Below, piece after piece: positions 1 to 64,000 of a stretch of 64,000 nucleotides of DNA. The DNA is taken from positions 32,001 to 96,000 of IMG/VR virus record IMGVR_UViG_3300031555_003590. One strand, written 5' to 3'. The position numbers and the translations under genes were made by a program. Under the pieces are notes generated by a model that worked only from the letters and a program-made list of their open reading frames with translations, ran no database searches and was not told the origin of the DNA. The DNA comes from a virus (taxonomy: Duplodnaviria > Caudoviricetes). Within the stretch, counting starts at the first letter, position 1. Each line of letters opens with the position of its first letter.

Positions 1-725
1 TCATCACGTTTTCTAGCTTTCTTATTATTACAAATAAGAACTCCATGTCTGTTATAAGCTCTTTTAGCATTCTTGGATTCTTTTAAAATTTTAGATTGAG
101 AGTAACCTTTACCTAGTTTACTTTTATATCCAATGACATCATCATCTTCTTTATCATCATCTTCATCAACATCATCAAAATTAATTCCAAAACTTTTAAA
201 GAAATCATTTACTGGATTATCACTACCAGTATATTCAACTTCATCAATATCGTCATAATCATCATCTTCAATATCTTTATAATTATTAATGATAGTTTCA
301 ACTAATTTACACATAGATTCTGTTTTATGATATCTAAATACACCATTTGGATCACGACTAATATTAAAGAATTTACTTTCAAGAGTTAATAGATTATTTA
401 CAACCGGTAAATCAATTTTATTATAAATTTCATCATATTCATTTACTTCATAAAGATATTCAATACAAATATCAATCATAGTATTAGGAACATTTTTCAT
501 GAATAATTTAATAATATTATTACCAAGAATATCAATATCAATATTTTTAATATCATCACTGAGATATAGAATACTATATCCATCAGGAATCTTATTAACT
601 TTAATATCAGTCATTGTAGAAAATACTTTTCCATCTACTGAAGGTTCGTATCCTTCAACACTATTAAGTAGTACATCAGATGGAATAACATAGATTTTGA
701 GATTGCTTTGATTCATTTTTTCCAT
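1..725 (-). CDS. Hypothetical protein, truncated at window edge
   Basis: ATG at 725 preceded by AGGAGG; frame open to position 1 (MEKMNQSNLKIYVIPSD...) with an acidic D-rich tract. Not in the ORF track. Confidence 0.75.
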   Translation of the reverse strand, partial: MEKMNQSNLKIYVIPSDVLLNSVEGYEPSVDGKVFSTMTDIKVNKIPDGYSILYLSDDIKNIDIDILGNNIIKLFMKNVPNTMIDICIEYLYEVNEYDEIYNKIDLPVVNNLLTLESKFFNISRDPNGVFRYHKTESMCKLVETIINNYKDIEDDDYDDIDEVEYTGSDNPVNDFFKSFGINFDDVDEDDDKEDDDVIGYKSKLGKGYSQSKILKESKNAKRAYNRHGVLICNNKKARKRD

Positions 726-800
726 TTTTAAATATACCTCCTTATTACATTATCTCACCTTTAGAATATACCATTATTATATCTTCTATTTTCATAGATA

Positions 801-1040
801 TTAAAATATAGATTCTTCATCTAAATCATCTCTAAATATAGATTTATCTCCTTTTCTTAATTTTTTAATAAGTTTTTTAGTACGCATAATACCTTCTTGT
901 ATTTGTTTACCATATTCATCAATAAGGTCGTCTGGAATAATCATAACATCTTCTAAATTATTTAAATACTCTTCAATATGATCTGCAAGCTTTTTCATAT
1001 CTTCTTTAGTTGCAGTATTAGGATCAAATGCATCAAACAT
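801..1040 (-). CDS. Hypothetical protein (79 aa)
   Basis: GGAGG RBS; promoter-like motif at 1089-1102. Confidence 0.75.
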   Translation of the reverse strand: MFDAFDPNTATKEDMKKLADHIEEYLNNLEDVMIIPDDLIDEYGKQIQEGIMRTKKLIKKLRKGDKSIFRDDLDEESIF

Positions 1041-1130
1041 TTATAAATTTCACCTCCAATAAAAATCTCATATTACATTGATATATTTATAATATATCAT
1101 TTAAAATAAATTGAATGGAGGATAATTATT

Positions 1131-2414
1131 ATGCAACTTACCAATATTAAAGAATCTGGCACAAATAATATTTTAATGTGGGCTATTGCAAATGGTGCTG
1201 ATATTAAAAATGATCCAGCACTTCAATCAATTATTAGAGATGAACTTTCTTACATTGTAACAATTAGTGATATTAACTTTTTTGAATTATTTAGATTAAC
1301 TCAATTGTATCGTGATAGACTTCGTATTATTGATGAAAAGCAAGCTGAAATGCCTACTAGAAGTGAATTGCATAAATTGTTTAATGGAGTATATAAAGTT
1401 GATTTAGAAGATAGAAGTAAAGATATTCAATTAAGTGAATTAGTAGAATATTGTGGTGATATGTTTATTAATCTTGCAATGCAAATGAATGTTGATGATG
1501 ATATTATAAGTCCTAGTACAGTAAGAATGTTTTTACCAATGATTAGTCGTAAATTTACTATTCAAATTCCAGTTGAATTTACTGATATTCTAAATTCTAT
1601 GTCTGAAGACGAATCCAATCAAATTTATAATAATGATTATCCTAATACATTAAATACTATTATTGAGTCTGATACTCATGGAGTAAAAACTGCATTACAG
1701 CTTGCAATTATAAGAGCTACTTCTATTATTAAGTATAACAAGCAGTACGATAAGTATGTTAAAATTATTAAATATAATCCTTTGAAGACTTGTATTAATA
1801 ATAAATTATATAAATTTAGTTTATTAGGATTCTATAAAAGAGATAATGTTTCTAGAGGAGAAATTAGAATTGATTTATTTAATCCTAATAGAGAAAATAT
1901 GACCAATGCTCTTCACTATATGTCTAAAATAAATTCTCCATTAAAACTTGAATTTGCTATTCAACTTCCAATTCAATATATGCAGATGTTGGAAAATTCT
2001 TTTAGTGATGATTTATTAACAATTGCATATGAATCATCAATGTCTAATATCATTGATAGTGGTTTAATATTTGATGATTTTATTACTTCTGATTATGATG
2101 AAGAAAGTGAAGATGAAACTGAAAGAACTAAGGCCATTGAACATAATAATGAGATTAGTGCATATAAAGTTCGTATTACAGAAGCTAATCAAAGGACATT
2201 AAATGCAATGCCAATTCTTTTAAGTTCTGAAGGTGATGTTGATGTTACTAGTGTATTTTCAATGCTACCTTCTATTTATACTACTAGAGCAGTTATTAGA
2301 ATTGATATGAATAATAAACCTCTTACTCATTACGATCCAATCATTGATGAAATGTTTAAAGAAATTTATAAAGTTTCATATTCAATTATTGAAGATATTA
2401 ATAAAGCTAAATAA
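1131..2414 (+). CDS. Hypothetical protein, possibly a degenerate tandem ThyX-fold protein
   Basis: GGAGG RBS. Two segments echo ThyX patterns (IVTISDINFFELFRL...VRMFLP; LEFAIQLP...FSMLPSIYTTRAVIRIDM), but there is no RHR motif. The fold call is tentative. Confidence 0.4.
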   Translation: MQLTNIKESGTNNILMWAIANGADIKNDPALQSIIRDELSYIVTISDINFFELFRLTQLYRDRLRIIDEKQAEMPTRSELHKLFNGVYKVDLEDRSKDIQLSELVEYCGDMFINLAMQMNVDDDIISPSTVRMFLPMISRKFTIQIPVEFTDILNSMSEDESNQIYNNDYPNTLNTIIESDTHGVKTALQLAIIRATSIIKYNKQYDKYVKIIKYNPLKTCINNKLYKFSLLGFYKRDNVSRGEIRIDLFNPNRENMTNALHYMSKINSPLKLEFAIQLPIQYMQMLENSFSDDLLTIAYESSMSNIIDSGLIFDDFITSDYDEESEDETERTKAIEHNNEISAYKVRITEANQRTLNAMPILLSSEGDVDVTSVFSMLPSIYTTRAVIRIDMNNKPLTHYDPIIDEMFKEIYKVSYSIIEDINKAK

Positions 2415-2423
2415 AAAGAAAAG

Positions 2424-2474
2424 ATAATAGATGTACAGATAATCCTCAGAAATGAGGATCTGTACATCTATTAT
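2424..2474. terminator. Long hairpin between convergent genes (bidirectional terminator)
   Basis: 17-bp perfect arms ATAATAGATGTACAGAT/ATCTGTACATCTATTAT enclosing CCTCA-GAAA-TGAGG. Confidence 0.7.
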
Positions 2475-2492
2475 TCTTATTTCCGTTCATTG

Positions 2493-3146
2493 TTAGCGTG
2501 AGGCAGCAATTGGACGAGTATTCAATGCAACTAATGCAGGAACAATAATAGCTGCCATATTCAATAAGAATTCACCATTTTCTTTAAAATACTTTTTAAC
2601 TTTCTTAAAGATATTTCTAGCTACACGTTTAACTCTTCCAACAAATCTGTTGAATCTTGTTCCTTTATCTAATTCATGAACTTTAATACCAGAATGCATT
2701 TCAAGCATTTGAAGTTCAGCATCAATATCCTTAAGTTTTATATTAATAACCGCAATCTTCTTTGCATCTTTCTTTTTACGAATATCAAGTTCACCAAGCT
2801 TTGCTCTAAGCATATCTCTACGAGCAAGTAATTGAATCATCTCAATATGATCTTGTTTCTTATCTTTAGCTCTTTTAATTGTTTGCTTGGTTTTTTGTTT
2901 CCAATACCAATCCTCTGTAATTACAAGAGGTCCGTTATTAGTTCTTGTATCAATATAAGGCATTGGAATTTCTCTAGGTTTAAACCATTTAGGAGGTTTA
3001 GGATATCTTTTTTCCATTTCTAGATCTGCATAATTAAATATCTTTTCTCTTTCTGCAGGAGTAACTTCTAATGGATCTTTTTTTCTAACAACATCAGTTT
3101 GAGAACTATACATTTTGACTGGTATTGTAGCATTCATCTGTATCAT
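2493..3146 (-). CDS. Hypothetical basic protein with coiled coil and hydrophobic C-terminus
   Basis: 217-aa ORF, AGGAG RBS, promoter-like motif at 3303-3315. Confidence 0.7.
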   Translation of the reverse strand: MIQMNATIPVKMYSSQTDVVRKKDPLEVTPAEREKIFNYADLEMEKRYPKPPKWFKPREIPMPYIDTRTNNGPLVITEDWYWKQKTKQTIKRAKDKKQDHIEMIQLLARRDMLRAKLGELDIRKKKDAKKIAVINIKLKDIDAELQMLEMHSGIKVHELDKGTRFNRFVGRVKRVARNIFKKVKKYFKENGEFLLNMAAIIVPALVALNTRPIAASR

Positions 3147-3330
3147 CTCCTTTTAGTAAAATATCTAGTATAATCAAAGCAAATATTTTATAATCCTCCA
3201 AATTAATTTGGATTCTTTTGATAATCAGGAATAGCACTGCAACTATCCATCTTTATATACTTATTAAAGTAAACACTGCAATTTACTATTCATATTATAG
3301 TAATAATATATAATTGAAAATAATAATATA

Positions 3331-3360
3331 AAGAGAGGGGCAACATAAAGCCCCTCTCTT
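3331..3360. terminator. Intrinsic terminator after the tape-measure-like gene
   Basis: AAGAGAGGGG...CCCCTCTCTT hairpin 15 nt past the stop codon. Confidence 0.75.
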
Positions 3361-3374
3361 TATATTATAAATTA

Positions 3375-6300
3375 TTATGGACGTGCCATTGTAGTTACAG
3401 ATCTAGTATTAGTTTTAGTGGCAGCGCTAAATGCTGAAGTAGAACTTTTAACTTTATTACGTGATCCTAACGAATTAATTGAATCTCTTAAACCTTTATC
3501 AACAAAATCTTTTTGATTAAGTGCAGTAAGTAAATCAGAAGAAGACCCAGTATTTCTAGTGATATATGTTAATTGAACTATAATTTCATTTAATAATCTA
3601 ATTGTAGTTTCAGGATCTATAGTTCTAGGAATATTAACTACTGGAATATTTGCATCACTTGAAGATTGATATACTGGTGGATTATAAGTAGAACTACTTG
3701 TACTAATTTGTTTTTGTTGATAATTATTTTGAGAAGATTGAGTTATTCCTGTTACAGTTGGAGTTTTAGTTGCATAATTAGATTGATGAATTGTACTTGA
3801 ATCAATATCATCTGCTCCACCTATAGCATCATTATTTTCCTTCCATTCACCTTTCATCTTGTCATAATAATACTTAGCATATTTCTGGCGTTCAGAAAGT
3901 TTTACCCATTCAATATTAGGATCAATACCTTCCCAATCTTTTAAGAATACTCTTGCAGCTTTAGAAGTACTTGATTCTGCAGTAGTCCAATTAGACATAA
4001 AATCTCTATAGCCACCATTTGAAGATGGTTGAATTGAATATTGTAATTGTGCTCCCATGTCATACCAATTCATACCAAGCTTATTTGCGAATTTCATTAA
4101 CCTAGTTGCAGCAGGACCAGTAAATTGACCTAAACCGAGACCAGGTCTAGGTATTCCATCATCACCTTTATATGCTTCTTCATTAATACTAAGACCCTTA
4201 CTAGCATAATCAGCAAATAGTTGTTCAGTGAATGATTTAGGATTTTCTAAAGCTTCAGTTTTCTTAGGACCAATTCGATATTTTTCATTATATATAGATT
4301 CGACTGCAGTTGGATCAATACCACTTTCATGAGACCAGTTACCAAGTACTCCAGCTATATTAATATCAGGAATATTATAATTCTTTAAAAATTGATATGT
4401 TTGCTTAGCATTCTCTTCAGCATCATCTGTTGTTTGAATATTAGCAATAGATGCAATTTCAGAATCAGAAAGTTCAACATTAACATCGTTTGATTCTATA
4501 TCATTAGATTCAGAATCACCAAATAAACCTCCAGAAATCCAATTTAATATTTTACTACCAAAGGATTTCAGTGTATTTAGTAATTTTGCAAGAGGAGATT
4601 CACTGTTAATTGTTGAAGTTCCATCTGTTGCATTTCTATTAACATCAGCCGTATGAACTGAATCAGATGTATTAATAAAATTAGATAATGTTGTACCAGC
4701 AGTTACATTAGAAAGAGGATTGATTGGTTTACCATTAGAATCTTCAATTTGATAATGTAAATGTGGTCCGCTAGAATTACCAGTAGATCCCATTTCACCA
4801 ATTTTATCACCAATACGAACTCGTGATCCAACTTTAATTGATGCTGGAATTGAATTGGCTTTAAGATGCATATTTTTAATAGTATATCCATCATCAGTTT
4901 TAATCCATACCATATTACCACCCATCTTAGTACTAGTACCAAGACCAGTATGGCTATCAGGTACACTTGATTCTACTAATGATACTGTACCATTATATCT
5001 TGAGCCAATATCAGCTGAATCTCCATAAGTTTCAGGACGAAGATCTATACCGTTATGGTAATCTTCTTTTGATCCATTACCATCTAAATCTCTCCATCCA
5101 AAATAGCTAGTAATATGTAATGGTTTATTAAGAGGATTTCCTCCAGATTTAATAGTAGATGATTGAGATTGTCCAGTTGATTTATTTTGAGATGCATTAG
5201 AACTATCTCCACCTACTCCTTCAGTGCTACTTGGAGATTCTTCAACAGTTGAGAATGCCTCACCTAATGAATCCCAACCAGATTCAAGTTTATCAATAAA
5301 CCAATTTTTGATTTTATCTATACCTTTTCCAATAAAATTTCCAATTCCATGGAATATTCCAATTGCACTCTGGAATAGTTTATTAATTCCAAATGATGCT
5401 TTCCATATTCCAGATAATGGATCTCCATTTTGAAGTTCAAGTTTGGTATTCCAAATATCCATAACTTTTCCATCATTAGCTAATGTTGAAATTTGTTCAT
5501 TTGCAGAATCTAAACTTTGATAGTTACCTTGAGTTATGGATACCATTTCACTGAAAGCTTTTGAAATTTTATTACCAACCCAATGAACTGCAGTTCTTGG
5601 ATAATTAATAAGTTTTGCAACTGTAAAAATTCCACTCATTATTCCATTAAGAGGATTTCCTTCATTTTCTTGTATAACGACATTACTTAATCCTTCAAAA
5701 TCGCCAGCTTTGGCATTTATACTTAATTCATCAATACCAGCATCAAGTGAATCTTTTGCAGTTTTAATAGTTTCCATTATTTCATTAAATGGACCCTTTA
5801 TCTTATTGCCCAACCAATGAAATGCAGTAGGAACGTAATGAATTATTTTATCAATACTAAATATTGCACTTCCAATTTTTCCAAGTGGATTCTCAGGATC
5901 ATCTTCAAGCACAATAGAACTTAGTGCTCCAAAATCTCCTGTTTTACTAGCAGCATTAAGATTTTCATGATTAGTGCTTAAAGTACTCATAGTATTTTTA
6001 ACTTTATTTACAATACTATTGAATTTATCTTTTATTTTAATACCAACCCAACTTATTGCTGCTGTAGGAACATTTAAATATTTAACAATATTAAATATTG
6101 ATTCAGTAAATCCTCCTACTGGGTTTTCTGGATCATTTTGGAATGTTAAATTTAATACTCCTGAAATATCTCCTCTTCTAGCTGTATCATTAATAGTACT
6201 AGTATTACTACTTAATACATCTATACTATTTTTAACTTTATTAATAGCTCCACCTATAACATTGCCAATTTTATTTCCAATAACTTTAAAAATAGCCTGT

Positions 6301-9300
6301 GGTATAATACTAATACGAGATGAAATAATTGCAGCTTTCATAAAACCATTCATCGGATTTTCAGGATCATCTTCTATTTTAAATAAATCTTTTAAATCAG
6401 ATGATTTATCTTTTAATAAATTTTTAGCATATTCTTGTTCATTTGATAATTTATTACCAAAATTCTTTATTTTATCAATAAAACCGCTAAATTTATCACC
6501 AATACCACTAGAAAAATTTTTAATATTAGATCCAATTGTTGATATAGTAGATGGATTTTTAGTGCCATCTTCATTAGTACTACCAACAAAGAAATTCTTA
6601 ATACCAGATCTAATTCCTTTAAGACCGCCAGATGTTTTTATACTTCCATCATCAGTAATTACTGGCATACCATTTTCATCATATACTGTTTTACCATTCC
6701 AAATACGACTAAATACTCCTTTATTAGTCATATCATTATACTCAGCAGTAGATAAATTTGAACCAGTTTGTTCATTATAATATTCTACTTGAGAAGACAT
6801 ATTAGATTGTTTTTGATCTAATTTATCTTCACCCATTAGAGCTTTATATGCTGCTTCCGCTAGAATTTGACGAATGCCTTTTCCATCATTTAATGGAGCA
6901 ATTATAAGATCGACAATTTCAATTAAACCTACATATGGAAGCCCGTCAAATACAGCACCTAGTGCAGCAGCAATTGTAGTCATCAATCCATCAACATCAT
7001 TAGGTGATACACTAAATAAATTTGCAGCATTCATTCCACCTAAAACAGCTCCACCAGCTGACATTACTGCAATACTAACACCTAATGTTACTCCAGCTCC
7101 TACTGCTTTACCAGTTTCTTTAGCAAAAATTTTAGTAACAACAGATCCGAGTTTCTTCAATACAGGTTCAGTAATTTTGGAAGTAAATTTTCCAATTAAG
7201 TCTTTTAATTTACTAGCAATTGGTTTGAATGTTTTACTTGATGCAAGTTTTTCTCCTAAATTTTTTAATACTTCAATTATTTTTTTAGCAATAGTATTAA
7301 GAGTACCACCTTCATCAAGAATACTATTAGTAAGTTTTTTAGTAGCTTTGCCTATAGGACCTACTCCTAATGTTGAACTTACTTGAGTTACAGCTTCAGT
7401 TCCACGACCAAGCATATCAGATGATTCTTCATCCATGCCTACTTTTTCTGCTATATTGCTTACAAGCCAATTAGCACCTTTACCAGCCACTGATCCAATT
7501 CCAGTTCTAAGTGCCATTTTACCCATAGCTTGCATAGGTTTAGATTTAAAAACACCTTTAGCTTTATTTAAGTTTTGTCGTGCTCTCATGCCACTTGCAG
7601 TTGCATCTCCATATTTAGCAGCATCCATAGCATTTAATCCAATACCATGTTGAAGTCCTGCAGACATTAAATTACTTCCAGCAACTAATCCAGCATTACG
7701 CCATATTGAATTTTTTGCTCTAGTTACATTTTGATTTACAATTTCATTTCCAGCTGCATCAGTATTTACATGAGTTAAATCTGCAAGAGGATTAAAATAA
7801 TCAATTTCACTATCGGCTTGAAATCCTAAAGGAGCTGTCAATGTATTAAGAACAACATTTTCTTTTTCTCCTCCATTTACAACCCAATCTAAAAGATTAC
7901 TTGCACCTTGTCCGAATTTTGTAAGAAGATCATCAAGCTTACCAGTAAATCCTAATACTGCTGCTATTAAAGCTGCAATTCCCATAGGACCGCCAAGAAC
8001 ATCTTTAATATTAGATAAAACCCCACCAATTTTATCCCAAATACTTGTTTTTTCTTCATCTGATTCTTGAGATTTCTTTTTCTGTCCACCCATTAAATTT
8101 TTTAATCTATTTAATATAGTGGATTTATTTGGATTTTTCTTAGCTCCTTCATCGATAAGATTAGTAACTTCTCTATGTTCGCTATCAGTTATAACATCAT
8201 TACTAGCAATGATAGATGCAGCTGCAGGAATAGTACTACTAATAATTTCATTATCATTATTATCAGATTTACCAATAGATTTCTTTTTACCAGTAATAAA
8301 CTTAATAATTTCATCTAATCTTTCATGTAATCCTTTATCATGAGTAAAAATAGATCCTTCTGTAGTTCCATGATCTGCAAGAGTTTCAACTGCATCTTTA
8401 GTTGCCTTTGTATTTTCAGCAATTTCAGATGTTAACTCAACAGTTTCTTCTTTAGTATAATCATCAATATTTAATTGATCTCTTTCAATATCTTGATTTT
8501 CTTTCCAAGATTCCCAATCTTTACGTCCACTTACACGGTGTCTCTTTACAACTTTAATCATTTTTCCAGGAGGTCCATCTGGATCTTGTACATAATCAGC
8601 TTCATAGCTATTATTATAATATCCGCTTTCAGCCTTATCCATATCAGCATCAGCTTTTTGAGATTTTATACGCTGATTAATCTTATCTCTACCTTCTTTA
8701 CCAGCAATCATTTTAGCAATAGAATTTAATCCACCACCAATAACTGCGCCACCAGTTTCAGTTCCTCCTCGAACAAGATTACCAATTGCTGTAATTGGAG
8801 CTTTAGCAACATTTAATGGGAACATTAAGAATTTCTTTAAAAGTCCACCCATTCCCTTGAATACTTTTCCAAATGCTGTATCGGCAACTTTACCAGCAGC
8901 ATTAGACATTCTTTCTTTAATTGCTTCTCCAATATTAGATAATGGACCCATAATATTTTTCTTTAATACAGAACCAAAGGAAGTCATAGTTTTACCAATC
9001 TGATATCGAATTGGATCTGTTATGTTATCTACAACTTTACCAATTAATCCTCTTCTTTTATCTCGATCTTTCTTTTTATCTCCTTCATGTTCTTTATCAC
9101 CAAATAATAGTTTTTTAATTTTTGATCCTATTCCACTTGTTTGACTAATTGCATTTCCTGCAATACCGCCCATTATAAGTCCAAGTGGACCTCCTAAAAT
9201 ACCAGCACCAAGCATTGAACCAATAGCTGTACTAAATATTTTATTACGTTTATTATCTATACTAGAATCCTTATCTTCTTTATCGCCATAATTAAAATAT

Positions 9301-11585
9301 CCAGCTACCGATTTAACCCATTTTGATGCATTTGAAGAAGTATTTTTTAATGCTGCTTTATAACCGCCTGGTCCAAAAATTAAATTATTAAAATATCCTA
9401 AATAACCACCATTTTCATTTTTCTTAACTTCATATTCTTTTCCATCTTTAGTATATTTATAACTAGAACCAGTAATTTTGTGTTTTAAATAACCAGCTAT
9501 ATTTTCATTATTATCATTAATTTTTAAAAGCTGATCTTTTATAAAAGAAGAACTTACTTGCCCTATATCAGTAATAATATTACCAAAAGCAGCTCTTACT
9601 TCTTCAGGAGATCCACTAAATATAGCTTTACGTAAATTGCCTCCGCGATGTTTAGCCCATCTACCAACTCTTTGACCAGTGGTTAGTTGTTCAGTAGTAC
9701 CATCTTCATTAGTTTGATTTTGAAGTAGATTAGGTTCATCATCACCTTTAATAGAAGATGAAGTAGAAGTTGTTGAAGTTGATGTATCAGGCTCATCTGG
9801 ATCATTAATAATTTTAGGTTTATATCCTAATGGAGGAGATACAAATTTATTTCCAAATCGTGCATATGGTTTCTTACGAGAATTTTTAGATCCCATCTGA
9901 AATACATTAATGCCAGTATCGAGTTTACGGAATATTTCATATAATACAATATTGGTATAATTAAAACCTGTAGCTGCTTTTGGATCAGAAATAGATGCAG
10001 TAGATGTATCTTCTATTTTACCATATCTAGCAAGAATAGTTTTTCGTTCATTCTCATGAGAATCTTCAACTCCAGATATATCAATATTATATTTATCATA
10101 TTCAGAAATAGCATTTCTAACTCTATTATTGCGATATATTGTATTTTTGCTAGCTTGCTGAGCAATGTCAATGATACCATTATTTGATGTAAGAGCAACC
10201 AGACCTTTTATAACTCTATCATATTCTTTTTGTTCATCTTTATCTATTTTAACGCCTTTCATGACATATTTATCAAAATACTCTCTAACTGCTTTTTCAT
10301 TCTTAAAACTTCCAAGTTTCTTTTCAGGACTTCTTTCAGTACTAAGTTGAGATAATAATAACTCATATGCCATATTAGATGTACTAGAAGTACCAATTGC
10401 ATCACGAACTTTAGAAGATGATGCATAAATACTACCACTATTTGCAGTTGTATTTAAAAATTCTTTATTAATTGCTCTTTGGGTTTTAAATGATCTAGAT
10501 CTATAATCATAGACTACATCATCTCCACCTAAAGCAACTAATATTTTTCTTAAATATCCTGGAATTGTATTAGTGATAGATTCACGAGTAATTGTATCAA
10601 AACTTGTTGCTTTAACATCAAATGTAGATCTTTCAGTAGATTGAGATTTTCTTGAAGCATCCAATCCTAAAAATTTTCCTAAAATTCCAGTTGGTCCAAA
10701 TGGATTATTTCTACCAGCATTTCCTAATCTAATTAAAGATTGCATTATTGTATCATTGACTGCACTATCTAATGCTTTTAAGTTTTTTTCTAAATTAGGA
10801 GATGCTTTATTTATACCAAAACCGATTACGGATTTAAATATATCTTGTGGAGAAGTTCCACTAATTATCATTGGTATCATTTGTAACATTGAAACCATGG
10901 GATCATTTTTAATTCTATTACCAACCAGCTTCTTATATGAGCTAAGATCAAACTTACCATTTTTGATCATACTTGATGAAAGATCATCTTCTTTATTATT
11001 CAAACTTCCACCAATAGCTGTAGTTGCTTCAATCATAGCTGAAGTATTCTTGGTAAGAACTTCAAGAATTTTATCTAATCTATTATTAACATTATCAAAT
11101 CCACTAGTGATAACAGCAGTTTGTTTATCAATAGTAGTATCAAGAGTTGCAATTGATGAAATTTGACTTTCAACCATTTGTTTAGATGATTCAACTACTG
11201 CTTTTGCAATTTTATTTGAATTCTTTTCATTTTCATTGAATTGAGCTTCTGCAATATCACTAGAATCAATATCACTATCAAATTCTAAATTAAGATCAAG
11301 ACCAGAATCATCAAACTCATCTTCTTTTTCCATATACCAACGGTATATGTTTTTAAAATTAGCTTGTGATTTAAATTGTTTAATTCTATTTGAAGCATTT
11401 TGTGACATACTTGCAAATCCGGAAGTAACTTGTGATATAGTGGATTTTGCTTCAGATAATGTTGAACTAGTTGTTGGCATTACTTCACTAATATAATCTC
11501 CAGTAGCACCAACAATATATCCTCCAGTTTTCTTTAAAAAATCTAAGTTAAGTTTTTTATTCTTAACAGCGATAGAAGAACTCAT
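3375..11585 (-). CDS. Tape-measure-like virion protein with C-terminal M23 peptidase and phage tail lysozyme-like domains
   Basis: 2736 aa with long G/A/I-rich helical regions; M23 motifs YHNGIDL and STGNSSGPHLHY; lysozyme-like GVLGNWSHESGIDP...GLGLGQFTG. Confidence 0.85.
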   Translation of the reverse strand: MSSSIAVKNKKLNLDFLKKTGGYIVGATGDYISEVMPTTSSTLSEAKSTISQVTSGFASMSQNASNRIKQFKSQANFKNIYRWYMEKEDEFDDSGLDLNLEFDSDIDSSDIAEAQFNENEKNSNKIAKAVVESSKQMVESQISSIATLDTTIDKQTAVITSGFDNVNNRLDKILEVLTKNTSAMIEATTAIGGSLNNKEDDLSSSMIKNGKFDLSSYKKLVGNRIKNDPMVSMLQMIPMIISGTSPQDIFKSVIGFGINKASPNLEKNLKALDSAVNDTIMQSLIRLGNAGRNNPFGPTGILGKFLGLDASRKSQSTERSTFDVKATSFDTITRESITNTIPGYLRKILVALGGDDVVYDYRSRSFKTQRAINKEFLNTTANSGSIYASSSKVRDAIGTSSTSNMAYELLLSQLSTERSPEKKLGSFKNEKAVREYFDKYVMKGVKIDKDEQKEYDRVIKGLVALTSNNGIIDIAQQASKNTIYRNNRVRNAISEYDKYNIDISGVEDSHENERKTILARYGKIEDTSTASISDPKAATGFNYTNIVLYEIFRKLDTGINVFQMGSKNSRKKPYARFGNKFVSPPLGYKPKIINDPDEPDTSTSTTSTSSSIKGDDEPNLLQNQTNEDGTTEQLTTGQRVGRWAKHRGGNLRKAIFSGSPEEVRAAFGNIITDIGQVSSSFIKDQLLKINDNNENIAGYLKHKITGSSYKYTKDGKEYEVKKNENGGYLGYFNNLIFGPGGYKAALKNTSSNASKWVKSVAGYFNYGDKEDKDSSIDNKRNKIFSTAIGSMLGAGILGGPLGLIMGGIAGNAISQTSGIGSKIKKLLFGDKEHEGDKKKDRDKRRGLIGKVVDNITDPIRYQIGKTMTSFGSVLKKNIMGPLSNIGEAIKERMSNAAGKVADTAFGKVFKGMGGLLKKFLMFPLNVAKAPITAIGNLVRGGTETGGAVIGGGLNSIAKMIAGKEGRDKINQRIKSQKADADMDKAESGYYNNSYEADYVQDPDGPPGKMIKVVKRHRVSGRKDWESWKENQDIERDQLNIDDYTKEETVELTSEIAENTKATKDAVETLADHGTTEGSIFTHDKGLHERLDEIIKFITGKKKSIGKSDNNDNEIISSTIPAAASIIASNDVITDSEHREVTNLIDEGAKKNPNKSTILNRLKNLMGGQKKKSQESDEEKTSIWDKIGGVLSNIKDVLGGPMGIAALIAAVLGFTGKLDDLLTKFGQGASNLLDWVVNGGEKENVVLNTLTAPLGFQADSEIDYFNPLADLTHVNTDAAGNEIVNQNVTRAKNSIWRNAGLVAGSNLMSAGLQHGIGLNAMDAAKYGDATASGMRARQNLNKAKGVFKSKPMQAMGKMALRTGIGSVAGKGANWLVSNIAEKVGMDEESSDMLGRGTEAVTQVSSTLGVGPIGKATKKLTNSILDEGGTLNTIAKKIIEVLKNLGEKLASSKTFKPIASKLKDLIGKFTSKITEPVLKKLGSVVTKIFAKETGKAVGAGVTLGVSIAVMSAGGAVLGGMNAANLFSVSPNDVDGLMTTIAAALGAVFDGLPYVGLIEIVDLIIAPLNDGKGIRQILAEAAYKALMGEDKLDQKQSNMSSQVEYYNEQTGSNLSTAEYNDMTNKGVFSRIWNGKTVYDENGMPVITDDGSIKTSGGLKGIRSGIKNFFVGSTNEDGTKNPSTISTIGSNIKNFSSGIGDKFSGFIDKIKNFGNKLSNEQEYAKNLLKDKSSDLKDLFKIEDDPENPMNGFMKAAIISSRISIIPQAIFKVIGNKIGNVIGGAINKVKNSIDVLSSNTSTINDTARRGDISGVLNLTFQNDPENPVGGFTESIFNIVKYLNVPTAAISWVGIKIKDKFNSIVNKVKNTMSTLSTNHENLNAASKTGDFGALSSIVLEDDPENPLGKIGSAIFSIDKIIHYVPTAFHWLGNKIKGPFNEIMETIKTAKDSLDAGIDELSINAKAGDFEGLSNVVIQENEGNPLNGIMSGIFTVAKLINYPRTAVHWVGNKISKAFSEMVSITQGNYQSLDSANEQISTLANDGKVMDIWNTKLELQNGDPLSGIWKASFGINKLFQSAIGIFHGIGNFIGKGIDKIKNWFIDKLESGWDSLGEAFSTVEESPSSTEGVGGDSSNASQNKSTGQSQSSTIKSGGNPLNKPLHITSYFGWRDLDGNGSKEDYHNGIDLRPETYGDSADIGSRYNGTVSLVESSVPDSHTGLGTSTKMGGNMVWIKTDDGYTIKNMHLKANSIPASIKVGSRVRIGDKIGEMGSTGNSSGPHLHYQIEDSNGKPINPLSNVTAGTTLSNFINTSDSVHTADVNRNATDGTSTINSESPLAKLLNTLKSFGSKILNWISGGLFGDSESNDIESNDVNVELSDSEIASIANIQTTDDAEENAKQTYQFLKNYNIPDINIAGVLGNWSHESGIDPTAVESIYNEKYRIGPKKTEALENPKSFTEQLFADYASKGLSINEEAYKGDDGIPRPGLGLGQFTGPAATRLMKFANKLGMNWYDMGAQLQYSIQPSSNGGYRDFMSNWTTAESSTSKAARVFLKDWEGIDPNIEWVKLSERQKYAKYYYDKMKGEWKENNDAIGGADDIDSSTIHQSNYATKTPTVTGITQSSQNNYQQKQISTSSSTYNPPVYQSSSDANIPVVNIPRTIDPETTIRLLNEIIVQLTYITRNTGSSSDLLTALNQKDFVDKGLRDSINSLGSRNKVKSSTSAFSAATKTNTRSVTTMARP

Positions 11586-11703
11586 AATCTATCTCACCAC
11601 CTTTATCGTTATATTTTATTCCATAATTAAATAAAGTGTGGGCAATAAGTATTAAAAATGAATAAAAAATAAAAGGGGCGGAATTACTCCACCACCTTAA
11701 ATT

Positions 11704-12324
11704 TTATTTATATCTCTTCTCCTTCCATTCTCTAGATTTAATTATAAACTTACGATATGCTTCATATGTCTTAAATATCTTATATTTACCAGTACGAACA
11801 TCAAGACATTGTTCTCCTCTAGCCATTTCATAACTATTAGCTGAAACGATAATGTATACATCCTTATCAGGATTAGTATCAATAATAGTTTTAAAAAGCT
11901 GATCTTTGACATCGATAATATTATCAATGCTTAAACCACTATCAATTGCATCGAACATAAACCATACTTCAGAAGCATCATTATTATCTCTAATAAACTT
12001 ACCAATCTTACCAGCAGCAGTACCAAGATTAATATGAATTTGTTCTCCTTCTGAAGAACATGCTAACATAGCAAGCAGATCCATACTTTTATATAGAGCC
12101 GCTTGTCTAGCATTATTTCCTCCATCAGTAAGATTGTTATATTTCATATTAGGAATTCCTACTCTATTTAATTGATCTTTAATATAATAATCAATTAAAG
12201 TGGTTTTACCAGTTCCATTACATCCAACAAGAACTGTTACTCCAGGATTAATAGTAACATTCTTATATAAATATAATACACCATTATCAAAAGGATCTCT
12301 ATCAAGTTTAAAAGTTCTACTCAT
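11704..12324 (-). CDS. Stand-alone ABC-type P-loop ATPase
   Basis: Walker A GCNGTGKTT, signature-like SSEGE, Walker B-like WFMFDAIDSGL. Confidence 0.75.
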   Translation of the reverse strand: MSRTFKLDRDPFDNGVLYLYKNVTINPGVTVLVGCNGTGKTTLIDYYIKDQLNRVGIPNMKYNNLTDGGNNARQAALYKSMDLLAMLACSSEGEQIHINLGTAAGKIGKFIRDNNDASEVWFMFDAIDSGLSIDNIIDVKDQLFKTIIDTNPDKDVYIIVSANSYEMARGEQCLDVRTGKYKIFKTYEAYRKFIIKSREWKEKRYK

Positions 12325-12336
12325 ATACTAATCTCC

Positions 12337-12633
12337 TCATACTTTTAATATTACACCTGATACAACTGTATCTCTTCTTAACCATTCTTCTTTATATGAT
12401 ATATTTTTCATATCATATAATTCAGTAACATCACCTCTTATATCATATAATTTATCTCTATATAATAACATAAAATGACAATCAATAGTTTCATATACTA
12501 TTTCTCCACCAAATCTTTCTTGAAGAATAACTGAGAAATAGTAACAGTATCCATTCATAAAAGTATCTTCTAATGATTCAGTGTTTCGTTTTTTAAAATT
12601 AAATATAAATTCTAATACAGGATCATTTGTCAT
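12337..12633 (-). CDS. Small protein with possible Cys-His-Asp papain/transglutaminase-like triad
   Basis: NGYCYYF...CHF...LYDIRG; AGGAGG RBS. Confidence 0.55.
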   Translation of the reverse strand: MTNDPVLEFIFNFKKRNTESLEDTFMNGYCYYFSVILQERFGGEIVYETIDCHFMLLYRDKLYDIRGDVTELYDMKNISYKEEWLRRDTVVSGVILKV

Positions 12634-12665
12634 TATAAATACCTCCTATATTTTTAATTAAAAAT

Positions 12666-12692
12666 AAAGGTGGCACAATTAGTGCCACCTTT
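12666..12692. terminator. Intrinsic terminator downstream of the RNA cassette and small ORF
   Basis: AAAGGTGGCAC-AATTA-GTGCCACCTTT. Confidence 0.7.
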
Positions 12693-12700
12693 TATGTATA

Positions 12701-12826
12701 TTAAATGGATTTTAATTTACGAAGTTGACGATTAAGTTTTCGAATAATATTTTGATTCTCAACTGGATTAATACTTAACTTTTTAATTCGATTTTCTAGA
12801 TATAAAATTCTTACATTATTACTCAT
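12701..12826 (-). CDS. Small basic protein (41 aa, MSNNVRILYLENRIKKLSINPVENQNIIRKLNRQLRKLKSI)
   Basis: Perfect AGGAGG RBS and a terminator directly downstream; below the ORF-track size cutoff. Confidence 0.7.
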   Translation of the reverse strand: MSNNVRILYLENRIKKLSINPVENQNIIRKLNRQLRKLKSI

Positions 12827-12896
12827 AATTATATCCTCCTATATAATATTTTATGACGGAGTTTTAGTAAATATGTAATATTATTTATAATATTGA

Positions 12897-12982
12897 GCCA
12901 TAGGGCTTTCACCTATGGGAGTAAAGGTTGGATTAGTGCTGCAGCCACTTACCAACAGTCTGGACTCTGCCGACTAAGCATA
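12897..12982 (-). ncRNA. Candidate small structured RNA
   Basis: GC-enriched non-coding patch with three hairpins (AGTC/GACT, GTTGG/CCAAC, CCATAGG/CCTATGG). Confidence 0.35.
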
Positions 12983-13035
12983 GATAAATTTTACTTTACT
13001 TTTTCATATTATGTACTTTTAAGAGATTTTCTTTT

Positions 13036-13113
13036 TGGTCAAAGTTAATAGGAGTCGAACCTAATCCCTCCGCCGTATGTGGCAGCGTGCTATTTCCGCT
13101 ACACTAAACTTCT
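13036..13113 (-). pseudogene. Degenerate tRNA-like element (CAT within a 6-nt anticodon loop)
   Basis: GGTTCGACTCC T-arm, D-arm and encoded ACCA end. The anticodon arm CTGCC-ACATAC-GGCGG lacks U33 and the acceptor stem is mismatched. Confidence 0.55.
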
Positions 13114-13218
13114 AATCTCTGCTACACTAGTCTCGATCGCTGTACATTCAATCATTGAAACTAGTTTGTACAATGTAGCATACATAAATATGGCTTTATA
13201 CTCACTACTCAATATTAT

Positions 13219-13294
13219 TGGTGTGCCTGGCGGGATTCGAACCCACGACCCTTTGATTAAAAGTCAAATGCTCTACCGACTGAGCTACAGGCAC
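13219..13294 (-). tRNA. tRNA-Lys(UUU)
   Basis: GTGCCTGTAGCTCAGTCGGTAGAGCA-TTTGA-CTTTTAA-TCAAA...GGTTCGAATCC...CAGGCACACCA, 76 nt. Confidence 0.97.
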
Positions 13295-13302
13295 ATGTTT
13301 AA

Positions 13303-13436
13303 AAGGATTCACCGTGGGCTACTCACACATAGTTCTGTCGGTTAGTGTTACCGACGTACTATTATATGTTTTCACCTTTAGTATATAGGCTCACTACTTC
13401 CTATATACCCAGGGGCACGGCTACTCTACTCCCTGT
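13303..13436 (-). ncRNA. Candidate pseudoknotted structured RNA
   Basis: Hairpins CAGGG/CCCTG, GTATATAGG/CCTATATAC and GTCGGT/ACCGAC; loop CCGTG is complementary to a distal CACGG. Confidence 0.5.
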
Positions 13437-13514
13437 AAATTAAACATATATTGTATAATTATCTTTGGCACACAACACACATCAAAGATGTTATATAATA
13501 TATGTAATTTATAA

Positions 13515-13590
13515 TGGCTGGGCTAGATGGATTCGAACCATCGGAATGCAGGAGTCAAAGTCCTGTGCCTTACCACTTGGCTATAGCCCA
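13515..13590 (-). tRNA. tRNA-Gln(UUG)
   Basis: TGGGCTATAGCCAAGTGGTAAGGCA-CAGGA-CTTTGAC-TCCTG...GGTTCGAATCC...TAGCCCAGCCA. Confidence 0.97.
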
Positions 13591-13670
13591 ATATATAAAA
13601 AGGTTTAATCTATATCTCCCACCTTCAAGGATGCACTTTTAGTAGCATTACTTCGGGAATAATTTCCCTA

Positions 13671-13746
13671 TGGCTCCCCCAGTTGGACTCGAACCAACGA
13701 CACTGCGGTTAACAGCCGCATGCTCTACCGACTGAGCTATGGAGGA
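13671..13746 (-). tRNA. tRNA-Asn(GUU)
   Basis: TCCTCCATAGCTCAGTCGGTAGAGCA-TGCGG-CTGTTAA-CCGCA...GGTTCGAGTCC...TGGGGGAGCCA. Confidence 0.97.
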
Positions 13747-13754
13747 ATATAAAG

Positions 13755-14116
13755 TACAGACAGATCAACATTTTACACACTAACCTAGTCCTAAGACTGC
13801 TAGTACCTCTCCAAACAATTATTGCTTTCCACGCCTCAAATGTTGATGTGACTCTGCCTGATATTTACTCTGAGCAGTCACTACCCAGTTGTCAACCCCC
13901 ACTTAATCCTGCCTATTCTAGGTATCGATGTGATTGACTGCTTATGCCTTTAAGCATCGGATATCCTACTTCACCCATTTCAGATAATCCGCATAGCCTC
14001 CTACTTGGCTCTTATAGGCTTGATTTGCATTTTTTGAATAGAGTGCTACTCCCACACGTTCCCATCTCTATTACTGTAGTCAGTAATCCAGCCAGGATAT
14101 ATCATTTCACCTGGAC
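13755..14116 (-). ncRNA. Candidate large (~360 nt) structured non-coding RNA
   Basis: ORF-free and GC-enriched, with many helices (CAGGCAGA/TCTGTCTG, ATCAACATTT/AAATGTTGAT, AGCAGTCA/TGACTGCT, AATAGAG/CTCTATT, ATTACTG/CAGTAAT, CCAGG/CCTGG). Confidence 0.6.
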
Positions 14117-14120
14117 TTAA

Positions 14121-14461
14121 TGGTGCGGGTAGCCGGACTCGAACCGGCATGGATTACTCCGAGAGATTTTCATCACACTCTTGGTTATGAATTCCCAAGC
14201 CAATTCAAAGAATTGTTGTGCGCTGGAATACGTTTTTACCATATCATTCCTGACTTAGGTAGTAGGTCTATATTCTCTACACATTTATCAAATTATTTCT
14301 AATTTGAATTTAGCACGGCGTTCCCATTGAGCCATTCACCGTTTTAGCCTACTCCACTTATAAAGTTTCCTTCATAAGGCTCCACCTTTACTCAAGGCAA
14401 CTTACTATAGCAAGTTCTCAATGGAGAAGTCTCTTGTGTCTGCCAATTTCACCATACCCGC
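14121..14461 (-). tRNA. trnL: tRNA-Leu(UAA) interrupted by a group I intron (exons 14461-14427 and 14170-14121)
   Basis: Joined exons give an 85-nt tRNA with a long variable arm: GCGGGTATGGTGAAATTGGCAGACACA-AGAGA-CTT^AAAA-TCTCT...GGTTCGAGTCCGGCTACCCGCACCA. Confidence 0.93.
14171..14426 (-). mobile_element. Group I intron (256 nt, no ORF) in the tRNA-Leu anticodon
   Basis: 5' exon ends in U (P1 CTT/GAG with a U-G pair); intron ends in G; core elements AACGGTGAA, GCCGTGCTAA, GTGTAGAGAATA and AAACGTATTCC. Confidence 0.9.
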
Positions 14462-14471
14462 ATATTATATA

Positions 14472-14975
14472 TCAAATATATTTAAAATAAGTTTTCTCAA
14501 TTTTTTGTGCAGGAATTTTATCTATTTTATTATTTTGAATAGATGCACCATATTTACCTGCACATTCTTTACTACAGAAATGAGGTTTATTTCTATTTCG
14601 TTTATCAGTTTGAGCTTTAGTTGGAGTAAACATCTTACCACATATCGGACATTTAATATCTTTAACTTCAACTCTAATTGCATCATTTTTGGTATGTTCT
14701 TTACGAGGTTGGATATCTAAATTATGAGGCAAATTATTAACTACATTCCAATCTTTATGATGAATGGTATCAGTATCTTTTATAAGTTTATTTATTTCAA
14801 TCTCTTTTAACGCTTTTGGGTAAGAAATTGTTTTTGTCTTACCTTTTATATTTTTTGATTTAGATGAGTCATTTAAAACTATATGTAATCTACCATCATC
14901 TCTTAGATATGGACCGTAAACTTTATCATATTCTGAATATAATTTCAGAATAGGACTTAAATCTTTATTATCCAT
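14472..14975 (-). CDS. Free-standing HNH homing endonuclease with C-terminal zinc finger
   Basis: TIHHKDWNVVNNLPHNL...EH HNH motif; CPICGK...FCSKEC; GGAGG RBS. Confidence 0.85.
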   Translation of the reverse strand: MDNKDLSPILKLYSEYDKVYGPYLRDDGRLHIVLNDSSKSKNIKGKTKTISYPKALKEIEINKLIKDTDTIHHKDWNVVNNLPHNLDIQPRKEHTKNDAIRVEVKDIKCPICGKMFTPTKAQTDKRNRNKPHFCSKECAGKYGASIQNNKIDKIPAQKIEKTYFKYI

Positions 14976-15011
14976 ATTATTAAAACCTCCAATATATTAA
15001 GATGAAATAGC

Positions 15012-15038
15012 TGTGTCTGCCAATTCCACCACACCGGC
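15012..15038 (-). pseudogene. Truncated tRNA-Leu 5' fragment
   Basis: GCCGGTGTGGTGGAATTGGCAGACACA, 24/27 identical to the 5' end of the intron-containing tRNA-Leu. Confidence 0.8.
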
Positions 15039-15162
15039 AGATAAATGGCACTAACGTAGTTCCCACGGCTCTTTTTTCACCCTTCTTTATATAAAGTTAG
15101 GATGCCTCTCGCACTAGCTGTGCTAAGGTTTTAAGAATACTATATAGTATTCTTATTGCAAT

Positions 15163-15239
15163 TGGTGGGCCTTCAGGGGCTCGAACCCTGGACCTGCAGA
15201 TTATGAGTCTGATGCTCTAACCGGCTGAGCTAAAGGCCC
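15163..15239 (-). tRNA. tRNA with CAU anticodon, most like tRNA-Ile2 (lysidine-modified); elongator Met not excluded
   Basis: GGGCCTTTAGCTCAGCCGGTTAGAGCA...CTCATAA...GGTTCGAGCCCCTGAAGGCCCACCA; the acceptor stem resembles bacterial Ile2 tRNAs. Confidence 0.9.
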
Positions 15240-15290
15240 AAATATATTGTTTTAATAAATTTAGATATATTGTAATTTAAATTCAAAGAA

Positions 15291-15303
15291 ATAATATATA
15301 ATT
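15291..15303 (-). promoter_or_regulatory. Phage promoter-like motif upstream of the tRNA/ncRNA cassette
   Basis: AATTATATATTAT on the minus strand about 50 nt before the first tRNA; the motif recurs before many genes. Confidence 0.6.
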
Positions 15304-15410
15304 GAAAAATGAGGTTTATTTTTTAACCGTAAATATTTGTATATCTTTATTCACTTTTTATTTTAAAAATAGGATGGGGCAATTTTATATACCCCATCCT
15401 ATGATTATGA

Positions 15411-16646
15411 TTACTTCTGATTCTTAATAAAGTTTTTGACACGCTTGAAAGCTTCATCAGAACCAATAAGTCCTGCATTGTAATCAATGATGATCTCACT
15501 GATAACTTCATGACCATTATAAGATACAATCTTATTAGCCATATCATTATCAATTGCAATACCAGCATTCCGAAGATCACTTACGAAACTGGCACAATCA
15601 GTTTCGATAGCTACAGCATTGATATCTTCTTCAGAAGCTACATTCATGGGATCAGCTACTACAAGTTCTTCAGGTTCAACTTCTTCAGTTTCATCCTTAA
15701 TAAGATATGCACTGATTTTATCACAGGCATTCACTGCAGAGATCTCACCATTCTTGAATTCACTCAGAATATCATTGATGTTTTTATCATTGGCATATTC
15801 CATCAGATTAAATACCTGATCTTCATTGAGATGAACATCCTTGCTACTAAAGATATCCTGAACATTATCCATGAACTCAGTGACATTAGTAGCATGAACC
15901 TTATTATCAGTTTCTTCTTCAGGTGCATCATTGAGTACATTAACAACTTCATTAGGTTCAATATTACCATTGACAGGACTACCATAGCAGTACTGATAAG
16001 CTTCTCTAAGATAAGAAGTCATCTGATAAGAATGATTGGTGAGAATATCATCAGCCATTGCAACGTGATCATCTTGAACATTGATTTCATTATATACAAA
16101 GCCAACCTTATTAGCAAGCTTATACATAACTTCATTGAGTTCATTTACTTTCTTTTTCTTAAGGAATTGAGGAACTTCAACATCTTTCAGATCTTCATGA
16201 AGATCTTCAATGGACTTCTGAGTATTGATCCATTCAGAAGTATCCATTGCAGCCTGAAAGATTTCTTCCCATAACTTAGCAGCTTTCTTCATTCGATCAG
16301 TTGTTTTCTTACTTACCTTGTGAATTTCAGATATAAAATCTTCTTCAGGTTTATTGTTGTTTTCGATAAGATGTTCTTGTTTATGATCTTTAGATTTATT
16401 TTTCCCAATTCTAGGAATCTTAATATCGAAATTTAAAGAATCATCGAACCAGGAAGCAGAAGCCAATGCAATGAAAGCAGAACTAGTAAGAACTTCGATA
16501 CCATTTCTGGCAATAACATCAATATATTTATTACCAGTAGTATTTTTCTTCAGAACATTATCGAGTAGAATATTGCTACAAATACCAGTACCATAAATAG
16601 CAACAGCAGAGATTTTACCAACAGGGATAGTGATTTCTTTTTTCAT
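15411..16646 (-). CDS. Hypothetical acidic protein (411 aa)
   Basis: GGAGG RBS, long ORF, terminator-like hairpin downstream. Confidence 0.75.
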   Translation of the reverse strand: MKKEITIPVGKISAVAIYGTGICSNILLDNVLKKNTTGNKYIDVIARNGIEVLTSSAFIALASASWFDDSLNFDIKIPRIGKNKSKDHKQEHLIENNNKPEEDFISEIHKVSKKTTDRMKKAAKLWEEIFQAAMDTSEWINTQKSIEDLHEDLKDVEVPQFLKKKKVNELNEVMYKLANKVGFVYNEINVQDDHVAMADDILTNHSYQMTSYLREAYQYCYGSPVNGNIEPNEVVNVLNDAPEEETDNKVHATNVTEFMDNVQDIFSSKDVHLNEDQVFNLMEYANDKNINDILSEFKNGEISAVNACDKISAYLIKDETEEVEPEELVVADPMNVASEEDINAVAIETDCASFVSDLRNAGIAIDNDMANKIVSYNGHEVISEIIIDYNAGLIGSDEAFKRVKNFIKNQK

Positions 16647-16681
16647 TTTAATTTCCTCCGATTTTTAATTTCATATTTTAA

Positions 16682-17083
16682 TTACATTTTGGAACCAATG
16701 GAAGCCATGTAGTTTATAACTTTTGCCATAACTTTTGCATAAACACCAAATGCTAAGCTGCATTGTTTAATAAAATCTGGATCATCAGCATTACAGTTGG
16801 TATCAATTGAAATAAAAACTGGATGATCATAATCAGCAATACCTTTGTTATTTACTCGAATCATAGAAACTTTATCATTGCTAACAAAATAGATCTTCCC
16901 AATTACATCACCGATATCAGGATTCCCACCAGTAGATGTAATCACATTGAATTCACGTTTTGAGTTGTAAATGTGAATAAATCTGGCAGGATAAGAGATA
17001 TCAAGAGTATAATATCCAATATCATTTACAGATGCATTTTCTATAAACTTCTTGACATCATTGAAAGTGTATGTATTTTCCAT
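16682..17083 (-). CDS. Hypothetical protein (133 aa)
   Basis: AGGAGG RBS; promoter-like motif at 17157-17169. Confidence 0.75.
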   Translation of the reverse strand: MENTYTFNDVKKFIENASVNDIGYYTLDISYPARFIHIYNSKREFNVITSTGGNPDIGDVIGKIYFVSNDKVSMIRVNNKGIADYDHPVFISIDTNCNADDPDFIKQCSLAFGVYAKVMAKVINYMASIGSKM

Positions 17084-17196
17084 TTGAAATTTCCTCCTAA
17101 ATTATAATCAAATTCCTAATGAATATAAACAATTATCTCATCTATATTCTACATTTATAATATATACACAAACTATTAGAAGATACGATAAAAAAA

Positions 17197-17226
17197 AGAA
17201 ATAGGAGCTATATAGCTCCTATTTCT
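17197..17226. terminator. Intrinsic terminator
   Basis: AGAAATAGGAGCTA-TA-TAGCTCCTATTTCT followed by a T-run on the minus strand. Confidence 0.7.
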
Positions 17227-17228
17227 AA

Positions 17229-18320
17229 TTAATATAATAGCATTTGTAAGTTAATTGGATACTCAAAGAATCGTTTATTATTTAATGCTTCTACTGATTC
17301 AATATCAATCTTATCAATGATTTGAGATTTAATAGAATCAATATCAGTATCAGATAATAAATCAAATTGAGTTTCAATACTAGTACATTGAAATGCTTGT
17401 TTAATATCATCTCTATAATCTTTTGGAAATAATTGAATCACCGAATCAATAGCTGAAAAATCTCTTAATACAATATCTTTATCTAATCCTTGTTTCAATA
17501 GATTCATAAACTTGCTATATCCAAATCCTTTTGCAGATCTAATATTTCTAATCTTACTTCCTTTAATAGATAATAATAAACGATAATAAAGTTCAGAATT
17601 GAATATAGTTAAATCAAATGGTGATTCATCTTTAATAATTGATTGTACTGTAGAATCAATATCACTACACACATTAAATTCAGAATACTTTCGTTTGATA
17701 TAAATAGTTGCAAAATTAGGATTAAATAAATATAATGTATCAAATATATCTCCAGTAATTATTACATTCTTTGCATTATTAAATGTTGATACGATATATG
17801 GAATAATACTTCCATCAAATGTTTTAGATTCTAAGAAATAACAATTTGGAATATATGATAAAATCAATTTAATTTCTGGAATAATAATTGTATTTAATAC
17901 ATCACCCATTAATCTAAACTGAGGATTTTGTGTATATCGATTGTAATAAAAATTTCTATAATATTTATTATATACTGACATTTGTTGCGGATATTGTTGA
18001 TCTAATGCAGTATGATATAAATATACTTTTACATTACATTTTTCTTTTAGAAAATAACTTCTATAATTACCAATCAAATTTAGAATAGATGATTCTAATT
18101 CAATCACTAATTGTTGTTTATGAAAATTGACTAAATTCAACAATCCTCGTTTCATACTTAAATTTTTTAATATACATTCAAAGTTAATAAATACATTAAC
18201 TTCATCTCCTGATTGAATATTAATTGTATGATTATGAATATGATGATTAATCATATCCCATTTTAATCTATATACTCCTGCTACTACACCTATTCCAGGA
18301 GTGTATGTTTCTATATTCAT
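17229..18320 (-). CDS. 5'-3' exonuclease / flap endonuclease / T4 RNase H-like protein (divergent)
   Basis: VIITGDIFD and helix-hairpin-helix-like IKGSKIRNIRSAKGFGYSKF; adjacent to the primase gene. Confidence 0.5.
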   Translation of the reverse strand: MNIETYTPGIGVVAGVYRLKWDMINHHIHNHTINIQSGDEVNVFINFECILKNLSMKRGLLNLVNFHKQQLVIELESSILNLIGNYRSYFLKEKCNVKVYLYHTALDQQYPQQMSVYNKYYRNFYYNRYTQNPQFRLMGDVLNTIIIPEIKLILSYIPNCYFLESKTFDGSIIPYIVSTFNNAKNVIITGDIFDTLYLFNPNFATIYIKRKYSEFNVCSDIDSTVQSIIKDESPFDLTIFNSELYYRLLLSIKGSKIRNIRSAKGFGYSKFMNLLKQGLDKDIVLRDFSAIDSVIQLFPKDYRDDIKQAFQCTSIETQFDLLSDTDIDSIKSQIIDKIDIESVEALNNKRFFEYPINLQMLLY

Positions 18321-18331
18321 TAAAATACCTC

Positions 18332-19303
18332 CTATACTTTACTCTCTACAAGTTTTATTTTATCAATTTTAACTCCAACATCTTTTGATATAATATTTTT
18401 ATAAATTAATATAGATCCAAATATCCATTTATATTTTTTCAATTGACGTTTTAATTCTTTTTCATTTACGTCATTATCAATATAAATTTTTATAATGATA
18501 TTATTTCCAATAAATCCCTTTGAAATAGCATATTCAACTCCACTAATATAATCTGAACCTAATGTAGCTATATATGCAGAATTTTCATCATTAAAATTTT
18601 TATATATTGATAATACATCCATAACTCCTTCAGCAATATTAATTATAATTGAATCTTGTGTAAATAAATCTAATGTAGTTTTAATTGTATAGAAAGATTT
18701 ATTACCAGATGAAAATAATGTAATTTTTCTCCACCGATCACCTTCATCTGAAAATGATCTAGTTAGTAATACTGATTTATCATCTGATAAAAATGTAATA
18801 CTATCATTATTGCTTGGCATAGTATTTTTAATTCGCTGATTAGTTATATATGGAAATACTGAATTCATATCCCAGATAATTTTAAATTTATCAAAATCTT
18901 CTAATGTAAATCCATTACCTAATCTATGTTCTATATAAGCGATTTGTTTTGAATTTATTACAGGAACTCCAGTAATTAATTCAATATTAGTTTTTGTTAT
19001 AGAACCAATTTTATTGAATCTTTGATTATCAATTTTATTTATTAAATCGGATTTTATCCCAAGTTTTCTTAGAAAACTACTAGTAACTTTACCGCTCTCA
19101 TTACATTTAAAACAATTAAACAATAATGGCTCAGTTGGATTATTAAAATCGCATTTAATATAACAATGAGAATCATTTAAATCTTTTTGACTATCTCCAC
19201 ATATAGGGCAACGAATTCTATATTGAATTGAATTAACTTTTTTAAATACAGTACTATGATTTTGAATTTCATCTAGTACTCGTTGTTTAATATCATTTGT
19301 CAC
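18332..19303 (-). CDS. DNA primase (DnaG / T4 gp61-like)
   Basis: Zinc ribbon CPICGDS...CFKC; TOPRIM motifs IAEGVMDVLSI and YIDND. Confidence 0.85.
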   Translation of the reverse strand: MTNDIKQRVLDEIQNHSTVFKKVNSIQYRIRCPICGDSQKDLNDSHCYIKCDFNNPTEPLLFNCFKCNESGKVTSSFLRKLGIKSDLINKIDNQRFNKIGSITKTNIELITGVPVINSKQIAYIEHRLGNGFTLEDFDKFKIIWDMNSVFPYITNQRIKNTMPSNNDSITFLSDDKSVLLTRSFSDEGDRWRKITLFSSGNKSFYTIKTTLDLFTQDSIIINIAEGVMDVLSIYKNFNDENSAYIATLGSDYISGVEYAISKGFIGNNIIIKIYIDNDVNEKELKRQLKKYKWIFGSILIYKNIISKDVGVKIDKIKLVESKV

Positions 19304-19345
19304 TATAATACCTCCTTAACCCTGAGAGTTTCTCTATATATAAAC

Positions 19346-19374
19346 ATAATATATATTTTTAAATTATATATTAT
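19346..19374. promoter_or_regulatory. Back-to-back divergent promoter-like motifs for primase (-) and tubulin (+)
   Basis: ATAATATATATTTT (minus-strand copy, 19346-19359) and AAATTATATATTAT (plus, 19361-19374). Confidence 0.55.
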
Positions 19375-19506
19375 GAATGTAAGAATATAAAAAATAAAAC
19401 TTAGCTATTAATTCTATAATGAAACAAGGAGGTATTTTCTTTATTTCTAAACAACTAACACATATCCTAGTTATAACTAAAATTTACTTTAAGGAGGATT
19501 TTTAAA

Positions 19507-20676
19507 ATGGAAAAGAAAATTTGTATAATTGGTGTAGGTAATTGTGGAAGTCAGGTAGCCCAACTTGCACAAAATAAGTATCCTGATTTATTTGATTGCA
19601 TCTATATTAATAGTAGTGAATCTGATCTTGCTATGGTACGTGGTGAAGATTCACTAAAATTCAAAATTGGTAAAAAGGAAGAAGTAGAAGGATCTGGTAA
19701 GAATCGTACCAAAATGAAAGAATATCTGATGACAGATATTAATAAAATTCTAACAGATGAATCTCTTCAAAGGACTATTGTAAATAAAAAATATTGTTTT
19801 ATTATTTCTTCCGCAGCAGGTGGTACTGGTTCTGGTGCAACTCCTGTACTAATGGAAATTATGCGTCAGATGTATCCTGATACTAATTTTGTTTTAGTTA
19901 GTGTACTTCCTCAAATTGCTTCTTCTCTTATGGAACAAGGCAATGCACTAGAATTTTTAAATGAACTTTATGATGTACTTGGTGAATCTACTACTTATAT
20001 GATCTATGATAATGAAAATACTTCTGATCTTCCTCCTACTAAAGCTCTTGAAGTAATCAATGAAAATATTGTAGAAGATTTACGAGTTCTTTCTGGTGTA
20101 GATAATTATCCAACTCCTTATGAAAGTATTGATGAAGCAGATATGGAATCTATTATAACTACTCCTGGTCGTCTGTTAGTAGTTAGACTTAATAAGAAAC
20201 TGACTGAAAAGGCTATGGAAGATAATAACCTTGATGAAATTATTATTAAAGGTATTAAACAGTCTGCACATGCTGAAACAGATCGTAATAAGAAAGTTGT
20301 TCGTTGGGGGATTATCACATATTTTACTGATGCAGTAAATAAACTATATACTTCTGATTTAGAAAAACTAGCAGATTTCATTGGTACTCCTATTGAAAGA
20401 TTTAATCATAATGCAATTAATAATAATAATGAGTCACTAAACTTCTTGTATATGATTGCTTCTGGTTTATCTCCAATCAATGATCGTGTTATCAAAATTA
20501 CTGATCGTATTTCAGAATTAAAAGCTGCACTTGCTAGTGATGATAGTTCTCGATATATTCTATCTGGTGATGGTGCATCTTATGATGTATTAGAAGCTCG
20601 TCGTAAAGCGGATAAAAGAGCTAATACTCCTGAAGAAATTAATCCTGCAGAGATCTTCAAAAAGTTTATGAAATAA
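19507..20676 (+). CDS. Tubulin/FtsZ-family GTPase (PhuZ/TubZ-like)
   Basis: IGVGNCGSQ, GSGKN and the tubulin signature AAGGTGSG. Confidence 0.9.
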   Translation: MEKKICIIGVGNCGSQVAQLAQNKYPDLFDCIYINSSESDLAMVRGEDSLKFKIGKKEEVEGSGKNRTKMKEYLMTDINKILTDESLQRTIVNKKYCFIISSAAGGTGSGATPVLMEIMRQMYPDTNFVLVSVLPQIASSLMEQGNALEFLNELYDVLGESTTYMIYDNENTSDLPPTKALEVINENIVEDLRVLSGVDNYPTPYESIDEADMESIITTPGRLLVVRLNKKLTEKAMEDNNLDEIIIKGIKQSAHAETDRNKKVVRWGIITYFTDAVNKLYTSDLEKLADFIGTPIERFNHNAINNNNESLNFLYMIASGLSPINDRVIKITDRISELKAALASDDSSRYILSGDGASYDVLEARRKADKRANTPEEINPAEIFKKFMK

Positions 20677-20754
20677 AATAAAAATGGAGGGGATAAAACT
20701 CCCCTCCATTATCTACTTTATTTTACAATTAATTTATACAAGAGGTGGAGTTAT

Positions 20755-22053
20755 ATGGAAAATATTAAAACTAAAATTATTCAAGGTACAAAAGATAAAA
20801 TTGGTAAAACTGTAATTGAACCTTTAAATTCATTAGTAGATCAAAATATTTCTGATATCACAACCACTATTGGATCATTCGTAATTAGATCTATTAGAGG
20901 TAGATTTCAAAGAAGTATTACATTTACTATTGGTAATAGATATGCCGATATTTGGATGGAAGAAGCTCTATATGGCATTTTATATAAATATAATAATATT
21001 AAGAAAAGTAGTAGATTGGAATTAACTAATAATGCTAAAGTTAATGATGGAACTGGTATGTATTATCGACTTGATGATGGAACTCATAATTTGAAATATC
21101 GCAATTATGAAATTTTATTAGTAATTCAATCTACTAATACTGCAGGATTAAATGGAAGAAGTTATCCTAGTAGAATTTATACTATCATCACATATAACCT
21201 AAGCATTGATTTTGTTAGAGATTTTGAACGAGATATGATTTCTCATCGTAATAGTTTATTAAAAATTAAAGCTGATTCTCCTGTTGTAAATGTATATAGA
21301 GATCTTCATGAAGGTGATGGATACACTTATTGGGAGAGAATGGGAAATATTCCTAAACGTAGATTGAATACAGTATATCTTCCTAGAGAAACTAAAGAAT
21401 TAATTGTTAATACTGTAAATGAATTCTTTTCTAATAAAGAATATTATAAAAAACATGGAGTTGCTCATAATTTAAAAATTCTTATGCACTCGCATCCAGC
21501 TGGAGGAAAAGATACAATAGCTAGAATGATTGCATCTGAATGGAATAGAAATTTATATTACTGCACAGGTGGTAAAAATGGTTTATTTATTCCTAATGCA
21601 ATTACTGATAATAGTGATGATGTTAATTATCCTGTATTTTTAATTTCTGATATTGATAGATATCCTTATTTAATTAATGAACCAGATGTAAATCCAGACG
21701 ATGAAGGATCTAATAGAGAAGAAAAAATTAAACATAAACAAACTTTTGCAAATATGATTAATGCATTAGATGGTATTTTATCTGGTGAAGATAGAATAGT
21801 TATTATGACTACTAATCATATTGAAAAGTTTAGTGAAACATTTCTTCGTCCAGGTAGAATAGATTTAATTCTTAAATTAGATTATGTTTGCCCAGAAGTA
21901 TTTAGAAAATACGTTCATGATTTTTATGGTGTTGATTTACCAAAAAATATTAAAGTTAAAGAAAAGACTACAATTGCTATGATGCAATCTGATGTAGTAT
22001 TTATGAAGATGAGTGTTGAAGAGTTTCTAAATAAGTATACAATTAAAGAATAA
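20755..22053 (+). CDS. AAA+ ATPase, BCS1-like, with atypical Walker motifs
   Basis: INALDG, MTTNH and LRPGRID motifs; Walker A reads HSHPAGGKDT and Walker B reads FLISDID. Confidence 0.8.
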   Translation: MENIKTKIIQGTKDKIGKTVIEPLNSLVDQNISDITTTIGSFVIRSIRGRFQRSITFTIGNRYADIWMEEALYGILYKYNNIKKSSRLELTNNAKVNDGTGMYYRLDDGTHNLKYRNYEILLVIQSTNTAGLNGRSYPSRIYTIITYNLSIDFVRDFERDMISHRNSLLKIKADSPVVNVYRDLHEGDGYTYWERMGNIPKRRLNTVYLPRETKELIVNTVNEFFSNKEYYKKHGVAHNLKILMHSHPAGGKDTIARMIASEWNRNLYYCTGGKNGLFIPNAITDNSDDVNYPVFLISDIDRYPYLINEPDVNPDDEGSNREEKIKHKQTFANMINALDGILSGEDRIVIMTTNHIEKFSETFLRPGRIDLILKLDYVCPEVFRKYVHDFYGVDLPKNIKVKEKTTIAMMQSDVVFMKMSVEEFLNKYTIKE

Positions 22054-22089
22054 AAAAGAAAGAGGGATTTAAATCCCTCTTTCTTTTTT
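22052..22089. terminator. Bidirectional terminator
   Basis: AAAAAAGAAAGAGGGATTTAAATCCCTCTTTCTTTTTT, a perfect palindrome. Confidence 0.75.
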
Positions 22090-22147
22090 AATTAAAATAA
22101 TACCCTCTCACCCTGAGTAAAATGCAGTTCGAATTTTCAATTATATA

Positions 22148-22260
22148 TACTATGTGTAAACATAGTATGTTTACATACTATGGTTACCACCATAGTATGT
22201 TAAACTATACTATCATAATATATGATATTGATATATCATATATTATGTTACAACATAGTA
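22148..22260. repeat. Array of palindromic TACTATG...CATAGTA units
   Basis: Left arms at 22148, 22176, 22208 and 22241; right arms at 22161, 22191, 22214 and 22254; nested 11-bp and 15-bp perfect stems. Confidence 0.75.
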
Positions 22261-22300
22261 GTTTCTAAGTGGGATTTTCTTTTTTATAATTTTTTAAAAA

Positions 22301-23485
22301 TTATTCTATATTTAATTTATTTTCTATAATAGATATTCTGCTATTAATATTAGATAATTCTAATTGTATTTTGTATAATTGATTTGTTAACATATCACTT
22401 GGTAAATTATTTACTACTGAATCTAAAGTATGTTGGATTGATTTAACTTTAGAATTTAATTCTTTAACATCTTGATCACTAGCTTTAGATTTTAATTCAT
22501 TTTTCATACCACTAATTTCACCAATAGTAGATAAAGAATTAACTAAACTAGATACAGTATCATTTAAATTAATAAAGTCAACTCTATTAGCTTTATCTTG
22601 TAATATTTTATCTAAATTAGTAATATCAGAAGTATGTAATTCAGGTAAATCTCTAATAGTTAACATTTCACCTTTAGTAACTAAACCATTACTATCTACT
22701 TTAATTTTAGTATAAGTACCAGGTGTTATAGTTTTATTAGAAGATACTTTATTGGATAATTCTTTACTAATAGCATCTAATGAATGTTGAGAAGCTAAAT
22801 TGACTATATTAGATTCTATTTGATTTATTCTATTAATTAATTCCATTGGGATATCATTAATAGTTAATTTATCACCAGATAATACTCTACCATATTGATC
22901 AATAGTTACTTTTGCAAAAGTACCTGAATTAGTTTTAATACTAGGAATATCATTATCATTATCACTAGTTAATGATATTGAATTAATTGATGAAATAAAA
23001 TCTGATAATCCTTCAATTTTTGAAATTGGTAGTATAGGAATATCACTAGCAAGTAAATCACTAGTAGATATTATTCTACCATCTGAATTATAATTAACTT
23101 TAATTCCTGTACCTGATATTTCTTTTAGTGTACTAGATACAGGTTTAATCATTTCAATAATAGAAGATTTAAAAACATCAAAATCTCTATTACTAGCTTT
23201 ATCTTCTAATGACTTTCTTAAACTAACTATTTTATCAATTGATAATTCTGGAATGTCGGTATGTTCTAATTTAGTACCTTGTAAAATTAATCCATGTTTA
23301 TCATATGCTACTTTACAAGCTACACCAGGAGGAATATCAGTATTAGCATCTAATCTACGTTGATCGTTTATTTTTAATGCATTAACTGTTTTACTTATAT
23401 TATCTACTTTAGTAGATAATGATTCTACTAAATCTCTTAATTGAACAATTAATTCTGTATTCATAATCAATATCTCCTTTGACAA
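22301..23485 (-). CDS. Fibrous virion protein (tail-fibre-type repeats and coiled coils)
   Basis: Four copies of GxxxKVxxDxxGxxxxGxxLxxxDIP-like repeats separated by heptad segments. Confidence 0.65.
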   Translation of the reverse strand: MSKEILIMNTELIVQLRDLVESLSTKVDNISKTVNALKINDQRRLDANTDIPPGVACKVAYDKHGLILQGTKLEHTDIPELSIDKIVSLRKSLEDKASNRDFDVFKSSIIEMIKPVSSTLKEISGTGIKVNYNSDGRIISTSDLLASDIPILPISKIEGLSDFISSINSISLTSDNDNDIPSIKTNSGTFAKVTIDQYGRVLSGDKLTINDIPMELINRINQIESNIVNLASQHSLDAISKELSNKVSSNKTITPGTYTKIKVDSNGLVTKGEMLTIRDLPELHTSDITNLDKILQDKANRVDFINLNDTVSSLVNSLSTIGEISGMKNELKSKASDQDVKELNSKVKSIQHTLDSVVNNLPSDMLTNQLYKIQLELSNINSRISIIENKLNIE

Positions 23486-23580
23486 AATTTGTAATATTTA
23501 TTAGAAATTGGTCAATTATTTAAATCGACTCAGTATTAACAGATAAATTTATAAAACTAGTAAAGGAGGTTGAATGATCA

Positions 23581-26500
23581 ATGCGTAATGATATGTACGA
23601 AAATAACTGGAGTCCATTTGATCCACAATGGTATTCAGCTGCTTTTGATCAGTTTGTTAGTACAGCTGATCAATTATTCAATCAGAATTTGATCATACAA
23701 CAAGGTTTCAAACTACCAGATGCTGATGGTTCTAGATCATCAGTATTTAGAAATGAAGCTGTATTAAATAATTCATTTAATGAACAAAAACTACGTGAAA
23801 CTCTAAAAGATATTTATTTAAACTCTACACACAAATTGATTGCTAGTAATCATGATAACACACATTTTTATCAATGGCATGGTTATATGTCAGATATGGA
23901 ATTAATCCCAAATACTAATATGTGTCAATTTAAAATTCCTACTGAAACATTTATCTATCCTAAAGAGCGAGATAAATATAAATTATCTCAATTCTATAAT
24001 ACTTGGATTAAACCTGAAGATATACTAAATAATTGGGAAGTATTTAAATGGCATTGTTTATTATTTATTGATCAACGTATCTATTCTGATTATGAATTAT
24101 ATATGGATGATCATGAAACTATTATTAGATTTAAATACTATGATTATTGGGTTAAAGTAAATCATTCTGTATATATTTATAAATTTGATACAAATGCTTC
24201 TTGTAGAATTAAAATTACTAGAGAATTATGTAAAAATCAATGGAATTGGAAATTACCAATTTCTTATATTGATAATAAGAAAATTGTTAATTTTAATAAT
24301 ATAATGGTAGCATTTAATAAAATTAGTGATACTACAATTCGTAAAGACGGATTAACTCATGTAGATGTTTTAGGTGATAATTTAGAATTTTTAAAAATTG
24401 AAGATGGATATATTGATTTATCTAAAATTAGTAATTTTAATAAAATTCTAATTGAATCTGAATCTACTGAATGGATATGGATGTCTATTATTGTACCTAA
24501 ATTTTTCCATGAGTATCCTATTATATTGCCTACAGATGTTGTATATAGGCCTTATGAAGCTGATCTACGTCCAATTGTTATTTCTGATAGTATGGATATT
24601 AGGCATACTAAAGTTGATACTAATAATGAACGTAAACAAGTGTACGTAGATATGAATGGTAAATTTAATGAAGAACATATTGGATGGAAACAATTAATCA
24701 GGCCAATAGTATTATCAGATGCTTTTGATAATCCATTTGATGAACCTTATACTTCATATATAGGTGAATTAAGTAACCTTAGAGATTTAACTGTAAAAGG
24801 TGCTGATACAATTGAAGAATTCAGATTCTATATGTCAGACAATCCTACTAATGAAGGTATATTAGAATTTGTTGATAAATTAACTAATGATATCAATAAT
24901 ATTCATACTTCATACAATGATTTTTTAATTAAACGACATATGGAAACTGATATGGAGTATGAATATCAATATAAAAAATTTCTTTCAATAATGGATGAAA
25001 TTAAGGAAGATAAATTATATAGCAACTGGTTTATTTATAATAATACTGAAGATGGTAATACAAAAGATTTATGGCATACAATTTCTAATCAAATTTATAC
25101 TCCTAGCGAAATGTATGATAAATATTCATTTGCAAACATTATTCAATCAATGCATAATAATGGTATACTATGGACTGATGCTGATAAATTTATGAATCAA
25201 CATCGATTCCGTAGACCTATTGATGAATTAGATTTTTGGACATTTGAATATGATATTACTAATGAAGTATGGAGACCTTATCATCTAAATGTTACTAGAC
25301 ATTTTCCTGATGTATATATACTAACAGATCCAGCACAAGAAATTCCTTCAACAAATAGAATATTTAAATCATTCTTCTTTTATAGTGATACAATGAATGT
25401 GCTTGATCAAAATGAAGATATTATCCGTGCTACTAGTAGTTGGGATATTGATATGCAAGAATATGAATATGATAAAGGTGCTATTTATCGTGATATCTTT
25501 ATGGAAAAATTTTATTGGATGGGTATTAAATCTATCTATAAAGGAATTACAGAAACTAATTCTAGATGGGAAGTATTGGAGTATGTAATTGATAATCCTT
25601 CATATGAACGTTTCAATCAGCTATTCTTAAATACCATGGATCCATATTTTAAAATGGGATTAGCTACATTTTTAAAGAGTTCTAATTATGAATTTCCATT
25701 TGATGATGCAGTAGATAAAATGAATGAAGCTATTAATCAACAATTCGTAGGTTATAAAAGAATAACTAATTTTGAAACATATCTAAACAAAACCTGGATT
25801 CCATCATATTTTGATTATGTTACAAAAATAATGGATGATTGGGATCCTGGAGATAGATTACTTCATCGTCCTAGATCTTCATTTGATGTTTTACGTTTAT
25901 TACCTCTACTCCTTGATGTTGAAAATAATATTTCAATTGCAGTAGGTACTGTATCTAAAACTTTATCTTGGATTTTAGAAAAATTAAAAGAAGAATCGTA
26001 TAATTTAAATATAGAAAATATTGAAACTATCCAATCTAAAACTGAAGAGATGTTAAATAATATTATTACAGTTTATAAATTTACTAAAGATTTAGATTTA
26101 GATATTTACAGTATTGAAGATTTAAATTATATTATTTCTAAACTTCAGTATCATATGAAACTAACTGATGAGTTAGAACAATTATTTTCAAACTCAAGAC
26201 AAGATATCCAAAATAATAATGTATATGAGAATAAAAAGAATAATTTATTAGAAATTACTAATACTAATTTAGATACTCTTTATAATTATATCATTAATAT
26301 TGGTGGAATGGTTCAAAATTTTGATATGGAAACATTTATGAAATCTATTAATGATCTTACTAGTTATTTTGAATATAATAAAGTCAATCCAAGTGATACT
26401 AGTTTAATTGGTTATATTAATAAATTTAATACACCTTGGTCTATTAATATTAAAGAATTACGTAATAAATTATTCCAATCAACTTCTATTATGTATGGTA

Positions 26501-29500
26501 AATTTGAACCTACTAAAGCTTATACTAATGATGAAGTAATTGAATTTGTTTCTTTAGTTAAGAATGTACAAAATGATCTTATATCATTTATTGATGCTAT
26601 TTCTAAATTCTGGAATGATATGGGATATTCTAAAGATGAAATTATAATTGATAAATTTGATAATGTAACTGAATTGCTTGATAAATTGATTTCAAATCTA
26701 TCCACATATATGAATTCTAGAGAAGAATTATTATCTAATACCAATTTAATATTAAATATCCTCAGTGATATATTAAAATACAATATTAGTGATAAAGAAA
26801 AAGATATTTATAATAATCTCTATGATAATATTAATAATATTATTTTATCTTTATCATATATTGCTGGAAGTAATAATAGAGATGAAGCTTTAAAATATTT
26901 TCAAGAATTTAAAACACATTTAGTGGATTGGAATTCATATTTATCAATAGAAGAAGAGGTATTTACTAAGTTAATTAATTTTACTGAACTTCCAATTGAA
27001 TTTATTGATAGATTACGTAAGGATGAATCTTTACTACAATCAATGTGTGAATATATGGATACTAATAATATACCATATGTTCCTGATACTGATTGGCCAA
27101 CATATTCAGATGTATATACAGTTGATCAGATTGAATTATTAAGTGGAGGATTTAATAATAAATTTGGTGAACTGGTAGTAGTTCCAAATTTAGGATCATA
27201 CAAAATAACAAAACTTGGTGATGATAATGGTACTGCTGAATTAATTGAAGATACTGGATATCGTAATACAGTATTTAGAGATCCAATGATTCAGTCTAAT
27301 CCATATGATACTATTACAAGTGGTAATGGAATGGGTATTACAGTTAAGCCAATTCATTCTAATAGAATCCCCATTATAAATGATGAAGTCATTAGTGTTT
27401 ATATTACTAGAATGCAGAATAGTTCTTATCTAATATCTGAAAATCTAAAAACTCCTAATCCTTATAATAATGATTCATTTACTAATTCACTTAATGGAAT
27501 TAGAGAAATAAAATCTGATTGGGATAATGTTATTAAATCATATACTGATCATATATCTGATAACGCTAGAAATTGTATTAATGAATTAATTAATATTCTA
27601 ATATCACTTATTGAACCTTGTGAGAATTTCATTGATGTTCGTAAAAAAGCTGATTTAGCAGGGTTAATTACTTTAATAGATTCATTTATTACTTCTTGCT
27701 TTAATTTTGCAGATATAAATAATCTTTTGAATACAGATTATTATTACTATGAAGATAGTATAAAAGTTATATTAACTGATTTACAAGAATTTTATGGAAA
27801 TGGCACTACATGGAATGACTCTACAGAACTTAAAAATTTATTAGATTCATCTAAATATCCTATTAGGTTATTCAAAGTTAGAGTAATTGATCAATTTCCT
27901 AATAGTAATGATAAAACTTCAATTATTTCTAAATATGACACTATTATGGAAAAGATTTCTACTATTGAATCTACTTTATCTGAACTTCCTAAACTTTTAA
28001 TCGATATTAATCCAATTATTCGTAATCTTGATAAAAAGATAACCGAAATTCCAAATGATATTATTAAAAATGATATTTGGTATAGAATTAAAATTATTAG
28101 AGTTGCATTAGAAGGTGAAGGGTATAAAATAGGAGATGTTGTATCTATTATTCCTGAGCTGCCAAAAGATTCTGAAGGTAATTATATTCGTGATATGGAA
28201 GACATAATCATGAATGATACAATTCTAGTTAGAGTCACAGAAGTAGTAGATAATAAAGTAACATCACTTGAGCCTATTATGGATTATGCAATACCTTATT
28301 TAATTTGGGGTATTCGTGAAACTAGAACTGTTGTTGGTACTGGTAGGGGATTAACTGTTGATGTATATTCATATCAGTTACAGCTATCTGATAGTAAACT
28401 ATTTGAAAATGAAGAATCAGATATAGCAACATTGCCACAATATAATGAAAATGATATGTTTGTATTCATGTTTGAAAATATTCATGATCTGAATATTCAA
28501 TATGAAATTTTTTATGGTGGTAAACAAATTACAAATTTCTTCCAGAGACATATTAGTAGCACTGATCCTCTCCATCCTACTGGTATTGATGCTATTTATT
28601 TAAATGCAAATGAAGTATCTAATTTAAAGAATTCATCTATTTATATTCCTGCAGAGCATTATTTTATTTATAAACTCGATCATATTACAATTAAAGATCC
28701 AGGTGCAGGATATTCAGTTGGTCAAGAAATATTTGTTGATCTAGAAACTGTTGCATTGAGATTAAAAATTGCAAGTCTTATTTTTGGACCATATAAGGGA
28801 ATTGAATCAGTAGAATTATCTGATGCTAGAATTAGTGTAGATGGTGGCAATCCAAGTTCTGAAAATGCAATGGTTGTAACTGATTCACTCAATAATATTG
28901 ATGATGAATTCAATAACGGATATTATGATCAATTGAATAATGAAGGAATTATTAAAGCAGCTACTAGATCTCTTGATGCTGATAGATATCAATTTATTTC
29001 TAATAGGTTTGATAATTTATCAGATGGGGATCGTAATAAAAATTTTATGTACCCAGATGTAGATATTCCTTTAGTAGAAGATGCCTCTACCAATGGTGAT
29101 CCAGATGATCATTTCTATTTAGGTAGTAGAATTGATAATTCTCAACATCCTATGTCAGATGATCATAAATGGAATGGTATTATGAATATTATTTCTCCTA
29201 CTGATCCATTTATTCCTGATGATAGAAGAATTCCTAATAATAAACCAATTAAAGGTGAATATCAGGAAATTGCACATTTAAGAATTCATAATTCAATTAA
29301 TGAAACTAATACAGATGTAAATAAAATATATAATAAATCTATAAATAATACAGCTATGATAGAAGGTGACTATGTAGTTGATAAATTTTCTCAATTACCT
29401 AAACATTTAAATGATTGGCCTGCTGCTAAAATTGGTAAATGTGTTATTGTTGAAAATGATGAAACTAATAATGGTCATAGAATGATGTACAGATTGAGAA

Positions 29501-31806
29501 CATTTGTTGCTGCTGGATTCTTTGTATACGATCTTCCTGAAATAGCTGATTATAAATGGAATAGTTTCGATATTGACTGGATGAATTGTGATTTTTATCC
29601 TGACCATCCATCTGATAAAACTAAGTATCCTGATGCTAATTGGAATAATTCAAAAACATTTTTATCAATACAACGAGATATTGTAGATGGAAATTATATT
29701 GATCAATTTCCAATTGAAGATTATAACAATACTACTTATATCCATAATATTACACTTGATGATCTTTCTGTTTGGAATGATACTAAACATGAATGGGAAG
29801 ATTTATATGATGAAACAAAATGGAAATTAGAAGTAACTAATGATGATATCAATCAAAAATGGGGATTTAAACTTTCCTATCTTGAAGAAGGAATATATTC
29901 ATATGATATGAAATTGTTTTTGAATAAAGTTCCTGATAATCAAATTAGAAATTCTAAATTAAAACGTAATGCAATTATGGATATAGCCGCATCTATTTCA
30001 GCAGAAGTTGATAATCCTAGTATCAATAGTTCTGTTAATACTGGTAGGCATTTACGTATCAGAAAATTATTCCCATATGAACAAAAAGAAACATTTACAA
30101 TTGGAAAGATGCCTGACGGTGGATATGTTGGTTATATAATGCATTTTAAAGTAAATCCATATATCCATTTTAAAAATGAACTTCATTTAGAAGACGTAAA
30201 AATCTATAATAAAACTGCTGGAAGATTTGAAAATATTCTTGATCCAAAAATGTTTGAGGTTATGTTTAAAGATGATAAAGCAATTGGAACTGGATATGAA
30301 ACTCAAACAAAAATAATTCAAACTGTTATTAGTTATCCTGGATCCGGATTTGTAGATGGTGAAGTTTGGGCATATAATCAAGAATATGGAGTTAGTGTAT
30401 TTGGAACCGTTACTACAAATTATCAAGGTGATGGAAATATTTTAACTTTTACTCCAATTCATACTGTTAATATCCCAACAGAAAGTATTGCATTAGAATT
30501 TCAAGTATTTCAAAGAGATAGTCAAGATCGTAAACAAATGGCTATTGTTACAATTGAATTTAATACTGAAAAAGTACAAGTTATTGGAGATGGATATATT
30601 CATAATGTACAAAATCCATATGCTCCTTTACCTAAAGAATTTAAGATAGTTTGTCAATATGATTTAGATACTCTTTGTGAATATGATGTAATAATTTCTA
30701 AAACTCCAAAACAGTGGAAGTTTATTGAATCAAAATGGATGATATGTCCTACATTCCATCTTCCTGATTATAATATTCAACAGAATAGAGTTTATATTCT
30801 AACTAATAAAGGAAGATTCCCATTACGTAATCCATCAACTGGTAAACCTTCAATCAATGTAATTCAAACTGATGATGGAACTGATGTAACTTTCTTAAAT
30901 TTATATAAACGATATGAACATTTAGAAGTTAGAACAGTTCCATATCCAATGAGATCTGTATATGTACAAAGAAGAATTCCTTCTTCTGGATTCATTGATT
31001 TAGGTGGCAAGATTAATAAACCTCTAAACAAAAAATATTTTGAATTCTGGGTAAATGGTAAATTATTATATGATGAAGTAACTATAATTACTCCTACTAA
31101 GATATTCTTACACGGATTAACATCATTGAAAAATTTAGAAATTATTGAAGTGAATCGAGATCCTAATGAATATTTTAGTGATTCATTTTTAGAGGTTGAA
31201 AATTCTGAACTAGGTAGACCATATTATCATTGGAATTATAAAACGTATTTAGATGATGCATTAGAAGGAGAATTAGAAGGAGATAACTATACACCTGAAG
31301 AACAAGAATATTTGTTATCTCCAGTTTGGAAACAAGTAGCAAAGGATCATCCTGAATTTAAAAATTATCCTCCTAATGTTGATATTGAAGATGATATTTT
31401 AGTACGTGTAGATGAAGATGATGAACCATTAGAAGATTTAGAAGAACCTAGTTATCAGTTTATGATTATCAATACTCCTACTATTGAAAGTCAGCCACTT
31501 ACAGACAGAAGTATTACTTTTGAACGTTTAGGTTTTACTCCAATGACTGATGAAATGATCATTGATATTATGAATGAAGAGTGGGCAGAAGAAATTGGAA
31601 ATGATTCATATTTTCCTGAACATTCTGTAATGACTGATGCTGAATGGTATGGATTAACTGCTAGATTATATGATGAATATGGAATTAGAGTTCATACACT
31701 TAATGAAAGTGCATATTCAATTACTGATAATAATTTATTGAGAATTAATAATAGTAGCAAACTCAGTAGAATTGTAAAAAATAATATTACATATGATCTA
31801 ACATAA
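23581..31806 (+). CDS. Giant (2741 aa) putative virion structural / baseplate protein
   Basis: AGGAGG RBS; repeated (P/E)GxG(Y/F)xxG motifs typical of baseplate wedge proteins; no enzymatic motif recognised. Confidence 0.6.
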   Translation: MRNDMYENNWSPFDPQWYSAAFDQFVSTADQLFNQNLIIQQGFKLPDADGSRSSVFRNEAVLNNSFNEQKLRETLKDIYLNSTHKLIASNHDNTHFYQWHGYMSDMELIPNTNMCQFKIPTETFIYPKERDKYKLSQFYNTWIKPEDILNNWEVFKWHCLLFIDQRIYSDYELYMDDHETIIRFKYYDYWVKVNHSVYIYKFDTNASCRIKITRELCKNQWNWKLPISYIDNKKIVNFNNIMVAFNKISDTTIRKDGLTHVDVLGDNLEFLKIEDGYIDLSKISNFNKILIESESTEWIWMSIIVPKFFHEYPIILPTDVVYRPYEADLRPIVISDSMDIRHTKVDTNNERKQVYVDMNGKFNEEHIGWKQLIRPIVLSDAFDNPFDEPYTSYIGELSNLRDLTVKGADTIEEFRFYMSDNPTNEGILEFVDKLTNDINNIHTSYNDFLIKRHMETDMEYEYQYKKFLSIMDEIKEDKLYSNWFIYNNTEDGNTKDLWHTISNQIYTPSEMYDKYSFANIIQSMHNNGILWTDADKFMNQHRFRRPIDELDFWTFEYDITNEVWRPYHLNVTRHFPDVYILTDPAQEIPSTNRIFKSFFFYSDTMNVLDQNEDIIRATSSWDIDMQEYEYDKGAIYRDIFMEKFYWMGIKSIYKGITETNSRWEVLEYVIDNPSYERFNQLFLNTMDPYFKMGLATFLKSSNYEFPFDDAVDKMNEAINQQFVGYKRITNFETYLNKTWIPSYFDYVTKIMDDWDPGDRLLHRPRSSFDVLRLLPLLLDVENNISIAVGTVSKTLSWILEKLKEESYNLNIENIETIQSKTEEMLNNIITVYKFTKDLDLDIYSIEDLNYIISKLQYHMKLTDELEQLFSNSRQDIQNNNVYENKKNNLLEITNTNLDTLYNYIINIGGMVQNFDMETFMKSINDLTSYFEYNKVNPSDTSLIGYINKFNTPWSINIKELRNKLFQSTSIMYGKFEPTKAYTNDEVIEFVSLVKNVQNDLISFIDAISKFWNDMGYSKDEIIIDKFDNVTELLDKLISNLSTYMNSREELLSNTNLILNILSDILKYNISDKEKDIYNNLYDNINNIILSLSYIAGSNNRDEALKYFQEFKTHLVDWNSYLSIEEEVFTKLINFTELPIEFIDRLRKDESLLQSMCEYMDTNNIPYVPDTDWPTYSDVYTVDQIELLSGGFNNKFGELVVVPNLGSYKITKLGDDNGTAELIEDTGYRNTVFRDPMIQSNPYDTITSGNGMGITVKPIHSNRIPIINDEVISVYITRMQNSSYLISENLKTPNPYNNDSFTNSLNGIREIKSDWDNVIKSYTDHISDNARNCINELINILISLIEPCENFIDVRKKADLAGLITLIDSFITSCFNFADINNLLNTDYYYYEDSIKVILTDLQEFYGNGTTWNDSTELKNLLDSSKYPIRLFKVRVIDQFPNSNDKTSIISKYDTIMEKISTIESTLSELPKLLIDINPIIRNLDKKITEIPNDIIKNDIWYRIKIIRVALEGEGYKIGDVVSIIPELPKDSEGNYIRDMEDIIMNDTILVRVTEVVDNKVTSLEPIMDYAIPYLIWGIRETRTVVGTGRGLTVDVYSYQLQLSDSKLFENEESDIATLPQYNENDMFVFMFENIHDLNIQYEIFYGGKQITNFFQRHISSTDPLHPTGIDAIYLNANEVSNLKNSSIYIPAEHYFIYKLDHITIKDPGAGYSVGQEIFVDLETVALRLKIASLIFGPYKGIESVELSDARISVDGGNPSSENAMVVTDSLNNIDDEFNNGYYDQLNNEGIIKAATRSLDADRYQFISNRFDNLSDGDRNKNFMYPDVDIPLVEDASTNGDPDDHFYLGSRIDNSQHPMSDDHKWNGIMNIISPTDPFIPDDRRIPNNKPIKGEYQEIAHLRIHNSINETNTDVNKIYNKSINNTAMIEGDYVVDKFSQLPKHLNDWPAAKIGKCVIVENDETNNGHRMMYRLRTFVAAGFFVYDLPEIADYKWNSFDIDWMNCDFYPDHPSDKTKYPDANWNNSKTFLSIQRDIVDGNYIDQFPIEDYNNTTYIHNITLDDLSVWNDTKHEWEDLYDETKWKLEVTNDDINQKWGFKLSYLEEGIYSYDMKLFLNKVPDNQIRNSKLKRNAIMDIAASISAEVDNPSINSSVNTGRHLRIRKLFPYEQKETFTIGKMPDGGYVGYIMHFKVNPYIHFKNELHLEDVKIYNKTAGRFENILDPKMFEVMFKDDKAIGTGYETQTKIIQTVISYPGSGFVDGEVWAYNQEYGVSVFGTVTTNYQGDGNILTFTPIHTVNIPTESIALEFQVFQRDSQDRKQMAIVTIEFNTEKVQVIGDGYIHNVQNPYAPLPKEFKIVCQYDLDTLCEYDVIISKTPKQWKFIESKWMICPTFHLPDYNIQQNRVYILTNKGRFPLRNPSTGKPSINVIQTDDGTDVTFLNLYKRYEHLEVRTVPYPMRSVYVQRRIPSSGFIDLGGKINKPLNKKYFEFWVNGKLLYDEVTIITPTKIFLHGLTSLKNLEIIEVNRDPNEYFSDSFLEVENSELGRPYYHWNYKTYLDDALEGELEGDNYTPEEQEYLLSPVWKQVAKDHPEFKNYPPNVDIEDDILVRVDEDDEPLEDLEEPSYQFMIINTPTIESQPLTDRSITFERLGFTPMTDEMIIDIMNEEWAEEIGNDSYFPEHSVMTDAEWYGLTARLYDEYGIRVHTLNESAYSITDNNLLRINNSSKLSRIVKNNITYDLT

Positions 31807-31812
31807 AAAGAT

Positions 31813-31850
31813 TAAATTAAAGAGAGGGGATTATCCCCTCTCTTTAATTT
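31813..31850. terminator. Bidirectional terminator
   Basis: AAAGAGAGGGG...CCCCTCTCTTT between convergent genes. Confidence 0.75.
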
Positions 31851-31857
31851 TTAATAA

Positions 31858-32529
31858 TTATTTATTGGGGTTAGTTTTCTTATCGACCTTCTTATTAGAA
31901 GTACTACATTCAGTAATAATTTTCTTAGAATTATCCTGAATCATTGTAATGATGCTATCAGATTGTTCCATAATCTTTTTGTCAATATAATCAATTAATT
32001 CCGTAAATTTATCTTCAATATCAGCACTTAGCATATCAAATCTAGAATTAATAAGATCTTCAACTTTCTTAGCAGTTTTCTTAGCTGTTTTCTTAGAATT
32101 CTTTTTACTATAGTATTCAATAGCTTTCATAATACGATTAACATCTTGATCAATATGGTCATGAATATCATCTGATACATCTTCAAGAAGTTCACTAAGA
32201 AGATCAATTACATCAAGTATTTCGTCATCTTCAAAATCATTATCGTCATCATAAATTCCATTATCTTCCATAGTAAAACCTTCATCCTCAATATCTTCTT
32301 CATTATTATCATCTAGCTGATAATCTTTATGATTTTTATTGCAATCACATTTAGAATCATTATTCATCTCTAATGAATTATTTTTAATACAATTTTCAAT
32401 ACATTCCATCATTTCTTCAAAGCTTTTAAATTCTTTAGCATTCCCTCCATGAATGCTTACAGTAAATAAATCAATTAAATCATTTTTGTCAAGTTCATTA
32501 CGATTAGTATCAGCGTTGTAGTGTTTCAT
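31858..32529 (-). CDS. Hypothetical acidic coiled-coil protein
   Basis: AGGAGG RBS; promoter-like motif at 32591-32603. Confidence 0.75.
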   Translation of the reverse strand: MKHYNADTNRNELDKNDLIDLFTVSIHGGNAKEFKSFEEMMECIENCIKNNSLEMNNDSKCDCNKNHKDYQLDDNNEEDIEDEGFTMEDNGIYDDDNDFEDDEILDVIDLLSELLEDVSDDIHDHIDQDVNRIMKAIEYYSKKNSKKTAKKTAKKVEDLINSRFDMLSADIEDKFTELIDYIDKKIMEQSDSIITMIQDNSKKIITECSTSNKKVDKKTNPNK

Positions 32530-32687
32530 GTTTAATTCCTCCTAAAAATTCAAGTAATAAAAGTGTCCGAGTATACAATTGTACTATATAAGAATATATA
32601 ATTATATATCGGATATACCTTTATAATATTTATATATTCTTATAATAGATATATGAAATAAAAATATTATTATAGGGAGATTATAAA

Positions 32688-32990
32688 ATGAAAATTCTTA
32701 TGACACTTAAAACACCAACTAAACAATCTACTCAATTAAATGGAAAAGTATTCTATCTTATGGGAGATAAATATCGACGAATAAAATTTATTGATGTTCA
32801 AACTAATAATATTCTTAAAAATGCATATATTACTAAAAAAGAAAGGAATGGTGATATTACTACTATTACAACTTTAAGTGGAGAAATATATGAGTTAATT
32901 AATGTCGGTAGTATTATTCCTACAGCAGGAATGGTTGGTAAAAATGATATTGTCTTTAATATCATTAATACAATAGTAAATAAAATTTAA
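32688..32990 (+). CDS. Hypothetical protein (100 aa)
   Basis: GGGAG RBS; promoter-like motif at 32628-32640. Confidence 0.7.
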   Translation: MKILMTLKTPTKQSTQLNGKVFYLMGDKYRRIKFIDVQTNNILKNAYITKKERNGDITTITTLSGEIYELINVGSIIPTAGMVGKNDIVFNIINTIVNKI

Positions 32991-33004
32991 GGAGGAATAC
33001 TGAA

Positions 33005-33598
33005 ATGATGAAGCCTATTGATATCCCTGGAGCAATTAGATGTATTGAAAATAATATTATGGTTGAAGAAGAAATTTTCTTTATCAACATTAAAAATGTT
33101 GGTATTGTTAAATTTGAAGTAGACTATGATAATTTTGAAGAAAACATTCCTACTAGTATTGCTAATATTAATAAATCTGATGCAAAATATCATTGTATAA
33201 TTACAAGACCTTCTTTTAGAGGTAAAACTTTAAGATACCTTAAATGTGTTGAAGCAGCATATAAAATTTTATTTACTGCATTAGGTTGTGAAAATATTAA
33301 GAGAGTTATTCTTGATGCTGCTATCATTATTCATTGTATTTATAATGATAATAAAATTCATGATTTAAATATTATTGCAGAAGAATATCTAAACGAACAT
33401 TTTGGATTCATTGCTAGAACTAAAGCATCAGTAGTATATTTAGTAAATGATATGATCAATTCTAGATATGAAAATGCAATGAATCTTATAAATGTTCTAT
33501 ATAAAGATATTAAACTTGGTGAAGTTGGATATCCTCAGAGAATGTCTTTATTAATGTCATATGCTGGGATTAATACTGATTTTATGTTTAATGAATAA
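33005..33598 (+). CDS. Hypothetical protein (197 aa)
   Basis: AGGAGG RBS. Confidence 0.75.
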   Translation: MMKPIDIPGAIRCIENNIMVEEEIFFINIKNVGIVKFEVDYDNFEENIPTSIANINKSDAKYHCIITRPSFRGKTLRYLKCVEAAYKILFTALGCENIKRVILDAAIIIHCIYNDNKIHDLNIIAEEYLNEHFGFIARTKASVVYLVNDMINSRYENAMNLINVLYKDIKLGEVGYPQRMSLLMSYAGINTDFMFNE

Positions 33599-33636
33599 AA
33601 AGAATGGTGGGAATTATATTCCCACCATTATCTTTT

Positions 33637-35058
33637 TTATATATTTAAATAAATAACCTCTTTGGCTAGTGTTACTATTTTCTTAAATCTAGATTTCCAA
33701 TACCATACTACTTGATTTATACTAGTATCTACTATATCAAAGAAGTAAGTATCTTTGTCTTCTGCATAAGGTCTTAATCGTCCAAACATTTGTTCTGCTA
33801 CTACCTTACTAGCTAAAGCTTCAGTATTAATAACAACACGTAATCCTTTAATATCTCGACCAGTACCAGTCGATTTAATTGTAGAAACTATGATATCTTT
33901 CTTTTCTGCAGATTTTTTATCTTCTGCACTTATTTTAGAATGATATGCTGCTACACTTTTATCTGGATAATCCTTTTTTAATTTTTTAACAACTTCATCC
34001 ACTGCTTCAATTAATGGAATAAATATTAATATTTTTCCTTCAATATTTTTTAATTTATTTAAAATTTCTAATATAGTTTTATATGCAGTTTCATTTTGAT
34101 CAGTAATAAATGCATATCTACCATAATTGGCTGATGTTAATGATCCTGTATATCCAATAACTTTTGCTCTATCTTTAGGACTAATTCTACTATTAATATT
34201 TACTACATGATATATTACATGTTTTCTAGTAACAGCCTTAGATTCATATTCACCATAAGTAGTTACAGAATTAAATGCTTTTTTAAAACATGCTGATTCT
34301 GTTTTATCACTTCTATCAAATGTAGCAGTAAGATATAATGTTTTATTTGTATTACTAAAGAAATCCATTAATAATATATTTGCAAATTCCATATGTGATT
34401 CATCATATACTTTAATACCAACATTAAGTTTTTTAAAGAATTTATGAAGCATATATCCATTATGAGAACTTAAGAAACTTCTAAGTGTTTGATGGTTAAC
34501 AAAATAAATATCAGCTGGTTCAACTAAATCTTCTAATATAGCTTCCATTATATTGCTACCAGCTATATTCATTAATTCTTTAGGTCTATAATCAAACATT
34601 TTATGATATGTTGAAATCCATTGTTGTTTAAGAGATTCATTTGGAGTAATAATCAAAGTTTTTAAATTTAGTTTAGTAGAAGTATATGCAACACAGAACG
34701 TCTTTCCTTTACCAGTTGCTAAGTTAAGTCCTAATTGTCTACCATCTTCACATAAGAATTTTATACTATCTTCTTGTAATTGATCTTTAGGTTCATATAA
34801 TGAATAATGTTGTCTAGACATTTTTTCACATGGATCGAATTCATTTATAAATTTAGCTTTACATTCAGTAAGTCTTTCTAATTTACTAATTGATGCTCCT
34901 CTAGGTAAATATAATTTACCATCTTCAATCATATATCCGCATGGAAAATCATTACCAGTAAATTTATCTGTCGCAGTAAAATCGTCCTCAATAACAGGTA
35001 TATCATCTTTTTGATATGGATATAATTCTATATGAGTATTATAAACATCTATATTCAT
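33637..35058 (-). CDS. Superfamily 2 DNA helicase (UvsW-like)
   Basis: ATGKGKT, VYDESH, LTAT, TGRDI and QMFGR motifs. Confidence 0.88.
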   Translation of the reverse strand: MNIDVYNTHIELYPYQKDDIPVIEDDFTATDKFTGNDFPCGYMIEDGKLYLPRGASISKLERLTECKAKFINEFDPCEKMSRQHYSLYEPKDQLQEDSIKFLCEDGRQLGLNLATGKGKTFCVAYTSTKLNLKTLIITPNESLKQQWISTYHKMFDYRPKELMNIAGSNIMEAILEDLVEPADIYFVNHQTLRSFLSSHNGYMLHKFFKKLNVGIKVYDESHMEFANILLMDFFSNTNKTLYLTATFDRSDKTESACFKKAFNSVTTYGEYESKAVTRKHVIYHVVNINSRISPKDRAKVIGYTGSLTSANYGRYAFITDQNETAYKTILEILNKLKNIEGKILIFIPLIEAVDEVVKKLKKDYPDKSVAAYHSKISAEDKKSAEKKDIIVSTIKSTGTGRDIKGLRVVINTEALASKVVAEQMFGRLRPYAEDKDTYFFDIVDTSINQVVWYWKSRFKKIVTLAKEVIYLNI

Positions 35059-35163
35059 AATTTTAAATCACCTCCAAAATTAACATTGTTTGTATGTTGA
35101 TAAAATAATATATCATTTTAATAAAAAGAAAGGTGGGAAAATGTTTCCCACCCAGATATTATA

Positions 35164-35688
35164 TTATACAATTTGAAATAGTCTTATAATTGAAAATCCA
35201 CAATCTTCAATTGGATAATTAAATCGTTTCTTTAATGCAAGTGTCATATCATCTATAAATATTCTATATTTGATATCAGTAAATTCAGCTTTCTTTAACT
35301 TTAATGGAATCAAAGCTTTATTAATATTGATATCATATTCAAGTCCTTCAATATTAATTTTTAATAGATTACCTGCATAAAGTTCATTACAATCTAAATC
35401 AACCCAGGAATCGCTATTTAAATCATTACAATATGAACAATTTTTGATGATATCATTATTTTCATCATCAATAACATCTAATTCTTGTATATGGGATTTA
35501 AATTTAGGATTTTCAATTAATGCATTCCATAAACATTGATCTACTGGAATTAGAATTGTATGTTCTTTAGGATTTTTAGAAATTAATATCCTATTCATAA
35601 ATAAATAATCTGTAAGAGATGATCTATCCATTACATCTTCAAATATATTTATTGCATCTTCAATACTTTGCTTTTTCGCTTTGGCCAA
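35164..35688 (-). CDS. Hypothetical protein (174 aa)
   Basis: TTG start with AGGAG RBS, overlapping the end of the upstream gene. Confidence 0.7.
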   Translation of the reverse strand: MAKAKKQSIEDAINIFEDVMDRSSLTDYLFMNRILISKNPKEHTILIPVDQCLWNALIENPKFKSHIQELDVIDDENNDIIKNCSYCNDLNSDSWVDLDCNELYAGNLLKINIEGLEYDININKALIPLKLKKAEFTDIKYRIFIDDMTLALKKRFNYPIEDCGFSIIRLFQIV

Positions 35689-36503
35689 AACTTATTCACT
35701 CCTAACTGTTTAATTCCATTATTTTTACCTACTAATGGGTTTACTGATTTTAGTCTTTTATAATAATACTCTGTAGTAATTTCAGATTGCTTATCTGGTG
35801 TTTTACCTTGAGCAATTAATCTAGCAATATATAATCCTAGACTATAATTAAACTCATTTCCGTTTTCACCAAATACAGTTTTATCTAAATCAACTCTGAC
35901 TAGATGATTTCGGTAATTAATCCGTAAATAATTTGATGATAATTTATCAGCCAACATCATAATATCAACTGATGTTTTGATCTTATCATCAAGTGTTTTA
36001 TATACATCAATGATAGGACAAGAATGAAACATTACTGGATATAAAATTTCTTTATCAGTAATTCCAAATTCTTTATAAAGAAAAATGCCAGCAGCTAATG
36101 CATGTAATTGAACATCGGTATTAAAATAATCTGATAAATTAAATTCATCTAATATATCCAGATTCATTCTAACATACCTATTGAGATCTTGTGGAATATT
36201 ATGACCATTCCAATTTACTTTTCCATCTTTTGATGGGTCTAATCCAATATCTTTAAGTATATCATGTGCAAGAGCAGCATAACTAATTTTTATTGGATCA
36301 GCAGGCAACCCTAATTTATGATTTAATAACAATGCATATCTACATGCTAACTTAATATGTTTCATATGATAATTAAATGTTAAACGTTCTTTTTGTGTAA
36401 ATTTATTTAAGTTTAACAATAATTTAGACTGGGTGTAAAATTTCATATTCATAAAATATGACCTCTTTCCATAATATTTATTATATATAGAATATATAAT
36501 CAA
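35649..36503 (-). CDS. HD-domain phosphohydrolase (YqeK-like); true start probably a downstream ATG near 36450
   Basis: H...AALAHDILK...LHA...MFH...MLADK pattern. Confidence 0.8.
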   Translation of the reverse strand: MIIYSIYNKYYGKRSYFMNMKFYTQSKLLLNLNKFTQKERLTFNYHMKHIKLACRYALLLNHKLGLPADPIKISYAALAHDILKDIGLDPSKDGKVNWNGHNIPQDLNRYVRMNLDILDEFNLSDYFNTDVQLHALAAGIFLYKEFGITDKEILYPVMFHSCPIIDVYKTLDDKIKTSVDIMMLADKLSSNYLRINYRNHLVRVDLDKTVFGENGNEFNYSLGLYIARLIAQGKTPDKQSEITTEYYYKRLKSVNPLVGKNNGIKQLGVNKFWPKRKSKVLKMQ

Positions 36504-36584
36504 AATGCGTATATATTCTAATATAGTAGTATAGAAAGAAATTAAATTCTATACATCCAGTTATTTTAAGGAGGCTAAAACAAT

Positions 36585-37436
36585 ATGATTAGTAATAATC
36601 AGCAACATCGAAAATGTAAAAGAGGTAAAAATTCTAAACTTCAAAAAACATTAGATTGGGTTATTGATCCAGCTAACTTATCTTGGATATTTATATCCAT
36701 AACTATTCTTGCATTTACAGCAGCTGTTATCGTAAATTCTTATAAAGATTCAAATCATTTTAGAAACAATACAACCAATTCATCTCTTATAACATGTATT
36801 GGTTATATTGGTTCTGATATTGTCACAGAACAACCACCAGCTGAATTCATTTCATACGCAGCTCCTAAAAGAACAATTAAGGAGCAACTTACATTAGAAG
36901 AACAACTTGGAAATGATGAAATTATATTAGATGATGTAACAATGATTAGACATGATTTACCAGATAAGTATTATCCAAATATAGACTTTTCCAGTTTTCA
37001 ACCATTTATGTGTTATACCAAAGTCACTAATGAAAATGCACCTGCATATGATGTTGTACATAGTGACAATACATATACAGATGATTATGGTCTTAGAAGA
37101 TATAAGATTAGTGATGATCAATTTTCAATTAATGGTCAAGATGATTATATGATTGCTCTTGGTACATTTTATAAACCAGAAATGGTTGTTGGAAATCGAT
37201 ATTTGATTGTCACTACAAATGGTATGTATACTGCTACTACAGGTGATGAAAAATCAGATATGCATACTAATGAAACAAATATGTTTTCTGTACATAAGAA
37301 TGGTCAAATTGGTATGATTGAATGGATTGTTGATTGGGATAAATTAAATTCAGATATTCAAGTAAGCGGTACAGTTACAATTGGTGGTCCTGATGTAATT
37401 AAAGGACAAATTCTTTATATGTATGAAATCCAATAA
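36585..37436 (+). CDS. Membrane-anchored extracellular protein, possibly with a 3D/RlpA-like cell-wall-acting domain
   Basis: N-terminal TM segment; YMIALGTFY...GNRYLI...TTGDEK. Confidence 0.5.
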   Translation: MISNNQQHRKCKRGKNSKLQKTLDWVIDPANLSWIFISITILAFTAAVIVNSYKDSNHFRNNTTNSSLITCIGYIGSDIVTEQPPAEFISYAAPKRTIKEQLTLEEQLGNDEIILDDVTMIRHDLPDKYYPNIDFSSFQPFMCYTKVTNENAPAYDVVHSDNTYTDDYGLRRYKISDDQFSINGQDDYMIALGTFYKPEMVVGNRYLIVTTNGMYTATTGDEKSDMHTNETNMFSVHKNGQIGMIEWIVDWDKLNSDIQVSGTVTIGGPDVIKGQILYMYEIQ

Positions 37437-37518
37437 CATTAAAAAGAAAGAGGAATTTCCTCTTTCTTTTTTATACTTTTATTTAATTAAATAAATAATT
37501 AAAGGAGGAAAATTTATT

Positions 37519-38046
37519 ATGGATGCATATATGATATTTCAATATATTATAGATAACTTAGCTGTACCAGTTTTAATTGCAATTGGTGGAGGTATTGCAT
37601 TAATCGTAAACAAATATTTTGATAAGATTACGAAAAGCATTGAAGTTAAAAATGAAATTGAAAGTATTGAAAAACGGATGAAAACCAGACAAGATATTTT
37701 AGAAACTTTAAGACCAACAGTCGAAGCAGCAGTTGCATCTAATATGCAATTGGCAAATAAATTAAGAGAACGGAATGGTAAATTAACTGAAGAAGATGCT
37801 GCTTCATTAAATGAATCTGCTAAAGAATTGGTTATGAATACACTTCCTGCAAGTCTTACTGAAGAAGAAGGAGTACTTTTAGATATTATTGGTGGTAGAG
37901 ACCAACTTGATACTGCTATTAAAATTATGATTGAACAATATGTTTATGAATATAAACTTCAACAAAATAATTCAAATAATAAAACAGTTCAAAATAATAA
38001 TAGTAAACCTAAAAATATTATTTCATATTTTTTAGAAAATATATAA
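37519..38046 (+). CDS. Holin-like membrane protein (LL-H type pattern)
   Basis: N-terminal TM, then VEAAVASNMQ...IEQYVYE; AGGAGG RBS. Confidence 0.5.
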   Translation: MDAYMIFQYIIDNLAVPVLIAIGGGIALIVNKYFDKITKSIEVKNEIESIEKRMKTRQDILETLRPTVEAAVASNMQLANKLRERNGKLTEEDAASLNESAKELVMNTLPASLTEEEGVLLDIIGGRDQLDTAIKIMIEQYVYEYKLQQNNSNNKTVQNNNSKPKNIISYFLENI

Positions 38047-38152
38047 TAATATAAAATGATGAGTGGGAATTAGTCCCACTCATCATTTTATATATTTACA
38101 AATACCAAGTTTATAATTGGTATAAATAATTAATAAAAGGAGTTGATATAAA

Positions 38153-39560
38153 TTGAAAATTAACATATTGGATTATGAACAATTAATTGCAGTTAATAAA
38201 TTGCAAGAAGTAACATCTCCAAGATTATTTTCAAATAAAATGATGTATGATCCAGAAGGTATTTTATCATCAGAAATTTTTGGTATTTCAAAAGGTGACA
38301 GACGTAGTACATTTGCATATATTGATCTTAAGCGTCCATATATTCATCCACATATTTATGCAAAAGTATTAAAATCAATGTATAAAAATATCATTTATAT
38401 TGTTTCTGGTCAACGATATTATTCCGTTAAAGATGGTGTATTAGTTGAAGATGATGATAATGGATGGACTGGATTACAATCATTATATGACCATTGGAAT
38501 GAAATTAATTGGAAAAAAAGTAAATCTGCAAATAGTGTAAATAAAAAATTAATGGAAAATTTAACTAGAGATCAAGTTTTTATTACAAAATTTTTAGTAT
38601 GCCCTCCAGCATACCGTGATGTATTATTAGCTGGTACAGTTGATTCATCTGATCATGTTAATGAATTAAATGATTTATATGTTAGATTAATTAGAATGGT
38701 ATCATTATTATCTGAGGGAGGTTTATTTGCAGCAACACAATACGCAACCCAATCAAAAATCCAAGATACATTAGTAGATATTATGATTTATTTCAAGAAT
38801 ATGATATCTAAAAAGAAGGGTCTTATTAGACAAAATTTGATTGGTAAAAGTGTAACATATGGTGTTAGAGCAGTTATTTCAGCTCCTTCATATAACCATG
38901 AACGTATTACAGATAATATTATAGATATTGAACATACTGCAGTTCCAATTTCAATGGCATGTTCATTATTTTATCCATTTATAGAAGCCTGGTTAAAAAA
39001 TTTCTTTACTAGAGAAATTATTAATGATCCAAATATTGTAACATTTTATGATTATGAAACTAAAAAAGAGGTTACTGCAATTATTAAAGATCCAGATATC
39101 CAATTTTCTGAAAAAAATATTAAAAAGATGATCAATGATTATTGTTTAAATCCTGATAATCGTTTTAAAGTAATAAATGTAGATATAACAATACCAGGAT
39201 CAAATATATCAAAGAAAGCATCTATTATATTGAAAGGCAAAATATTATTAGAAAATAATATTCAAACCGTATTAAATAGATCAATGACTGTTACTGATAT
39301 TTTATATTTAGCATGTGTAGATGTTTGTGAACGTAGACATATTATGGTTTCTAGATATCCTGTAGGAACTGATAAAGGTATTTATTTTAATAAAATTAGA
39401 ATTCAATCTACTACACAACATATGCATGTTATATTTAATGGAAAAGAATATCCGTTCTATCCAAAAATTGATTTTGATATCCCTCAAGATAAGATTGGAG
39501 TTCAATATATTGATACACTAGTTATGTCTAATTCTCATCTTGATGGTATGGGTGCGGATT
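38153..39560 (+). CDS. rpoC: Phage multisubunit RNA polymerase beta' subunit, exon 1
   Basis: PEGILSSEIFG, KKGLIRQNLIGKSV...RAVI and SRYP; ends ...GMGAD plus the first base of the next codon. Confidence 0.9.
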
Positions 39561-40875
39561 GGCCTCATCGTCATGATCCGCTACTGTAGTAATACAGTAC
39601 AAGAATAAGCTGGTGAACGCCTAACAAGCGGTGTGATATACATTAGTATATTGCTAACGGTAGAAGTTAAATAAGCCGGGGTAAACTAGCCCATTTACCT
39701 ATACTAAACGGACGAATAAGCTTCGTAAGAGAACCTAAGGTCTATAAATAGATAGCTTTGGTAATACCGTGCTAAGCATACAAATATTATTGTATGAAAG
39801 TGTAGAGACTAATTAGTAGGGGTATGGTGGAATGCTATACTTCGAAGTGCCAGCCTCCTAAATATAATATTCCACCATAGCGTGGTTAATTATTTAGGAT
39901 GAAGAGATAGTCCATGTAAAATTATTCATCTTTATATACTAGCTCAGGAAGAATTTCAAAATCTTGAAAATATTCTTTATTAGTATTATCTTTAAGATAC
40001 ATATCTATAGTAGTATATAATTCTTTATAGAAAGTTTTAGATTTCTCAGAATGCCTATCTCCAACAGGAAGACAATCTCCTAAAACGTTTCGTTCTAATA
40101 TATCAGCTCTTTTATTAACATTAATATAGAATATAAACCAACCTTTGTATGGTCTACCTTTACGTACAGAATTTTTTATCATGTCCTTACTAGAGTTCAT
40201 ATAATTACCAAATAATTTCATTGATTCAGAAAATATTATTTGTTTCTTATTCATATTTATACATATAATACCTTCTGATCTTAATTGTTTATCTTTTGCT
40301 ATCATTTTACGACCAATTTTATTTATATTGGCTGAAGAATGAGGAATATTATATCCACTATTAATGGAATCAAAAATATCAATAAAATAATTTTCCATAT
40401 CTATATGATTATCTCTAGTAGTCTCTGCAATAGGATACATGATAAAGTTTTCAAAACCATATTCAATCATTGCTCTAAGTATAGGTCTATAGTTACGTTT
40501 AGCTGTAGTAGAGGAATTTTTTATAGCTCTATTATATTCATATAAGTATTGAGAAGCTCTTTTTGTTAATGATGAATATGCAGTAGGACGCTGTACGCCT
40601 TGCCATATTGAATAACTAGATCCAATATATTTTGTTCCTTTTTTAATATATTCAATACAATATATGTATCCAAAAGGTTTTTCAAATGGGTCTTTTAGTT
40701 GATATTTTTTAGGAATTGGTCTAATTTGGAGAAAGTTTGACATGAGTTCTCGATTTCTTTCTAATTCAGATTGTTGCAACATAATAAATTACCTCCTTAA
40801 TTTTAAATTACTATTTGGTATGTCAGATTTAATTTTTTATTGAGGCTAGTAAAAATAAATGAATAATAAAAAAAG
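39561..40875 (+). mobile_element. Group I intron (1315 nt) in the RNAP catalytic motif, carrying an antisense endonuclease gene
   Basis: P1 GCGGATT/GATCCGC with a U-G splice pair; P10 CGTCAT pairs with 3' exon ATGACG; core TACCGTGCTAAG, GTAGAGACTA, AAGAGATAGTCC; terminal G at 40875. Confidence 0.92.
39922..40782 (-). CDS. GIY-YIG homing endonuclease, antisense within the intron
   Basis: GYIY...YIG, conserved R, E and GYN; C-terminal NUMOD1-like helix-turn-helix; its own AGGAGG RBS. Confidence 0.88.
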   Translation of the reverse strand: MLQQSELERNRELMSNFLQIRPIPKKYQLKDPFEKPFGYIYCIEYIKKGTKYIGSSYSIWQGVQRPTAYSSLTKRASQYLYEYNRAIKNSSTTAKRNYRPILRAMIEYGFENFIMYPIAETTRDNHIDMENYFIDIFDSINSGYNIPHSSANINKIGRKMIAKDKQLRSEGIICINMNKKQIIFSESMKLFGNYMNSSKDMIKNSVRKGRPYKGWFIFYINVNKRADILERNVLGDCLPVGDRHSEKSKTFYKELYTTIDMYLKDNTNKEYFQDFEILPELVYKDE

Positions 40876-42278
40876 ATGACGGAGACCAGGTCTCTGTAAG
40901 AGGTCTATGGAGTGATGAAGCAAATTTAGAAGCAGAACAAATCATGAATCAAAAAACTTCAGCATTAAATATTACTGGTACTAATGCAAAAGCAGTTGCT
41001 AAAGAAGTATTTAATTCTCTATATGAATTAACTAAAGATGGTCCTAATGGTAAACACATTAATATAGTAGATCAAAAGAAATATTTAGAATTAAAACCAG
41101 ATGATATTACTAGATCATTACTAGCAGATATGTTTGCTGATATGGTAGATTCTTCTGATAAAAATAGAAATGTTGGTAAGAAACATCCTAAACATAAAAC
41201 TTGGGATATTATTAGTGTGCCTAAGGATTATTTTTATGAAGGATTTACTGGAATGGATATGAATATTGGTAGATTTATTGCTAACAAATTTATGTTTGAG
41301 AGTAGTGGAATAATTTCTATTCTAGGTGTATTCAATAATGTAATGAATAAAGGTAGTATTGGTAGTATTGATAACCTAGTAGGTCAAATTTATATGGAAA
41401 ATAAAATTAATAGAAAACAATTCAATTCTTATATTGAACATCGTGATGCTCTAGGTTATTGGTTGAATGGTATGTTAGCTCATACTATATCTGAAAAAAT
41501 GTTAAAGCCTTTAGATAAAGTAGAAAAGAAAAAAGCTGAATTAATTAAACAATATGAGAAAGAACTTTCTGAAGGTAATATTGATGTAATGACTCAAATT
41601 AGTGATGAATTAGTTGCATATGCTAAAGAGTTACTAAAAGATGATCCTGGTATGGATTTATATTTATCAGGAGATCTAGACTTTGGTAATAATTATAAAA
41701 ATAATGCTATACTAAAAGGAGCTGTAGTTAATAAAATTACAGATGAATATGATTTTATTAGTAGCTCATTTATGAGTGGTATTGAAATTAAAGATATTCC
41801 AGCACATGCTAATAGTATCTTGGCTAGTCAATATCCTGCTTCTATTGCAACTGCAGATGCTGGATATATGGGTAAAAAGTTATTAGCATTATTACAAATG
41901 ATGGAAGTAGATTATGATATTGAAGATTGTGGTACAAAACATTTAGTTCCTATCAAAATTACTAAAACTAATTCCAAAGATATGTTGTATACATATATTG
42001 ATAATGGTAGTGGACAATTAATTATGTTAGATCGAGATAATATTAGTAGTTATATTGGAAAAACAGTAATGATGAGAAGTCCAATGACTTGTGTTACTGA
42101 TAAAATTTGTTCTAAATGTGCTGGTAATTTGTTTAATATGTTAGATGTTAAACATGCTGGATTATTTGCTACTCAAATATCACATGCTGCTTTAAATTTA
42201 GCATTAAAAGCTAAACATAATAGTCTTGTAGAATTATTTACTTTTAATCCTGATGATTTAATTGAGGATATTGAATAA
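40876..42278 (+). CDS. rpoC: Phage RNA polymerase beta' subunit, exon 2
   Basis: Splicing restores GADYDGDQ in frame with the 40944 ORF; bridge helix TADAGY, zinc site CGT...RSPMTC...CSKC, trigger-loop-like ATQIS...ALKAKH. Confidence 0.9.
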
Positions 42279-42372
42279 ATAATTATATATTCTAAATGTG
42301 AGATCAGGTAATATAAAATTTAAACCTGTATAACTCTCTGATTAATTATTTAACACAAGGAGGAACTAAAAG

Positions 42373-43200
42373 ATGAGCCAATTAAAAATCAGAACAAATT
42401 GTGATTATTGTGGAAAGGAGCTTGATGTATATACTGATATTCCTGATGCTCCTGTAACAGAAATTACAAATTCTCAATTCCCCATTGTAAGAAGTCATAT
42501 TAAACCAATTGGAAATATTATGGTATATCGTATTTCTTCTGAACAAATTAAAGATTTCATTATTAATAAGGCACGTAAGTATGTACCTGATGTGCGTATG
42601 ACTATTGTGCCTCGTTATTGTGAAAAGAAACGTAAATCCAATAATGATCCACATCGTTCTTATGCTTCTCTTAGAATTGCATTTTCTGATAATGTAATTG
42701 AAAAGAAAGAAGATCTTGGATGGTATGGTAATATTGGTGATAATGGATCTAATGTTAAAATGCATCCTTCTATTATGAAGAAGCTAATTGATAAGTATAA
42801 GTATGATCGTAAACAGGTAGAAGCTTGGATGAAAAATTATAAAACTCTTGAGGAACTTGAAGACACTCTTGGTATGACTGAAGCATATATTAATGATCTA
42901 TATACTTATACTATTCCTCAGCGTGTAAAAGCTGATAATAATGAAAATTGGATTATCTTCGCTGCAGCTGCTGAGAATGTAATTGCTGATATGCTTAGTG
43001 AAAAAACTGCTGATGACGATGATCCTAATAAGCATGAAATTAATAAACCAATTGGTCGTATTCAAATTCAAGATGTATATCCTATTTCAAAGGATATTGT
43101 TGAATTTGTAGTTTATGTACATCCTGCGAAGATGAAGCTTCGTGAGAATCCTCATGTTCGTCAGATTCTTCTTGGTGAAGAAAAACCTAAGAAGAAGTAA
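42373..43200 (+). CDS. Hypothetical protein (275 aa)
   Basis: AGGAGG RBS; promoter-like motif at 42281-42293. Confidence 0.75.
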   Translation: MSQLKIRTNCDYCGKELDVYTDIPDAPVTEITNSQFPIVRSHIKPIGNIMVYRISSEQIKDFIINKARKYVPDVRMTIVPRYCEKKRKSNNDPHRSYASLRIAFSDNVIEKKEDLGWYGNIGDNGSNVKMHPSIMKKLIDKYKYDRKQVEAWMKNYKTLEELEDTLGMTEAYINDLYTYTIPQRVKADNNENWIIFAAAAENVIADMLSEKTADDDDPNKHEINKPIGRIQIQDVYPISKDIVEFVVYVHPAKMKLRENPHVRQILLGEEKPKKK

Positions 43201-43317
43201 TCACATTTAGTTAGTATTAATCTTATGGAATATAAATATGCCGTATATCTATAACAATAATATACGGCATATTCCATAAGAAATGCTTATATTTAAAATT
43301 TTAGGAGGAATCACACA

Positions 43318-43635
43318 ATGGCACAAGTAACTGGTAAAGTAAAATGGTATGACGTTCGCAAGGGGTATGGTTATATTTGCGATGAAAATGGCAATGATTA
43401 TTTTGCTCATTTTTCTGGTATTACTAAGGGTCGCAATTATACTTGTCTTCGAGACGGTGATGAGGTTACATTTGAAGTATCTGAAGGCAATAGAGGCCCT
43501 CAGGCAACTGATATTAAGATCACAACTCCTTTCAAGCCTTATGTAAAGAGGAATAATGCTCCTGCTCCTCAGGTTCCTCAGGCAACTGCACCTGTTGAGA
43601 CTGCATCTACTGAGACTACTGAAGTTACTGAATAA
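43318..43635 (+). CDS. Cold-shock domain protein with P/A/T/E-rich tail
   Basis: GKVKWY...KGYGYI (RNP1), DYFAHFS (RNP2), GPQA. Confidence 0.93.
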   Translation: MAQVTGKVKWYDVRKGYGYICDENGNDYFAHFSGITKGRNYTCLRDGDEVTFEVSEGNRGPQATDIKITTPFKPYVKRNNAPAPQVPQATAPVETASTETTEVTE

Positions 43636-43704
43636 TAAAAAGTGAGAAATTATATGAGGGGATATATATCCCCTCATATAATTTTCATTTAAAGGAGATT
43701 ATAT

Positions 43705-43926
43705 ATGAAAAATGAACCAAAGAAAAGAAAAATGATGATAATATTTGAAGTACCAGAATCTCAAGAACTTAAAGTAGATGATGTGCCAATACTTACACAT
43801 ACTCGTATTATGAAATATCAACCAGATATTCTATATCATATGCCAGTTAAAATTATTGATTGTCCTCCTGAAATAGAAAATATTTTAAATGAAAAAGAAA
43901 TTAATTGGAAAGTAAATAATGATTAA
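43705..43926 (+). CDS. Hypothetical protein (73 aa)
   Basis: AAGGAG RBS; terminator downstream. Confidence 0.65.
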   Translation: MKNEPKKRKMMIIFEVPESQELKVDDVPILTHTRIMKYQPDILYHMPVKIIDCPPEIENILNEKEINWKVNND

Positions 43927-43966
43927 AAATAATAGGCTGGAATTATCCAGCCTATTATTTTTTTAT

Positions 43967-45295
43967 TTAATATAATAAAGCACGTTCATCATATCCAGAT
44001 TCAACTGGTTCAACAAAACTTAGATGATCTTTTAATGTAGGTACAATAAATTTATTAATACTTTCCCAAATAGGTTTAGTATCTTTTTCTTTATAAATAT
44101 CTTTAAGATTAAAAGTAAATGAATCATCACCTTTAAACTTCATTCTATTCTTATTACCTTCAATCAAACCTTTATCTCTACTATACATAATTATTGTACG
44201 TAAAGCATCAAATCCATTCTTATGCGAGAATACCATTTCAAATGAAACACCTTTACTATTATTACCAGATTGATTACTAGAACTTTTAATTGGTTCTACC
44301 ATAACCATATGTCCAGCAAAACCATCAGATTCTTCAGTAAAATCATCACCTGGTCTAGCAGTTAATTTAATAATATTAAATGGATAATATAACATGGTCT
44401 TTCCTCCAGGAATTGATTCATCTTGTTTCAAATAATTCTGCTGTTTAGCAACTGGAGTAAATGCATTCATACTCATATTACTATTAATATGATTAATTCC
44501 ATATACTATGATATTAGCTTCTTTACATAGCGGAAGAATATCTTTAAAAAATCCTTTTAATGTTTTAGCATCTCTAGCACCTTCAGTATTACTTCTCATC
44601 TTTTCTGCATCAGATGCTTCTTTAGTATTATTAGGATTAAAAGTTTCATTCAAAACTGTAGTAATAGAATCAATAATAATTACTGTTGGTTGAAATATTT
44701 TAATTTCTTCATTAAATTCATTCTTTAGACCGCTAGGAACTAACATTACATCTTTAAGTTTCATTTTACTTACATATGTTTTTACTATCATTTCTTGAAT
44801 AGCATCTAAACCTACAGATCCAGTTTTAATCATATATCTTTCTACGCCACCATCTTCATTACCAAAGAAATGAGCAGGAAGTCTAGTAATATTTTCACAT
44901 CTAGAAATATCAATTCTATTTTCACAATCATAATGAATTACGTTTGCATATGGAAATTGTCTAATAATGTTACCAGCTATCTGAATAGCTAACGTACTTT
45001 TACCCGATCCAGTATTTCCAATAATTAGATTAAATGTACCAGCAGCTTGACCAACTCTTGGTTCTTGTGAAATAATTTTTCCAGTTTTATCATGAATATT
45101 AATTACTGATCCAAAATAATAATCAAATAAATGGAAACCTGTTTTATGAAATGCTGTAGTTACATTAGTCTTGAACATATTCTTTTTATCATTTTCTCCT
45201 AATGCTACTAATAATGGATTAACTGTCTGCTTTCTATCTAATTCTTCAGATATTACATCTACTAAATCTACTTCTTGTTTCTTTTTTGTTGCCAT
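43967..45295 (-). CDS. recA: RecA/UvsX-like recombinase
   Basis: Walker A GNTGSGKST, YDCE, Walker B IIIDS, INH and PGG motifs. Confidence 0.85.
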   Translation of the reverse strand: MATKKKQEVDLVDVISEELDRKQTVNPLLVALGENDKKNMFKTNVTTAFHKTGFHLFDYYFGSVINIHDKTGKIISQEPRVGQAAGTFNLIIGNTGSGKSTLAIQIAGNIIRQFPYANVIHYDCENRIDISRCENITRLPAHFFGNEDGGVERYMIKTGSVGLDAIQEMIVKTYVSKMKLKDVMLVPSGLKNEFNEEIKIFQPTVIIIDSITTVLNETFNPNNTKEASDAEKMRSNTEGARDAKTLKGFFKDILPLCKEANIIVYGINHINSNMSMNAFTPVAKQQNYLKQDESIPGGKTMLYYPFNIIKLTARPGDDFTEESDGFAGHMVMVEPIKSSSNQSGNNSKGVSFEMVFSHKNGFDALRTIIMYSRDKGLIEGNKNRMKFKGDDSFTFNLKDIYKEKDTKPIWESINKFIVPTLKDHLSFVEPVESGYDERALLY

Positions 45296-45417
45296 AAATA
45301 AAAATCCTCCTTAAGTTGTATATTTAAAATATTAATCATTTATATTATCGAGTTCAGAATATATCATTTTACTATTAACTAAAAATTATAGGGGACTATA
45401 ATAGTCCCCTATATAAA

Positions 45418-46464
45418 TTACACACTCGCTCTAGGTAAAAAATTATCAGTAATATATAATGAACACATTTTTTCTAATTTAATATTTCCCATATATCCAT
45501 ATTCATAAGGTTTTCCATTACGATTATATGTAGAAATATTATCAATTGATATATTAAATGGATGATTATATTTAATAATCTTATTATCTTCATCTAGATA
45601 ATATTCAATATGATCAATCATATAAGTAAATCCAGGATAACTATCATATTTACCAATAATTATAAGTTTACAATCATTTTCTTTACCAAGTGAATTATAT
45701 TCTATTTTTGATAATATTCCTACTGACCATAACATTTTTTGAAATTTATTTAATCTATATTCATTACCAATAATTCCGATTGTATTAGATTCAAATGCAT
45801 TTAATGAATAACTTGCATCAAATACACCACGAATAAATTGGATTCTATCTTTTAATGATGAATATGCATATTCATCAGGAATAATTGGTAAATTCATGTC
45901 TTTAGTAGTAATATAATTTTTTTGTTTACCAAGAAAATCTTTCCATTTAATTCTAGTATCTTTTGTTTTATTAATATATTTAAAATAAGCTTTATTGTTA
46001 CTAATATCCATATATTTGGTTGAATATTCAATTGAATATTTATTTTTCAAAACATCATTAATTCCTGTCATATTAATTGGAAGATTTATATATTCATCAT
46101 CATAATCTCCATACATTAAAAAGACTCCCATTACATATGGATCCGGATCAAGCATATTTATTATTTTATTTTTAAAATTGATTGGATATTGTTTAAGTGG
46201 TTCAATAGAATATTTATTAAATGATGTAACAGGTCTAAACGATGAACCTGTATAAATATAATCTTGCTCTCTCATAAAAATGAATCTACCATCATTATAT
46301 GTAATTTTATAAATTAAACTTTCTTTAGGTTGATAAACTTTTACAACATTAATCAATCTATTAGTCCTATATTCAATTATTTTGTCACCAGGATTAATAT
46401 TCATTAATTCTACAAATCCTTTGTCAGTTAAAATATTAATTGGATAATAATTACTGTTTGTCAT
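45418..46464 (-). CDS. Free-standing degenerate intein (Hint plus LAGLIDADG domains, no exteins)
   Basis: ILTDKGFVELMNINPGDKI, IYKITYNDGR, DPYVMGVFL, IPDEYAYSSLKDRIQFIRGVFD and SLYITDNF; the catalytic residues are altered. Confidence 0.8.
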   Translation of the reverse strand: MTNSNYYPINILTDKGFVELMNINPGDKIIEYRTNRLINVVKVYQPKESLIYKITYNDGRFIFMREQDYIYTGSSFRPVTSFNKYSIEPLKQYPINFKNKIINMLDPDPYVMGVFLMYGDYDDEYINLPINMTGINDVLKNKYSIEYSTKYMDISNNKAYFKYINKTKDTRIKWKDFLGKQKNYITTKDMNLPIIPDEYAYSSLKDRIQFIRGVFDASYSLNAFESNTIGIIGNEYRLNKFQKMLWSVGILSKIEYNSLGKENDCKLIIIGKYDSYPGFTYMIDHIEYYLDEDNKIIKYNHPFNISIDNISTYNRNGKPYEYGYMGNIKLEKMCSLYITDNFLPRASV

Positions 46465-46588
46465 TTTTCAACCTCCATTATTAAATAATATCTTTATTTA
46501 ATATTTGTCAAATAATATTATCATTATATTATTTCAAACAAGCCTATTAATTACGGATAAATAACCTATTTAAAGGAGGAATTTTAAA

Positions 46589-47725
46589 ATGTCCAAAAAT
46601 GTAAATAATACTAGTGAAGAAGTACGTGCTTCGGTAGCTTCTATATATTCAGAACTGCTTTCGAAACGTAAACAAGAAAAAGAAGCTAAAGAAGAACAAA
46701 AACGTATTGAACGAGAACTTCGTCAACAAGAAAAAGAAGAAAAGAAATACAATGAAGATGGAACTAAATTAAGTAAGAAAGAAAGAAGAGAAGCTGAATT
46801 TGATAATTGGAAAGAAATTATTGTAGGTCTTACTAGTGATGATCTTGAATATTCTTCTAGCCCAAAAAAGAATAAAAAGAAATACAAGAAATGGATTGAT
46901 GATGAACAAGATACTCCTATTTTAACTGCTAAACCTAAGAAAAATAAGAAGAAAAATTATAATAAAGAATTTGCTCCTGAATTACAAATGTTAAAAACCA
47001 TTGTTGCTGATCAAAATAAATTTACTGCCGATTTGCAGAAAAGATTTAATATCATGGCTGGTCCTGCAACTAAAGATGCAATGCCTCCTAATAAAACAAT
47101 GGTAGAATTAGCTAGTGCTATTAATGCTGGTCGTTCTAATTCTCTTGGTGTATTAAAAGAAATTGGTAATCTAAAGAAAGTTATTGCTGAATTATATATT
47201 AAACAACGTAAAGAAGAATTGGATAAAGGTGCTGGCAGTTTATCTAATATGGATCTTGGTTTAATGGGATCCAATATTGCATCGAGTATATTCTCAGATG
47301 ATTTGATGGCTCCAATATCTCCTGTTCAAACTGTTCCTGGTAATACTAGTCCAACTTATATTAATGAAGTTCCTATTAATAATAGTCCTATGGTAGTACA
47401 AGGTACTACACAAGTTGTAAATAATAATCAAACTGTAACAACTTCTAATATTCCTCAGTTTCAAGAGTTTGATCCAAGTACATGGGATCCTGATGGAATT
47501 AATGTAAATCCTTCTGTTCAATATGAATCCATTCCACATCATATTGTAGTTGAAATGAATAAAGCTACTAATGATCTTAGATTTAAAGCAATTCATGATG
47601 AAACTGGTGAAGAACTTCCAGAATGTCCAGTTCCTACATATGATACTAGAAATTTAAAAATTAATGAAAAAGATTTAATTGCAAAAGGTCAATTTGATGA
47701 AACTTATAAACTTCAAGTAATTTAA
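46589..47725 (+). CDS. Hypothetical protein with highly charged N-terminal half
   Basis: 378-aa ORF, AGGAGG RBS. Confidence 0.75.
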   Translation: MSKNVNNTSEEVRASVASIYSELLSKRKQEKEAKEEQKRIERELRQQEKEEKKYNEDGTKLSKKERREAEFDNWKEIIVGLTSDDLEYSSSPKKNKKKYKKWIDDEQDTPILTAKPKKNKKKNYNKEFAPELQMLKTIVADQNKFTADLQKRFNIMAGPATKDAMPPNKTMVELASAINAGRSNSLGVLKEIGNLKKVIAELYIKQRKEELDKGAGSLSNMDLGLMGSNIASSIFSDDLMAPISPVQTVPGNTSPTYINEVPINNSPMVVQGTTQVVNNNQTVTTSNIPQFQEFDPSTWDPDGINVNPSVQYESIPHHIVVEMNKATNDLRFKAIHDETGEELPECPVPTYDTRNLKINEKDLIAKGQFDETYKLQVI

Positions 47726-47748
47726 TTTTAGAAAGGAGTGAAAATATT

Positions 47749-50700
47749 ATGTACTCGACAAATGAATCGAGACAAACAGATCCACTCCAGGATTTATTTT
47801 CTGATGTAAAATTAATTTTAGAATTTATGGAAATTAAAGATCAGAAACAAGCTACTGATAATGAAACTGAAGAAAGTAAAAATTTATCTGAAATGTGGAT
47901 GATGGCTAAAATGGAAACTGATACATATTCCACATATAGAAAATATTGGACAGTTTCTATGTTTAGAGATATTCTTCCAAATGCTACACAAAATAATATT
48001 AGATATTGGATGAATAATCCTGCTAACGTTCCATTAGACTTTCGTGATAATTTATTGAAATGCGGTAGAGAAGCTTTTCTTAATTCATATGAAGAAAAGA
48101 ATGATTATTATAGGATGCTAAATGGATTACCTCCTATAAATACTCCTAAGTCTGAATATATTTATTTATCTGAACCAATGAGGAATCAATTGCATGCTAG
48201 TGATTTACCATTACATGAATTATCTCCATTAATTCAGAATAACTTTATGGGTACAGATGAATATCAAGAAATTTTAACTAATAATCCAGATAAACTATAT
48301 CTAAAATATTTAGGTATGTATAAAATTGATACATTTGTAGCTCGTAGAGCAAAAGATTTTGAAATTATTAGGTATCCTTTAAATAGATCTGATATTAATC
48401 CTAATTTAGTAAATGTATTTGCTTCATTATATTCAGATTATCGCGAATATGTAATGACGACTTTATACAACAAACAATTTGAAGATTTATATGTAAATTA
48501 TCGGACTTTTATGGGAGTATTAATTACATCATTTACATTAATGCAGATATCTAATAAAGCATTAGAATTGGCTAATGGAAGAAAGTTTTTAGATGATTCT
48601 GCTTTACATATTATTTTATCAATGTATGGAATTCCTGATGATTTAGTAATGACTGATGAAGTTCGTCGAAATTTAGTAATAAATCTTCCTAAATTAGTTC
48701 TTACTAAAGGTATGAATGAAGTTTACTATACTCTAGTAGATATATTAGGATATAATGATATTAACTTTAGTAAACTTTTAATGATGAAAGGACAGCAGTT
48801 TGATAAAGAAAAAAATTATTTAACTGATCCATCTAATGTAGAACCATATTTTGTACAAGTTGGTTTATCAGATAATAATCCATATGAAACAATTAGTTCT
48901 GGTAATGTTCATATTTATACTTATAACGAAATAATAGCTGATGATCCTACATGGTGGGATTTACCAGATACACAAAAAATTCTAAAAGAAAGCAGTTATA
49001 CAATATCAGATTCTAAATATATTATGATGGAAGCAGTAATTCATCAAATCAAATATTTATTTGAATCAATTTATTTTCCTAGATTAATTTTAGATAATAA
49101 AGAATATACTGATAAATTCATGATTAATATTCCAGAAATATTTGGTACTGAATCTGTATCTATTTATGATTTAATGGTATTTATTATTTCTGCAACATGT
49201 ATGAATGGTGGATTAACTGGTAAAATTATTTCTAATGAACCTGGATTAATTGCAACTGCTGGATTTAACTTTGACATGGATTTTGATTCATTCACTGAAT
49301 ATATTGATAATAGTACATATCTTGATAAAGATAGAATCATGTCTTTTATTGAAGATTTAACTGTTAGAACACCAGCTGATATTAATCGTCTATTTAATGA
49401 TGTAATGTATCCAATGAGAGAATGGATTGAACGCAAAATTGCATATGCTAATACTCGTCAAGAATATATTGAATATGAAAATTTATATAGAGCAATTTTT
49501 ACATATGATATTAATACAAATCCATTTTTATCTGATTTTGAATTACCATTAGAAACCATTCGTAAAAAATATAATATTACTGAAGATGAAATGATTGCAT
49601 TTAAACATTTTTATCCTCATCTAATGAGTGGTGAAACAATTACTATTGATAAATATAATGCATCGACTAATATTACTAGATATAAATATCCATTTATTAC
49701 TAGAAATAATATAGTTGATTGGAATATTCATATTATAATTGATACACCTTATGGAGATGAGGATAGAGGATATTTATATTTTTATGATATTTTAAATTAT
49801 ACTGATCTTAGAGAATTAACTAATCCTGATGGTACTAGAGTATTTATGGATTATGAAGATTCAGAAACTGGTTGGGTAATTAATCAACAATCTGTTGATA
49901 AAGCTATTGAATTAATAGATAAATTAGACGATGAAATGTTAAATAATGCATTTTTTCAAATTTCAACTCCAATTCTAAATAGCAATGGTAAACAGTTTGA
50001 AGAAAATGAATTATTGCCAGCTACAATTAGATCAGGTATTTTTAAAAATATTTTAAAAGAAAAATTAACTATGGATATGCAAGGATTAGCAGTTCCTCCA
50101 AAAACTTATTTAGAATATTTATATCGTAAAAATGAAAAGTTATATAATCTTTTAACTAAAGATGATAGATTTAATCGTAATAAAGAAGCTTGGTTAAATG
50201 ACATATTAGCCATTGTTCTTGCAGTAGAAACTGAATTAAGCATTCATATGAAGTATCTTGAACAATCAGTAGTTGGATCAGAATTATTTTTTAAACCATT
50301 AATTACTATGATTAATAGATTTAAATCTACTATGGTAAATCTTTCTAAAGTAAGCATGAGTCATGTATTTGATGATAAAGTAGATGCTGGAGGCAATTCA
50401 GCTATGTTTAAATTATTTGATGAAATGGGATTTACTATTAGATTTACTATGTTTGCAAATAAGGATAGTGATTCTTCATTTGGGTTGTTTGATACTGAAC
50501 ATAAGTGTACTCATAACATTATATTGAAGGATAGATCTGAGTTATATAAAATGACTACTGGACATGGATTTGCTTCAGAGACTAGAAATATAACTATGGG
50601 TTCAATTAAAATGGTAGATGAAGTTAAATTTTATAAAAATGGAGAACCTTTAGATCCAGATGGACAATATTCTTCTTGGTATTCTGGTGAACCTGGTACA

Positions 50701-50823
50701 GGAAGATGGGACCAAGAAGATGATTTAATTATGAGATCTAGAATTGGTACTGCAAATGTAAAGAATCTACCAGTAGATTTTGAAGCATGGAAAGATTATG
50801 TTGAATCATATAATTTAATTTAA
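47749..50823 (+). CDS. Large putative virion structural protein
   Basis: 1024 aa; YEEKNDYYRMLNGLP recalls jumbo-phage structural proteins; no enzyme motif. Confidence 0.55.
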   Translation: MYSTNESRQTDPLQDLFSDVKLILEFMEIKDQKQATDNETEESKNLSEMWMMAKMETDTYSTYRKYWTVSMFRDILPNATQNNIRYWMNNPANVPLDFRDNLLKCGREAFLNSYEEKNDYYRMLNGLPPINTPKSEYIYLSEPMRNQLHASDLPLHELSPLIQNNFMGTDEYQEILTNNPDKLYLKYLGMYKIDTFVARRAKDFEIIRYPLNRSDINPNLVNVFASLYSDYREYVMTTLYNKQFEDLYVNYRTFMGVLITSFTLMQISNKALELANGRKFLDDSALHIILSMYGIPDDLVMTDEVRRNLVINLPKLVLTKGMNEVYYTLVDILGYNDINFSKLLMMKGQQFDKEKNYLTDPSNVEPYFVQVGLSDNNPYETISSGNVHIYTYNEIIADDPTWWDLPDTQKILKESSYTISDSKYIMMEAVIHQIKYLFESIYFPRLILDNKEYTDKFMINIPEIFGTESVSIYDLMVFIISATCMNGGLTGKIISNEPGLIATAGFNFDMDFDSFTEYIDNSTYLDKDRIMSFIEDLTVRTPADINRLFNDVMYPMREWIERKIAYANTRQEYIEYENLYRAIFTYDINTNPFLSDFELPLETIRKKYNITEDEMIAFKHFYPHLMSGETITIDKYNASTNITRYKYPFITRNNIVDWNIHIIIDTPYGDEDRGYLYFYDILNYTDLRELTNPDGTRVFMDYEDSETGWVINQQSVDKAIELIDKLDDEMLNNAFFQISTPILNSNGKQFEENELLPATIRSGIFKNILKEKLTMDMQGLAVPPKTYLEYLYRKNEKLYNLLTKDDRFNRNKEAWLNDILAIVLAVETELSIHMKYLEQSVVGSELFFKPLITMINRFKSTMVNLSKVSMSHVFDDKVDAGGNSAMFKLFDEMGFTIRFTMFANKDSDSSFGLFDTEHKCTHNIILKDRSELYKMTTGHGFASETRNITMGSIKMVDEVKFYKNGEPLDPDGQYSSWYSGEPGTGRWDQEDDLIMRSRIGTANVKNLPVDFEAWKDYVESYNLI

Positions 50824-50865
50824 TAAAAAATACAGAGCCCAAATATTTGGGCTCTGTATTAATTT

Positions 50866-51486
50866 CTATATTCTGGTTACAAGAGGTCTTTCTTGAAGTT
50901 TTAGAGAATCTGAAATTTTACCCCATAATACATATTGAAAATATTCAACAATACCTTCTTTAAATTTAATAACCTTTCCATTTTCTTCTGTCATAGAAGA
51001 AGGAATTTTAATTTTCTTATTCAATGTACTAGTGATAGAATTACTCCATACTGGATTTTTCTCATCTGGATAATACCATTTTGGTTCTCTTGTTGAAATA
51101 TAGAAATCAGGAATATATCCATACATTCTGGTAAATTGACCAGATGTTGGATCAACATACATAATTGTATTCATCATTGTTATTTTAGCCCATGTATGTT
51201 GTATAGACCATAAACAAGAATTCAAACGAGGAGAATGTTTCTGTTCACCATGAATAGATTTAAATTCAATTTTTATATTATTTTCTTTTGCATATTCTTT
51301 TAATTTGTTATTTAATAAATTAATAGCAATATCACATAAACCTTTATAATTTTCATTATCGCCATAAAATATATTATGTTTTCTAGATAAATCTTCTCTA
51401 ATATCTTTTACCATATAATATAAAATTCCTGCTACTTTTCCTTCAGTTTCATTTTTAAATGGCAATCCAATGCTGTCTGCTTTCAT
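50866..51486 (-). CDS. Transglutaminase/papain-fold-like protein
   Basis: GLCD...HTW...YVDPTSGQF Cys-His-Asp spacing. Confidence 0.55.
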   Translation of the reverse strand: MKADSIGLPFKNETEGKVAGILYYMVKDIREDLSRKHNIFYGDNENYKGLCDIAINLLNNKLKEYAKENNIKIEFKSIHGEQKHSPRLNSCLWSIQHTWAKITMMNTIMYVDPTSGQFTRMYGYIPDFYISTREPKWYYPDEKNPVWSNSITSTLNKKIKIPSSMTEENGKVIKFKEGIVEYFQYVLWGKISDSLKLQERPLVTRI

Positions 51487-51547
51487 TTTTATTTCCTCCT
51501 AATATAAATATAAAGTAATAGAGGATGGTTAAACCATCCTCTATTTA

Positions 51548-51724
51548 TTATTCAGTAAAATATTCAAGTTTTTGTTTCTTTTTAATATTACCATCTTCAG
51601 TAATTATTAATGTATTAGGATGTGGCTGTTCTTGTGGAATATAAATTCCAGTTTCATTAATATCATTTAAATCTTTAATGTACTTTAAATCATTATTCTC
51701 ATTTGGCTGAATCTTCATTCCCAT
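51548..51724 (-). CDS. Small hypothetical protein (58 aa, MGMKIQPNEN...)
   Basis: AAGGAG RBS; terminator downstream; below the ORF-track cutoff. Confidence 0.55.
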   Translation of the reverse strand: MGMKIQPNENNDLKYIKDLNDINETGIYIPQEQPHPNTLIITEDGNIKKKQKLEYFTE

Positions 51725-51878
51725 TAGTAAACAACTCCTTATCTTTTATAATTTTCTTTTTATTGACCTTTACTAAATGTGCATATCTTCCAGATTTTAT
51801 AATTCCCTTTCTAATATTCATAATTATTCTATCAAAATCTTCATCTTTGTATTGTTCATATCTATCAATACAATTCAT
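51699..51878 (-). CDS. Small hypothetical protein (59 aa, MNCIDRYEQY...)
   Basis: AGGAGG RBS and promoter-like motif at 51914-51927; below the ORF-track cutoff. Confidence 0.6.
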   Translation of the reverse strand: MNCIDRYEQYKDEDFDRIIMNIRKGIIKSGRYAHLVKVNKKKIIKDKELFTNGNEDSAK

Positions 51879-51930
51879 ATATAAAATCCTCCTTATATTA
51901 TTATTTCTATATTAGAATATATAATTTAGA

Positions 51931-53088
51931 TTGAACTCGATGTTAATGAAATATTCTAATATAATAGAAAGGTGGATATATTTTATGAATTCAATTTATA
52001 ATCTTTCGACAGTTGATGATATTATGTTGAAAAATATTGTTAATGATAAAGAATTTTTAGAATTTAGTAATAATATTTATCGGTTAGAAATGCTGGTTCA
52101 ATCATCTATGTTTATTGAAGCGGTAGAAGATACTACAATAAGTTTTGGTAATATGAAAAAGATTGCAAAGAAAAATACTCTTGATACTACAAGAGATATT
52201 GCAGGTGCATATGATAATATTACTGACGCTAATGCAAATGTAATTAAAGCCAGTTGGGATATATTTATGAGGGCATTGCAATTAGTTACAAGAGTTTCTA
52301 GTTATATTGTTAATAAAATTTCTAATATTCCTAAAATGATTCTAAAAGTTAGTGATAGAGCAATGGATATTCCTGGTGAAGTTAAAGCTAAGATTAGAGG
52401 AGATATTACTTTATATATTACTGCTAATGATATTGGTAATATTTATAATAAGCTTTTTATAAGAAGATTGACTGAATATATTACTCTAACTGCTGATCTT
52501 GCTAAAGGAGATTTTTTTGCTACATTTTTTAATCGTCGTAGAGAAAGTAATGAGATTAAATCTCTAGTATTTGGTAAAAATGATATGAAATTATGCAGAA
52601 AAATGGATGATGTATATAATCATTTAGAAAATATGGAATTTAAACCTAGTATTATTAGTATGAAAGATGATTCTATTGTAGAAGTTTATTTTGGAAATAG
52701 TAAATCAATTGATTTTACTGATATACATGGTAATCATCATAATTGTTCATATTATGATGCTCTTAATATTCTTATTAAAGATCTTGAAAGTAAAAAAGAG
52801 GAATTGAAATCTTTCCAAAAAGCTGTTGGAGAAAAATTACATAAATCAGAAACAAATCAAACTTATAATGATTTAAATAATGTTGATAAACATAGACTAA
52901 GTGTAACCATTAATCAGATATCTAAAGTAGTAACTATTATTGGTAACTTTGTAAAATATGTTACTACTGATATCAATACTCTAAACAATAGTATTGATAC
53001 TATTCTTCATAAGAAGAGTAACTTACCTAAGATAGATGGTAAGAAAGCTGCTTCTACTCCTGAAACTAAAATTAATACTAAATTGTAA
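51931..53088 (+). CDS. Hypothetical helical protein, possibly virion-associated; start probably at a downstream ATG (MNSIYN...)
   Basis: Long ORF; GAAAGGTGG RBS precedes the internal ATG. Confidence 0.7.
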   Translation: MNSMLMKYSNIIERWIYFMNSIYNLSTVDDIMLKNIVNDKEFLEFSNNIYRLEMLVQSSMFIEAVEDTTISFGNMKKIAKKNTLDTTRDIAGAYDNITDANANVIKASWDIFMRALQLVTRVSSYIVNKISNIPKMILKVSDRAMDIPGEVKAKIRGDITLYITANDIGNIYNKLFIRRLTEYITLTADLAKGDFFATFFNRRRESNEIKSLVFGKNDMKLCRKMDDVYNHLENMEFKPSIISMKDDSIVEVYFGNSKSIDFTDIHGNHHNCSYYDALNILIKDLESKKEELKSFQKAVGEKLHKSETNQTYNDLNNVDKHRLSVTINQISKVVTIIGNFVKYVTTDINTLNNSIDTILHKKSNLPKIDGKKAASTPETKINTKL

Positions 53089-53125
53089 AAAAGAAATGGG
53101 TGAGGAATATTCCTCACCCATTTCA

Positions 53126-53845
53126 TTATTTATTATCACTTACATCAAACATATCTTTGATAATAGTATCAATATTCTTTTCAATAGCTCTACTGATAGA
53201 ATATGATAACTTCTCATCCATCATTCTCTTAGCACTTTCATGAATCTTATCTCTCATAACTTCGATAATCTCATCAGGATGTTCTTCAATATATTTTCCT
53301 GCAATTTGTTCAAGCCTCCATTGAATAGCTCTGCCAAAACATTTTTCATCTTCATCATTAGATGCAGGTAGATCCATATTAATTACTTTCTTGAAAATAT
53401 TGAGGAAATCTTCACGATATTTATCTACAAATTCATCAACATATTTATTGGCAATTGCAGTGAGAACTTGTTGATGAATATTACCACAACCTATATTCTT
53501 TCGGCTATTAAATATATCATCTAAATATATATTAACCTTTTTATCATAAACAGATTTTGCAACATTTCTCATCTCATTTACAGAGAGATAGTTGGTAATA
53601 TCGAAACGATTTTCAAGATTAATATTACCAGGATTATATTCACTACAATCTTCAGACTGAACTGTGATTCCAAGTTTATTTACAGTATTTTCATCACTAT
53701 CATCAATCTCCATGACATAATCAACAAGACCATAGGGAAGATGTTTTACTTCCTTAATTTCTGCCGTCCAACCTCTCCATTTACCTCTTGTAATAAGAAG
53801 TCTATTTCCAACTTCTGTTATTGCTGCCATAATTATAACCTCCAA
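53126..53845 (-). CDS. Hypothetical protein
   Basis: Long ORF; GGAGG RBS precedes MAAITE. Confidence 0.7.
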   Translation of the reverse strand: MEVIIMAAITEVGNRLLITRGKWRGWTAEIKEVKHLPYGLVDYVMEIDDSDENTVNKLGITVQSEDCSEYNPGNINLENRFDITNYLSVNEMRNVAKSVYDKKVNIYLDDIFNSRKNIGCGNIHQQVLTAIANKYVDEFVDKYREDFLNIFKKVINMDLPASNDEDEKCFGRAIQWRLEQIAGKYIEEHPDEIIEVMRDKIHESAKRMMDEKLSYSISRAIEKNIDTIIKDMFDVSDNK

Positions 53846-53865
53846 CTATTTTCAAATTTAATAAT

Positions 53866-54099
53866 TTAATCCTCTAATTTAACAGGTATTTTTTTAAATG
53901 AATTATTATAGCCTGGAATAGGTTCTTCTGTTACTGCTTCAAATATCCTTAAGTATGGGCATTCAAAATCTTTTTCTCCAATTTTACATTCAAAATATAA
54001 ATCATCTGTAAGTCTGCATGTAGGAATATAAGTTTCTTTAATTGTATTCATTGGACATTCATTTGGATCTTTTGGTAATTCATCTACAATAAATTTCAT
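53866..54099 (-). CDS. Small Cys-rich hypothetical protein
   Basis: AGGAG RBS; four cysteines. Confidence 0.65.
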   Translation of the reverse strand: MKFIVDELPKDPNECPMNTIKETYIPTCRLTDDLYFECKIGEKDFECPYLRIFEAVTEEPIPGYNNSFKKIPVKLED

Positions 54100-54112
54100 A
54101 AGATTACTCCTT

Positions 54113-54499
54113 TTAATAATTCCATACTAATAATGCTTCAATTTTAGTTTTAGGAAATCTAGTATTTTCTGGAAATGCAATATATGAACATTTAGAACAT
54201 TTATAAAGATAATAATCACTAATATCATTTTCATTAATTATAACTATATTACCTTCATTATCATATCGAATAATATTTGGATTACTAGCCCCACATTTAG
54301 GACATTTCATAGGATTATTATTCCAAGCAATATCAATATCAACATCATCAATTTCTTTATTTAACCATTCTAAAAAATCACTAGCATTATTATTTAACAA
54401 TTTTCCATTTGCATATAAAACATATTGTTTTAATCGTTCATACACATATGTGAATTCTTCTGGTGTTTTACACTGCATCATTCTTTCAAAATTTGTCAT
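54113..54499 (-). CDS. Zinc-ribbon protein with Lar (restriction alleviation)-like C-terminus
   Basis: CPKCG...CSKC...TKIEALLVWN. Confidence 0.5.
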   Translation of the reverse strand: MTNFERMMQCKTPEEFTYVYERLKQYVLYANGKLLNNNASDFLEWLNKEIDDVDIDIAWNNNPMKCPKCGASNPNIIRYDNEGNIVIINENDISDYYLYKCSKCSYIAFPENTRFPKTKIEALLVWNY

Positions 54500-54583
54500 A
54501 ATTATTCTCCTTCTTTTTTATTTAAATTTTAAATGGAACGACATAATATAATTTCAAGTATTTAATAAAGGAGGTATGATTAA

Positions 54584-55765
54584 ATGAATCTTACAAATGA
54601 CCAATATATAGCCTTATCTAAACTCGAAAAATGGTATCGTAAATATAACCATCAGATCATAGAAATTTCTGCAATTATTGGTACTGGAGTATGGGACGTC
54701 ATTCAAAAGTTTATTGATGATGAAGAATTAGATCCTAGAGAAGTTATGTATTTAGATTTTAATCAAAGACATATATTAGAGTTAGCATATAAAAGATACC
54801 ATGCATACTATATCAATGGTATAATATATAATTATAATAGAATAGTAGATTTTAATACATTGCCAGTAATCAATTCACGTTCTACTATGATGGAGTATGA
54901 ATGGAAAAAATCAGTAAAAAAGAAAATTGATAAAAGATATAAGTTAATGGTAGTATTTGATTCAGTATTATTAAATGAATCAACATTAAAGGATCTTAGT
55001 TCATTTGGGTTGCCAATGATACTAATAAGAGATCCGATGCTGCTACCAGCACCGGACTCTTATGTATATTTACGTGATTCAAATATTATATTAAGAGAAC
55101 CTCATCCAAATTATATTAAAAATCCAATTGTTTATTTTGCTCATAAATTGATTATTGGAGATAAATTAATTCCTGGTAACTATGATAATGTTAGTATTGT
55201 TCAACGAAAACAAATGAATCTTTATAATTTAAAATCTTCTGATATGAATATTACTATGACTCAGGAATTAAGAAATGAAATTAACAAAATATATCGTGAT
55301 CGAATCATGAAACGAAAAGATATGATTAATGTTGTTAATGAACGATTAATTGTTATGAAAGATATGTATGCACATAAATTAGTTAATCAAGATGAAAAGA
55401 AAATAAAAATATATTTACAGAAAGGTGTTATTGGTCATATTACTAAAATTAATCATCATGTAGAATCAACCAAATATGTTCCAATAGAATTTAGACCTGA
55501 ATTCTATCATGAATCATTTGATGATTTGGTTCTTGATCGACATTACCTAAATGGAATTGAATATCCTTCAAAACAAATTATTCCAGATGAGTTTGTTCAA
55601 ATGGAATATGCATATGCATTAACTCCATCTTTAGCAAGACTTAGTCATTGGGATAAAGTTACAGTAATATTAGATCCTAATATTGAATTAGATTATGAAT
55701 TACAACAGTTAATGATATATACTGCAATTACTAGAGCAAAACAATCATTAACAATTGTAATTTAG
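54584..55765 (+). CDS. Dda/RecD-like superfamily 1 helicase homologue with degenerate P-loop
   Basis: LTNDQ, YAYALT and YTAITRAK motifs are present; Walker A reads SAIIGTGVWD. Confidence 0.75.
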   Translation: MNLTNDQYIALSKLEKWYRKYNHQIIEISAIIGTGVWDVIQKFIDDEELDPREVMYLDFNQRHILELAYKRYHAYYINGIIYNYNRIVDFNTLPVINSRSTMMEYEWKKSVKKKIDKRYKLMVVFDSVLLNESTLKDLSSFGLPMILIRDPMLLPAPDSYVYLRDSNIILREPHPNYIKNPIVYFAHKLIIGDKLIPGNYDNVSIVQRKQMNLYNLKSSDMNITMTQELRNEINKIYRDRIMKRKDMINVVNERLIVMKDMYAHKLVNQDEKKIKIYLQKGVIGHITKINHHVESTKYVPIEFRPEFYHESFDDLVLDRHYLNGIEYPSKQIIPDEFVQMEYAYALTPSLARLSHWDKVTVILDPNIELDYELQQLMIYTAITRAKQSLTIVI

Positions 55766-57051
55766 ACAGAACATTTTTTCAATACAATTCTGCTAGAAAC
55801 ACTCATATATCCTTCTGATTCAATTTTAAAACAATGATATCCATATGCAATACGATATTTGTATTGACCAAATCGTTGCTGTTTTAATTGTTCTTCAAAT
55901 ACTACATAAAATGTTTTATTTGGAGTAAATGATTTAATATCAAAATTTTCTCCATTAATATATAAAATACATTCATTTTCTTCCATACGTGCCTTAATAA
56001 TATCAGTATTAAATTTATTATCATCTTTACGAGTATATACAATAGTTTCATTACGTTGATTAACATAAGATTGATCAGCATCTTGTATATTAATAGTAAT
56101 ATCATCTGTTATTACTACTTTAGCTTCACTTCCTAGAGACTCATTATTTGTTTCAGTAAACTTTTGTGGATTAATATCCATCTCACTTAATGAAACATAA
56201 TTAATTAATTCTCCTTCTTTACGTAGCATTCCATTTCCAGGAATACTACCATCAAGACTGCTAATAAGAAAAGTTGTTTCTATCCATTCATTTTCTCGTT
56301 TAGCAGTTACTTTATCACCTGCACTATTTAATATGTAAAAAGTATCAACATCATAAAATATTAAAGCACCTTTTTTATATAATCCATAATACTGATCTAA
56401 ATATATTAATGCTTTATATGCAGGATAAGCAGGTATCAATAATTCTGTATATATTTCATCATTTTCACATCTACTCATTAATACATTTGAATGTTTAGTT
56501 TCAGTTAATAATCTACCAATACATTGTTGAATAGTATTTTGAGTAAAAACTTCGTTGTAAACTTTATTTGATGCATCCAATAATTTTTTATTAAATAAAT
56601 ATAATGAAATTATGTTTTGTGATTCATAATAACTTTCTGACTCAATATCATTCAATGCAAAATCAATACCTTCATTTCTAGCAATTCGTTCTTCCATGGC
56701 TTTAACGTCAGTAGCATCGTCTTCATCATTTAAATATACTGATAATTCTTCATTCCAAATGGATTCTAAAGCAGTAATGAAAATTTCAGTATCAACATCC
56801 ATACCAATTCTACTAAATTCAAATTTACATGTAATATTCTTTTTATTTTTTAATATCCATAATTTTTTACGAATATCTAATCGCAGTACAACTTTTAATA
56901 TTGCACGTAAATTGAATTCATAATCAGTTAAATACTCTATTGTTAAAATATTACTTGGATCCATTTGAAGATTTTGATCTTCTACCATTAAAATCAAATT
57001 ACTAACTTGATATTTACATAAATATCTTCTGGTATTAGTATCATCAATCAT
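55762..57051 (-). CDS. Hypothetical protein, possibly tail/baseplate structural
   Basis: 429-aa ORF, AGGAGG RBS. Confidence 0.6.
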   Translation of the reverse strand: MIDDTNTRRYLCKYQVSNLILMVEDQNLQMDPSNILTIEYLTDYEFNLRAILKVVLRLDIRKKLWILKNKKNITCKFEFSRIGMDVDTEIFITALESIWNEELSVYLNDEDDATDVKAMEERIARNEGIDFALNDIESESYYESQNIISLYLFNKKLLDASNKVYNEVFTQNTIQQCIGRLLTETKHSNVLMSRCENDEIYTELLIPAYPAYKALIYLDQYYGLYKKGALIFYDVDTFYILNSAGDKVTAKRENEWIETTFLISSLDGSIPGNGMLRKEGELINYVSLSEMDINPQKFTETNNESLGSEAKVVITDDITINIQDADQSYVNQRNETIVYTRKDDNKFNTDIIKARMEENECILYINGENFDIKSFTPNKTFYVVFEEQLKQQRFGQYKYRIAYGYHCFKIESEGYMSVSSRIVLKKCSV

Positions 57052-57116
57052 GATTTTAAATACCTCCTTTTAAGTGTAAATTTAATTATTAAGTATAGAG
57101 AAAGGAATGATAAATA

Positions 57117-58073
57117 ATGGCTAAGCGTTTTATAAAACTTAAAGACAGAGTTTCAATTAGAGAAAAACAACCTGTTGGTGGTTTACGAGGAGAAATAATT
57201 TTTGGTACTGGTAAAAAAGAAATTCCATTTACTGATCCTTTTGGAAATCTATCTTATCGTACTGAATTTGAAAATGTTATATATAAGGATCATAATATTA
57301 TTCCAATTGGTGGTTATCAATTTGCATTTAGTAAATTATTTAATATTGGAATGGATAAAGAAACTACTCTTCGTGTAGGTAATTTAAATGATGAAGCACC
57401 TCAAATGAAGATTGGTGTACAAAGAGCTGAATATAATTCTATTTATTATGATGCAGAAGCTAGTATTAGTAATGGTTCAATGAAAATCAATTCTGGTGTT
57501 AATATTTCTGCTCTTAACTATATTTTTGGTTTTATGATTGGTGATGGTGGAGCTCGTGAAGATAACATGACTGCTATTGCACCTGATTACAAGAGACGTA
57601 GTTTATATAGAGCTATTCCATTTAGAATGTCTAATGATGGTTCAGAAATTCCTGCAGGTAAATATTATGGTAAATCAACTTCTATTCAAGGTGTTGGTGC
57701 AGGTGAATCAATTACTTCTTATTATGTAAAGAAGTTCGATAATCCAGCTCCAAGAATTGTACATTCTTGGGTAACTGATAATCCTAATGAATTAACAGTT
57801 GTTGATGATACTGTGTTTGCTTCAACTTCTTCTATGGCTATTGAATCATATGTAGAAATGAATCTCTCTATTTCTAAATATGATGCTAGAGGATTTTTTA
57901 CTACAACTGATGCAAGTCCTCGTGTAAATGAATTTGGCCTTGTAAGTGGATGGTATAATTCAGATAAAGATGATTTTGAATCTCTTCTACTTGTATCACA
58001 TTTTACTAGACCTAGTATTACACTTGCTCAAGATGATAGTATAGAAGCTATTTATAGATTATATGCTAGATAA
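57117..58073 (+). CDS. Putative baseplate/structural protein
   Basis: 318 aa, predicted beta-rich; ends NEFGLVSGW...IYRLY. Confidence 0.55.
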   Translation: MAKRFIKLKDRVSIREKQPVGGLRGEIIFGTGKKEIPFTDPFGNLSYRTEFENVIYKDHNIIPIGGYQFAFSKLFNIGMDKETTLRVGNLNDEAPQMKIGVQRAEYNSIYYDAEASISNGSMKINSGVNISALNYIFGFMIGDGGAREDNMTAIAPDYKRRSLYRAIPFRMSNDGSEIPAGKYYGKSTSIQGVGAGESITSYYVKKFDNPAPRIVHSWVTDNPNELTVVDDTVFASTSSMAIESYVEMNLSISKYDARGFFTTTDASPRVNEFGLVSGWYNSDKDDFESLLLVSHFTRPSITLAQDDSIEAIYRLYAR

Positions 58074-58186
58074 TATTAATATAGACATCAGGGAATTTAT
58101 CCCTGATGTCTATTTATTTATTGCTACATTTCAATAAGGGAAAAGTTGCGATTTTTATAAAAATATAAAACAAAGGAGTGTAGAAA

Positions 58187-58783
58187 ATGAATAATCAACG
58201 AAAAGTCTCGTTGTTTAAAATCGAGACTATTATTATTTTTGCAATTGCAGCTTGCATGATTTTCCTTAATGTATTCACTACTAGTAAACTATCTGAATTA
58301 GAATTAGTTGGTACAGAAGCAATGTTTATTAAGGATGGATTAACATATCCAGAAAGTGAACAACTTGGGGAAGAAATTGTAAAATATCGCCCAGATTCAT
58401 GTAAAATGATTGAAATGTATGATGATAATTTTGAATTGTTATTTTCCCTTCAATTTGATGAAAATTATCCAATTCATAATGATAATATTAATAATCATCC
58501 AGAACTTCTTGAACTTTTAACTACTACAAAAGAAGGACAAACAACAATTGAAATTGGAGATTATACTGAAAATGTTTATTTTCAATGGGTTACTAATGAC
58601 AGAAATGAACAAAGACTAGTAATTGTATATAGTACTAAAGAAATTATTGAAAATATTTGGATCTTTTCATTTGTATGTTATTTAGTAATTATATTAATTT
58701 TTGTTTTGTTAATTATATTACATACAAAAGAATATAAAGAAAAGATTAAGCAGTATAAACAAACTACTGCTAGTAGAATCTAA
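58187..58783 (+). CDS. Two-TM membrane protein with extracytoplasmic Cache/PDC-like domain and no output domain
   Basis: TM - ~125-aa loop (IEMYDDNFELLF...EGQTTI...VYFQWV...LVIVY) - TM - short basic tail. Confidence 0.6.
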   Translation: MNNQRKVSLFKIETIIIFAIAACMIFLNVFTTSKLSELELVGTEAMFIKDGLTYPESEQLGEEIVKYRPDSCKMIEMYDDNFELLFSLQFDENYPIHNDNINNHPELLELLTTTKEGQTTIEIGDYTENVYFQWVTNDRNEQRLVIVYSTKEIIENIWIFSFVCYLVIILIFVLLIILHTKEYKEKIKQYKQTTASRI

Positions 58784-58812
58784 ATATATAGAAAAGGATG
58801 TGATGTTATAAT

Positions 58813-59439
58813 ATGAAAGGTAAGAAGCCTGGAAAGTTAGGCTGGGTTCGTTATGAAATCATTTTAATGATTTTATTAATAGGATGCATTTCTTATTGTG
58901 TAACATATGAATCAATAAGAACTCATGATAATGCGATCAGTATAACTGAACTAGGTACAATATCAATTCTTCATGAGGAAGATGTAATTAATACATATAG
59001 GGAACAAGGTAGACCAATTATTGATTTCCATCATGATGCATGTCAATTTATTACTGTATATAATTCAGATGAATCACTAAAATCAATTGTTATGCTTAGT
59101 GATGTAGAACCTCTATATGATCAAATTAATAATACTAGAGATTGGTGGCCAATTTTTAATAGTAGTGAAAGTGGTAAAATAGATATGTCTAACGAGGGTG
59201 TTGATATAACCATTCACTATCAATGGGTTAAATTTGATAATGATACCAAATTTCTAGTTGTATATAATATTAACGATACGGCTGATTTTATATTTAATTC
59301 TTTTACGGCTGTAAGTTATATTACTTTAATATTATCATTTATTTTATTAATAAATAGCATATATTGGAGATATCATGGTATTTCCAGTAGATATAAACAA
59401 GTCAACGCAGAAATGAAAGAGATTATTCGTAATCAATAA
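58813..59439 (+). CDS. Paralogous two-TM sensor-like membrane protein
   Basis: Same layout (CQFITVYN...SGKIDM...IHYQWV...LVVY). Confidence 0.6.
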   Translation: MKGKKPGKLGWVRYEIILMILLIGCISYCVTYESIRTHDNAISITELGTISILHEEDVINTYREQGRPIIDFHHDACQFITVYNSDESLKSIVMLSDVEPLYDQINNTRDWWPIFNSSESGKIDMSNEGVDITIHYQWVKFDNDTKFLVVYNINDTADFIFNSFTAVSYITLILSFILLINSIYWRYHGISSRYKQVNAEMKEIIRNQ

Positions 59440-59484
59440 TTCTCTATTCACCAAATTTTATAAATGAAAGGAGGATGATGCGTT

Positions 59485-59904
59485 GTGGATCAATATCTAT
59501 CTACTGTTATTATTGCACTAATAACTGGTATATTTTCAGTTATTACATTAATTATTCAAAAGAAACAAGATAAAGTTATTGGTAAAATTGATGAGCAAAC
59601 TTCACTAATTGATCGTGAGAAAAAATTAAAACAAAGACTAGCTTCAAAAGAAAAAGAAAGAGAAATGTTAATTCAAGAAATGATGATTTTAATTCTTGAT
59701 ACTAACATTCATATTCTAAAAAATACTAATATTATTTCTGAAAAAGATTTAATAGATGAAGTATATAAGACCACTGATGAATTGAAGAAAAAATTTAAAG
59801 CAATTAGTGAAGAAATTGAAGAAATTAATAATGAATATAATATCGTCTTAGATATTTCTAATAATATACAAGAAGATTTTAAAAGAAATAATTCAAAAAA
59901 ATAA
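59485..59904 (+). CDS. Single-TM coiled-coil protein, holin-like
   Basis: N-terminal TM (VIIALITGIFSVITLII) followed by a coiled coil; GTG start with AGGAGG. Confidence 0.55.
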   Translation: MDQYLSTVIIALITGIFSVITLIIQKKQDKVIGKIDEQTSLIDREKKLKQRLASKEKEREMLIQEMMILILDTNIHILKNTNIISEKDLIDEVYKTTDELKKKFKAISEEIEEINNEYNIVLDISNNIQEDFKRNNSKK

Positions 59905-60090
59905 ATAAAATATGAGTCCAGGGAATTCCCTGGACTCATATTATTTTTAATGATATATTATGACAGTGAAATGTAAGGTGCATTATATAAATTCTGTATA
60001 ATATTAAAAATATATGCAATATATACTGAATTTGTAAAGATGTTCCCTTATATGGAAATCTATTTTATAATCTTAAGGAGGAAACAAGAA

Positions 60091-60657
60091 ATGAAAACTG
60101 TAAAAGACACTCTAGGTAAGATCAAGGGAGAAGGTAAGCTGAATGATGTTATGACTGGTAAGGGTGCATTCAGTAAGGCTGGTTTTGCTGATACTGTTAA
60201 TGCTCTTGCCAATGATACCACTTTCAAGATTAAGACCTTCGGTAAGGATGGTAAAGTTAGTGGTGAAGTTAGTATTAGTGAACTAATCCGCAATGACATG
60301 AAGAAGACTCTTGCTAATGCTAAGTATCCTCAGAAGTCCGAAGCTGCTGTTCTAGATACTAGTGATATTTGCACTGCTGGTCTTTCTGAAGCTATTCCTT
60401 ATATTGTTATGGAGCAGCTTAAGTGTGGTAAGAAGTTTGACCTTCCTGCACAGGCTAATGTTACTGGTAGTATCTATCTTACTGATGTTCCTGGAAAGGT
60501 TAAGACTGTTCAGGTCCGTGATCCTAAGACTCAGGAAAATCTTGGTACTGCTACTATCACATATAAGGATAGTGTTCAGGTTCGTGCTAAGTCTCCTGTG
60601 CCTAAGCATCTTCAGACTAAGGTCCGTAAGGATAAGAATGGTAACATTGTAAAGTAA
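60091..60657 (+). CDS. HU/IHF-like DNA-binding protein with N-terminal extension
   Basis: C-terminal arm VRDPKTQENLG resembles HU RNPxTGE; AGGAGG RBS supports a start at 60091 rather than 60040. Confidence 0.55.
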   Translation: MKTVKDTLGKIKGEGKLNDVMTGKGAFSKAGFADTVNALANDTTFKIKTFGKDGKVSGEVSISELIRNDMKKTLANAKYPQKSEAAVLDTSDICTAGLSEAIPYIVMEQLKCGKKFDLPAQANVTGSIYLTDVPGKVKTVQVRDPKTQENLGTATITYKDSVQVRAKSPVPKHLQTKVRKDKNGNIVK

Positions 60658-60696
60658 AAGTTACTTAATACTCATAGTTAAATATATTTAACAAGG

Positions 60697-60957
60697 ATGT
60701 GTTTAACTATGATTCTATCAGTTGATAAAAATCAACTAGCAAACTATTTTCCATATCCACCTTGGAAAGTAGTTGAAACTCGCGGAACTAGAGAAGGTCT
60801 TATTCTTAAATTTAGAACATTCTATCTAAAAATTTATGATAGTAAAGAAGAAAATTCTTATACTGTAGAAATGTATAGATACGGATGGAATCAACCTTTT
60901 CAAATTGATAAAGTTGATTCAAATAAATTTAGAGAATATGCAGCTCAGTTTTGCTAG
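60697..60957 (+). CDS. Hypothetical protein
   Basis: 86-aa ORF followed by a terminator hairpin. Confidence 0.6.
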   Translation: MCLTMILSVDKNQLANYFPYPPWKVVETRGTREGLILKFRTFYLKIYDSKEENSYTVEMYRYGWNQPFQIDKVDSNKFREYAAQFC

Positions 60958-61032
60958 TTAATGTAATTGATAATGGGTGAGGAAATATTTCCTCACCCAT
61001 TATTTTTATTCTTCTATATTAGGAGAAATATT

Positions 61033-61194
61033 ATGAATATTGAAAATGAATATCCATATGATAGGAATTTGAAATTTCATTGTCATCATAGAAATGGTAA
61101 ACTAGTTATACTTGATTATTGTGAAATATATTGTAAAAGAAATAATAAGTGTGATATCTATATAACAATGCTAAATGAAATTAATAAAAAATAA
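61033..61194 (+). CDS. Small Cys/His-rich protein (MNIENEYPYD...)
   Basis: AGGAG RBS before the internal ATG; the ORF-track start at 60967 overlaps a terminator. Confidence 0.5.
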   Translation: MNIENEYPYDRNLKFHCHHRNGKLVILDYCEIYCKRNNKCDIYITMLNEINKK

Positions 61195-61231
61195 TAGAGA
61201 GGGAATTTAACCCTCCCTATTATTTTTCCAT

Positions 61232-61606
61232 TCAATCATCAATATCAATAAGAGGACAAGTTGAGCAATCATCTAGTTCTTCTACTTTATTTTTATTAGA
61301 TGATCCTTTTAATAGAAGAGCTGCACAAATAATACCAATTGTAGCAAGAGTGATATTGCGTTGTTTAACACGATTCTTATAAACCCTATCAAGAATTTCT
61401 ACCATAGTCTTATTATCACAATCAATAAATAAATTCTTGGGAATATTGATCTGACCTGCTTCAGGTGTAGCTCCTTCAGGAGTAGGATAATTAATAGCAA
61501 ATTTAACCTTTTCAAAATTCTTACGACTAGGTACGATTCCTTTACTTACATAATCAACAATGTCATTTCTACTCTCAAAAGCAATCTGTTCGGGCTTAAC
61601 AATCAT
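61232..61606 (-). CDS. Hypothetical protein with C-terminal TM segment
   Basis: 124 aa; promoter-like motif at 61664-61676. Confidence 0.7.
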   Translation of the reverse strand: MIVKPEQIAFESRNDIVDYVSKGIVPSRKNFEKVKFAINYPTPEGATPEAGQINIPKNLFIDCDNKTMVEILDRVYKNRVKQRNITLATIGIICAALLLKGSSNKNKVEELDDCSTCPLIDIDD

Positions 61607-61751
61607 TTACTATACATCCTTTCATTAATAAAATTGCATCACTATTTTATATATGCTACAATCATAATATATAATTATTTTACGCAATATATTACGAACG
61701 AAATGTATAATGATAATTAAAACAATTTATATGTAAAGGAGGTATAGATTA

Positions 61752-63851
61752 ATGGCTGTTAGTAATAGACGTGTTCAAGGAAGTATTCGTCGAGACTTAT
61801 ATGTACTTGAAGATGAAAATAATCCTAGAAGTAGCCAGGCTGAGAATATATTACCTAGTACTATTCTAGATCAAGTATATGATGACCAATCTCCTACAAA
61901 TAAAAATCTTCGAGAAATTATAGAAGAATTACGTCAAGAAATTATTACTGGTGGTAGAGGAAATATTAAATTTCCAGTTACCTCAGTAAATGGAATGACT
62001 GATGATGTTGTATTAACAAAGAAAAGTATTGGTCTAGAGCATGCTGATAATACTAGAGATATAGATAAACCATTATCCAGCCCACAAAGAAATGCTGTAA
62101 TGCAAATGTTACAAACATATGATTTTAAAGTAAATTTAGATGATTTATATCAACATTTAATGAATACTGAAAATCCTCATGATGTAACATTAGAGCAAAT
62201 TAATAAAGATGATGCATTAGCAGTATTTGTAAAACATTATATTGGACTTCATAATACTTCTCAGAATGCTACTGTGCATGCTGATCTAAGAGGTAGTTTA
62301 CGAAGATTATGGATATTAGTAGAACAAATAAATGGTAATGTTGATAGTAAAATTGAAAAGACATTAAAATCATTAGATGATCATCTTCGAGATGATTATG
62401 CTCATATTAATCTTTTTAATGAAAAAGAAAAATTATCAAATAAAACGATTGAATTTACTTCTACTGCAAATGTTAATCATACTCAATATCCTACTACTAG
62501 AGCAGTTGTAGATTATGTTGCACAAAAGTTAGTTGAATTTAATAATACCCTGCCAGATATTCAACATTGGGTTGATGATATCCAAGTAGTAGATACTCGT
62601 AATGATCTTCCTAGAGCATCTCAAGGTACATTCAGAAAAGCATACTTAATTAGAAAAGGTGAAAGTTCATTTAATGAAATAGCAATATGTAGAATAAATC
62701 CTGATGATAAAACATATGATTGGGATATTTCTACATTAGGTAGTTATGGTAAATATAATCAGAATCATTTTATTGATACTATTGATGGATTATCAATTAA
62801 TATGAGCAGTGTTGTAGATGCAATTCTAAATACAAATGGTGCATTGGATATATCACTATCTGAAACATTGAGTAATTATTATACATCAGATGAAATTGAT
62901 GATTTTAATTATATTAATAAAATTACTATATTACCTGGAACTACTCATGGAACTATTCGTTTTTATACCAATGATGATATGATGACAATGAGTAATGATA
63001 TTCAAGTAGCTGGATTACAACGTTTAGCTTATCTTGAATATATTACTGAAGATGAAATTTGGGATAATGCAATTCATGAACGTCATATTTTAAATAATGC
63101 GGTTGCAAGAAAACATATTCAAGATAAAGCAATTATCCCTGGTAAAATTGAATGTAAAAAAGGATTCATTATTGGTAATGATAAAGATGATGTAAATGAT
63201 CAAGCTAATTATATTTCATTACAACAGTTAGCTGAATATTTACGTCCATTAATTGGAGGATGGCCAGATCCAACTGTACCTGGTGGAAATCCATGGTATG
63301 ATCGTCTTTCTACACAATTATTACAAACTCATACTTGGAAACCTGGAATTGAATATTCATTTGGTAATGGTGGATATGCAATTAGATTTACTGGTAGAAT
63401 TAGTTGTTTAGCTAATATGAGTCATAAATTACTACTTACTGAAAATATGACTGTTGATACAGATTTTCAAATTATGGATGCTGGTGGTTCATGGATGTAT
63501 CAATCTGAACCTGATATTGAATGGACTATACTAGGTGGATCTAATATTACTGGACATACATTTGGTACTATTACTATGGATAAAAATGGTTTATATTTAG
63601 AAACCATTTCTACTGGTAATCGTATTGATGCATCATATGATATTTGGGTTAAATATATTAAGCCTACTGAATTAATCAAGTATCCAGTTATTATGCCTGG
63701 TGATACATATATTCCTCCAGTTATTGAAGAACCTTCTAATCCTGATGATGGTACTGGTGATACTACAATTATAATTAATTCTGATCATACTGCAACTCCA
63801 ATTCCTAGTAATATAATTGAAGAATCTGTTGAAGATGCTTTTAATTCATAA
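61752..63851 (+). CDS. Tail fibre / baseplate-associated structural protein
   Basis: Fibre motifs PVTSVNGMTDDVVL, GLEHADNTRDIDKPLS and HLMNTENPHDVT. Confidence 0.65.
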   Translation: MAVSNRRVQGSIRRDLYVLEDENNPRSSQAENILPSTILDQVYDDQSPTNKNLREIIEELRQEIITGGRGNIKFPVTSVNGMTDDVVLTKKSIGLEHADNTRDIDKPLSSPQRNAVMQMLQTYDFKVNLDDLYQHLMNTENPHDVTLEQINKDDALAVFVKHYIGLHNTSQNATVHADLRGSLRRLWILVEQINGNVDSKIEKTLKSLDDHLRDDYAHINLFNEKEKLSNKTIEFTSTANVNHTQYPTTRAVVDYVAQKLVEFNNTLPDIQHWVDDIQVVDTRNDLPRASQGTFRKAYLIRKGESSFNEIAICRINPDDKTYDWDISTLGSYGKYNQNHFIDTIDGLSINMSSVVDAILNTNGALDISLSETLSNYYTSDEIDDFNYINKITILPGTTHGTIRFYTNDDMMTMSNDIQVAGLQRLAYLEYITEDEIWDNAIHERHILNNAVARKHIQDKAIIPGKIECKKGFIIGNDKDDVNDQANYISLQQLAEYLRPLIGGWPDPTVPGGNPWYDRLSTQLLQTHTWKPGIEYSFGNGGYAIRFTGRISCLANMSHKLLLTENMTVDTDFQIMDAGGSWMYQSEPDIEWTILGGSNITGHTFGTITMDKNGLYLETISTGNRIDASYDIWVKYIKPTELIKYPVIMPGDTYIPPVIEEPSNPDDGTGDTTIIINSDHTATPIPSNIIEESVEDAFNS

Positions 63852-63854
63852 TAA

Positions 63855-63885
63855 AATAGTGGAGGGTTAATAACCCTCCACTATT
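63855..63885. terminator. Bidirectional terminator
   Basis: AATAGTGGAGGGTTA-A-TAACCCTCCACTATT. Confidence 0.75.
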
Positions 63886-64000
63886 ATTTATTTTTCTTCT
63901 TTAGTATTATCTTTATCTTTTTTCTCATCATCTTTATTTTCTTTATCGGAATTTTTATCATCTTCATCTTCTAACTTTTTAAGTTCATCATTAATTAAAT

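Follow-up and report, generated by a model that had tools for sequence, protein, structure and literature searches.

Introduction

According to reviews, the group I introns of phages reside in protein-coding genes, and genes for homing nucleases are rare in phage tRNA clusters (PMC3984707, PMC2330249). A literature search of incomplete coverage returned no description of group I introns in phage tRNA genes. The closest described arrangements are those of collaborative (trans) homing, known from the free-standing F-CphI beside an ORF-less psbA intron in cyanophages and from mobE with the nrdB intron and I-TevIII in phage T4 (PMC2790892; reviewed in PMC3984707). A second relevant system is T4 SegB, a free-standing GIY-YIG homing endonuclease encoded in the phage tRNA cluster, which recognises a T-arm motif common to many tRNAs, cuts at tRNA 3' ends and drives the inheritance of itself and of the flanking tRNA genes, overwriting the tRNA region of the recipient (PMC2330249). 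The endonuclease I-Ssp6803I is encoded in the tRNA-fMet intron of Synechocystis (Bonocora and Shub 2001; listed in PMC3984707).

Here we describe a locus within the tRNA array of a jumbo phage from the gut, with a genome of 292 kb and 28% GC. The 64,000-nt stretch of its record that was analysed is hereafter called the window. We read the locus as probably a scar left where a homing endonuclease invaded a tRNA-Leu gene. As in collaborative homing, a free-standing nuclease gene adjoins a gene with an ORF-less group I intron, the stop codon of the HNH gene lying 10 nt from the intron-bearing tRNA; the intronless allele is the proposed target and the intron the proposed immunity determinant. The likeness to collaborative homing with a tRNA as target had already been drawn in an initial annotation of the sequence. 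The locus differs from the described cases in having a tRNA gene and not a protein gene as its target, an I-HmuI-like nuclease with a zinc-finger tail, a retained stump of the displaced gene and an intron that is optional in relatives, and in being known from sequence alone. Like segB, the nuclease gene is embedded within a phage tRNA array; unlike SegB, which comes with no intron, its family is of the HNH type, is tied to tRNA-Leu and has its breakpoints in the D-arm/anticodon-stem region. With I-Ssp6803I the locus shares a homing endonuclease linked to the anticodon region of a group-I-interrupted tRNA gene, the target in the window being a predicted one. I-Ssp6803I is a bacterial enzyme that is always encoded in an intron; its target tRNA is another one, and its nuclease fold is PD-(D/E)XK, unlike HNH.

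Locus organization and assembly check

All features of the locus lie on the minus strand (Table 1), in the transcription order stump (an orphan tRNA-Leu 5' piece), GGAGG, HNH gene, 10-nt gap and tRNA-Leu(UAA) gene with its intron. The ribosome-binding site, HNH gene and complete tRNA-Leu listed in the initial annotation were each found in place.

Table 1. Features of the tRNA-Leu locus, in window coordinates.
Feature	Coordinates	Strand	Description
tRNA-Met	15163..15239	minus	First gene of the same-strand tRNA array; context
Orphan tRNA-Leu 5' piece (stump)	15012..15038	minus	27 nt, GCCGGTGTGGTGGAATTGGCAGACACA; acceptor strand GCCGGTG and whole D-arm; stops where the anticodon stem begins
GGAGG ribosome-binding site	14986..14990	minus	10 nt ahead of the HNH start codon; direct sequence reading
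Free-standing HNH homing-endonuclease gene	14472..14975	minus	167 aa
tRNA-Leu(UAA) 5' exon	14427..14461	minus	35 nt, ends ...AGAGACUU; ARAGORN with introns allowed
ORF-less group I intron	14171..14426	minus	256 nt, between U34 and A35
tRNA-Leu(UAA) 3' exon	14121..14170	minus	50 nt; AAAAUCUCU..., variable arm, T arm, TACCCGC-A-CCA

Both the fragment/HNH and the HNH/tRNA junction recur, with zero differences, in independent Logan contigs of four faecal-metagenome runs, which excludes an assembly chimera. No empty allele was seen in the Logan contigs of faecal-metagenome runs. Contig joints that skip 633 or 865 bases were considered as deletions and rejected; their sides comprise only 22 letters with foreign tRNA-Leu sequence between them, and we read them as cross-matches of other organisms' tRNAs. 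Megablast of the 2.8-kb region against GenBank phages returned tRNA pieces only, the neighbouring 411-aa protein had no relative among viral contigs, and no syntenic or close relative of this jumbo phage was found among GenBank phages and viral contigs.

The stump upstream of the HNH gene

The stump and nt 1-27 of the tRNA-Leu(UAA) gene (14461-14435, GCGGGTATGGTGAAATTGGCAGACACA) are identical at 24 of 27 positions, with mismatches at positions 3, 7 and 13. The two are the sole 3-mismatch matches in the window, where 0.00 are expected (100 shuffles), and the same search of the whole 292-kb genome again recovered only the stump and the gene start. The 27-nt fragment and its degree of identity, both given in the initial annotation, are borne out by these searches. 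The 3' acceptor partner of the stump, CACCGGC, is absent from the tRNA strand of the entire 292-kb genome, and the 3' half of the displaced gene was found neither downstream of the present gene nor anywhere else in the genome. The present gene ends in TACCCGC-A-CCA, which pairs with its own GCGGGTA and not with the GCCGGTG of the stump; 2 of the 7 acceptor positions differ between stump and gene. A 27-mer identical to the stump starts a normal tRNA-Leu(UAG) in another locus (L109). Similarity between stump and gene ends at nt 27-29, so the stump is not simply an old 5' exon plus the start of an intron, and that candidate was rejected. Together with the recurrence of such pieces described below, the data support the view that the stump is indeed what is left of another tRNA-Leu allele and that it is linked to the HNH gene.

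The stump might also have been retained for a function, as a 5' hairpin of the HNH message, as a promoter -35 element or mainly as a homology arm, and so be more than a passive recent scar. With its three preceding bases it folds as a 9-bp hairpin (UCUGCCGGU/AUUGGCAGA), the 204-nt leader has a fold z of -2.35, a TTGGCA-N18-TAATAT element overlaps the stump, and the stump shows no decay against the consensus phage tRNA-Leu D-arm; in the Salmonella phage PVP-SE1, described below, AGAGG in the stump is the only Shine-Dalgarno-like sequence before the HNH ATG. Hairpin complementarity is, however, partly inherent in any tRNA-Leu with a GCCGG acceptor, the transcription start predicted from the promoter-like element would remove the GGAGG, and most relatives of the HNH gene do without a stump. 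Promoter-like sites occur at chance level (12 found against 13.4 expected in shuffles), and the stump was rejected as a promoter source for that reason. Overall, we regard a retained function as improbable.

The tRNA-Leu(UAA) gene and its group I intron

ARAGORN found the interrupted tRNA (14461-14121, with a 256-nt intron) only if introns were allowed, and mislabelled it as Phe. Hand reading of the anticodon arm gave AGAGA-CUU/intron/AAAA-UCUCU, a UAA anticodon interrupted between U34 and A35. The joined exons read AGAGA-CUUAAAA-UCUCU and form a complete class II cloverleaf, and RNAalifold paired the acceptor, D and anticodon stems across the intron. No ORF of at least 60 aa lies within the intron.

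The intron has a P1 with a U.G pair at the splice site, a P2 with a GAAA loop, a P3-P7 pseudoknot, P4-P6, a P8 with a GGAA loop, a P9 domain and a terminal G. Inspection of the alignment showed that in P1 the exon CUU and intron position +1 pair with (G/A)GAG located at P2 or at most 2 bases from it; position +1 covaries, with C-G in the window and L148 and U-A in L068, L124 and L184. The junctions GACTT/...G/AAAATC (slashes mark the splice sites) are common to all 11 aligned members of the intron family, every intron ending in G. P3 occurs as six distinct helices, each with at least 5 of 6 pairs kept, P7 as five distinct strand pairings, four with 6/6 pairs and one with 4/6, and the P9-closing helix as three versions with 5/5 pairs kept. 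Compensatory changes are present in P2, P4, P6 and P8 of the RNAalifold alignment, where they affect 36 of 79 pairs, and also in P3, P7 and the P9-closing helix. Beyond the window, over 15 phage or metagenome loci carry homologous introns at this position. A 16-mer scan of viral contigs for the intron core gave mostly chance or protein-coding matches, nine loci being true introns, and the core 21-mer was present in only 1 of 185,579 prokaryote species genomes.

Rfam gave no group I match at the gathering score, nor at E <= 10 on 2.8 kb; RF00028 was matched only when 381 nt were searched alone, with 15.3 bits (E 0.15), below the gathering score of 50. This sub-threshold score is a limit of the model and not of the fold, and family membership rests on structure and covariation. 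By these features the element is a real group I intron of the tRNA-Leu(UAA) type, predicted to be self-splicing; junctions, fold and covariation bear out the ORF-less group I intron that had been proposed in the tRNA-Leu anticodon. No RNA run was found among the sequencing runs that contain the locus.

The intron shares with the cyanobacterial tRNA-Leu(UAA) intron the insertion between U34 and A35, its small size, the lack of an ORF, the order of helices and a short P1 dependent on the anticodon stem. The P2-P3 and P7-P3'-P8 stretches of the two are presumably very similar. Unlike its cyanobacterial counterpart, the intron in the window is phage-borne, too divergent for RF00028 and extended by a two-hairpin P9 domain, and some members of its family host HNH genes in L1 or P6. 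As a family of group I introns in phage tRNA-Leu(UAA) genes, these elements escape the usual tRNA and Rfam scans.

The HNH protein

The N-terminal 100 aa of the HNH protein are I-HmuI-like, and the C-terminus carries a CxxC...FCSKxC treble-clef zinc finger. PHROG 14913, 'HNH endonuclease', was matched at 1.2e-11. Pfam gave weak zinc-finger matches only, with no HNH match at E <= 0.1 on the protein itself, and HNH_3 (PF13392) was matched by 6 of 7 aligned relatives, the best at 6e-10. The HNH motif, HH-x-D...NN...NL...EH, spans residues 72-94. Residues H73, N85, C109, C112 and C138 are invariant among 29 relatives, C134 is present in at least 90%, and H94 is invariant in the 7-sequence alignment. 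Searches of PDB sequences with the single sequence or a profile returned zinc fingers only, and Foldseek gave no match at E <= 0.001. An AF2 model with a pLDDT of 94 aligned best with I-HmuI (1u3e), the nicking HNH endonuclease of the SPO1 DNA-polymerase intron, over 85 residues of the N-terminal sheet and HNH motif (Z 7.3, rmsd 3.7 A, 25% identity), and residues 105-152 matched YacG (Z 3.6). I-HmuI and the HNH protein of the window are both phage proteins associated with group I introns; they differ in target gene and in the C-terminus, which in I-HmuI consists of helical and HTH modules in place of the treble-clef/YacG-like zinc finger.

The invariant residues and the confident predicted fold make the ORF look intact. 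The identities of both HNH protein and intron follow from relatives, covariation and fold, their own Pfam and Rfam matches being missing or sub-threshold. Those weak matches, and the origin of the record in a metagenome assembly, are what could be cited for a duplication that is a chance match or assembly artefact beside a decayed, inactive nuclease remnant unrelated to the tRNA. Against this stand the zero matches expected by chance, the same junctions in contigs of four runs, an intact ORF with all family-invariant residues and a confident fold, and the same arrangement in isolates, and we consider such an explanation extremely improbable.

The HNH family and its association with tRNA-Leu

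Gene contexts were compared for 38 relatives with at least 110 aligned aa. Ten of them are encoded within a tRNA-Leu(UAA) intron, immediately behind the 5' splice site; another 12 are directly 5' of a tRNA-Leu gene (9 UAA, 2 CAA, 1 UAG) and 4 directly 3' of one. These positions indicate that the HNH family is specialised on phage tRNA-Leu genes. In the tree, intron-borne members are scattered among free-standing ones, and well-supported branches force at least three switches; one clade with 100/98 support mixes intronic members (L228, L232, L233) with free-standing ones (L229, L230, L255). The presence of the family inside the intron as well fits the route from free-standing gene to mobile intron that was predicted for collaborative homing. 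A tRNA-Leu-specialised family both within and just outside an intron would represent, on one target gene, the long-postulated intermediate in the birth of mobile introns.

Free-standing HNH genes stand beside intronless tRNA-Leu genes in L229, L230, L242, L245, L248, L255, L261, L282 and PVP-SE1, and the intron occurs with no HNH gene in L068, L124, L134, L148, L162 and L184. A free-standing HNH gene next to a gene with an ORF-less intron was found in the window, in L268 (same intron family) and in L238 (another intron). Intron and HNH gene do not form an obligate unit, since each occurs without the other. The composite mobile unit of nuclease, replacement tRNA and intron put forward in the initial annotation is consequently retained in part: the replacement tRNA is pictured in PVP-SE1, but the intron is optional and the parts are found apart.

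Stumps in other loci and the empty allele

Orphan tRNA 5' pieces precede four more free-standing relatives (L229, L253, L272 and PVP-SE1), and none was found in 12 of the 16 free-standing relatives tested. The pattern is seen in phages unrelated to this one, cultured Salmonella phages among them. Counting the one in the window, five loci have stumps, all with end points at nt 18-30 of the tRNA; these breakpoints fall 5-16 nt short of the intron site. The stumps of L229 (30 nt), L253 (about 24 nt) and L272 directly precede the HNH start; that of L272 is identical to the adjacent gene at 17 of 18 positions, with 0 of 200 shuffles as good. In both L272 and L229 all 7 acceptor bases are the same as in the adjacent gene. 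The initial annotation had held that fragment and intron kept together in relatives lacking the HNH gene would speak against its reading; upstream of 7 HNH-less genes bearing the same intron, no orphan piece was found.

The clearest case is the Salmonella phage PVP-SE1, a very distant phage whose wholly unannotated HNH gene encodes a protein 36% identical to that of the window. The gene lies on the complement strand of NC_016071 at about 65914-66408. The 29-nt stump of PVP-SE1 is the same as nt 1-29 of an intact tRNA-Leu(UAA) retained in this place by HNH-less relatives, and stump and upstream flank together correspond to the start of the intact tRNA-Leu(UAA) in Klebsiella phage K54_rec2. The two phages diverge exactly after nt 29, at the HNH ATG. 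Where the relatives keep the intact allele, annotated as tRNA-Leu in many natural relatives of PVP-SE1, PVP-SE1 carries the HNH gene and a different complete tRNA-Leu(UAA); compared with K54_rec2, its tRNA-Leu is replaced and the neighbouring region altered. By sequence comparison, the intact tRNA-Leu(UAA) of the HNH-less relatives is the empty allele for PVP-SE1. The empty allele of the window is known only by this analogy, because no close relative of its phage was found in the collections searched, and the alignment with related phages suggested at the outset was productive for PVP-SE1 and not for the window itself. The fragment had been regarded as the remnant of a displaced allele, a view upheld by its orphan state in the genome, by the recurrence of stumps before HNH relatives and by the empty allele of PVP-SE1. 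Since the scars can be recognised and cultured Salmonella and Klebsiella phages provide an empty allele, the mechanism is open to bench testing.

Proposed mechanism

We propose that the HNH endonuclease opened a resident tRNA-Leu gene by a cut or nick close to the anticodon, no further 5' than about nt 30, and that the left end of the break was trimmed to nt 27-29. Cleavage in this region is hinted at indirectly by the stump ends in five loci and, for the vicinity of the intron site, also by the intron-borne relatives and the anticodon-loop counts given below. A segment comprising the HNH gene and a complete tRNA-Leu(UAA), itself interrupted by an ORF-less group I intron, would have served as repair donor. 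Homology would have resolved the right side, and the left side would have been joined illegitimately, leaving the old stump, the HNH gene and the new complete gene in a row. The GCGGGTA/TACCCGC acceptor stem would be donor-derived on both strands, which implies that the whole tRNA was co-converted. Today ribosomes would enter the HNH gene at its own GGAGG within the transcript of the tRNA array, and the intron would self-splice from the pre-tRNA-Leu. The intron probably shields the adjacent gene from its own nuclease, because it interrupts the tRNA sequence after nt 35 and the new copy has almost the same D-arm as the stump; given these near-identical D-arms, any immunity would have to lie 3' of nt 27. 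In later homing, the stump could act as a short left homology arm.

An explanation from tandem genes differs from this invasion only in the origin of the present gene, since it also requires the HNH endonuclease to break a tRNA-Leu. Here the HNH gene landed in or beside an upstream tRNA-Leu isoacceptor and deleted its 3' two thirds; the intron-bearing UAA gene was already resident, no tRNA was imported and the stump is not a displaced allele of the present gene. HNH genes do lie between two complete tRNA-Leu genes in L268 (UAG-HNH-UAA, same intron family), L230/L231 (CAA-HNH-UAA), L262 and L227. The 2/7 acceptor differences between stump and present gene are also what two Leu isoacceptors of one phage show, the exact 27-mer of the stump begins the tRNA-Leu(UAG) of L109, and a second Leu isoacceptor would be dispensable at 28% GC. 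On the other hand, the stumps of L272 and L229 match the adjacent gene at 7/7 acceptor bases, that of PVP-SE1 comes from a UAA gene whose place another UAA gene has taken, and the stump ends cluster at nt 18-30 and are not random. We judge the tandem arrangement unlikely for the window and favour the invasion with an imported tRNA.

More tentatively, the invasion may belong to a natural 'cleave-and-rescue' drive on a tRNA, a possibility to which we give less weight than to the invasion itself. The nuclease would destroy the tRNA-Leu of co-infecting phages and carry an immune tRNA-Leu with it, immunity being conferred by the intron here and by sequence change elsewhere. The cassette might be portable between unrelated tRNA arrays because the duplicated 5' piece serves as a left homology arm, and the 5'-exon duplication might be an intermediate for nuclease hopping into or out of the intron. 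Such invasions could explain orphan tRNA fragments and unannotated ORFs of phage tRNA arrays, and they bear on the shuffling of phage tRNA repertoires.

Anticodon-loop sequence of HNH-adjacent genes

The spliced anticodon-loop sequence GACTT/AAAATC is present in 11 of 11 intron-bearing genes and in 30 of 50 background intronless phage tRNA-Leu(UAA) genes, the background being genes picked by a D-arm pattern. It occurs in only 2 of 12 intronless genes beside an HNH gene (Fisher p = 0.01, relatedness ignored). This scarcity is a hint, from sequence counts, of the target of the nuclease. PVP-SE1 is an exception to the pattern: its incoming gene has the canonical loop, and the displaced allele is without it.

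Organization of the tRNA-Leu locus

The window (bases 32001-96000 of a 292-kb IMG/VR virus record with 28% GC) carries a tRNA array on the minus strand, from 15239 to about 12900, which is GC-enriched and contains few ORFs. Within it lie an orphan tRNA-Leu 5' piece, a free-standing HNH gene and an interrupted tRNA gene.

Features around the interrupted tRNA gene, in order 5' to 3' along the minus strand
Feature	Position	Strand	Remark
tRNA-Met	15239-15163	-	
27-nt piece GCCGGTGTGGTGGAATTGGCAGACACA	15038-15012	-	
GGAGG	14990-14986	-	
167-codon ORF (HNH)	14975-14472	-	
Spacer between HNH ORF and interrupted tRNA gene		-	10 bases
Interrupted tRNA gene, tRNA-Leu(UAA)	14461-14121	-	
Spacer 3' of interrupted tRNA gene		-	370 nt
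tRNA-Asn, tRNA-Gln, tRNA-Lys		-	after the 370-nt spacer

The interrupted gene was seen by ARAGORN only with introns allowed, which placed a 256-nt intron at position 35 and mislabelled the tRNA as Phe. Read by hand, the joined exons give AGAGA-CUUAAAA-UCUCU within a normal class II cloverleaf, with the acceptor GCGGGUA/UACCCGC and an encoded CCA; it is a tRNA-Leu(UAA) gene with the intron between U34 and A35.

Three array spacers (13747-14120, 13295-13514 and 12890-13218, all minus strand) had no Rfam match at E <= 10, and are probably structured RNAs because they are ORF-free with 40-50% GC in a 28% GC genome. A tRNA-like gene at 13040-13112 (minus strand), not called by ARAGORN, reaches 19.5 bits where the threshold is 29; its acceptor stem, T arm and GACCA end are good and its anticodon loop is odd (CCACAUA, without U33). 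The perfect 22-nt palindrome AAGAATACTATATAGTATTCTT at 15133-15154 (minus strand), 9 nt past tRNA-Met, forms a 10-bp hairpin in the leader fold. Two giant ORFs, at 3375-11585 (minus strand) and 23581-31806 (plus strand), encode 2736 and 2741 aa.

The duplicated 5' piece

The 27-nt piece and the start of the tRNA-Leu(UAA) gene agree at 24 of 27 positions. A search allowing 3 mismatches returned these two sites only, where shuffles expect 0.00, and the whole genome holds neither a third copy, even at 6 mismatches, nor CACCGGC, the partner for the piece's acceptor strand. An ordinary tRNA-Leu on another phage contig (L109) starts with the identical 27-mer, and the piece is therefore a bona fide gene fragment. 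Both junctions are spanned without difference by independently assembled contigs from four faecal metagenome runs; together with the shuffle expectation this excludes a chance match or an assembly artefact. The duplicated fragment beside the HNH gene, reported in the initial annotation, is thus confirmed.

The HNH nuclease and its family

Pfam gave no HNH match for the window protein; PHROG 14913 ('HNH endonuclease') matches it at 1.2e-11, and Pfam HNH_3 is found in 6 of 7 aligned relatives. H73, N85 and the zinc cysteines C109, C112 and C138 are invariant across a 29-sequence alignment, in which the zinc cysteine C134 is kept in at least 90% of sequences; the window protein has all of these residues. 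H94 does not vary among the 7 sequences of the smaller alignment. At Z 7.3 and 25% identity, the best structural match for the first 100 residues of the confident AF2 model (pLDDT 94) is I-HmuI, an HNH nicking enzyme from the polymerase intron of SPO1; the next match scores 4.8. For residues 105-152 the likeness is to the treble-clef finger of YacG. The gene seems intact, and its product is predicted to be functional.

Relatives with a shared identity of 25-43% were gathered from viral contigs, metagenome contigs and GenBank phages, and context was counted for the 38 with at least 110 aligned residues. Ten are encoded within a tRNA-Leu(UAA) intron and begin some tens of bases past the 5' splice site; another 12 stand immediately upstream of a tRNA-Leu gene, whose first bases they often overlap, and 4 immediately downstream of one. 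In a maximum-likelihood tree the intron-borne and free-standing forms are interleaved, with well-supported branches forcing at least three switches; one nuclease family has therefore moved repeatedly between the intron interior and just outside the same target gene. Free-standing HNH genes adjoin an intron-bearing tRNA-Leu(UAA) at three loci: the window, L268, whose intron is of the same family, and L238 (2063-2388, plus strand), which encodes the closest relative of the window HNH (40% identity in the alignment, tblastn E 1e-27). The L238 tRNA-Leu(UAA) holds a different group I intron, which lies before C32 where the window's follows U34, and the last base of the 5' exon there is A in place of U.

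The intron

The window intron stays below the Rfam threshold, at 15.3 bits where 50 are required. In viral and metagenome contigs, pattern scans recovered more than 15 other tRNA-Leu(UAA) genes with the same insertion site (GACTT|...G|AAAATC) and introns that share the core of the window intron. For five ORF-less members, RNAalifold recovered the tRNA stems across the intron as well as P2 (GAAA loop), P3, P4, P6, P8 and a two-hairpin P9 domain, with compensatory changes in 36 of 79 pairs. Since RNAalifold cannot predict the pseudoknot, P3-P7 was examined by anchored extraction: P3 occurs as six different helices, each keeping at least 5 of 6 pairs, and P7 as five distinct pairings, with 6/6 pairs in four and 4/6 in one (GAATAT/TGATTC). 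The P9-closing helix occurs in three versions with 5/5 pairs kept. P1 has a U.G pair at the splice site, and covariation is seen at position +1, which forms C-G in the window and in L148 and U-A in three further members. The window intron belongs to the tRNA-Leu type of group I introns. Among 185,579 prokaryote species genomes only 1 has its 21-nt core, on a MAG contig of 4.5 kb; within the reach of these scans the intron family is one of phages.

L226 (5657-6520, minus strand) has an intron of the same family and exons nearly identical to the window's; its P6 holds a different, classical HNH ORF broken by in-frame TAG codons, and 450 nt upstream there is a tRNA with a CTA anticodon, which suggests a TAG-recoded phage with a recoded intron nuclease. 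Another family member (L134, 4257-4761, minus strand) has a P9 insertion of about 200 nt holding a tRNA-like sequence with T-loop GGTTCGAATCC. A phage tRNA-Leu(UAA) at L112 (1309-1450, plus strand) has an insertion of about 50 nt before U33, too short by far to be a group I intron.

Recurrent stumps and an empty allele in cultured phages

Orphan tRNA 5' pieces stand directly before the start codon of a free-standing HNH gene in four further loci: 18 nt in L272 (17/18 identical to the adjacent tRNA-Leu(UAG); 0/200 shuffles as good), 30 nt in L229 (its acceptor agrees with that of the adjacent gene, which has a strongly altered D-arm), about 24 nt in L253, where the contig ends after the HNH gene, and 29 nt in Salmonella phage PVP-SE1. 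In tRNA numbering these pieces stop between nt 18 and nt 30, and that of the window stops at 27-29. Twelve of the 16 free-standing HNH loci tested have no stump, so it is an occasional by-product and not a requirement. Seven loci with the intron and without HNH have no tRNA 5' piece within 1 kb. In L264 (1418-1945, plus strand) an HNH relative directly 3' of tRNA-Leu(UAA) is followed by an orphan 3' piece (T arm and acceptor strand), the mirror image of the window's 5' stump.

The PVP-SE1 homologue (L302, 1480-1974), unannotated in the reference record NC_016071, starts right after its piece and runs into a complete tRNA-Leu(UAA). At the same place, and behind the same upstream flank, the HNH-less Klebsiella phage vB_Kpn_K54_rec2 has an intact tRNA-Leu(UAA) that begins with the 29 nt of the PVP-SE1 piece; the two phages diverge exactly at the HNH ATG. 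The intact allele is annotated as tRNA-Leu in many natural relatives. The resident gene was therefore truncated at nt 29 in that lineage and replaced by HNH plus another complete tRNA-Leu(UAA), with neighbouring tRNA genes changed too. A displaced allele and a replacement tRNA, as first proposed for the window, are thereby documented in cultured phages, complete with the empty allele, and PVP-SE1-type phages offer good experimental access to the system. Between tRNA-Ile and HNH, PVP-SE1 also carries an unannotated 109-nt tRNA-like gene with an insertion (L302, 965-1073), which ARAGORN calls Met with a 14-nt intron.

Proposed history of the window locus

Most likely, a family member cut or nicked the resident tRNA-Leu gene near the anticodon; the longest stump, 30 nt, would set a lower bound for the break, and in the intron-borne relatives the intron interrupts the gene at 34/35. 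The left end would then have been trimmed, and repair from a donor would have copied HNH and the complete intron-bearing tRNA-Leu(UAA), through an illegitimate left junction and a homologous right junction in or beyond the gene. As the acceptor of the present gene is of donor type on both strands, the whole gene would have been converted.

The main rival derives the stump from a separate upstream isoacceptor gene, the intron-bearing gene being already resident; it fits the stump's two acceptor differences, and at four loci HNH has a complete tRNA-Leu gene on either side. This rival and repair from a donor agree on the key point: a tRNA-Leu gene would have been broken by the HNH. A functional role for the stump is also possible and would be compatible with either; a hairpin and, in PVP-SE1, a ribosome-binding site speak for it.

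Under conversion from a donor, any self-immunity must lie 3' of nt 27, because the D-arms of stump and new copy are almost the same; beyond that point the new copy has a differing anticodon stem and is split by the intron. Of 50 background phage tRNA-Leu(UAA) genes without an intron, 30 have the motif GACTTAAAATC; it occurs in 11/11 intron-bearing genes once spliced, and in only 2 of 12 HNH-adjoining intronless genes (p = 0.01, a statistic that ignores relatedness), with PVP-SE1 as an exception to the pattern. This points the same way as immunity 3' of nt 27.

Comparison with known systems

A link to tRNA repertoire diversity has been drawn for the HNH genes of mycobacteriophage tRNA clusters (PMC6409571). 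Neither phage tRNA genes with group I introns nor the HNH family of the window turned up in the searchable literature. The window system would work like collaborative homing (PMC2790892, PMC3984707) in pairing a free-standing nuclease with an ORF-less intron, and like SegB of T4-type phages (PMC2330249) in the nuclease-driven replacement of tRNA regions. It differs in that its target is a tRNA gene, its nuclease joins an I-HmuI-like core to a zinc finger, one family is both intron-borne and free-standing, and 5' stumps are left behind.

Follow-up and report, generated by a model that had tools for sequence, protein, structure and literature searches.

Within a 64,000-nucleotide stretch of a Caudoviricetes record (IMG/VR IMGVR_UViG_3300031555_003590, positions 32,001 to 96,000; the whole stretch is called the window here), two plus-strand reading frames related to the RNA polymerase (RNAP) beta' chain are separated by a gene on the minus strand, and gene callers render the locus as two orphan ORFs and a 'hypothetical' reverse gene. 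The question raised is whether the two frames are one gene interrupted by an intron and, if so, how a gene lying opposite to both intron and host gene could be expressed and kept. We consider it probable that the locus is best explained overall as a mobile-type group I intron in the DYDGD motif of beta', carrying an antisense gene for a GIY-YIG endonuclease.

The beta' gene and its junction

Exon 1 (38153-39560, plus strand) comprises 469 codons and the first base of a Tyr codon, and exon 2 (40876-42278, plus strand) begins with the last two bases of that codon, followed by DGDQ and the remaining frame up to the stop. Exon 1 matched PHROG 2986 (E 1e-72) and exon 2 matched PHROG 2962 (E 4e-56), both named 'RNA polymerase beta subunit'. 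The annotated beta' genes of AR9-like phages were found as tblastn matches of the host gene, while the Pfam RNAP families gave no match to its products. Joining 39560 to 40876 gave ...GGT GCG GAT T|AT GAC GGA GAC CAG..., which reads G-A-D-Y-D-G-D-Q within a single frame of 936 codons, and the predicted ligated-exon sequence across the junction was ...GCGGAUUAUGACGGA.... The metal-binding DxDGD motif is whole only in this spliced frame; without splicing, the frame of exon 1 continues to a TAG at 39587-89, within the P2 hairpin of the intron. At the motif site, an AR9-like phage read GGDYDGDTVSLRGVFSKEAN, compared with GADYDGDQVSVRGLWSDEAN.

Two related phage contigs (L014 and L015) had the same gene uninterrupted, encoding GMGADYDGDQ at the same nucleotides, with an exon 1 identity of 79% and 76%, respectively. 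This agrees with the initial annotation, which had proposed that an intron splits the RNAP catalytic motif and that removing it fuses two ORFs into one beta' chain of ~936 aa. Since these intron-less contigs are also the closest relatives, recent gain and recent loss of the intron are not distinguishable. By its homology, the host gene of this giant gut (jumbo) phage encodes the beta' chain of a multisubunit RNAP.

These data also bear on the alternative that there is no intron and that 38153-39589 and 40944-42278 are two genes for beta' fragments with a free-standing endonuclease gene between them. AR9-like phages do divide beta' into separate genes shortly past the DxDGD motif, and the two halves match different PHROGs. 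However, a split at this site would sever the motif itself, and the homology of exon 2 begins at 40878, 66 nt before its first ATG at 40944, which has no RBS. With an uninterrupted gene in the relatives and a covarying group I core in the intervening RNA as well, this explanation is already contradicted, and we regard it as extremely improbable.

The ribozyme core and the stem that closes the insert

On the evidence of intron-less alleles, a partial Rfam match and covariation, the 1315 nt at 39561-40875 (plus strand), inserted in phase 1 into the DYDGD Tyr codon, are a group I intron of RNAP beta', whose last base, G40875, is the omega-G. The introns of two relatives, L021 and L024, appear to terminate in A instead. 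P1 pairs GCGGAUU (39554-60) with GAUCCGC (39575-81), placing U39560.G39575 at the 5' splice site. Across eight introns, 54 of 56 P1 cells were paired and 6 of the 7 pairs were compensatory, and the helix covaried with synonymous codon changes in the relatives (GAU-U/GAUC to GAC-U/GGUC, and GCG/CGC to GCC/GGC). P10 directly adjoins P1, its guide CGUCAU (39569-74) pairing with AUGACG of exon 2 (40876-81). Both junctions were thus found marked by P1 and P10 as had been claimed from the first reading. The P2 hairpin (39582-39599) has 7 bp and a GUAA loop of the GNRA type, and its pairing was conserved in the relatives: six distinct stem sequences occurred among 7 aligned sequences, each with 7/7 pairs and always with GUAA or GCAA in the loop.

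Further inside, P3 is formed by GCUGGU (39609-14) with GCCAGC (39849-54), surrounds P4-P6 together with P7.2 and the 5' strand of P7, and showed three compensatory pairs (GCUGGU/GCCAGC, GUUGGU/GCUAAC and UUUGAU/GUCAAA). An extra hairpin in the interval between P3 and P4 (39627-39655) was shared by 5 of 8 related introns and missing in L021, L022 and L023. P4, with ACGGU (39657-61) paired to ACCGU (39766-70), was invariant. It spans an arm of three helices (39663-68/39719-24, 39675-78/39709-13 and 39680-85/39694-99) and the P5 hairpin (39733-62), which together contributed 10 compensatory pairs. P6 (GC/GU) and the P6a hairpin (39777-83 with 39790-96) occupy 39771-39801, with four compensatory pairs in P6a. 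P7 is formed by G39805 and 39807-10 with 39909-13, leaves A39806 bulged and showed one compensatory pair; P7.2 (39819-25/39837-43) showed six and P8 (39856-64/39891-99) four. J8/7, UGAAGAGAU at 39900-08, aligned with the Rfam consensus, and the J8/7-P7 block UGAAGAGAUAGUCC fitted the RF00028 consensus. Over the eight related introns, 39 of 77 pairs were compensatory and 92% of 609 pair cells were standard. The P3-P8 and P4-P6 domains, the P3/P7 pseudoknot, the bulged P7 and the G-C guanosine-binding pair are all present.

Several other pairings were tried and rejected. For P4 at ACGG (39707-10), and for P3 at UACCUAUACU/AGUAGGGGUA or at GCCGG (39675-79), the partners varied uncompensated in L016 and L022, whereas the adopted helices covary. 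A pairing of the loop CUAGCC (39686-91) with GGCUAG of the tail was dropped as well, the tail segment pairing better with 39938-46 as part of the closing stem and the loop pairing being lost in L019.

A 396-nt segment scored 24.2 bits with Rfam RF00028, whose gathering score is 50, and the alignment was limited to P8, J8/7, P7 and P9; the intron was missed when 3.5 kb or the whole genome was scanned. The extra hairpins of this intron are more than the model can bridge, and the score threshold is operational, not structural. Bases 39702-39811 were ~75% identical to introns of Twort-like, A9, SPbeta-like, phage G and Lak phages, and the core appears IA-like, akin to the Twort/A9 type of phage intron. 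With the group IA2 introns of Twort, Brochothrix A9 and SPbeta-type phages, the identity falls over P4-P6, and the conserved P5-arm motif is shared. Unlike them, the window intron has the extra P3-P4 hairpin, and its ORF follows P7 and is read from the other strand. In Rfam alignments of A9, the interval from P7 to the P3 3' strand contains P7.1 and P7.2. The window intron lacks P7.1; the interval holds one hairpin (39819-43) in the window intron, L016 and L019, and two in L030, L022 and L021. The pre-mRNA is predicted to splice itself.

Downstream of the insert, the intron tail (40783-40875, 93 nt) contains the 3' arm (40830-40869) of a long-range stem that ends 6 nt before the omega-G. Its 5' arm (39920-39956) overlaps the final codons of the antisense gene. 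The predicted duplex had an energy of -22.7 kcal/mol (RNAduplex), equalled by 0 of 300 shuffles, and includes a 23-nt inverted repeat (39921-43/40845-67) with 83% complementarity. Equivalent closing stems were present in L016, L019 and L024 and were not found in four other relatives.

The endonuclease gene and its conserved orientation

The minus-strand ORF (39922-40782, 286 aa), antisense to intron and host gene, begins 8 nt past the 3' strand of P7. An RBS, AAGGAGGT (40791-40798, minus strand), lies 8 nt upstream of its ATG (40780-82), and an A/G-rich RBS containing GGAG or GGGA was at the same place in 5 of 6 relatives; in L019 an upstream ATG had been taken as the start. The product had 75 full-length homologues at 43-61% identity. 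GYIYCIE...KYIGS, K74-R75, E130 and G-Y-N145 were invariant in 23 homologues, giving the GIY-YIG catalytic set G38-Y-I-Y41 ... Y52-I-G54, R75, E130 and N145, and in the profile both motif blocks aligned with I-TevI 1LN0. At E<=0.01, 22 of 23 family members matched the Pfam family SegE_GIY-YIG (PF19835) and 9 of 23 matched GIY-YIG (PF01541); the window endonuclease itself reached 18 bits against PF19835, where the cut-off is 25. It also matched PHROG 5123, which is named GIY-YIG. Its AF2 model (pLDDT 87.8) was closest in Foldseek to the I-TevI catalytic domain (1LN0/1MK0; probability 1.00, TM 0.77-0.80 over the target, 0.80 for 1LN0), followed by R.Eco29kI and UvrC GIY-YIG domains. Among INPHARED phages, megablast and tblastn of the region and the endonuclease gave no match. 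A minus-strand ORF beside rpoC1 in phage Goe21 was also compared and is not a relative of the endonuclease. Sequence and predicted fold mark the minus-strand ORF as a genuine GIY-YIG endonuclease gene, conserved in relatives and with its catalytic residues intact; its place after P7, its inversion and its own RBS were all as the initial annotation had described.

A comparison with related phages, which had been called for at that stage, showed the endonuclease gene antisense in 10 of 10 contigs examined. In six intron-bearing contigs including the window, it lay at the same site, with the stop 7-13 nt past P7 and the ATG 87-119 nt short of the 3' splice site, the distances in L019 being unreliable. 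Bearing on the age of the association, endonuclease divergence rose with that of beta' (Spearman 0.72). The same antisense cassette sat on at least three unrelated ribozyme cores, L018 and L025 being among those with differing cores; L025 contains two J8/7-like blocks. The opposite arrangement prevailed elsewhere: in 34 IMG/VR introns with the conserved P5-arm motif, the ORFs were co-oriented and mostly in the P5/P6 region, and other ORF-bearing introns of the same family and the same genome likewise had co-oriented ORFs. Two distant beta' introns (L045 and L058) carried a sense GIY-YIG gene in P6, only 28% identical to that of the window.

Contigs from Logan DNA runs spanned both intron-exon borders and both ORF borders with zero differences, so misassembly does not account for the orientation. 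Neither an inversion nor a joint without the intron was seen in these contigs, which says little at a depth of only ~3-4x. Among the sequencing runs listed as containing this sequence, none was an RNA run.

The inverted repeat that flanks the cassette in the window and in three relatives could also let it flip by recombination, the RNA stem being unharmed and both forms coexisting or alternating, and the sense genes of L045 and L058 might be taken as the other form. But those genes are only distantly similar and lie in P6 rather than after P7, every contig with this endonuclease family had the gene antisense, and the repeat is short and imperfect. The DNA runs, shallow as they are, likewise held no joint at which the strand changes. 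An invertible cassette is in our view very unlikely.

How an antisense intron gene might be expressed

Phage and bacterial intron endonuclease genes are, to our knowledge, assumed to point the same way as their introns, and accounts of their expression start from that assumption. In this clade of gut jumbo phages the gene has stayed inverted, in every case at RNAP active-site codons, with interchangeable ribozyme cores. If confirmed experimentally, this would provide a prokaryotic model for the expression of an antisense homing endonuclease without harm to an essential host gene, a question still open for nuclear rDNA introns, and the nuclease cassette and its target site, not the ribozyme, would be the persistent unit.

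The T4 introns in td, nrdB and nrdD (sunY), which encode I-TevI, I-TevII and I-TevIII, are likewise phage group IA introns in which a peripheral helix loops out the endonuclease ORF, and I-TevI is the closest solved fold to the catalytic domain of the window endonuclease. In sunY, too, the ORF is on the 3' side of the core and a long way from the 3' splice site. Unlike the window, the T4 introns are in nucleotide-metabolism genes rather than an RNAP gene, and as far as we know every T4 intron ORF is co-oriented with its intron. Promoters of the T4 intron ORFs have been discussed (PMC2988022).

Antisense homing-endonuclease genes have been documented, and are expressed, in group I introns of nuclear rDNA, where they occupy P9 (PMC9548176). 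In the incompletely covered literature that was searched, antisense intron endonuclease genes were found only there. The layout is thus less unprecedented than the initial annotation had implied, and what is new, as far as found, is its occurrence in a phage RNAP intron. The Didymium introns Dir.S956-2 and Dsq.L2066 (I-DsqI) resemble that of the window in having an endonuclease gene in the P9 region opposite to ribozyme and host gene, in needing a separate transcript and in raising the same worry of antisense interference (PMC9548176). They differ in lying in eukaryotic rRNA genes, with IE/IC1 ribozymes and His-Cys box enzymes, and in relying on Pol II transcription, polyadenylation, spliceosomal introns and nucleolar separation of the transcripts (PMC9548176). 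The window has instead an essential protein-coding phage gene, a GIY-YIG enzyme and a bacterial-type RBS, and its two RNAs are not known to be kept in separate compartments.

Closer in setting are phiPA3 and AR9/PBS1, jumbo phages in which a multisubunit RNAP gene likewise holds a group I intron with a homing endonuclease. As summarised in a review (PMC12908238), the endonuclease of the phiPA3 RNAP-gene intron acts on co-infecting phage (Birkholz et al. 2024); AR9/PBS1 has introns in RNAP and other genes, and the AR9 intron gene g190, within g189, has its own early promoter (PMC5312081). We found no report of antisense orientation in these accounts of phiPA3 and AR9/PBS1, and in the window beta' is one fused gene of 936 aa cut within the metal-binding motif. 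Two statements of the initial annotation, that phage intron endonucleases are usually co-oriented and that introns are known in jumbo-phage RNAP genes, fit both our survey and this literature (PMC5312081, PMC12908238). Were the window intron confirmed, the idea of a 'weaponised intron' would widen from phiPA3 to another enzyme family and phage group.

For a mobile-type intron with an antisense endonuclease gene, the following course may be proposed. The pre-mRNA would splice itself with the exons aligned via P1 and P10, and in this phage the long-range stem of ~37 nt would return the 3' splice site, ~960 nt away, to P7. The endonuclease would be made from a separate minus-strand transcript starting in the intron tail or exon 2. 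Where a co-infecting relative has beta' without the intron, the enzyme may cut that allele near the site encoding DYDGD, leading to homing or exclusion, as has been shown for the RNAP intron nuclease of phiPA3. With the gene on the antisense strand, nuclease expression would be uncoupled from transcription of the host gene, and ribosomes would stay clear of the long insert while it is part of the pre-mRNA. The cassette could be swapped between ribozyme cores by recombination, both in exon 2 and in the J8/7-P7 block, which is universally conserved.

The layout might in addition be a regulatory device, with endonuclease mRNA and intron RNA complementary over 861 nt, an idea we hold to be doubtful. 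In one version, homing would limit itself, the nuclease mRNA being silenced by either excised intron or the abundant pre-mRNA; in the other, raised from the first reading, nuclease transcription would meet beta' transcription head-on or disturb splicing, and the first reading also had intron mobility coupled in this way to RNAP production. Perfect complementarity follows from the layout, antisense interference has been discussed for the nuclear rDNA cases (PMC9548176), and an orientation kept in all ten contigs and on three ribozyme cores suggests selection on the layout. The kept orientation could, however, equally reflect inheritance from one ancestral cassette, and transcripts separated in time would never interact. 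That the inversion was selected for feedback at the RNA level, the intron RNA acting as a perfect 861-nt antisense to the endonuclease mRNA, is put forward here with little confidence. Strong transcription of the intron-bearing RNAP gene would then shut off nuclease production; conversely, if the nuclease were transcribed early, an essential polymerase subunit would be spliced late. If true, such feedback would be a built-in timer through which a selfish element is tied to the transcription machinery of the phage itself.

The promoter search bears on whether the gene is expressed at all. Upstream of the window endonuclease gene there was no motif of the AR9 early type (<=1 mismatch), the consensus being that of AR9 (PMC5312081) and possibly not that of this phage, and sigma-70-like sites were at or below chance; the AR9 late motif was not found. 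Within the window, TATATATTAT had 80 matches against 98 expected, which is no enrichment, and none was near the endonuclease gene. AR9-early-like motifs did occur on the minus strand of two relatives, TATATATTAT 44 nt upstream of the ATG in L019 and GATATATTAT 43 nt upstream of it in L016.

An intron that is real but effectively immobile and vertically inherited, its antisense gene a silent or barely expressed passenger after loss of its promoter, would agree with the absence of such a motif from the window's 93-nt tail, where these two relatives have one, and with DNA runs devoid of an intron-minus joint. It would also agree with the joint rise of endonuclease and beta' divergence. We nevertheless consider it unlikely. 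Disused homing-endonuclease genes normally decay, whereas this ORF is intact, with its catalytic residues and a near-perfect RBS kept at 43-61% identity.

The RNA polymerase gene and its exon junction

The two ORFs flanking the intron (38153-39589 and 40944-42278, both on the plus strand) matched PHROGs annotated as 'RNA polymerase beta subunit' with E values of 1e-72 and 4e-56, respectively, and exon 1 was ~30% identical to the annotated beta' of AR9-like Bacillus, Staphylococcus, Listeria and Yersinia jumbo phages. Joining 39560 to 40876 gave a single frame of 936 codons, reading ...LDGMGADYDGDQVSVRGLWSDEAN..., and the predicted ligated-exon sequence at the junction was ...GCGGAUUAUGACGGA.... 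The intron (39561-40875, 1315 nt) is a phase 1 insertion in the Tyr codon of the DxDGD metal-binding motif, and translation of the unspliced RNA would end at the TAG at 39587-89, within P2. At the corresponding position, the intron-less allele of the AR9-like phage Goe21 reads ...ALGGDYDGDTVSLRGVFSKEAN.... Comparison with related phages, which the initial annotation had recommended, also revealed an uninterrupted beta' in two IMG/VR contigs that are much closer relatives than Goe21, L014 (exon 1 79% identical) and L015 (76%), both reading GMGADYDGDQ. These three intron-less alleles fix the junction to the nucleotide and, together with the 936-codon frame, bear out the earlier proposal that a 39560/40876 junction restores the DxDGD motif; P1, P10 and the omega-G were likewise as first described.

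The window covers bases 32001-96000 of its parent IMG/VR record, which is 292,119 bp long, complete by the CheckV estimate, and has a G+C content of 28%. A whole-genome scan found RF00028 matches in at least 8 other places, indicating an intron-rich jumbo phage. In a sequencing-run search, near-identical DNA came from animal faeces metagenomes only, and no RNA run contained the sequence. DNA contigs from several runs bridged exon 1, the core and the end of the endonuclease ORF, as well as the ORF start and exon 2, with zero differences, and none of these contigs (~3-4x depth) carried an intron-less or inverted form.

A palindrome, GAGACC-N-GGTCTC, was also observed in exon 2 at the homing site (40882-40894), where a minus-strand terminator-like hairpin was called. 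The corresponding sequence is non-palindromic in the intron-less relatives.

Ribozyme core and closing stem

The Rfam group I model scored 24.2 bits, which is weak alone, and its alignment covered P8, J8/7, P7 and P9 only; the secondary structure was therefore built by comparison of the window with seven same-family introns at the same beta' site (L016, L019, L030, L022, L023, L021 and L024). Across the eight aligned introns, standard pairs were found in 558/609 cells, and 39 of the 77 proposed pairs showed compensatory double changes. Covariation in P1 accompanies synonymous substitutions in exon codons for Ala and Asp, and P3 varies among relatives from GCUGGU/GCCAGC to UUUGAU/GUCAAA. P2 occurs as six stem sequences among seven aligned sequences, every one fully paired and with a conserved GNRA loop. 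The core is predicted to be IA-like, with a P7.2 hairpin between P7 and the 3' strand of P3; an extra hairpin sits between P3 and P4, and a three-helix arm comes between P4 and P5. The segment 39702-39811 shares ~75% identity with introns from Twort-like, Brochothrix A9, SPbeta-like, phage G and Lak phages, and an exact motif from this region is present in 34 IMG/VR contigs. The structural reading of the insert, as a group I intron with an inverted endonuclease gene, is supported.

Beyond the core, a duplex of -22.7 kcal/mol joins 39920-39956 to 40830-40869, a value matched by none of 300 shuffled tails; a repeat finder placed the inverted-repeat core at 39921-43 / 40845-67. Since this long-range stem starts 7 nt past P7 and ends 6 nt before the omega-G, the whole insert would be closed as an extended P9-like helix, which may bring the distant 3' splice site within reach. 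Comparable closing stems were found in L016, L019 and L024 and not in L022, L023, L021 or L018, the last a contig with the same cassette and another core. The stem is therefore supported for the window phage and is not universal.

Three further features of these introns were observed. The P7.2 region (GGUAUGGUGGAAU, 39821-39833) is complementary over 12-13 nt to the P8 loop (AUUCCACCAUAGC, 39869-39881), and this pairing gives 39800-39915 its minimum-energy fold, in competition with P7.2 and P8. It is not kept in L016 or L019, so it could represent either a misfolding trap or a loop-loop contact particular to the window. Besides the antisense gene after P7, the intron of L016 has an additional insertion of ~220 nt in the P8 loop (L016:4300-4500). 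In L021 and L024, P1, P10 and the needed DxDGD reading put the 3' splice site after A instead of the universal G, and use of the nearest G would cost the protein one catalytic Asp; the alternatives are a non-G omega in these introns or errors in the contigs.

Conservation and probable expression of the antisense endonuclease gene

The endonuclease ORF (39922-40782, minus strand, 286 aa) begins 8 nt past the 3' strand of P7. Its ATG, located 93 nt from the 3' splice site, is preceded at a distance of 8 nt by AAGGAGGT. Metagenomic contigs contain 75 full-length homologues with 43-61% identity, showing that the antisense ORF is a real gene. In an alignment of 23 homologues, the GIY-YIG residues Y41, Y52, R75, E130 and N145 were invariant, and Pfam matches were to SegE_GIY-YIG in 22/23 and to GIY-YIG in 9/23. 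The PHROG match (5123) is annotated as 'homing endonuclease with GIY-YIG motif', and both motif blocks of the family profile align to I-TevI. The AlphaFold model (pLDDT 87.8) matched the I-TevI catalytic domain best, followed by R.Eco29kI and UvrC GIY-YIG domains. For the C-terminal half, the only structural match was a weak one to I-HmuI (E 0.29), and visual inspection suggests that its sequence is similar to the DNA-binding repeats found in intron nucleases. The ORF position, AAGGAGGT, the invariant residues and the predicted I-TevI-like fold support the initial annotation of an inverted GIY-YIG gene after P7 with its own RBS.

The layout was compared in 10 distinct contigs, comprising the window, seven homologue loci, one contig found by protein similarity and two found by intron motif (one being a duplicate). 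In 10/10, the endonuclease gene lies antisense between two beta' exons. Reliable measurements from six contigs, window included, put its stop 7-13 nt past P7 and its ATG 87-119 nt ahead of the 3' splice site, with an RBS of the GGAG/GGGA type. The lowest identity to the window was ~50% for the host beta' and 43-44% for the endonuclease, and the two proteins diverge together (Spearman 0.72 over 28 non-independent pairs); the association is therefore old. In L018, the same antisense cassette occupies the same site with a core that shares only the universal J8/7-P7 block with the window. In L025, the cassette lies behind yet another core, and exon 2 reads DGDELNQLALP; we read its host as a different beta' gene. 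Near the other RF00028 hits in the window's genome, ORFs were co-oriented or absent, and those in the 34 introns with the family motif were co-oriented and mostly inserted around P5/P6. The antisense layout is thus a conserved trait, not an accident.

Two more distant beta' genes, in contigs L045 and L058, carry a related intron at or beside the motif, with a sense GIY-YIG gene (28% identical) in P6. Their beta' is 33-38% identical, and the same-family intron (L045:2697-4069 in the former) follows the first Asp codon; a search for its 3' junction did not locate the codons for Y-D-G.

Upstream of the endonuclease gene in the window, neither an AT-rich early-type motif (≤1 mismatch) nor a sigma-70-like site better than chance was found. 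Two relatives have TATATATTAT or GATATATTAT on the minus strand, 43-44 nt upstream of the ATG. These motifs resemble the consensus of AR9 early promoters, and one intron gene of AR9 possesses an early promoter of its own (PMC5312081). The endonuclease is therefore likely to be expressed from a separate minus-strand transcript.

Introns in jumbo-phage RNAP genes are established (PMC5312081; PMC12908238), as is harm to a co-infecting phage by an RNAP-intron nuclease (PMC12908238). Antisense endonuclease genes with opposite-strand transcription are known from P9 of group I introns in myxomycete nuclear rDNA (PMC9548176). A full-text literature search with incomplete coverage found no example in phage or bacteria. 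Unlike the rDNA introns, the intron described here is prokaryotic and interrupts a protein-coding, essential host gene, and its cassette encodes a GIY-YIG enzyme and persists across different ribozymes. We therefore rate as new this combination of features and not the antisense layout itself.

Other introns at the catalytic motif

The DxDGD site is a hot spot for introns. Contig L017 (beta' 68% identical) carries a different group I intron, one without an ORF (L017:6408-6778), 7 nt upstream of the window's insertion site, after the GGT of GMG. L022, L023 and L021 have two tandem group I introns, the partner lying upstream of the antisense-ORF intron. Between them is a 7-nt micro-exon (GGCGACU or GGUGACU), which contributes the codons for Gly/Ala and the first Asp as well as most of P1 in the downstream intron.

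The L018 locus, on the reverse strand of its contig, has an additional intron just upstream with a sense HNH_3 endonuclease gene (~1666-2523 in beta' orientation), so that a sense HNH intron adjoins an antisense GIY-YIG intron in a single beta' gene. The second beta' gene of the window's genome contains a 15-nt micro-exon, CTAAATGCAGACTTT (LNADF), at 80522-80536 (genome 112522-112536); it is preceded by sequence ending in G and followed by sequence with a group I P4-like AAUUGCGGGAAAC. On this reading, both RNAP paralogues of the genome would be interrupted within the catalytic motif. In Brochothrix phage A9 (L013, 532-1667), the two annotated large-terminase fragments are separated by three group I introns in tandem that resemble one another, and the short reverse-strand ORFs annotated over them, gp66-gp71, are probably spurious.
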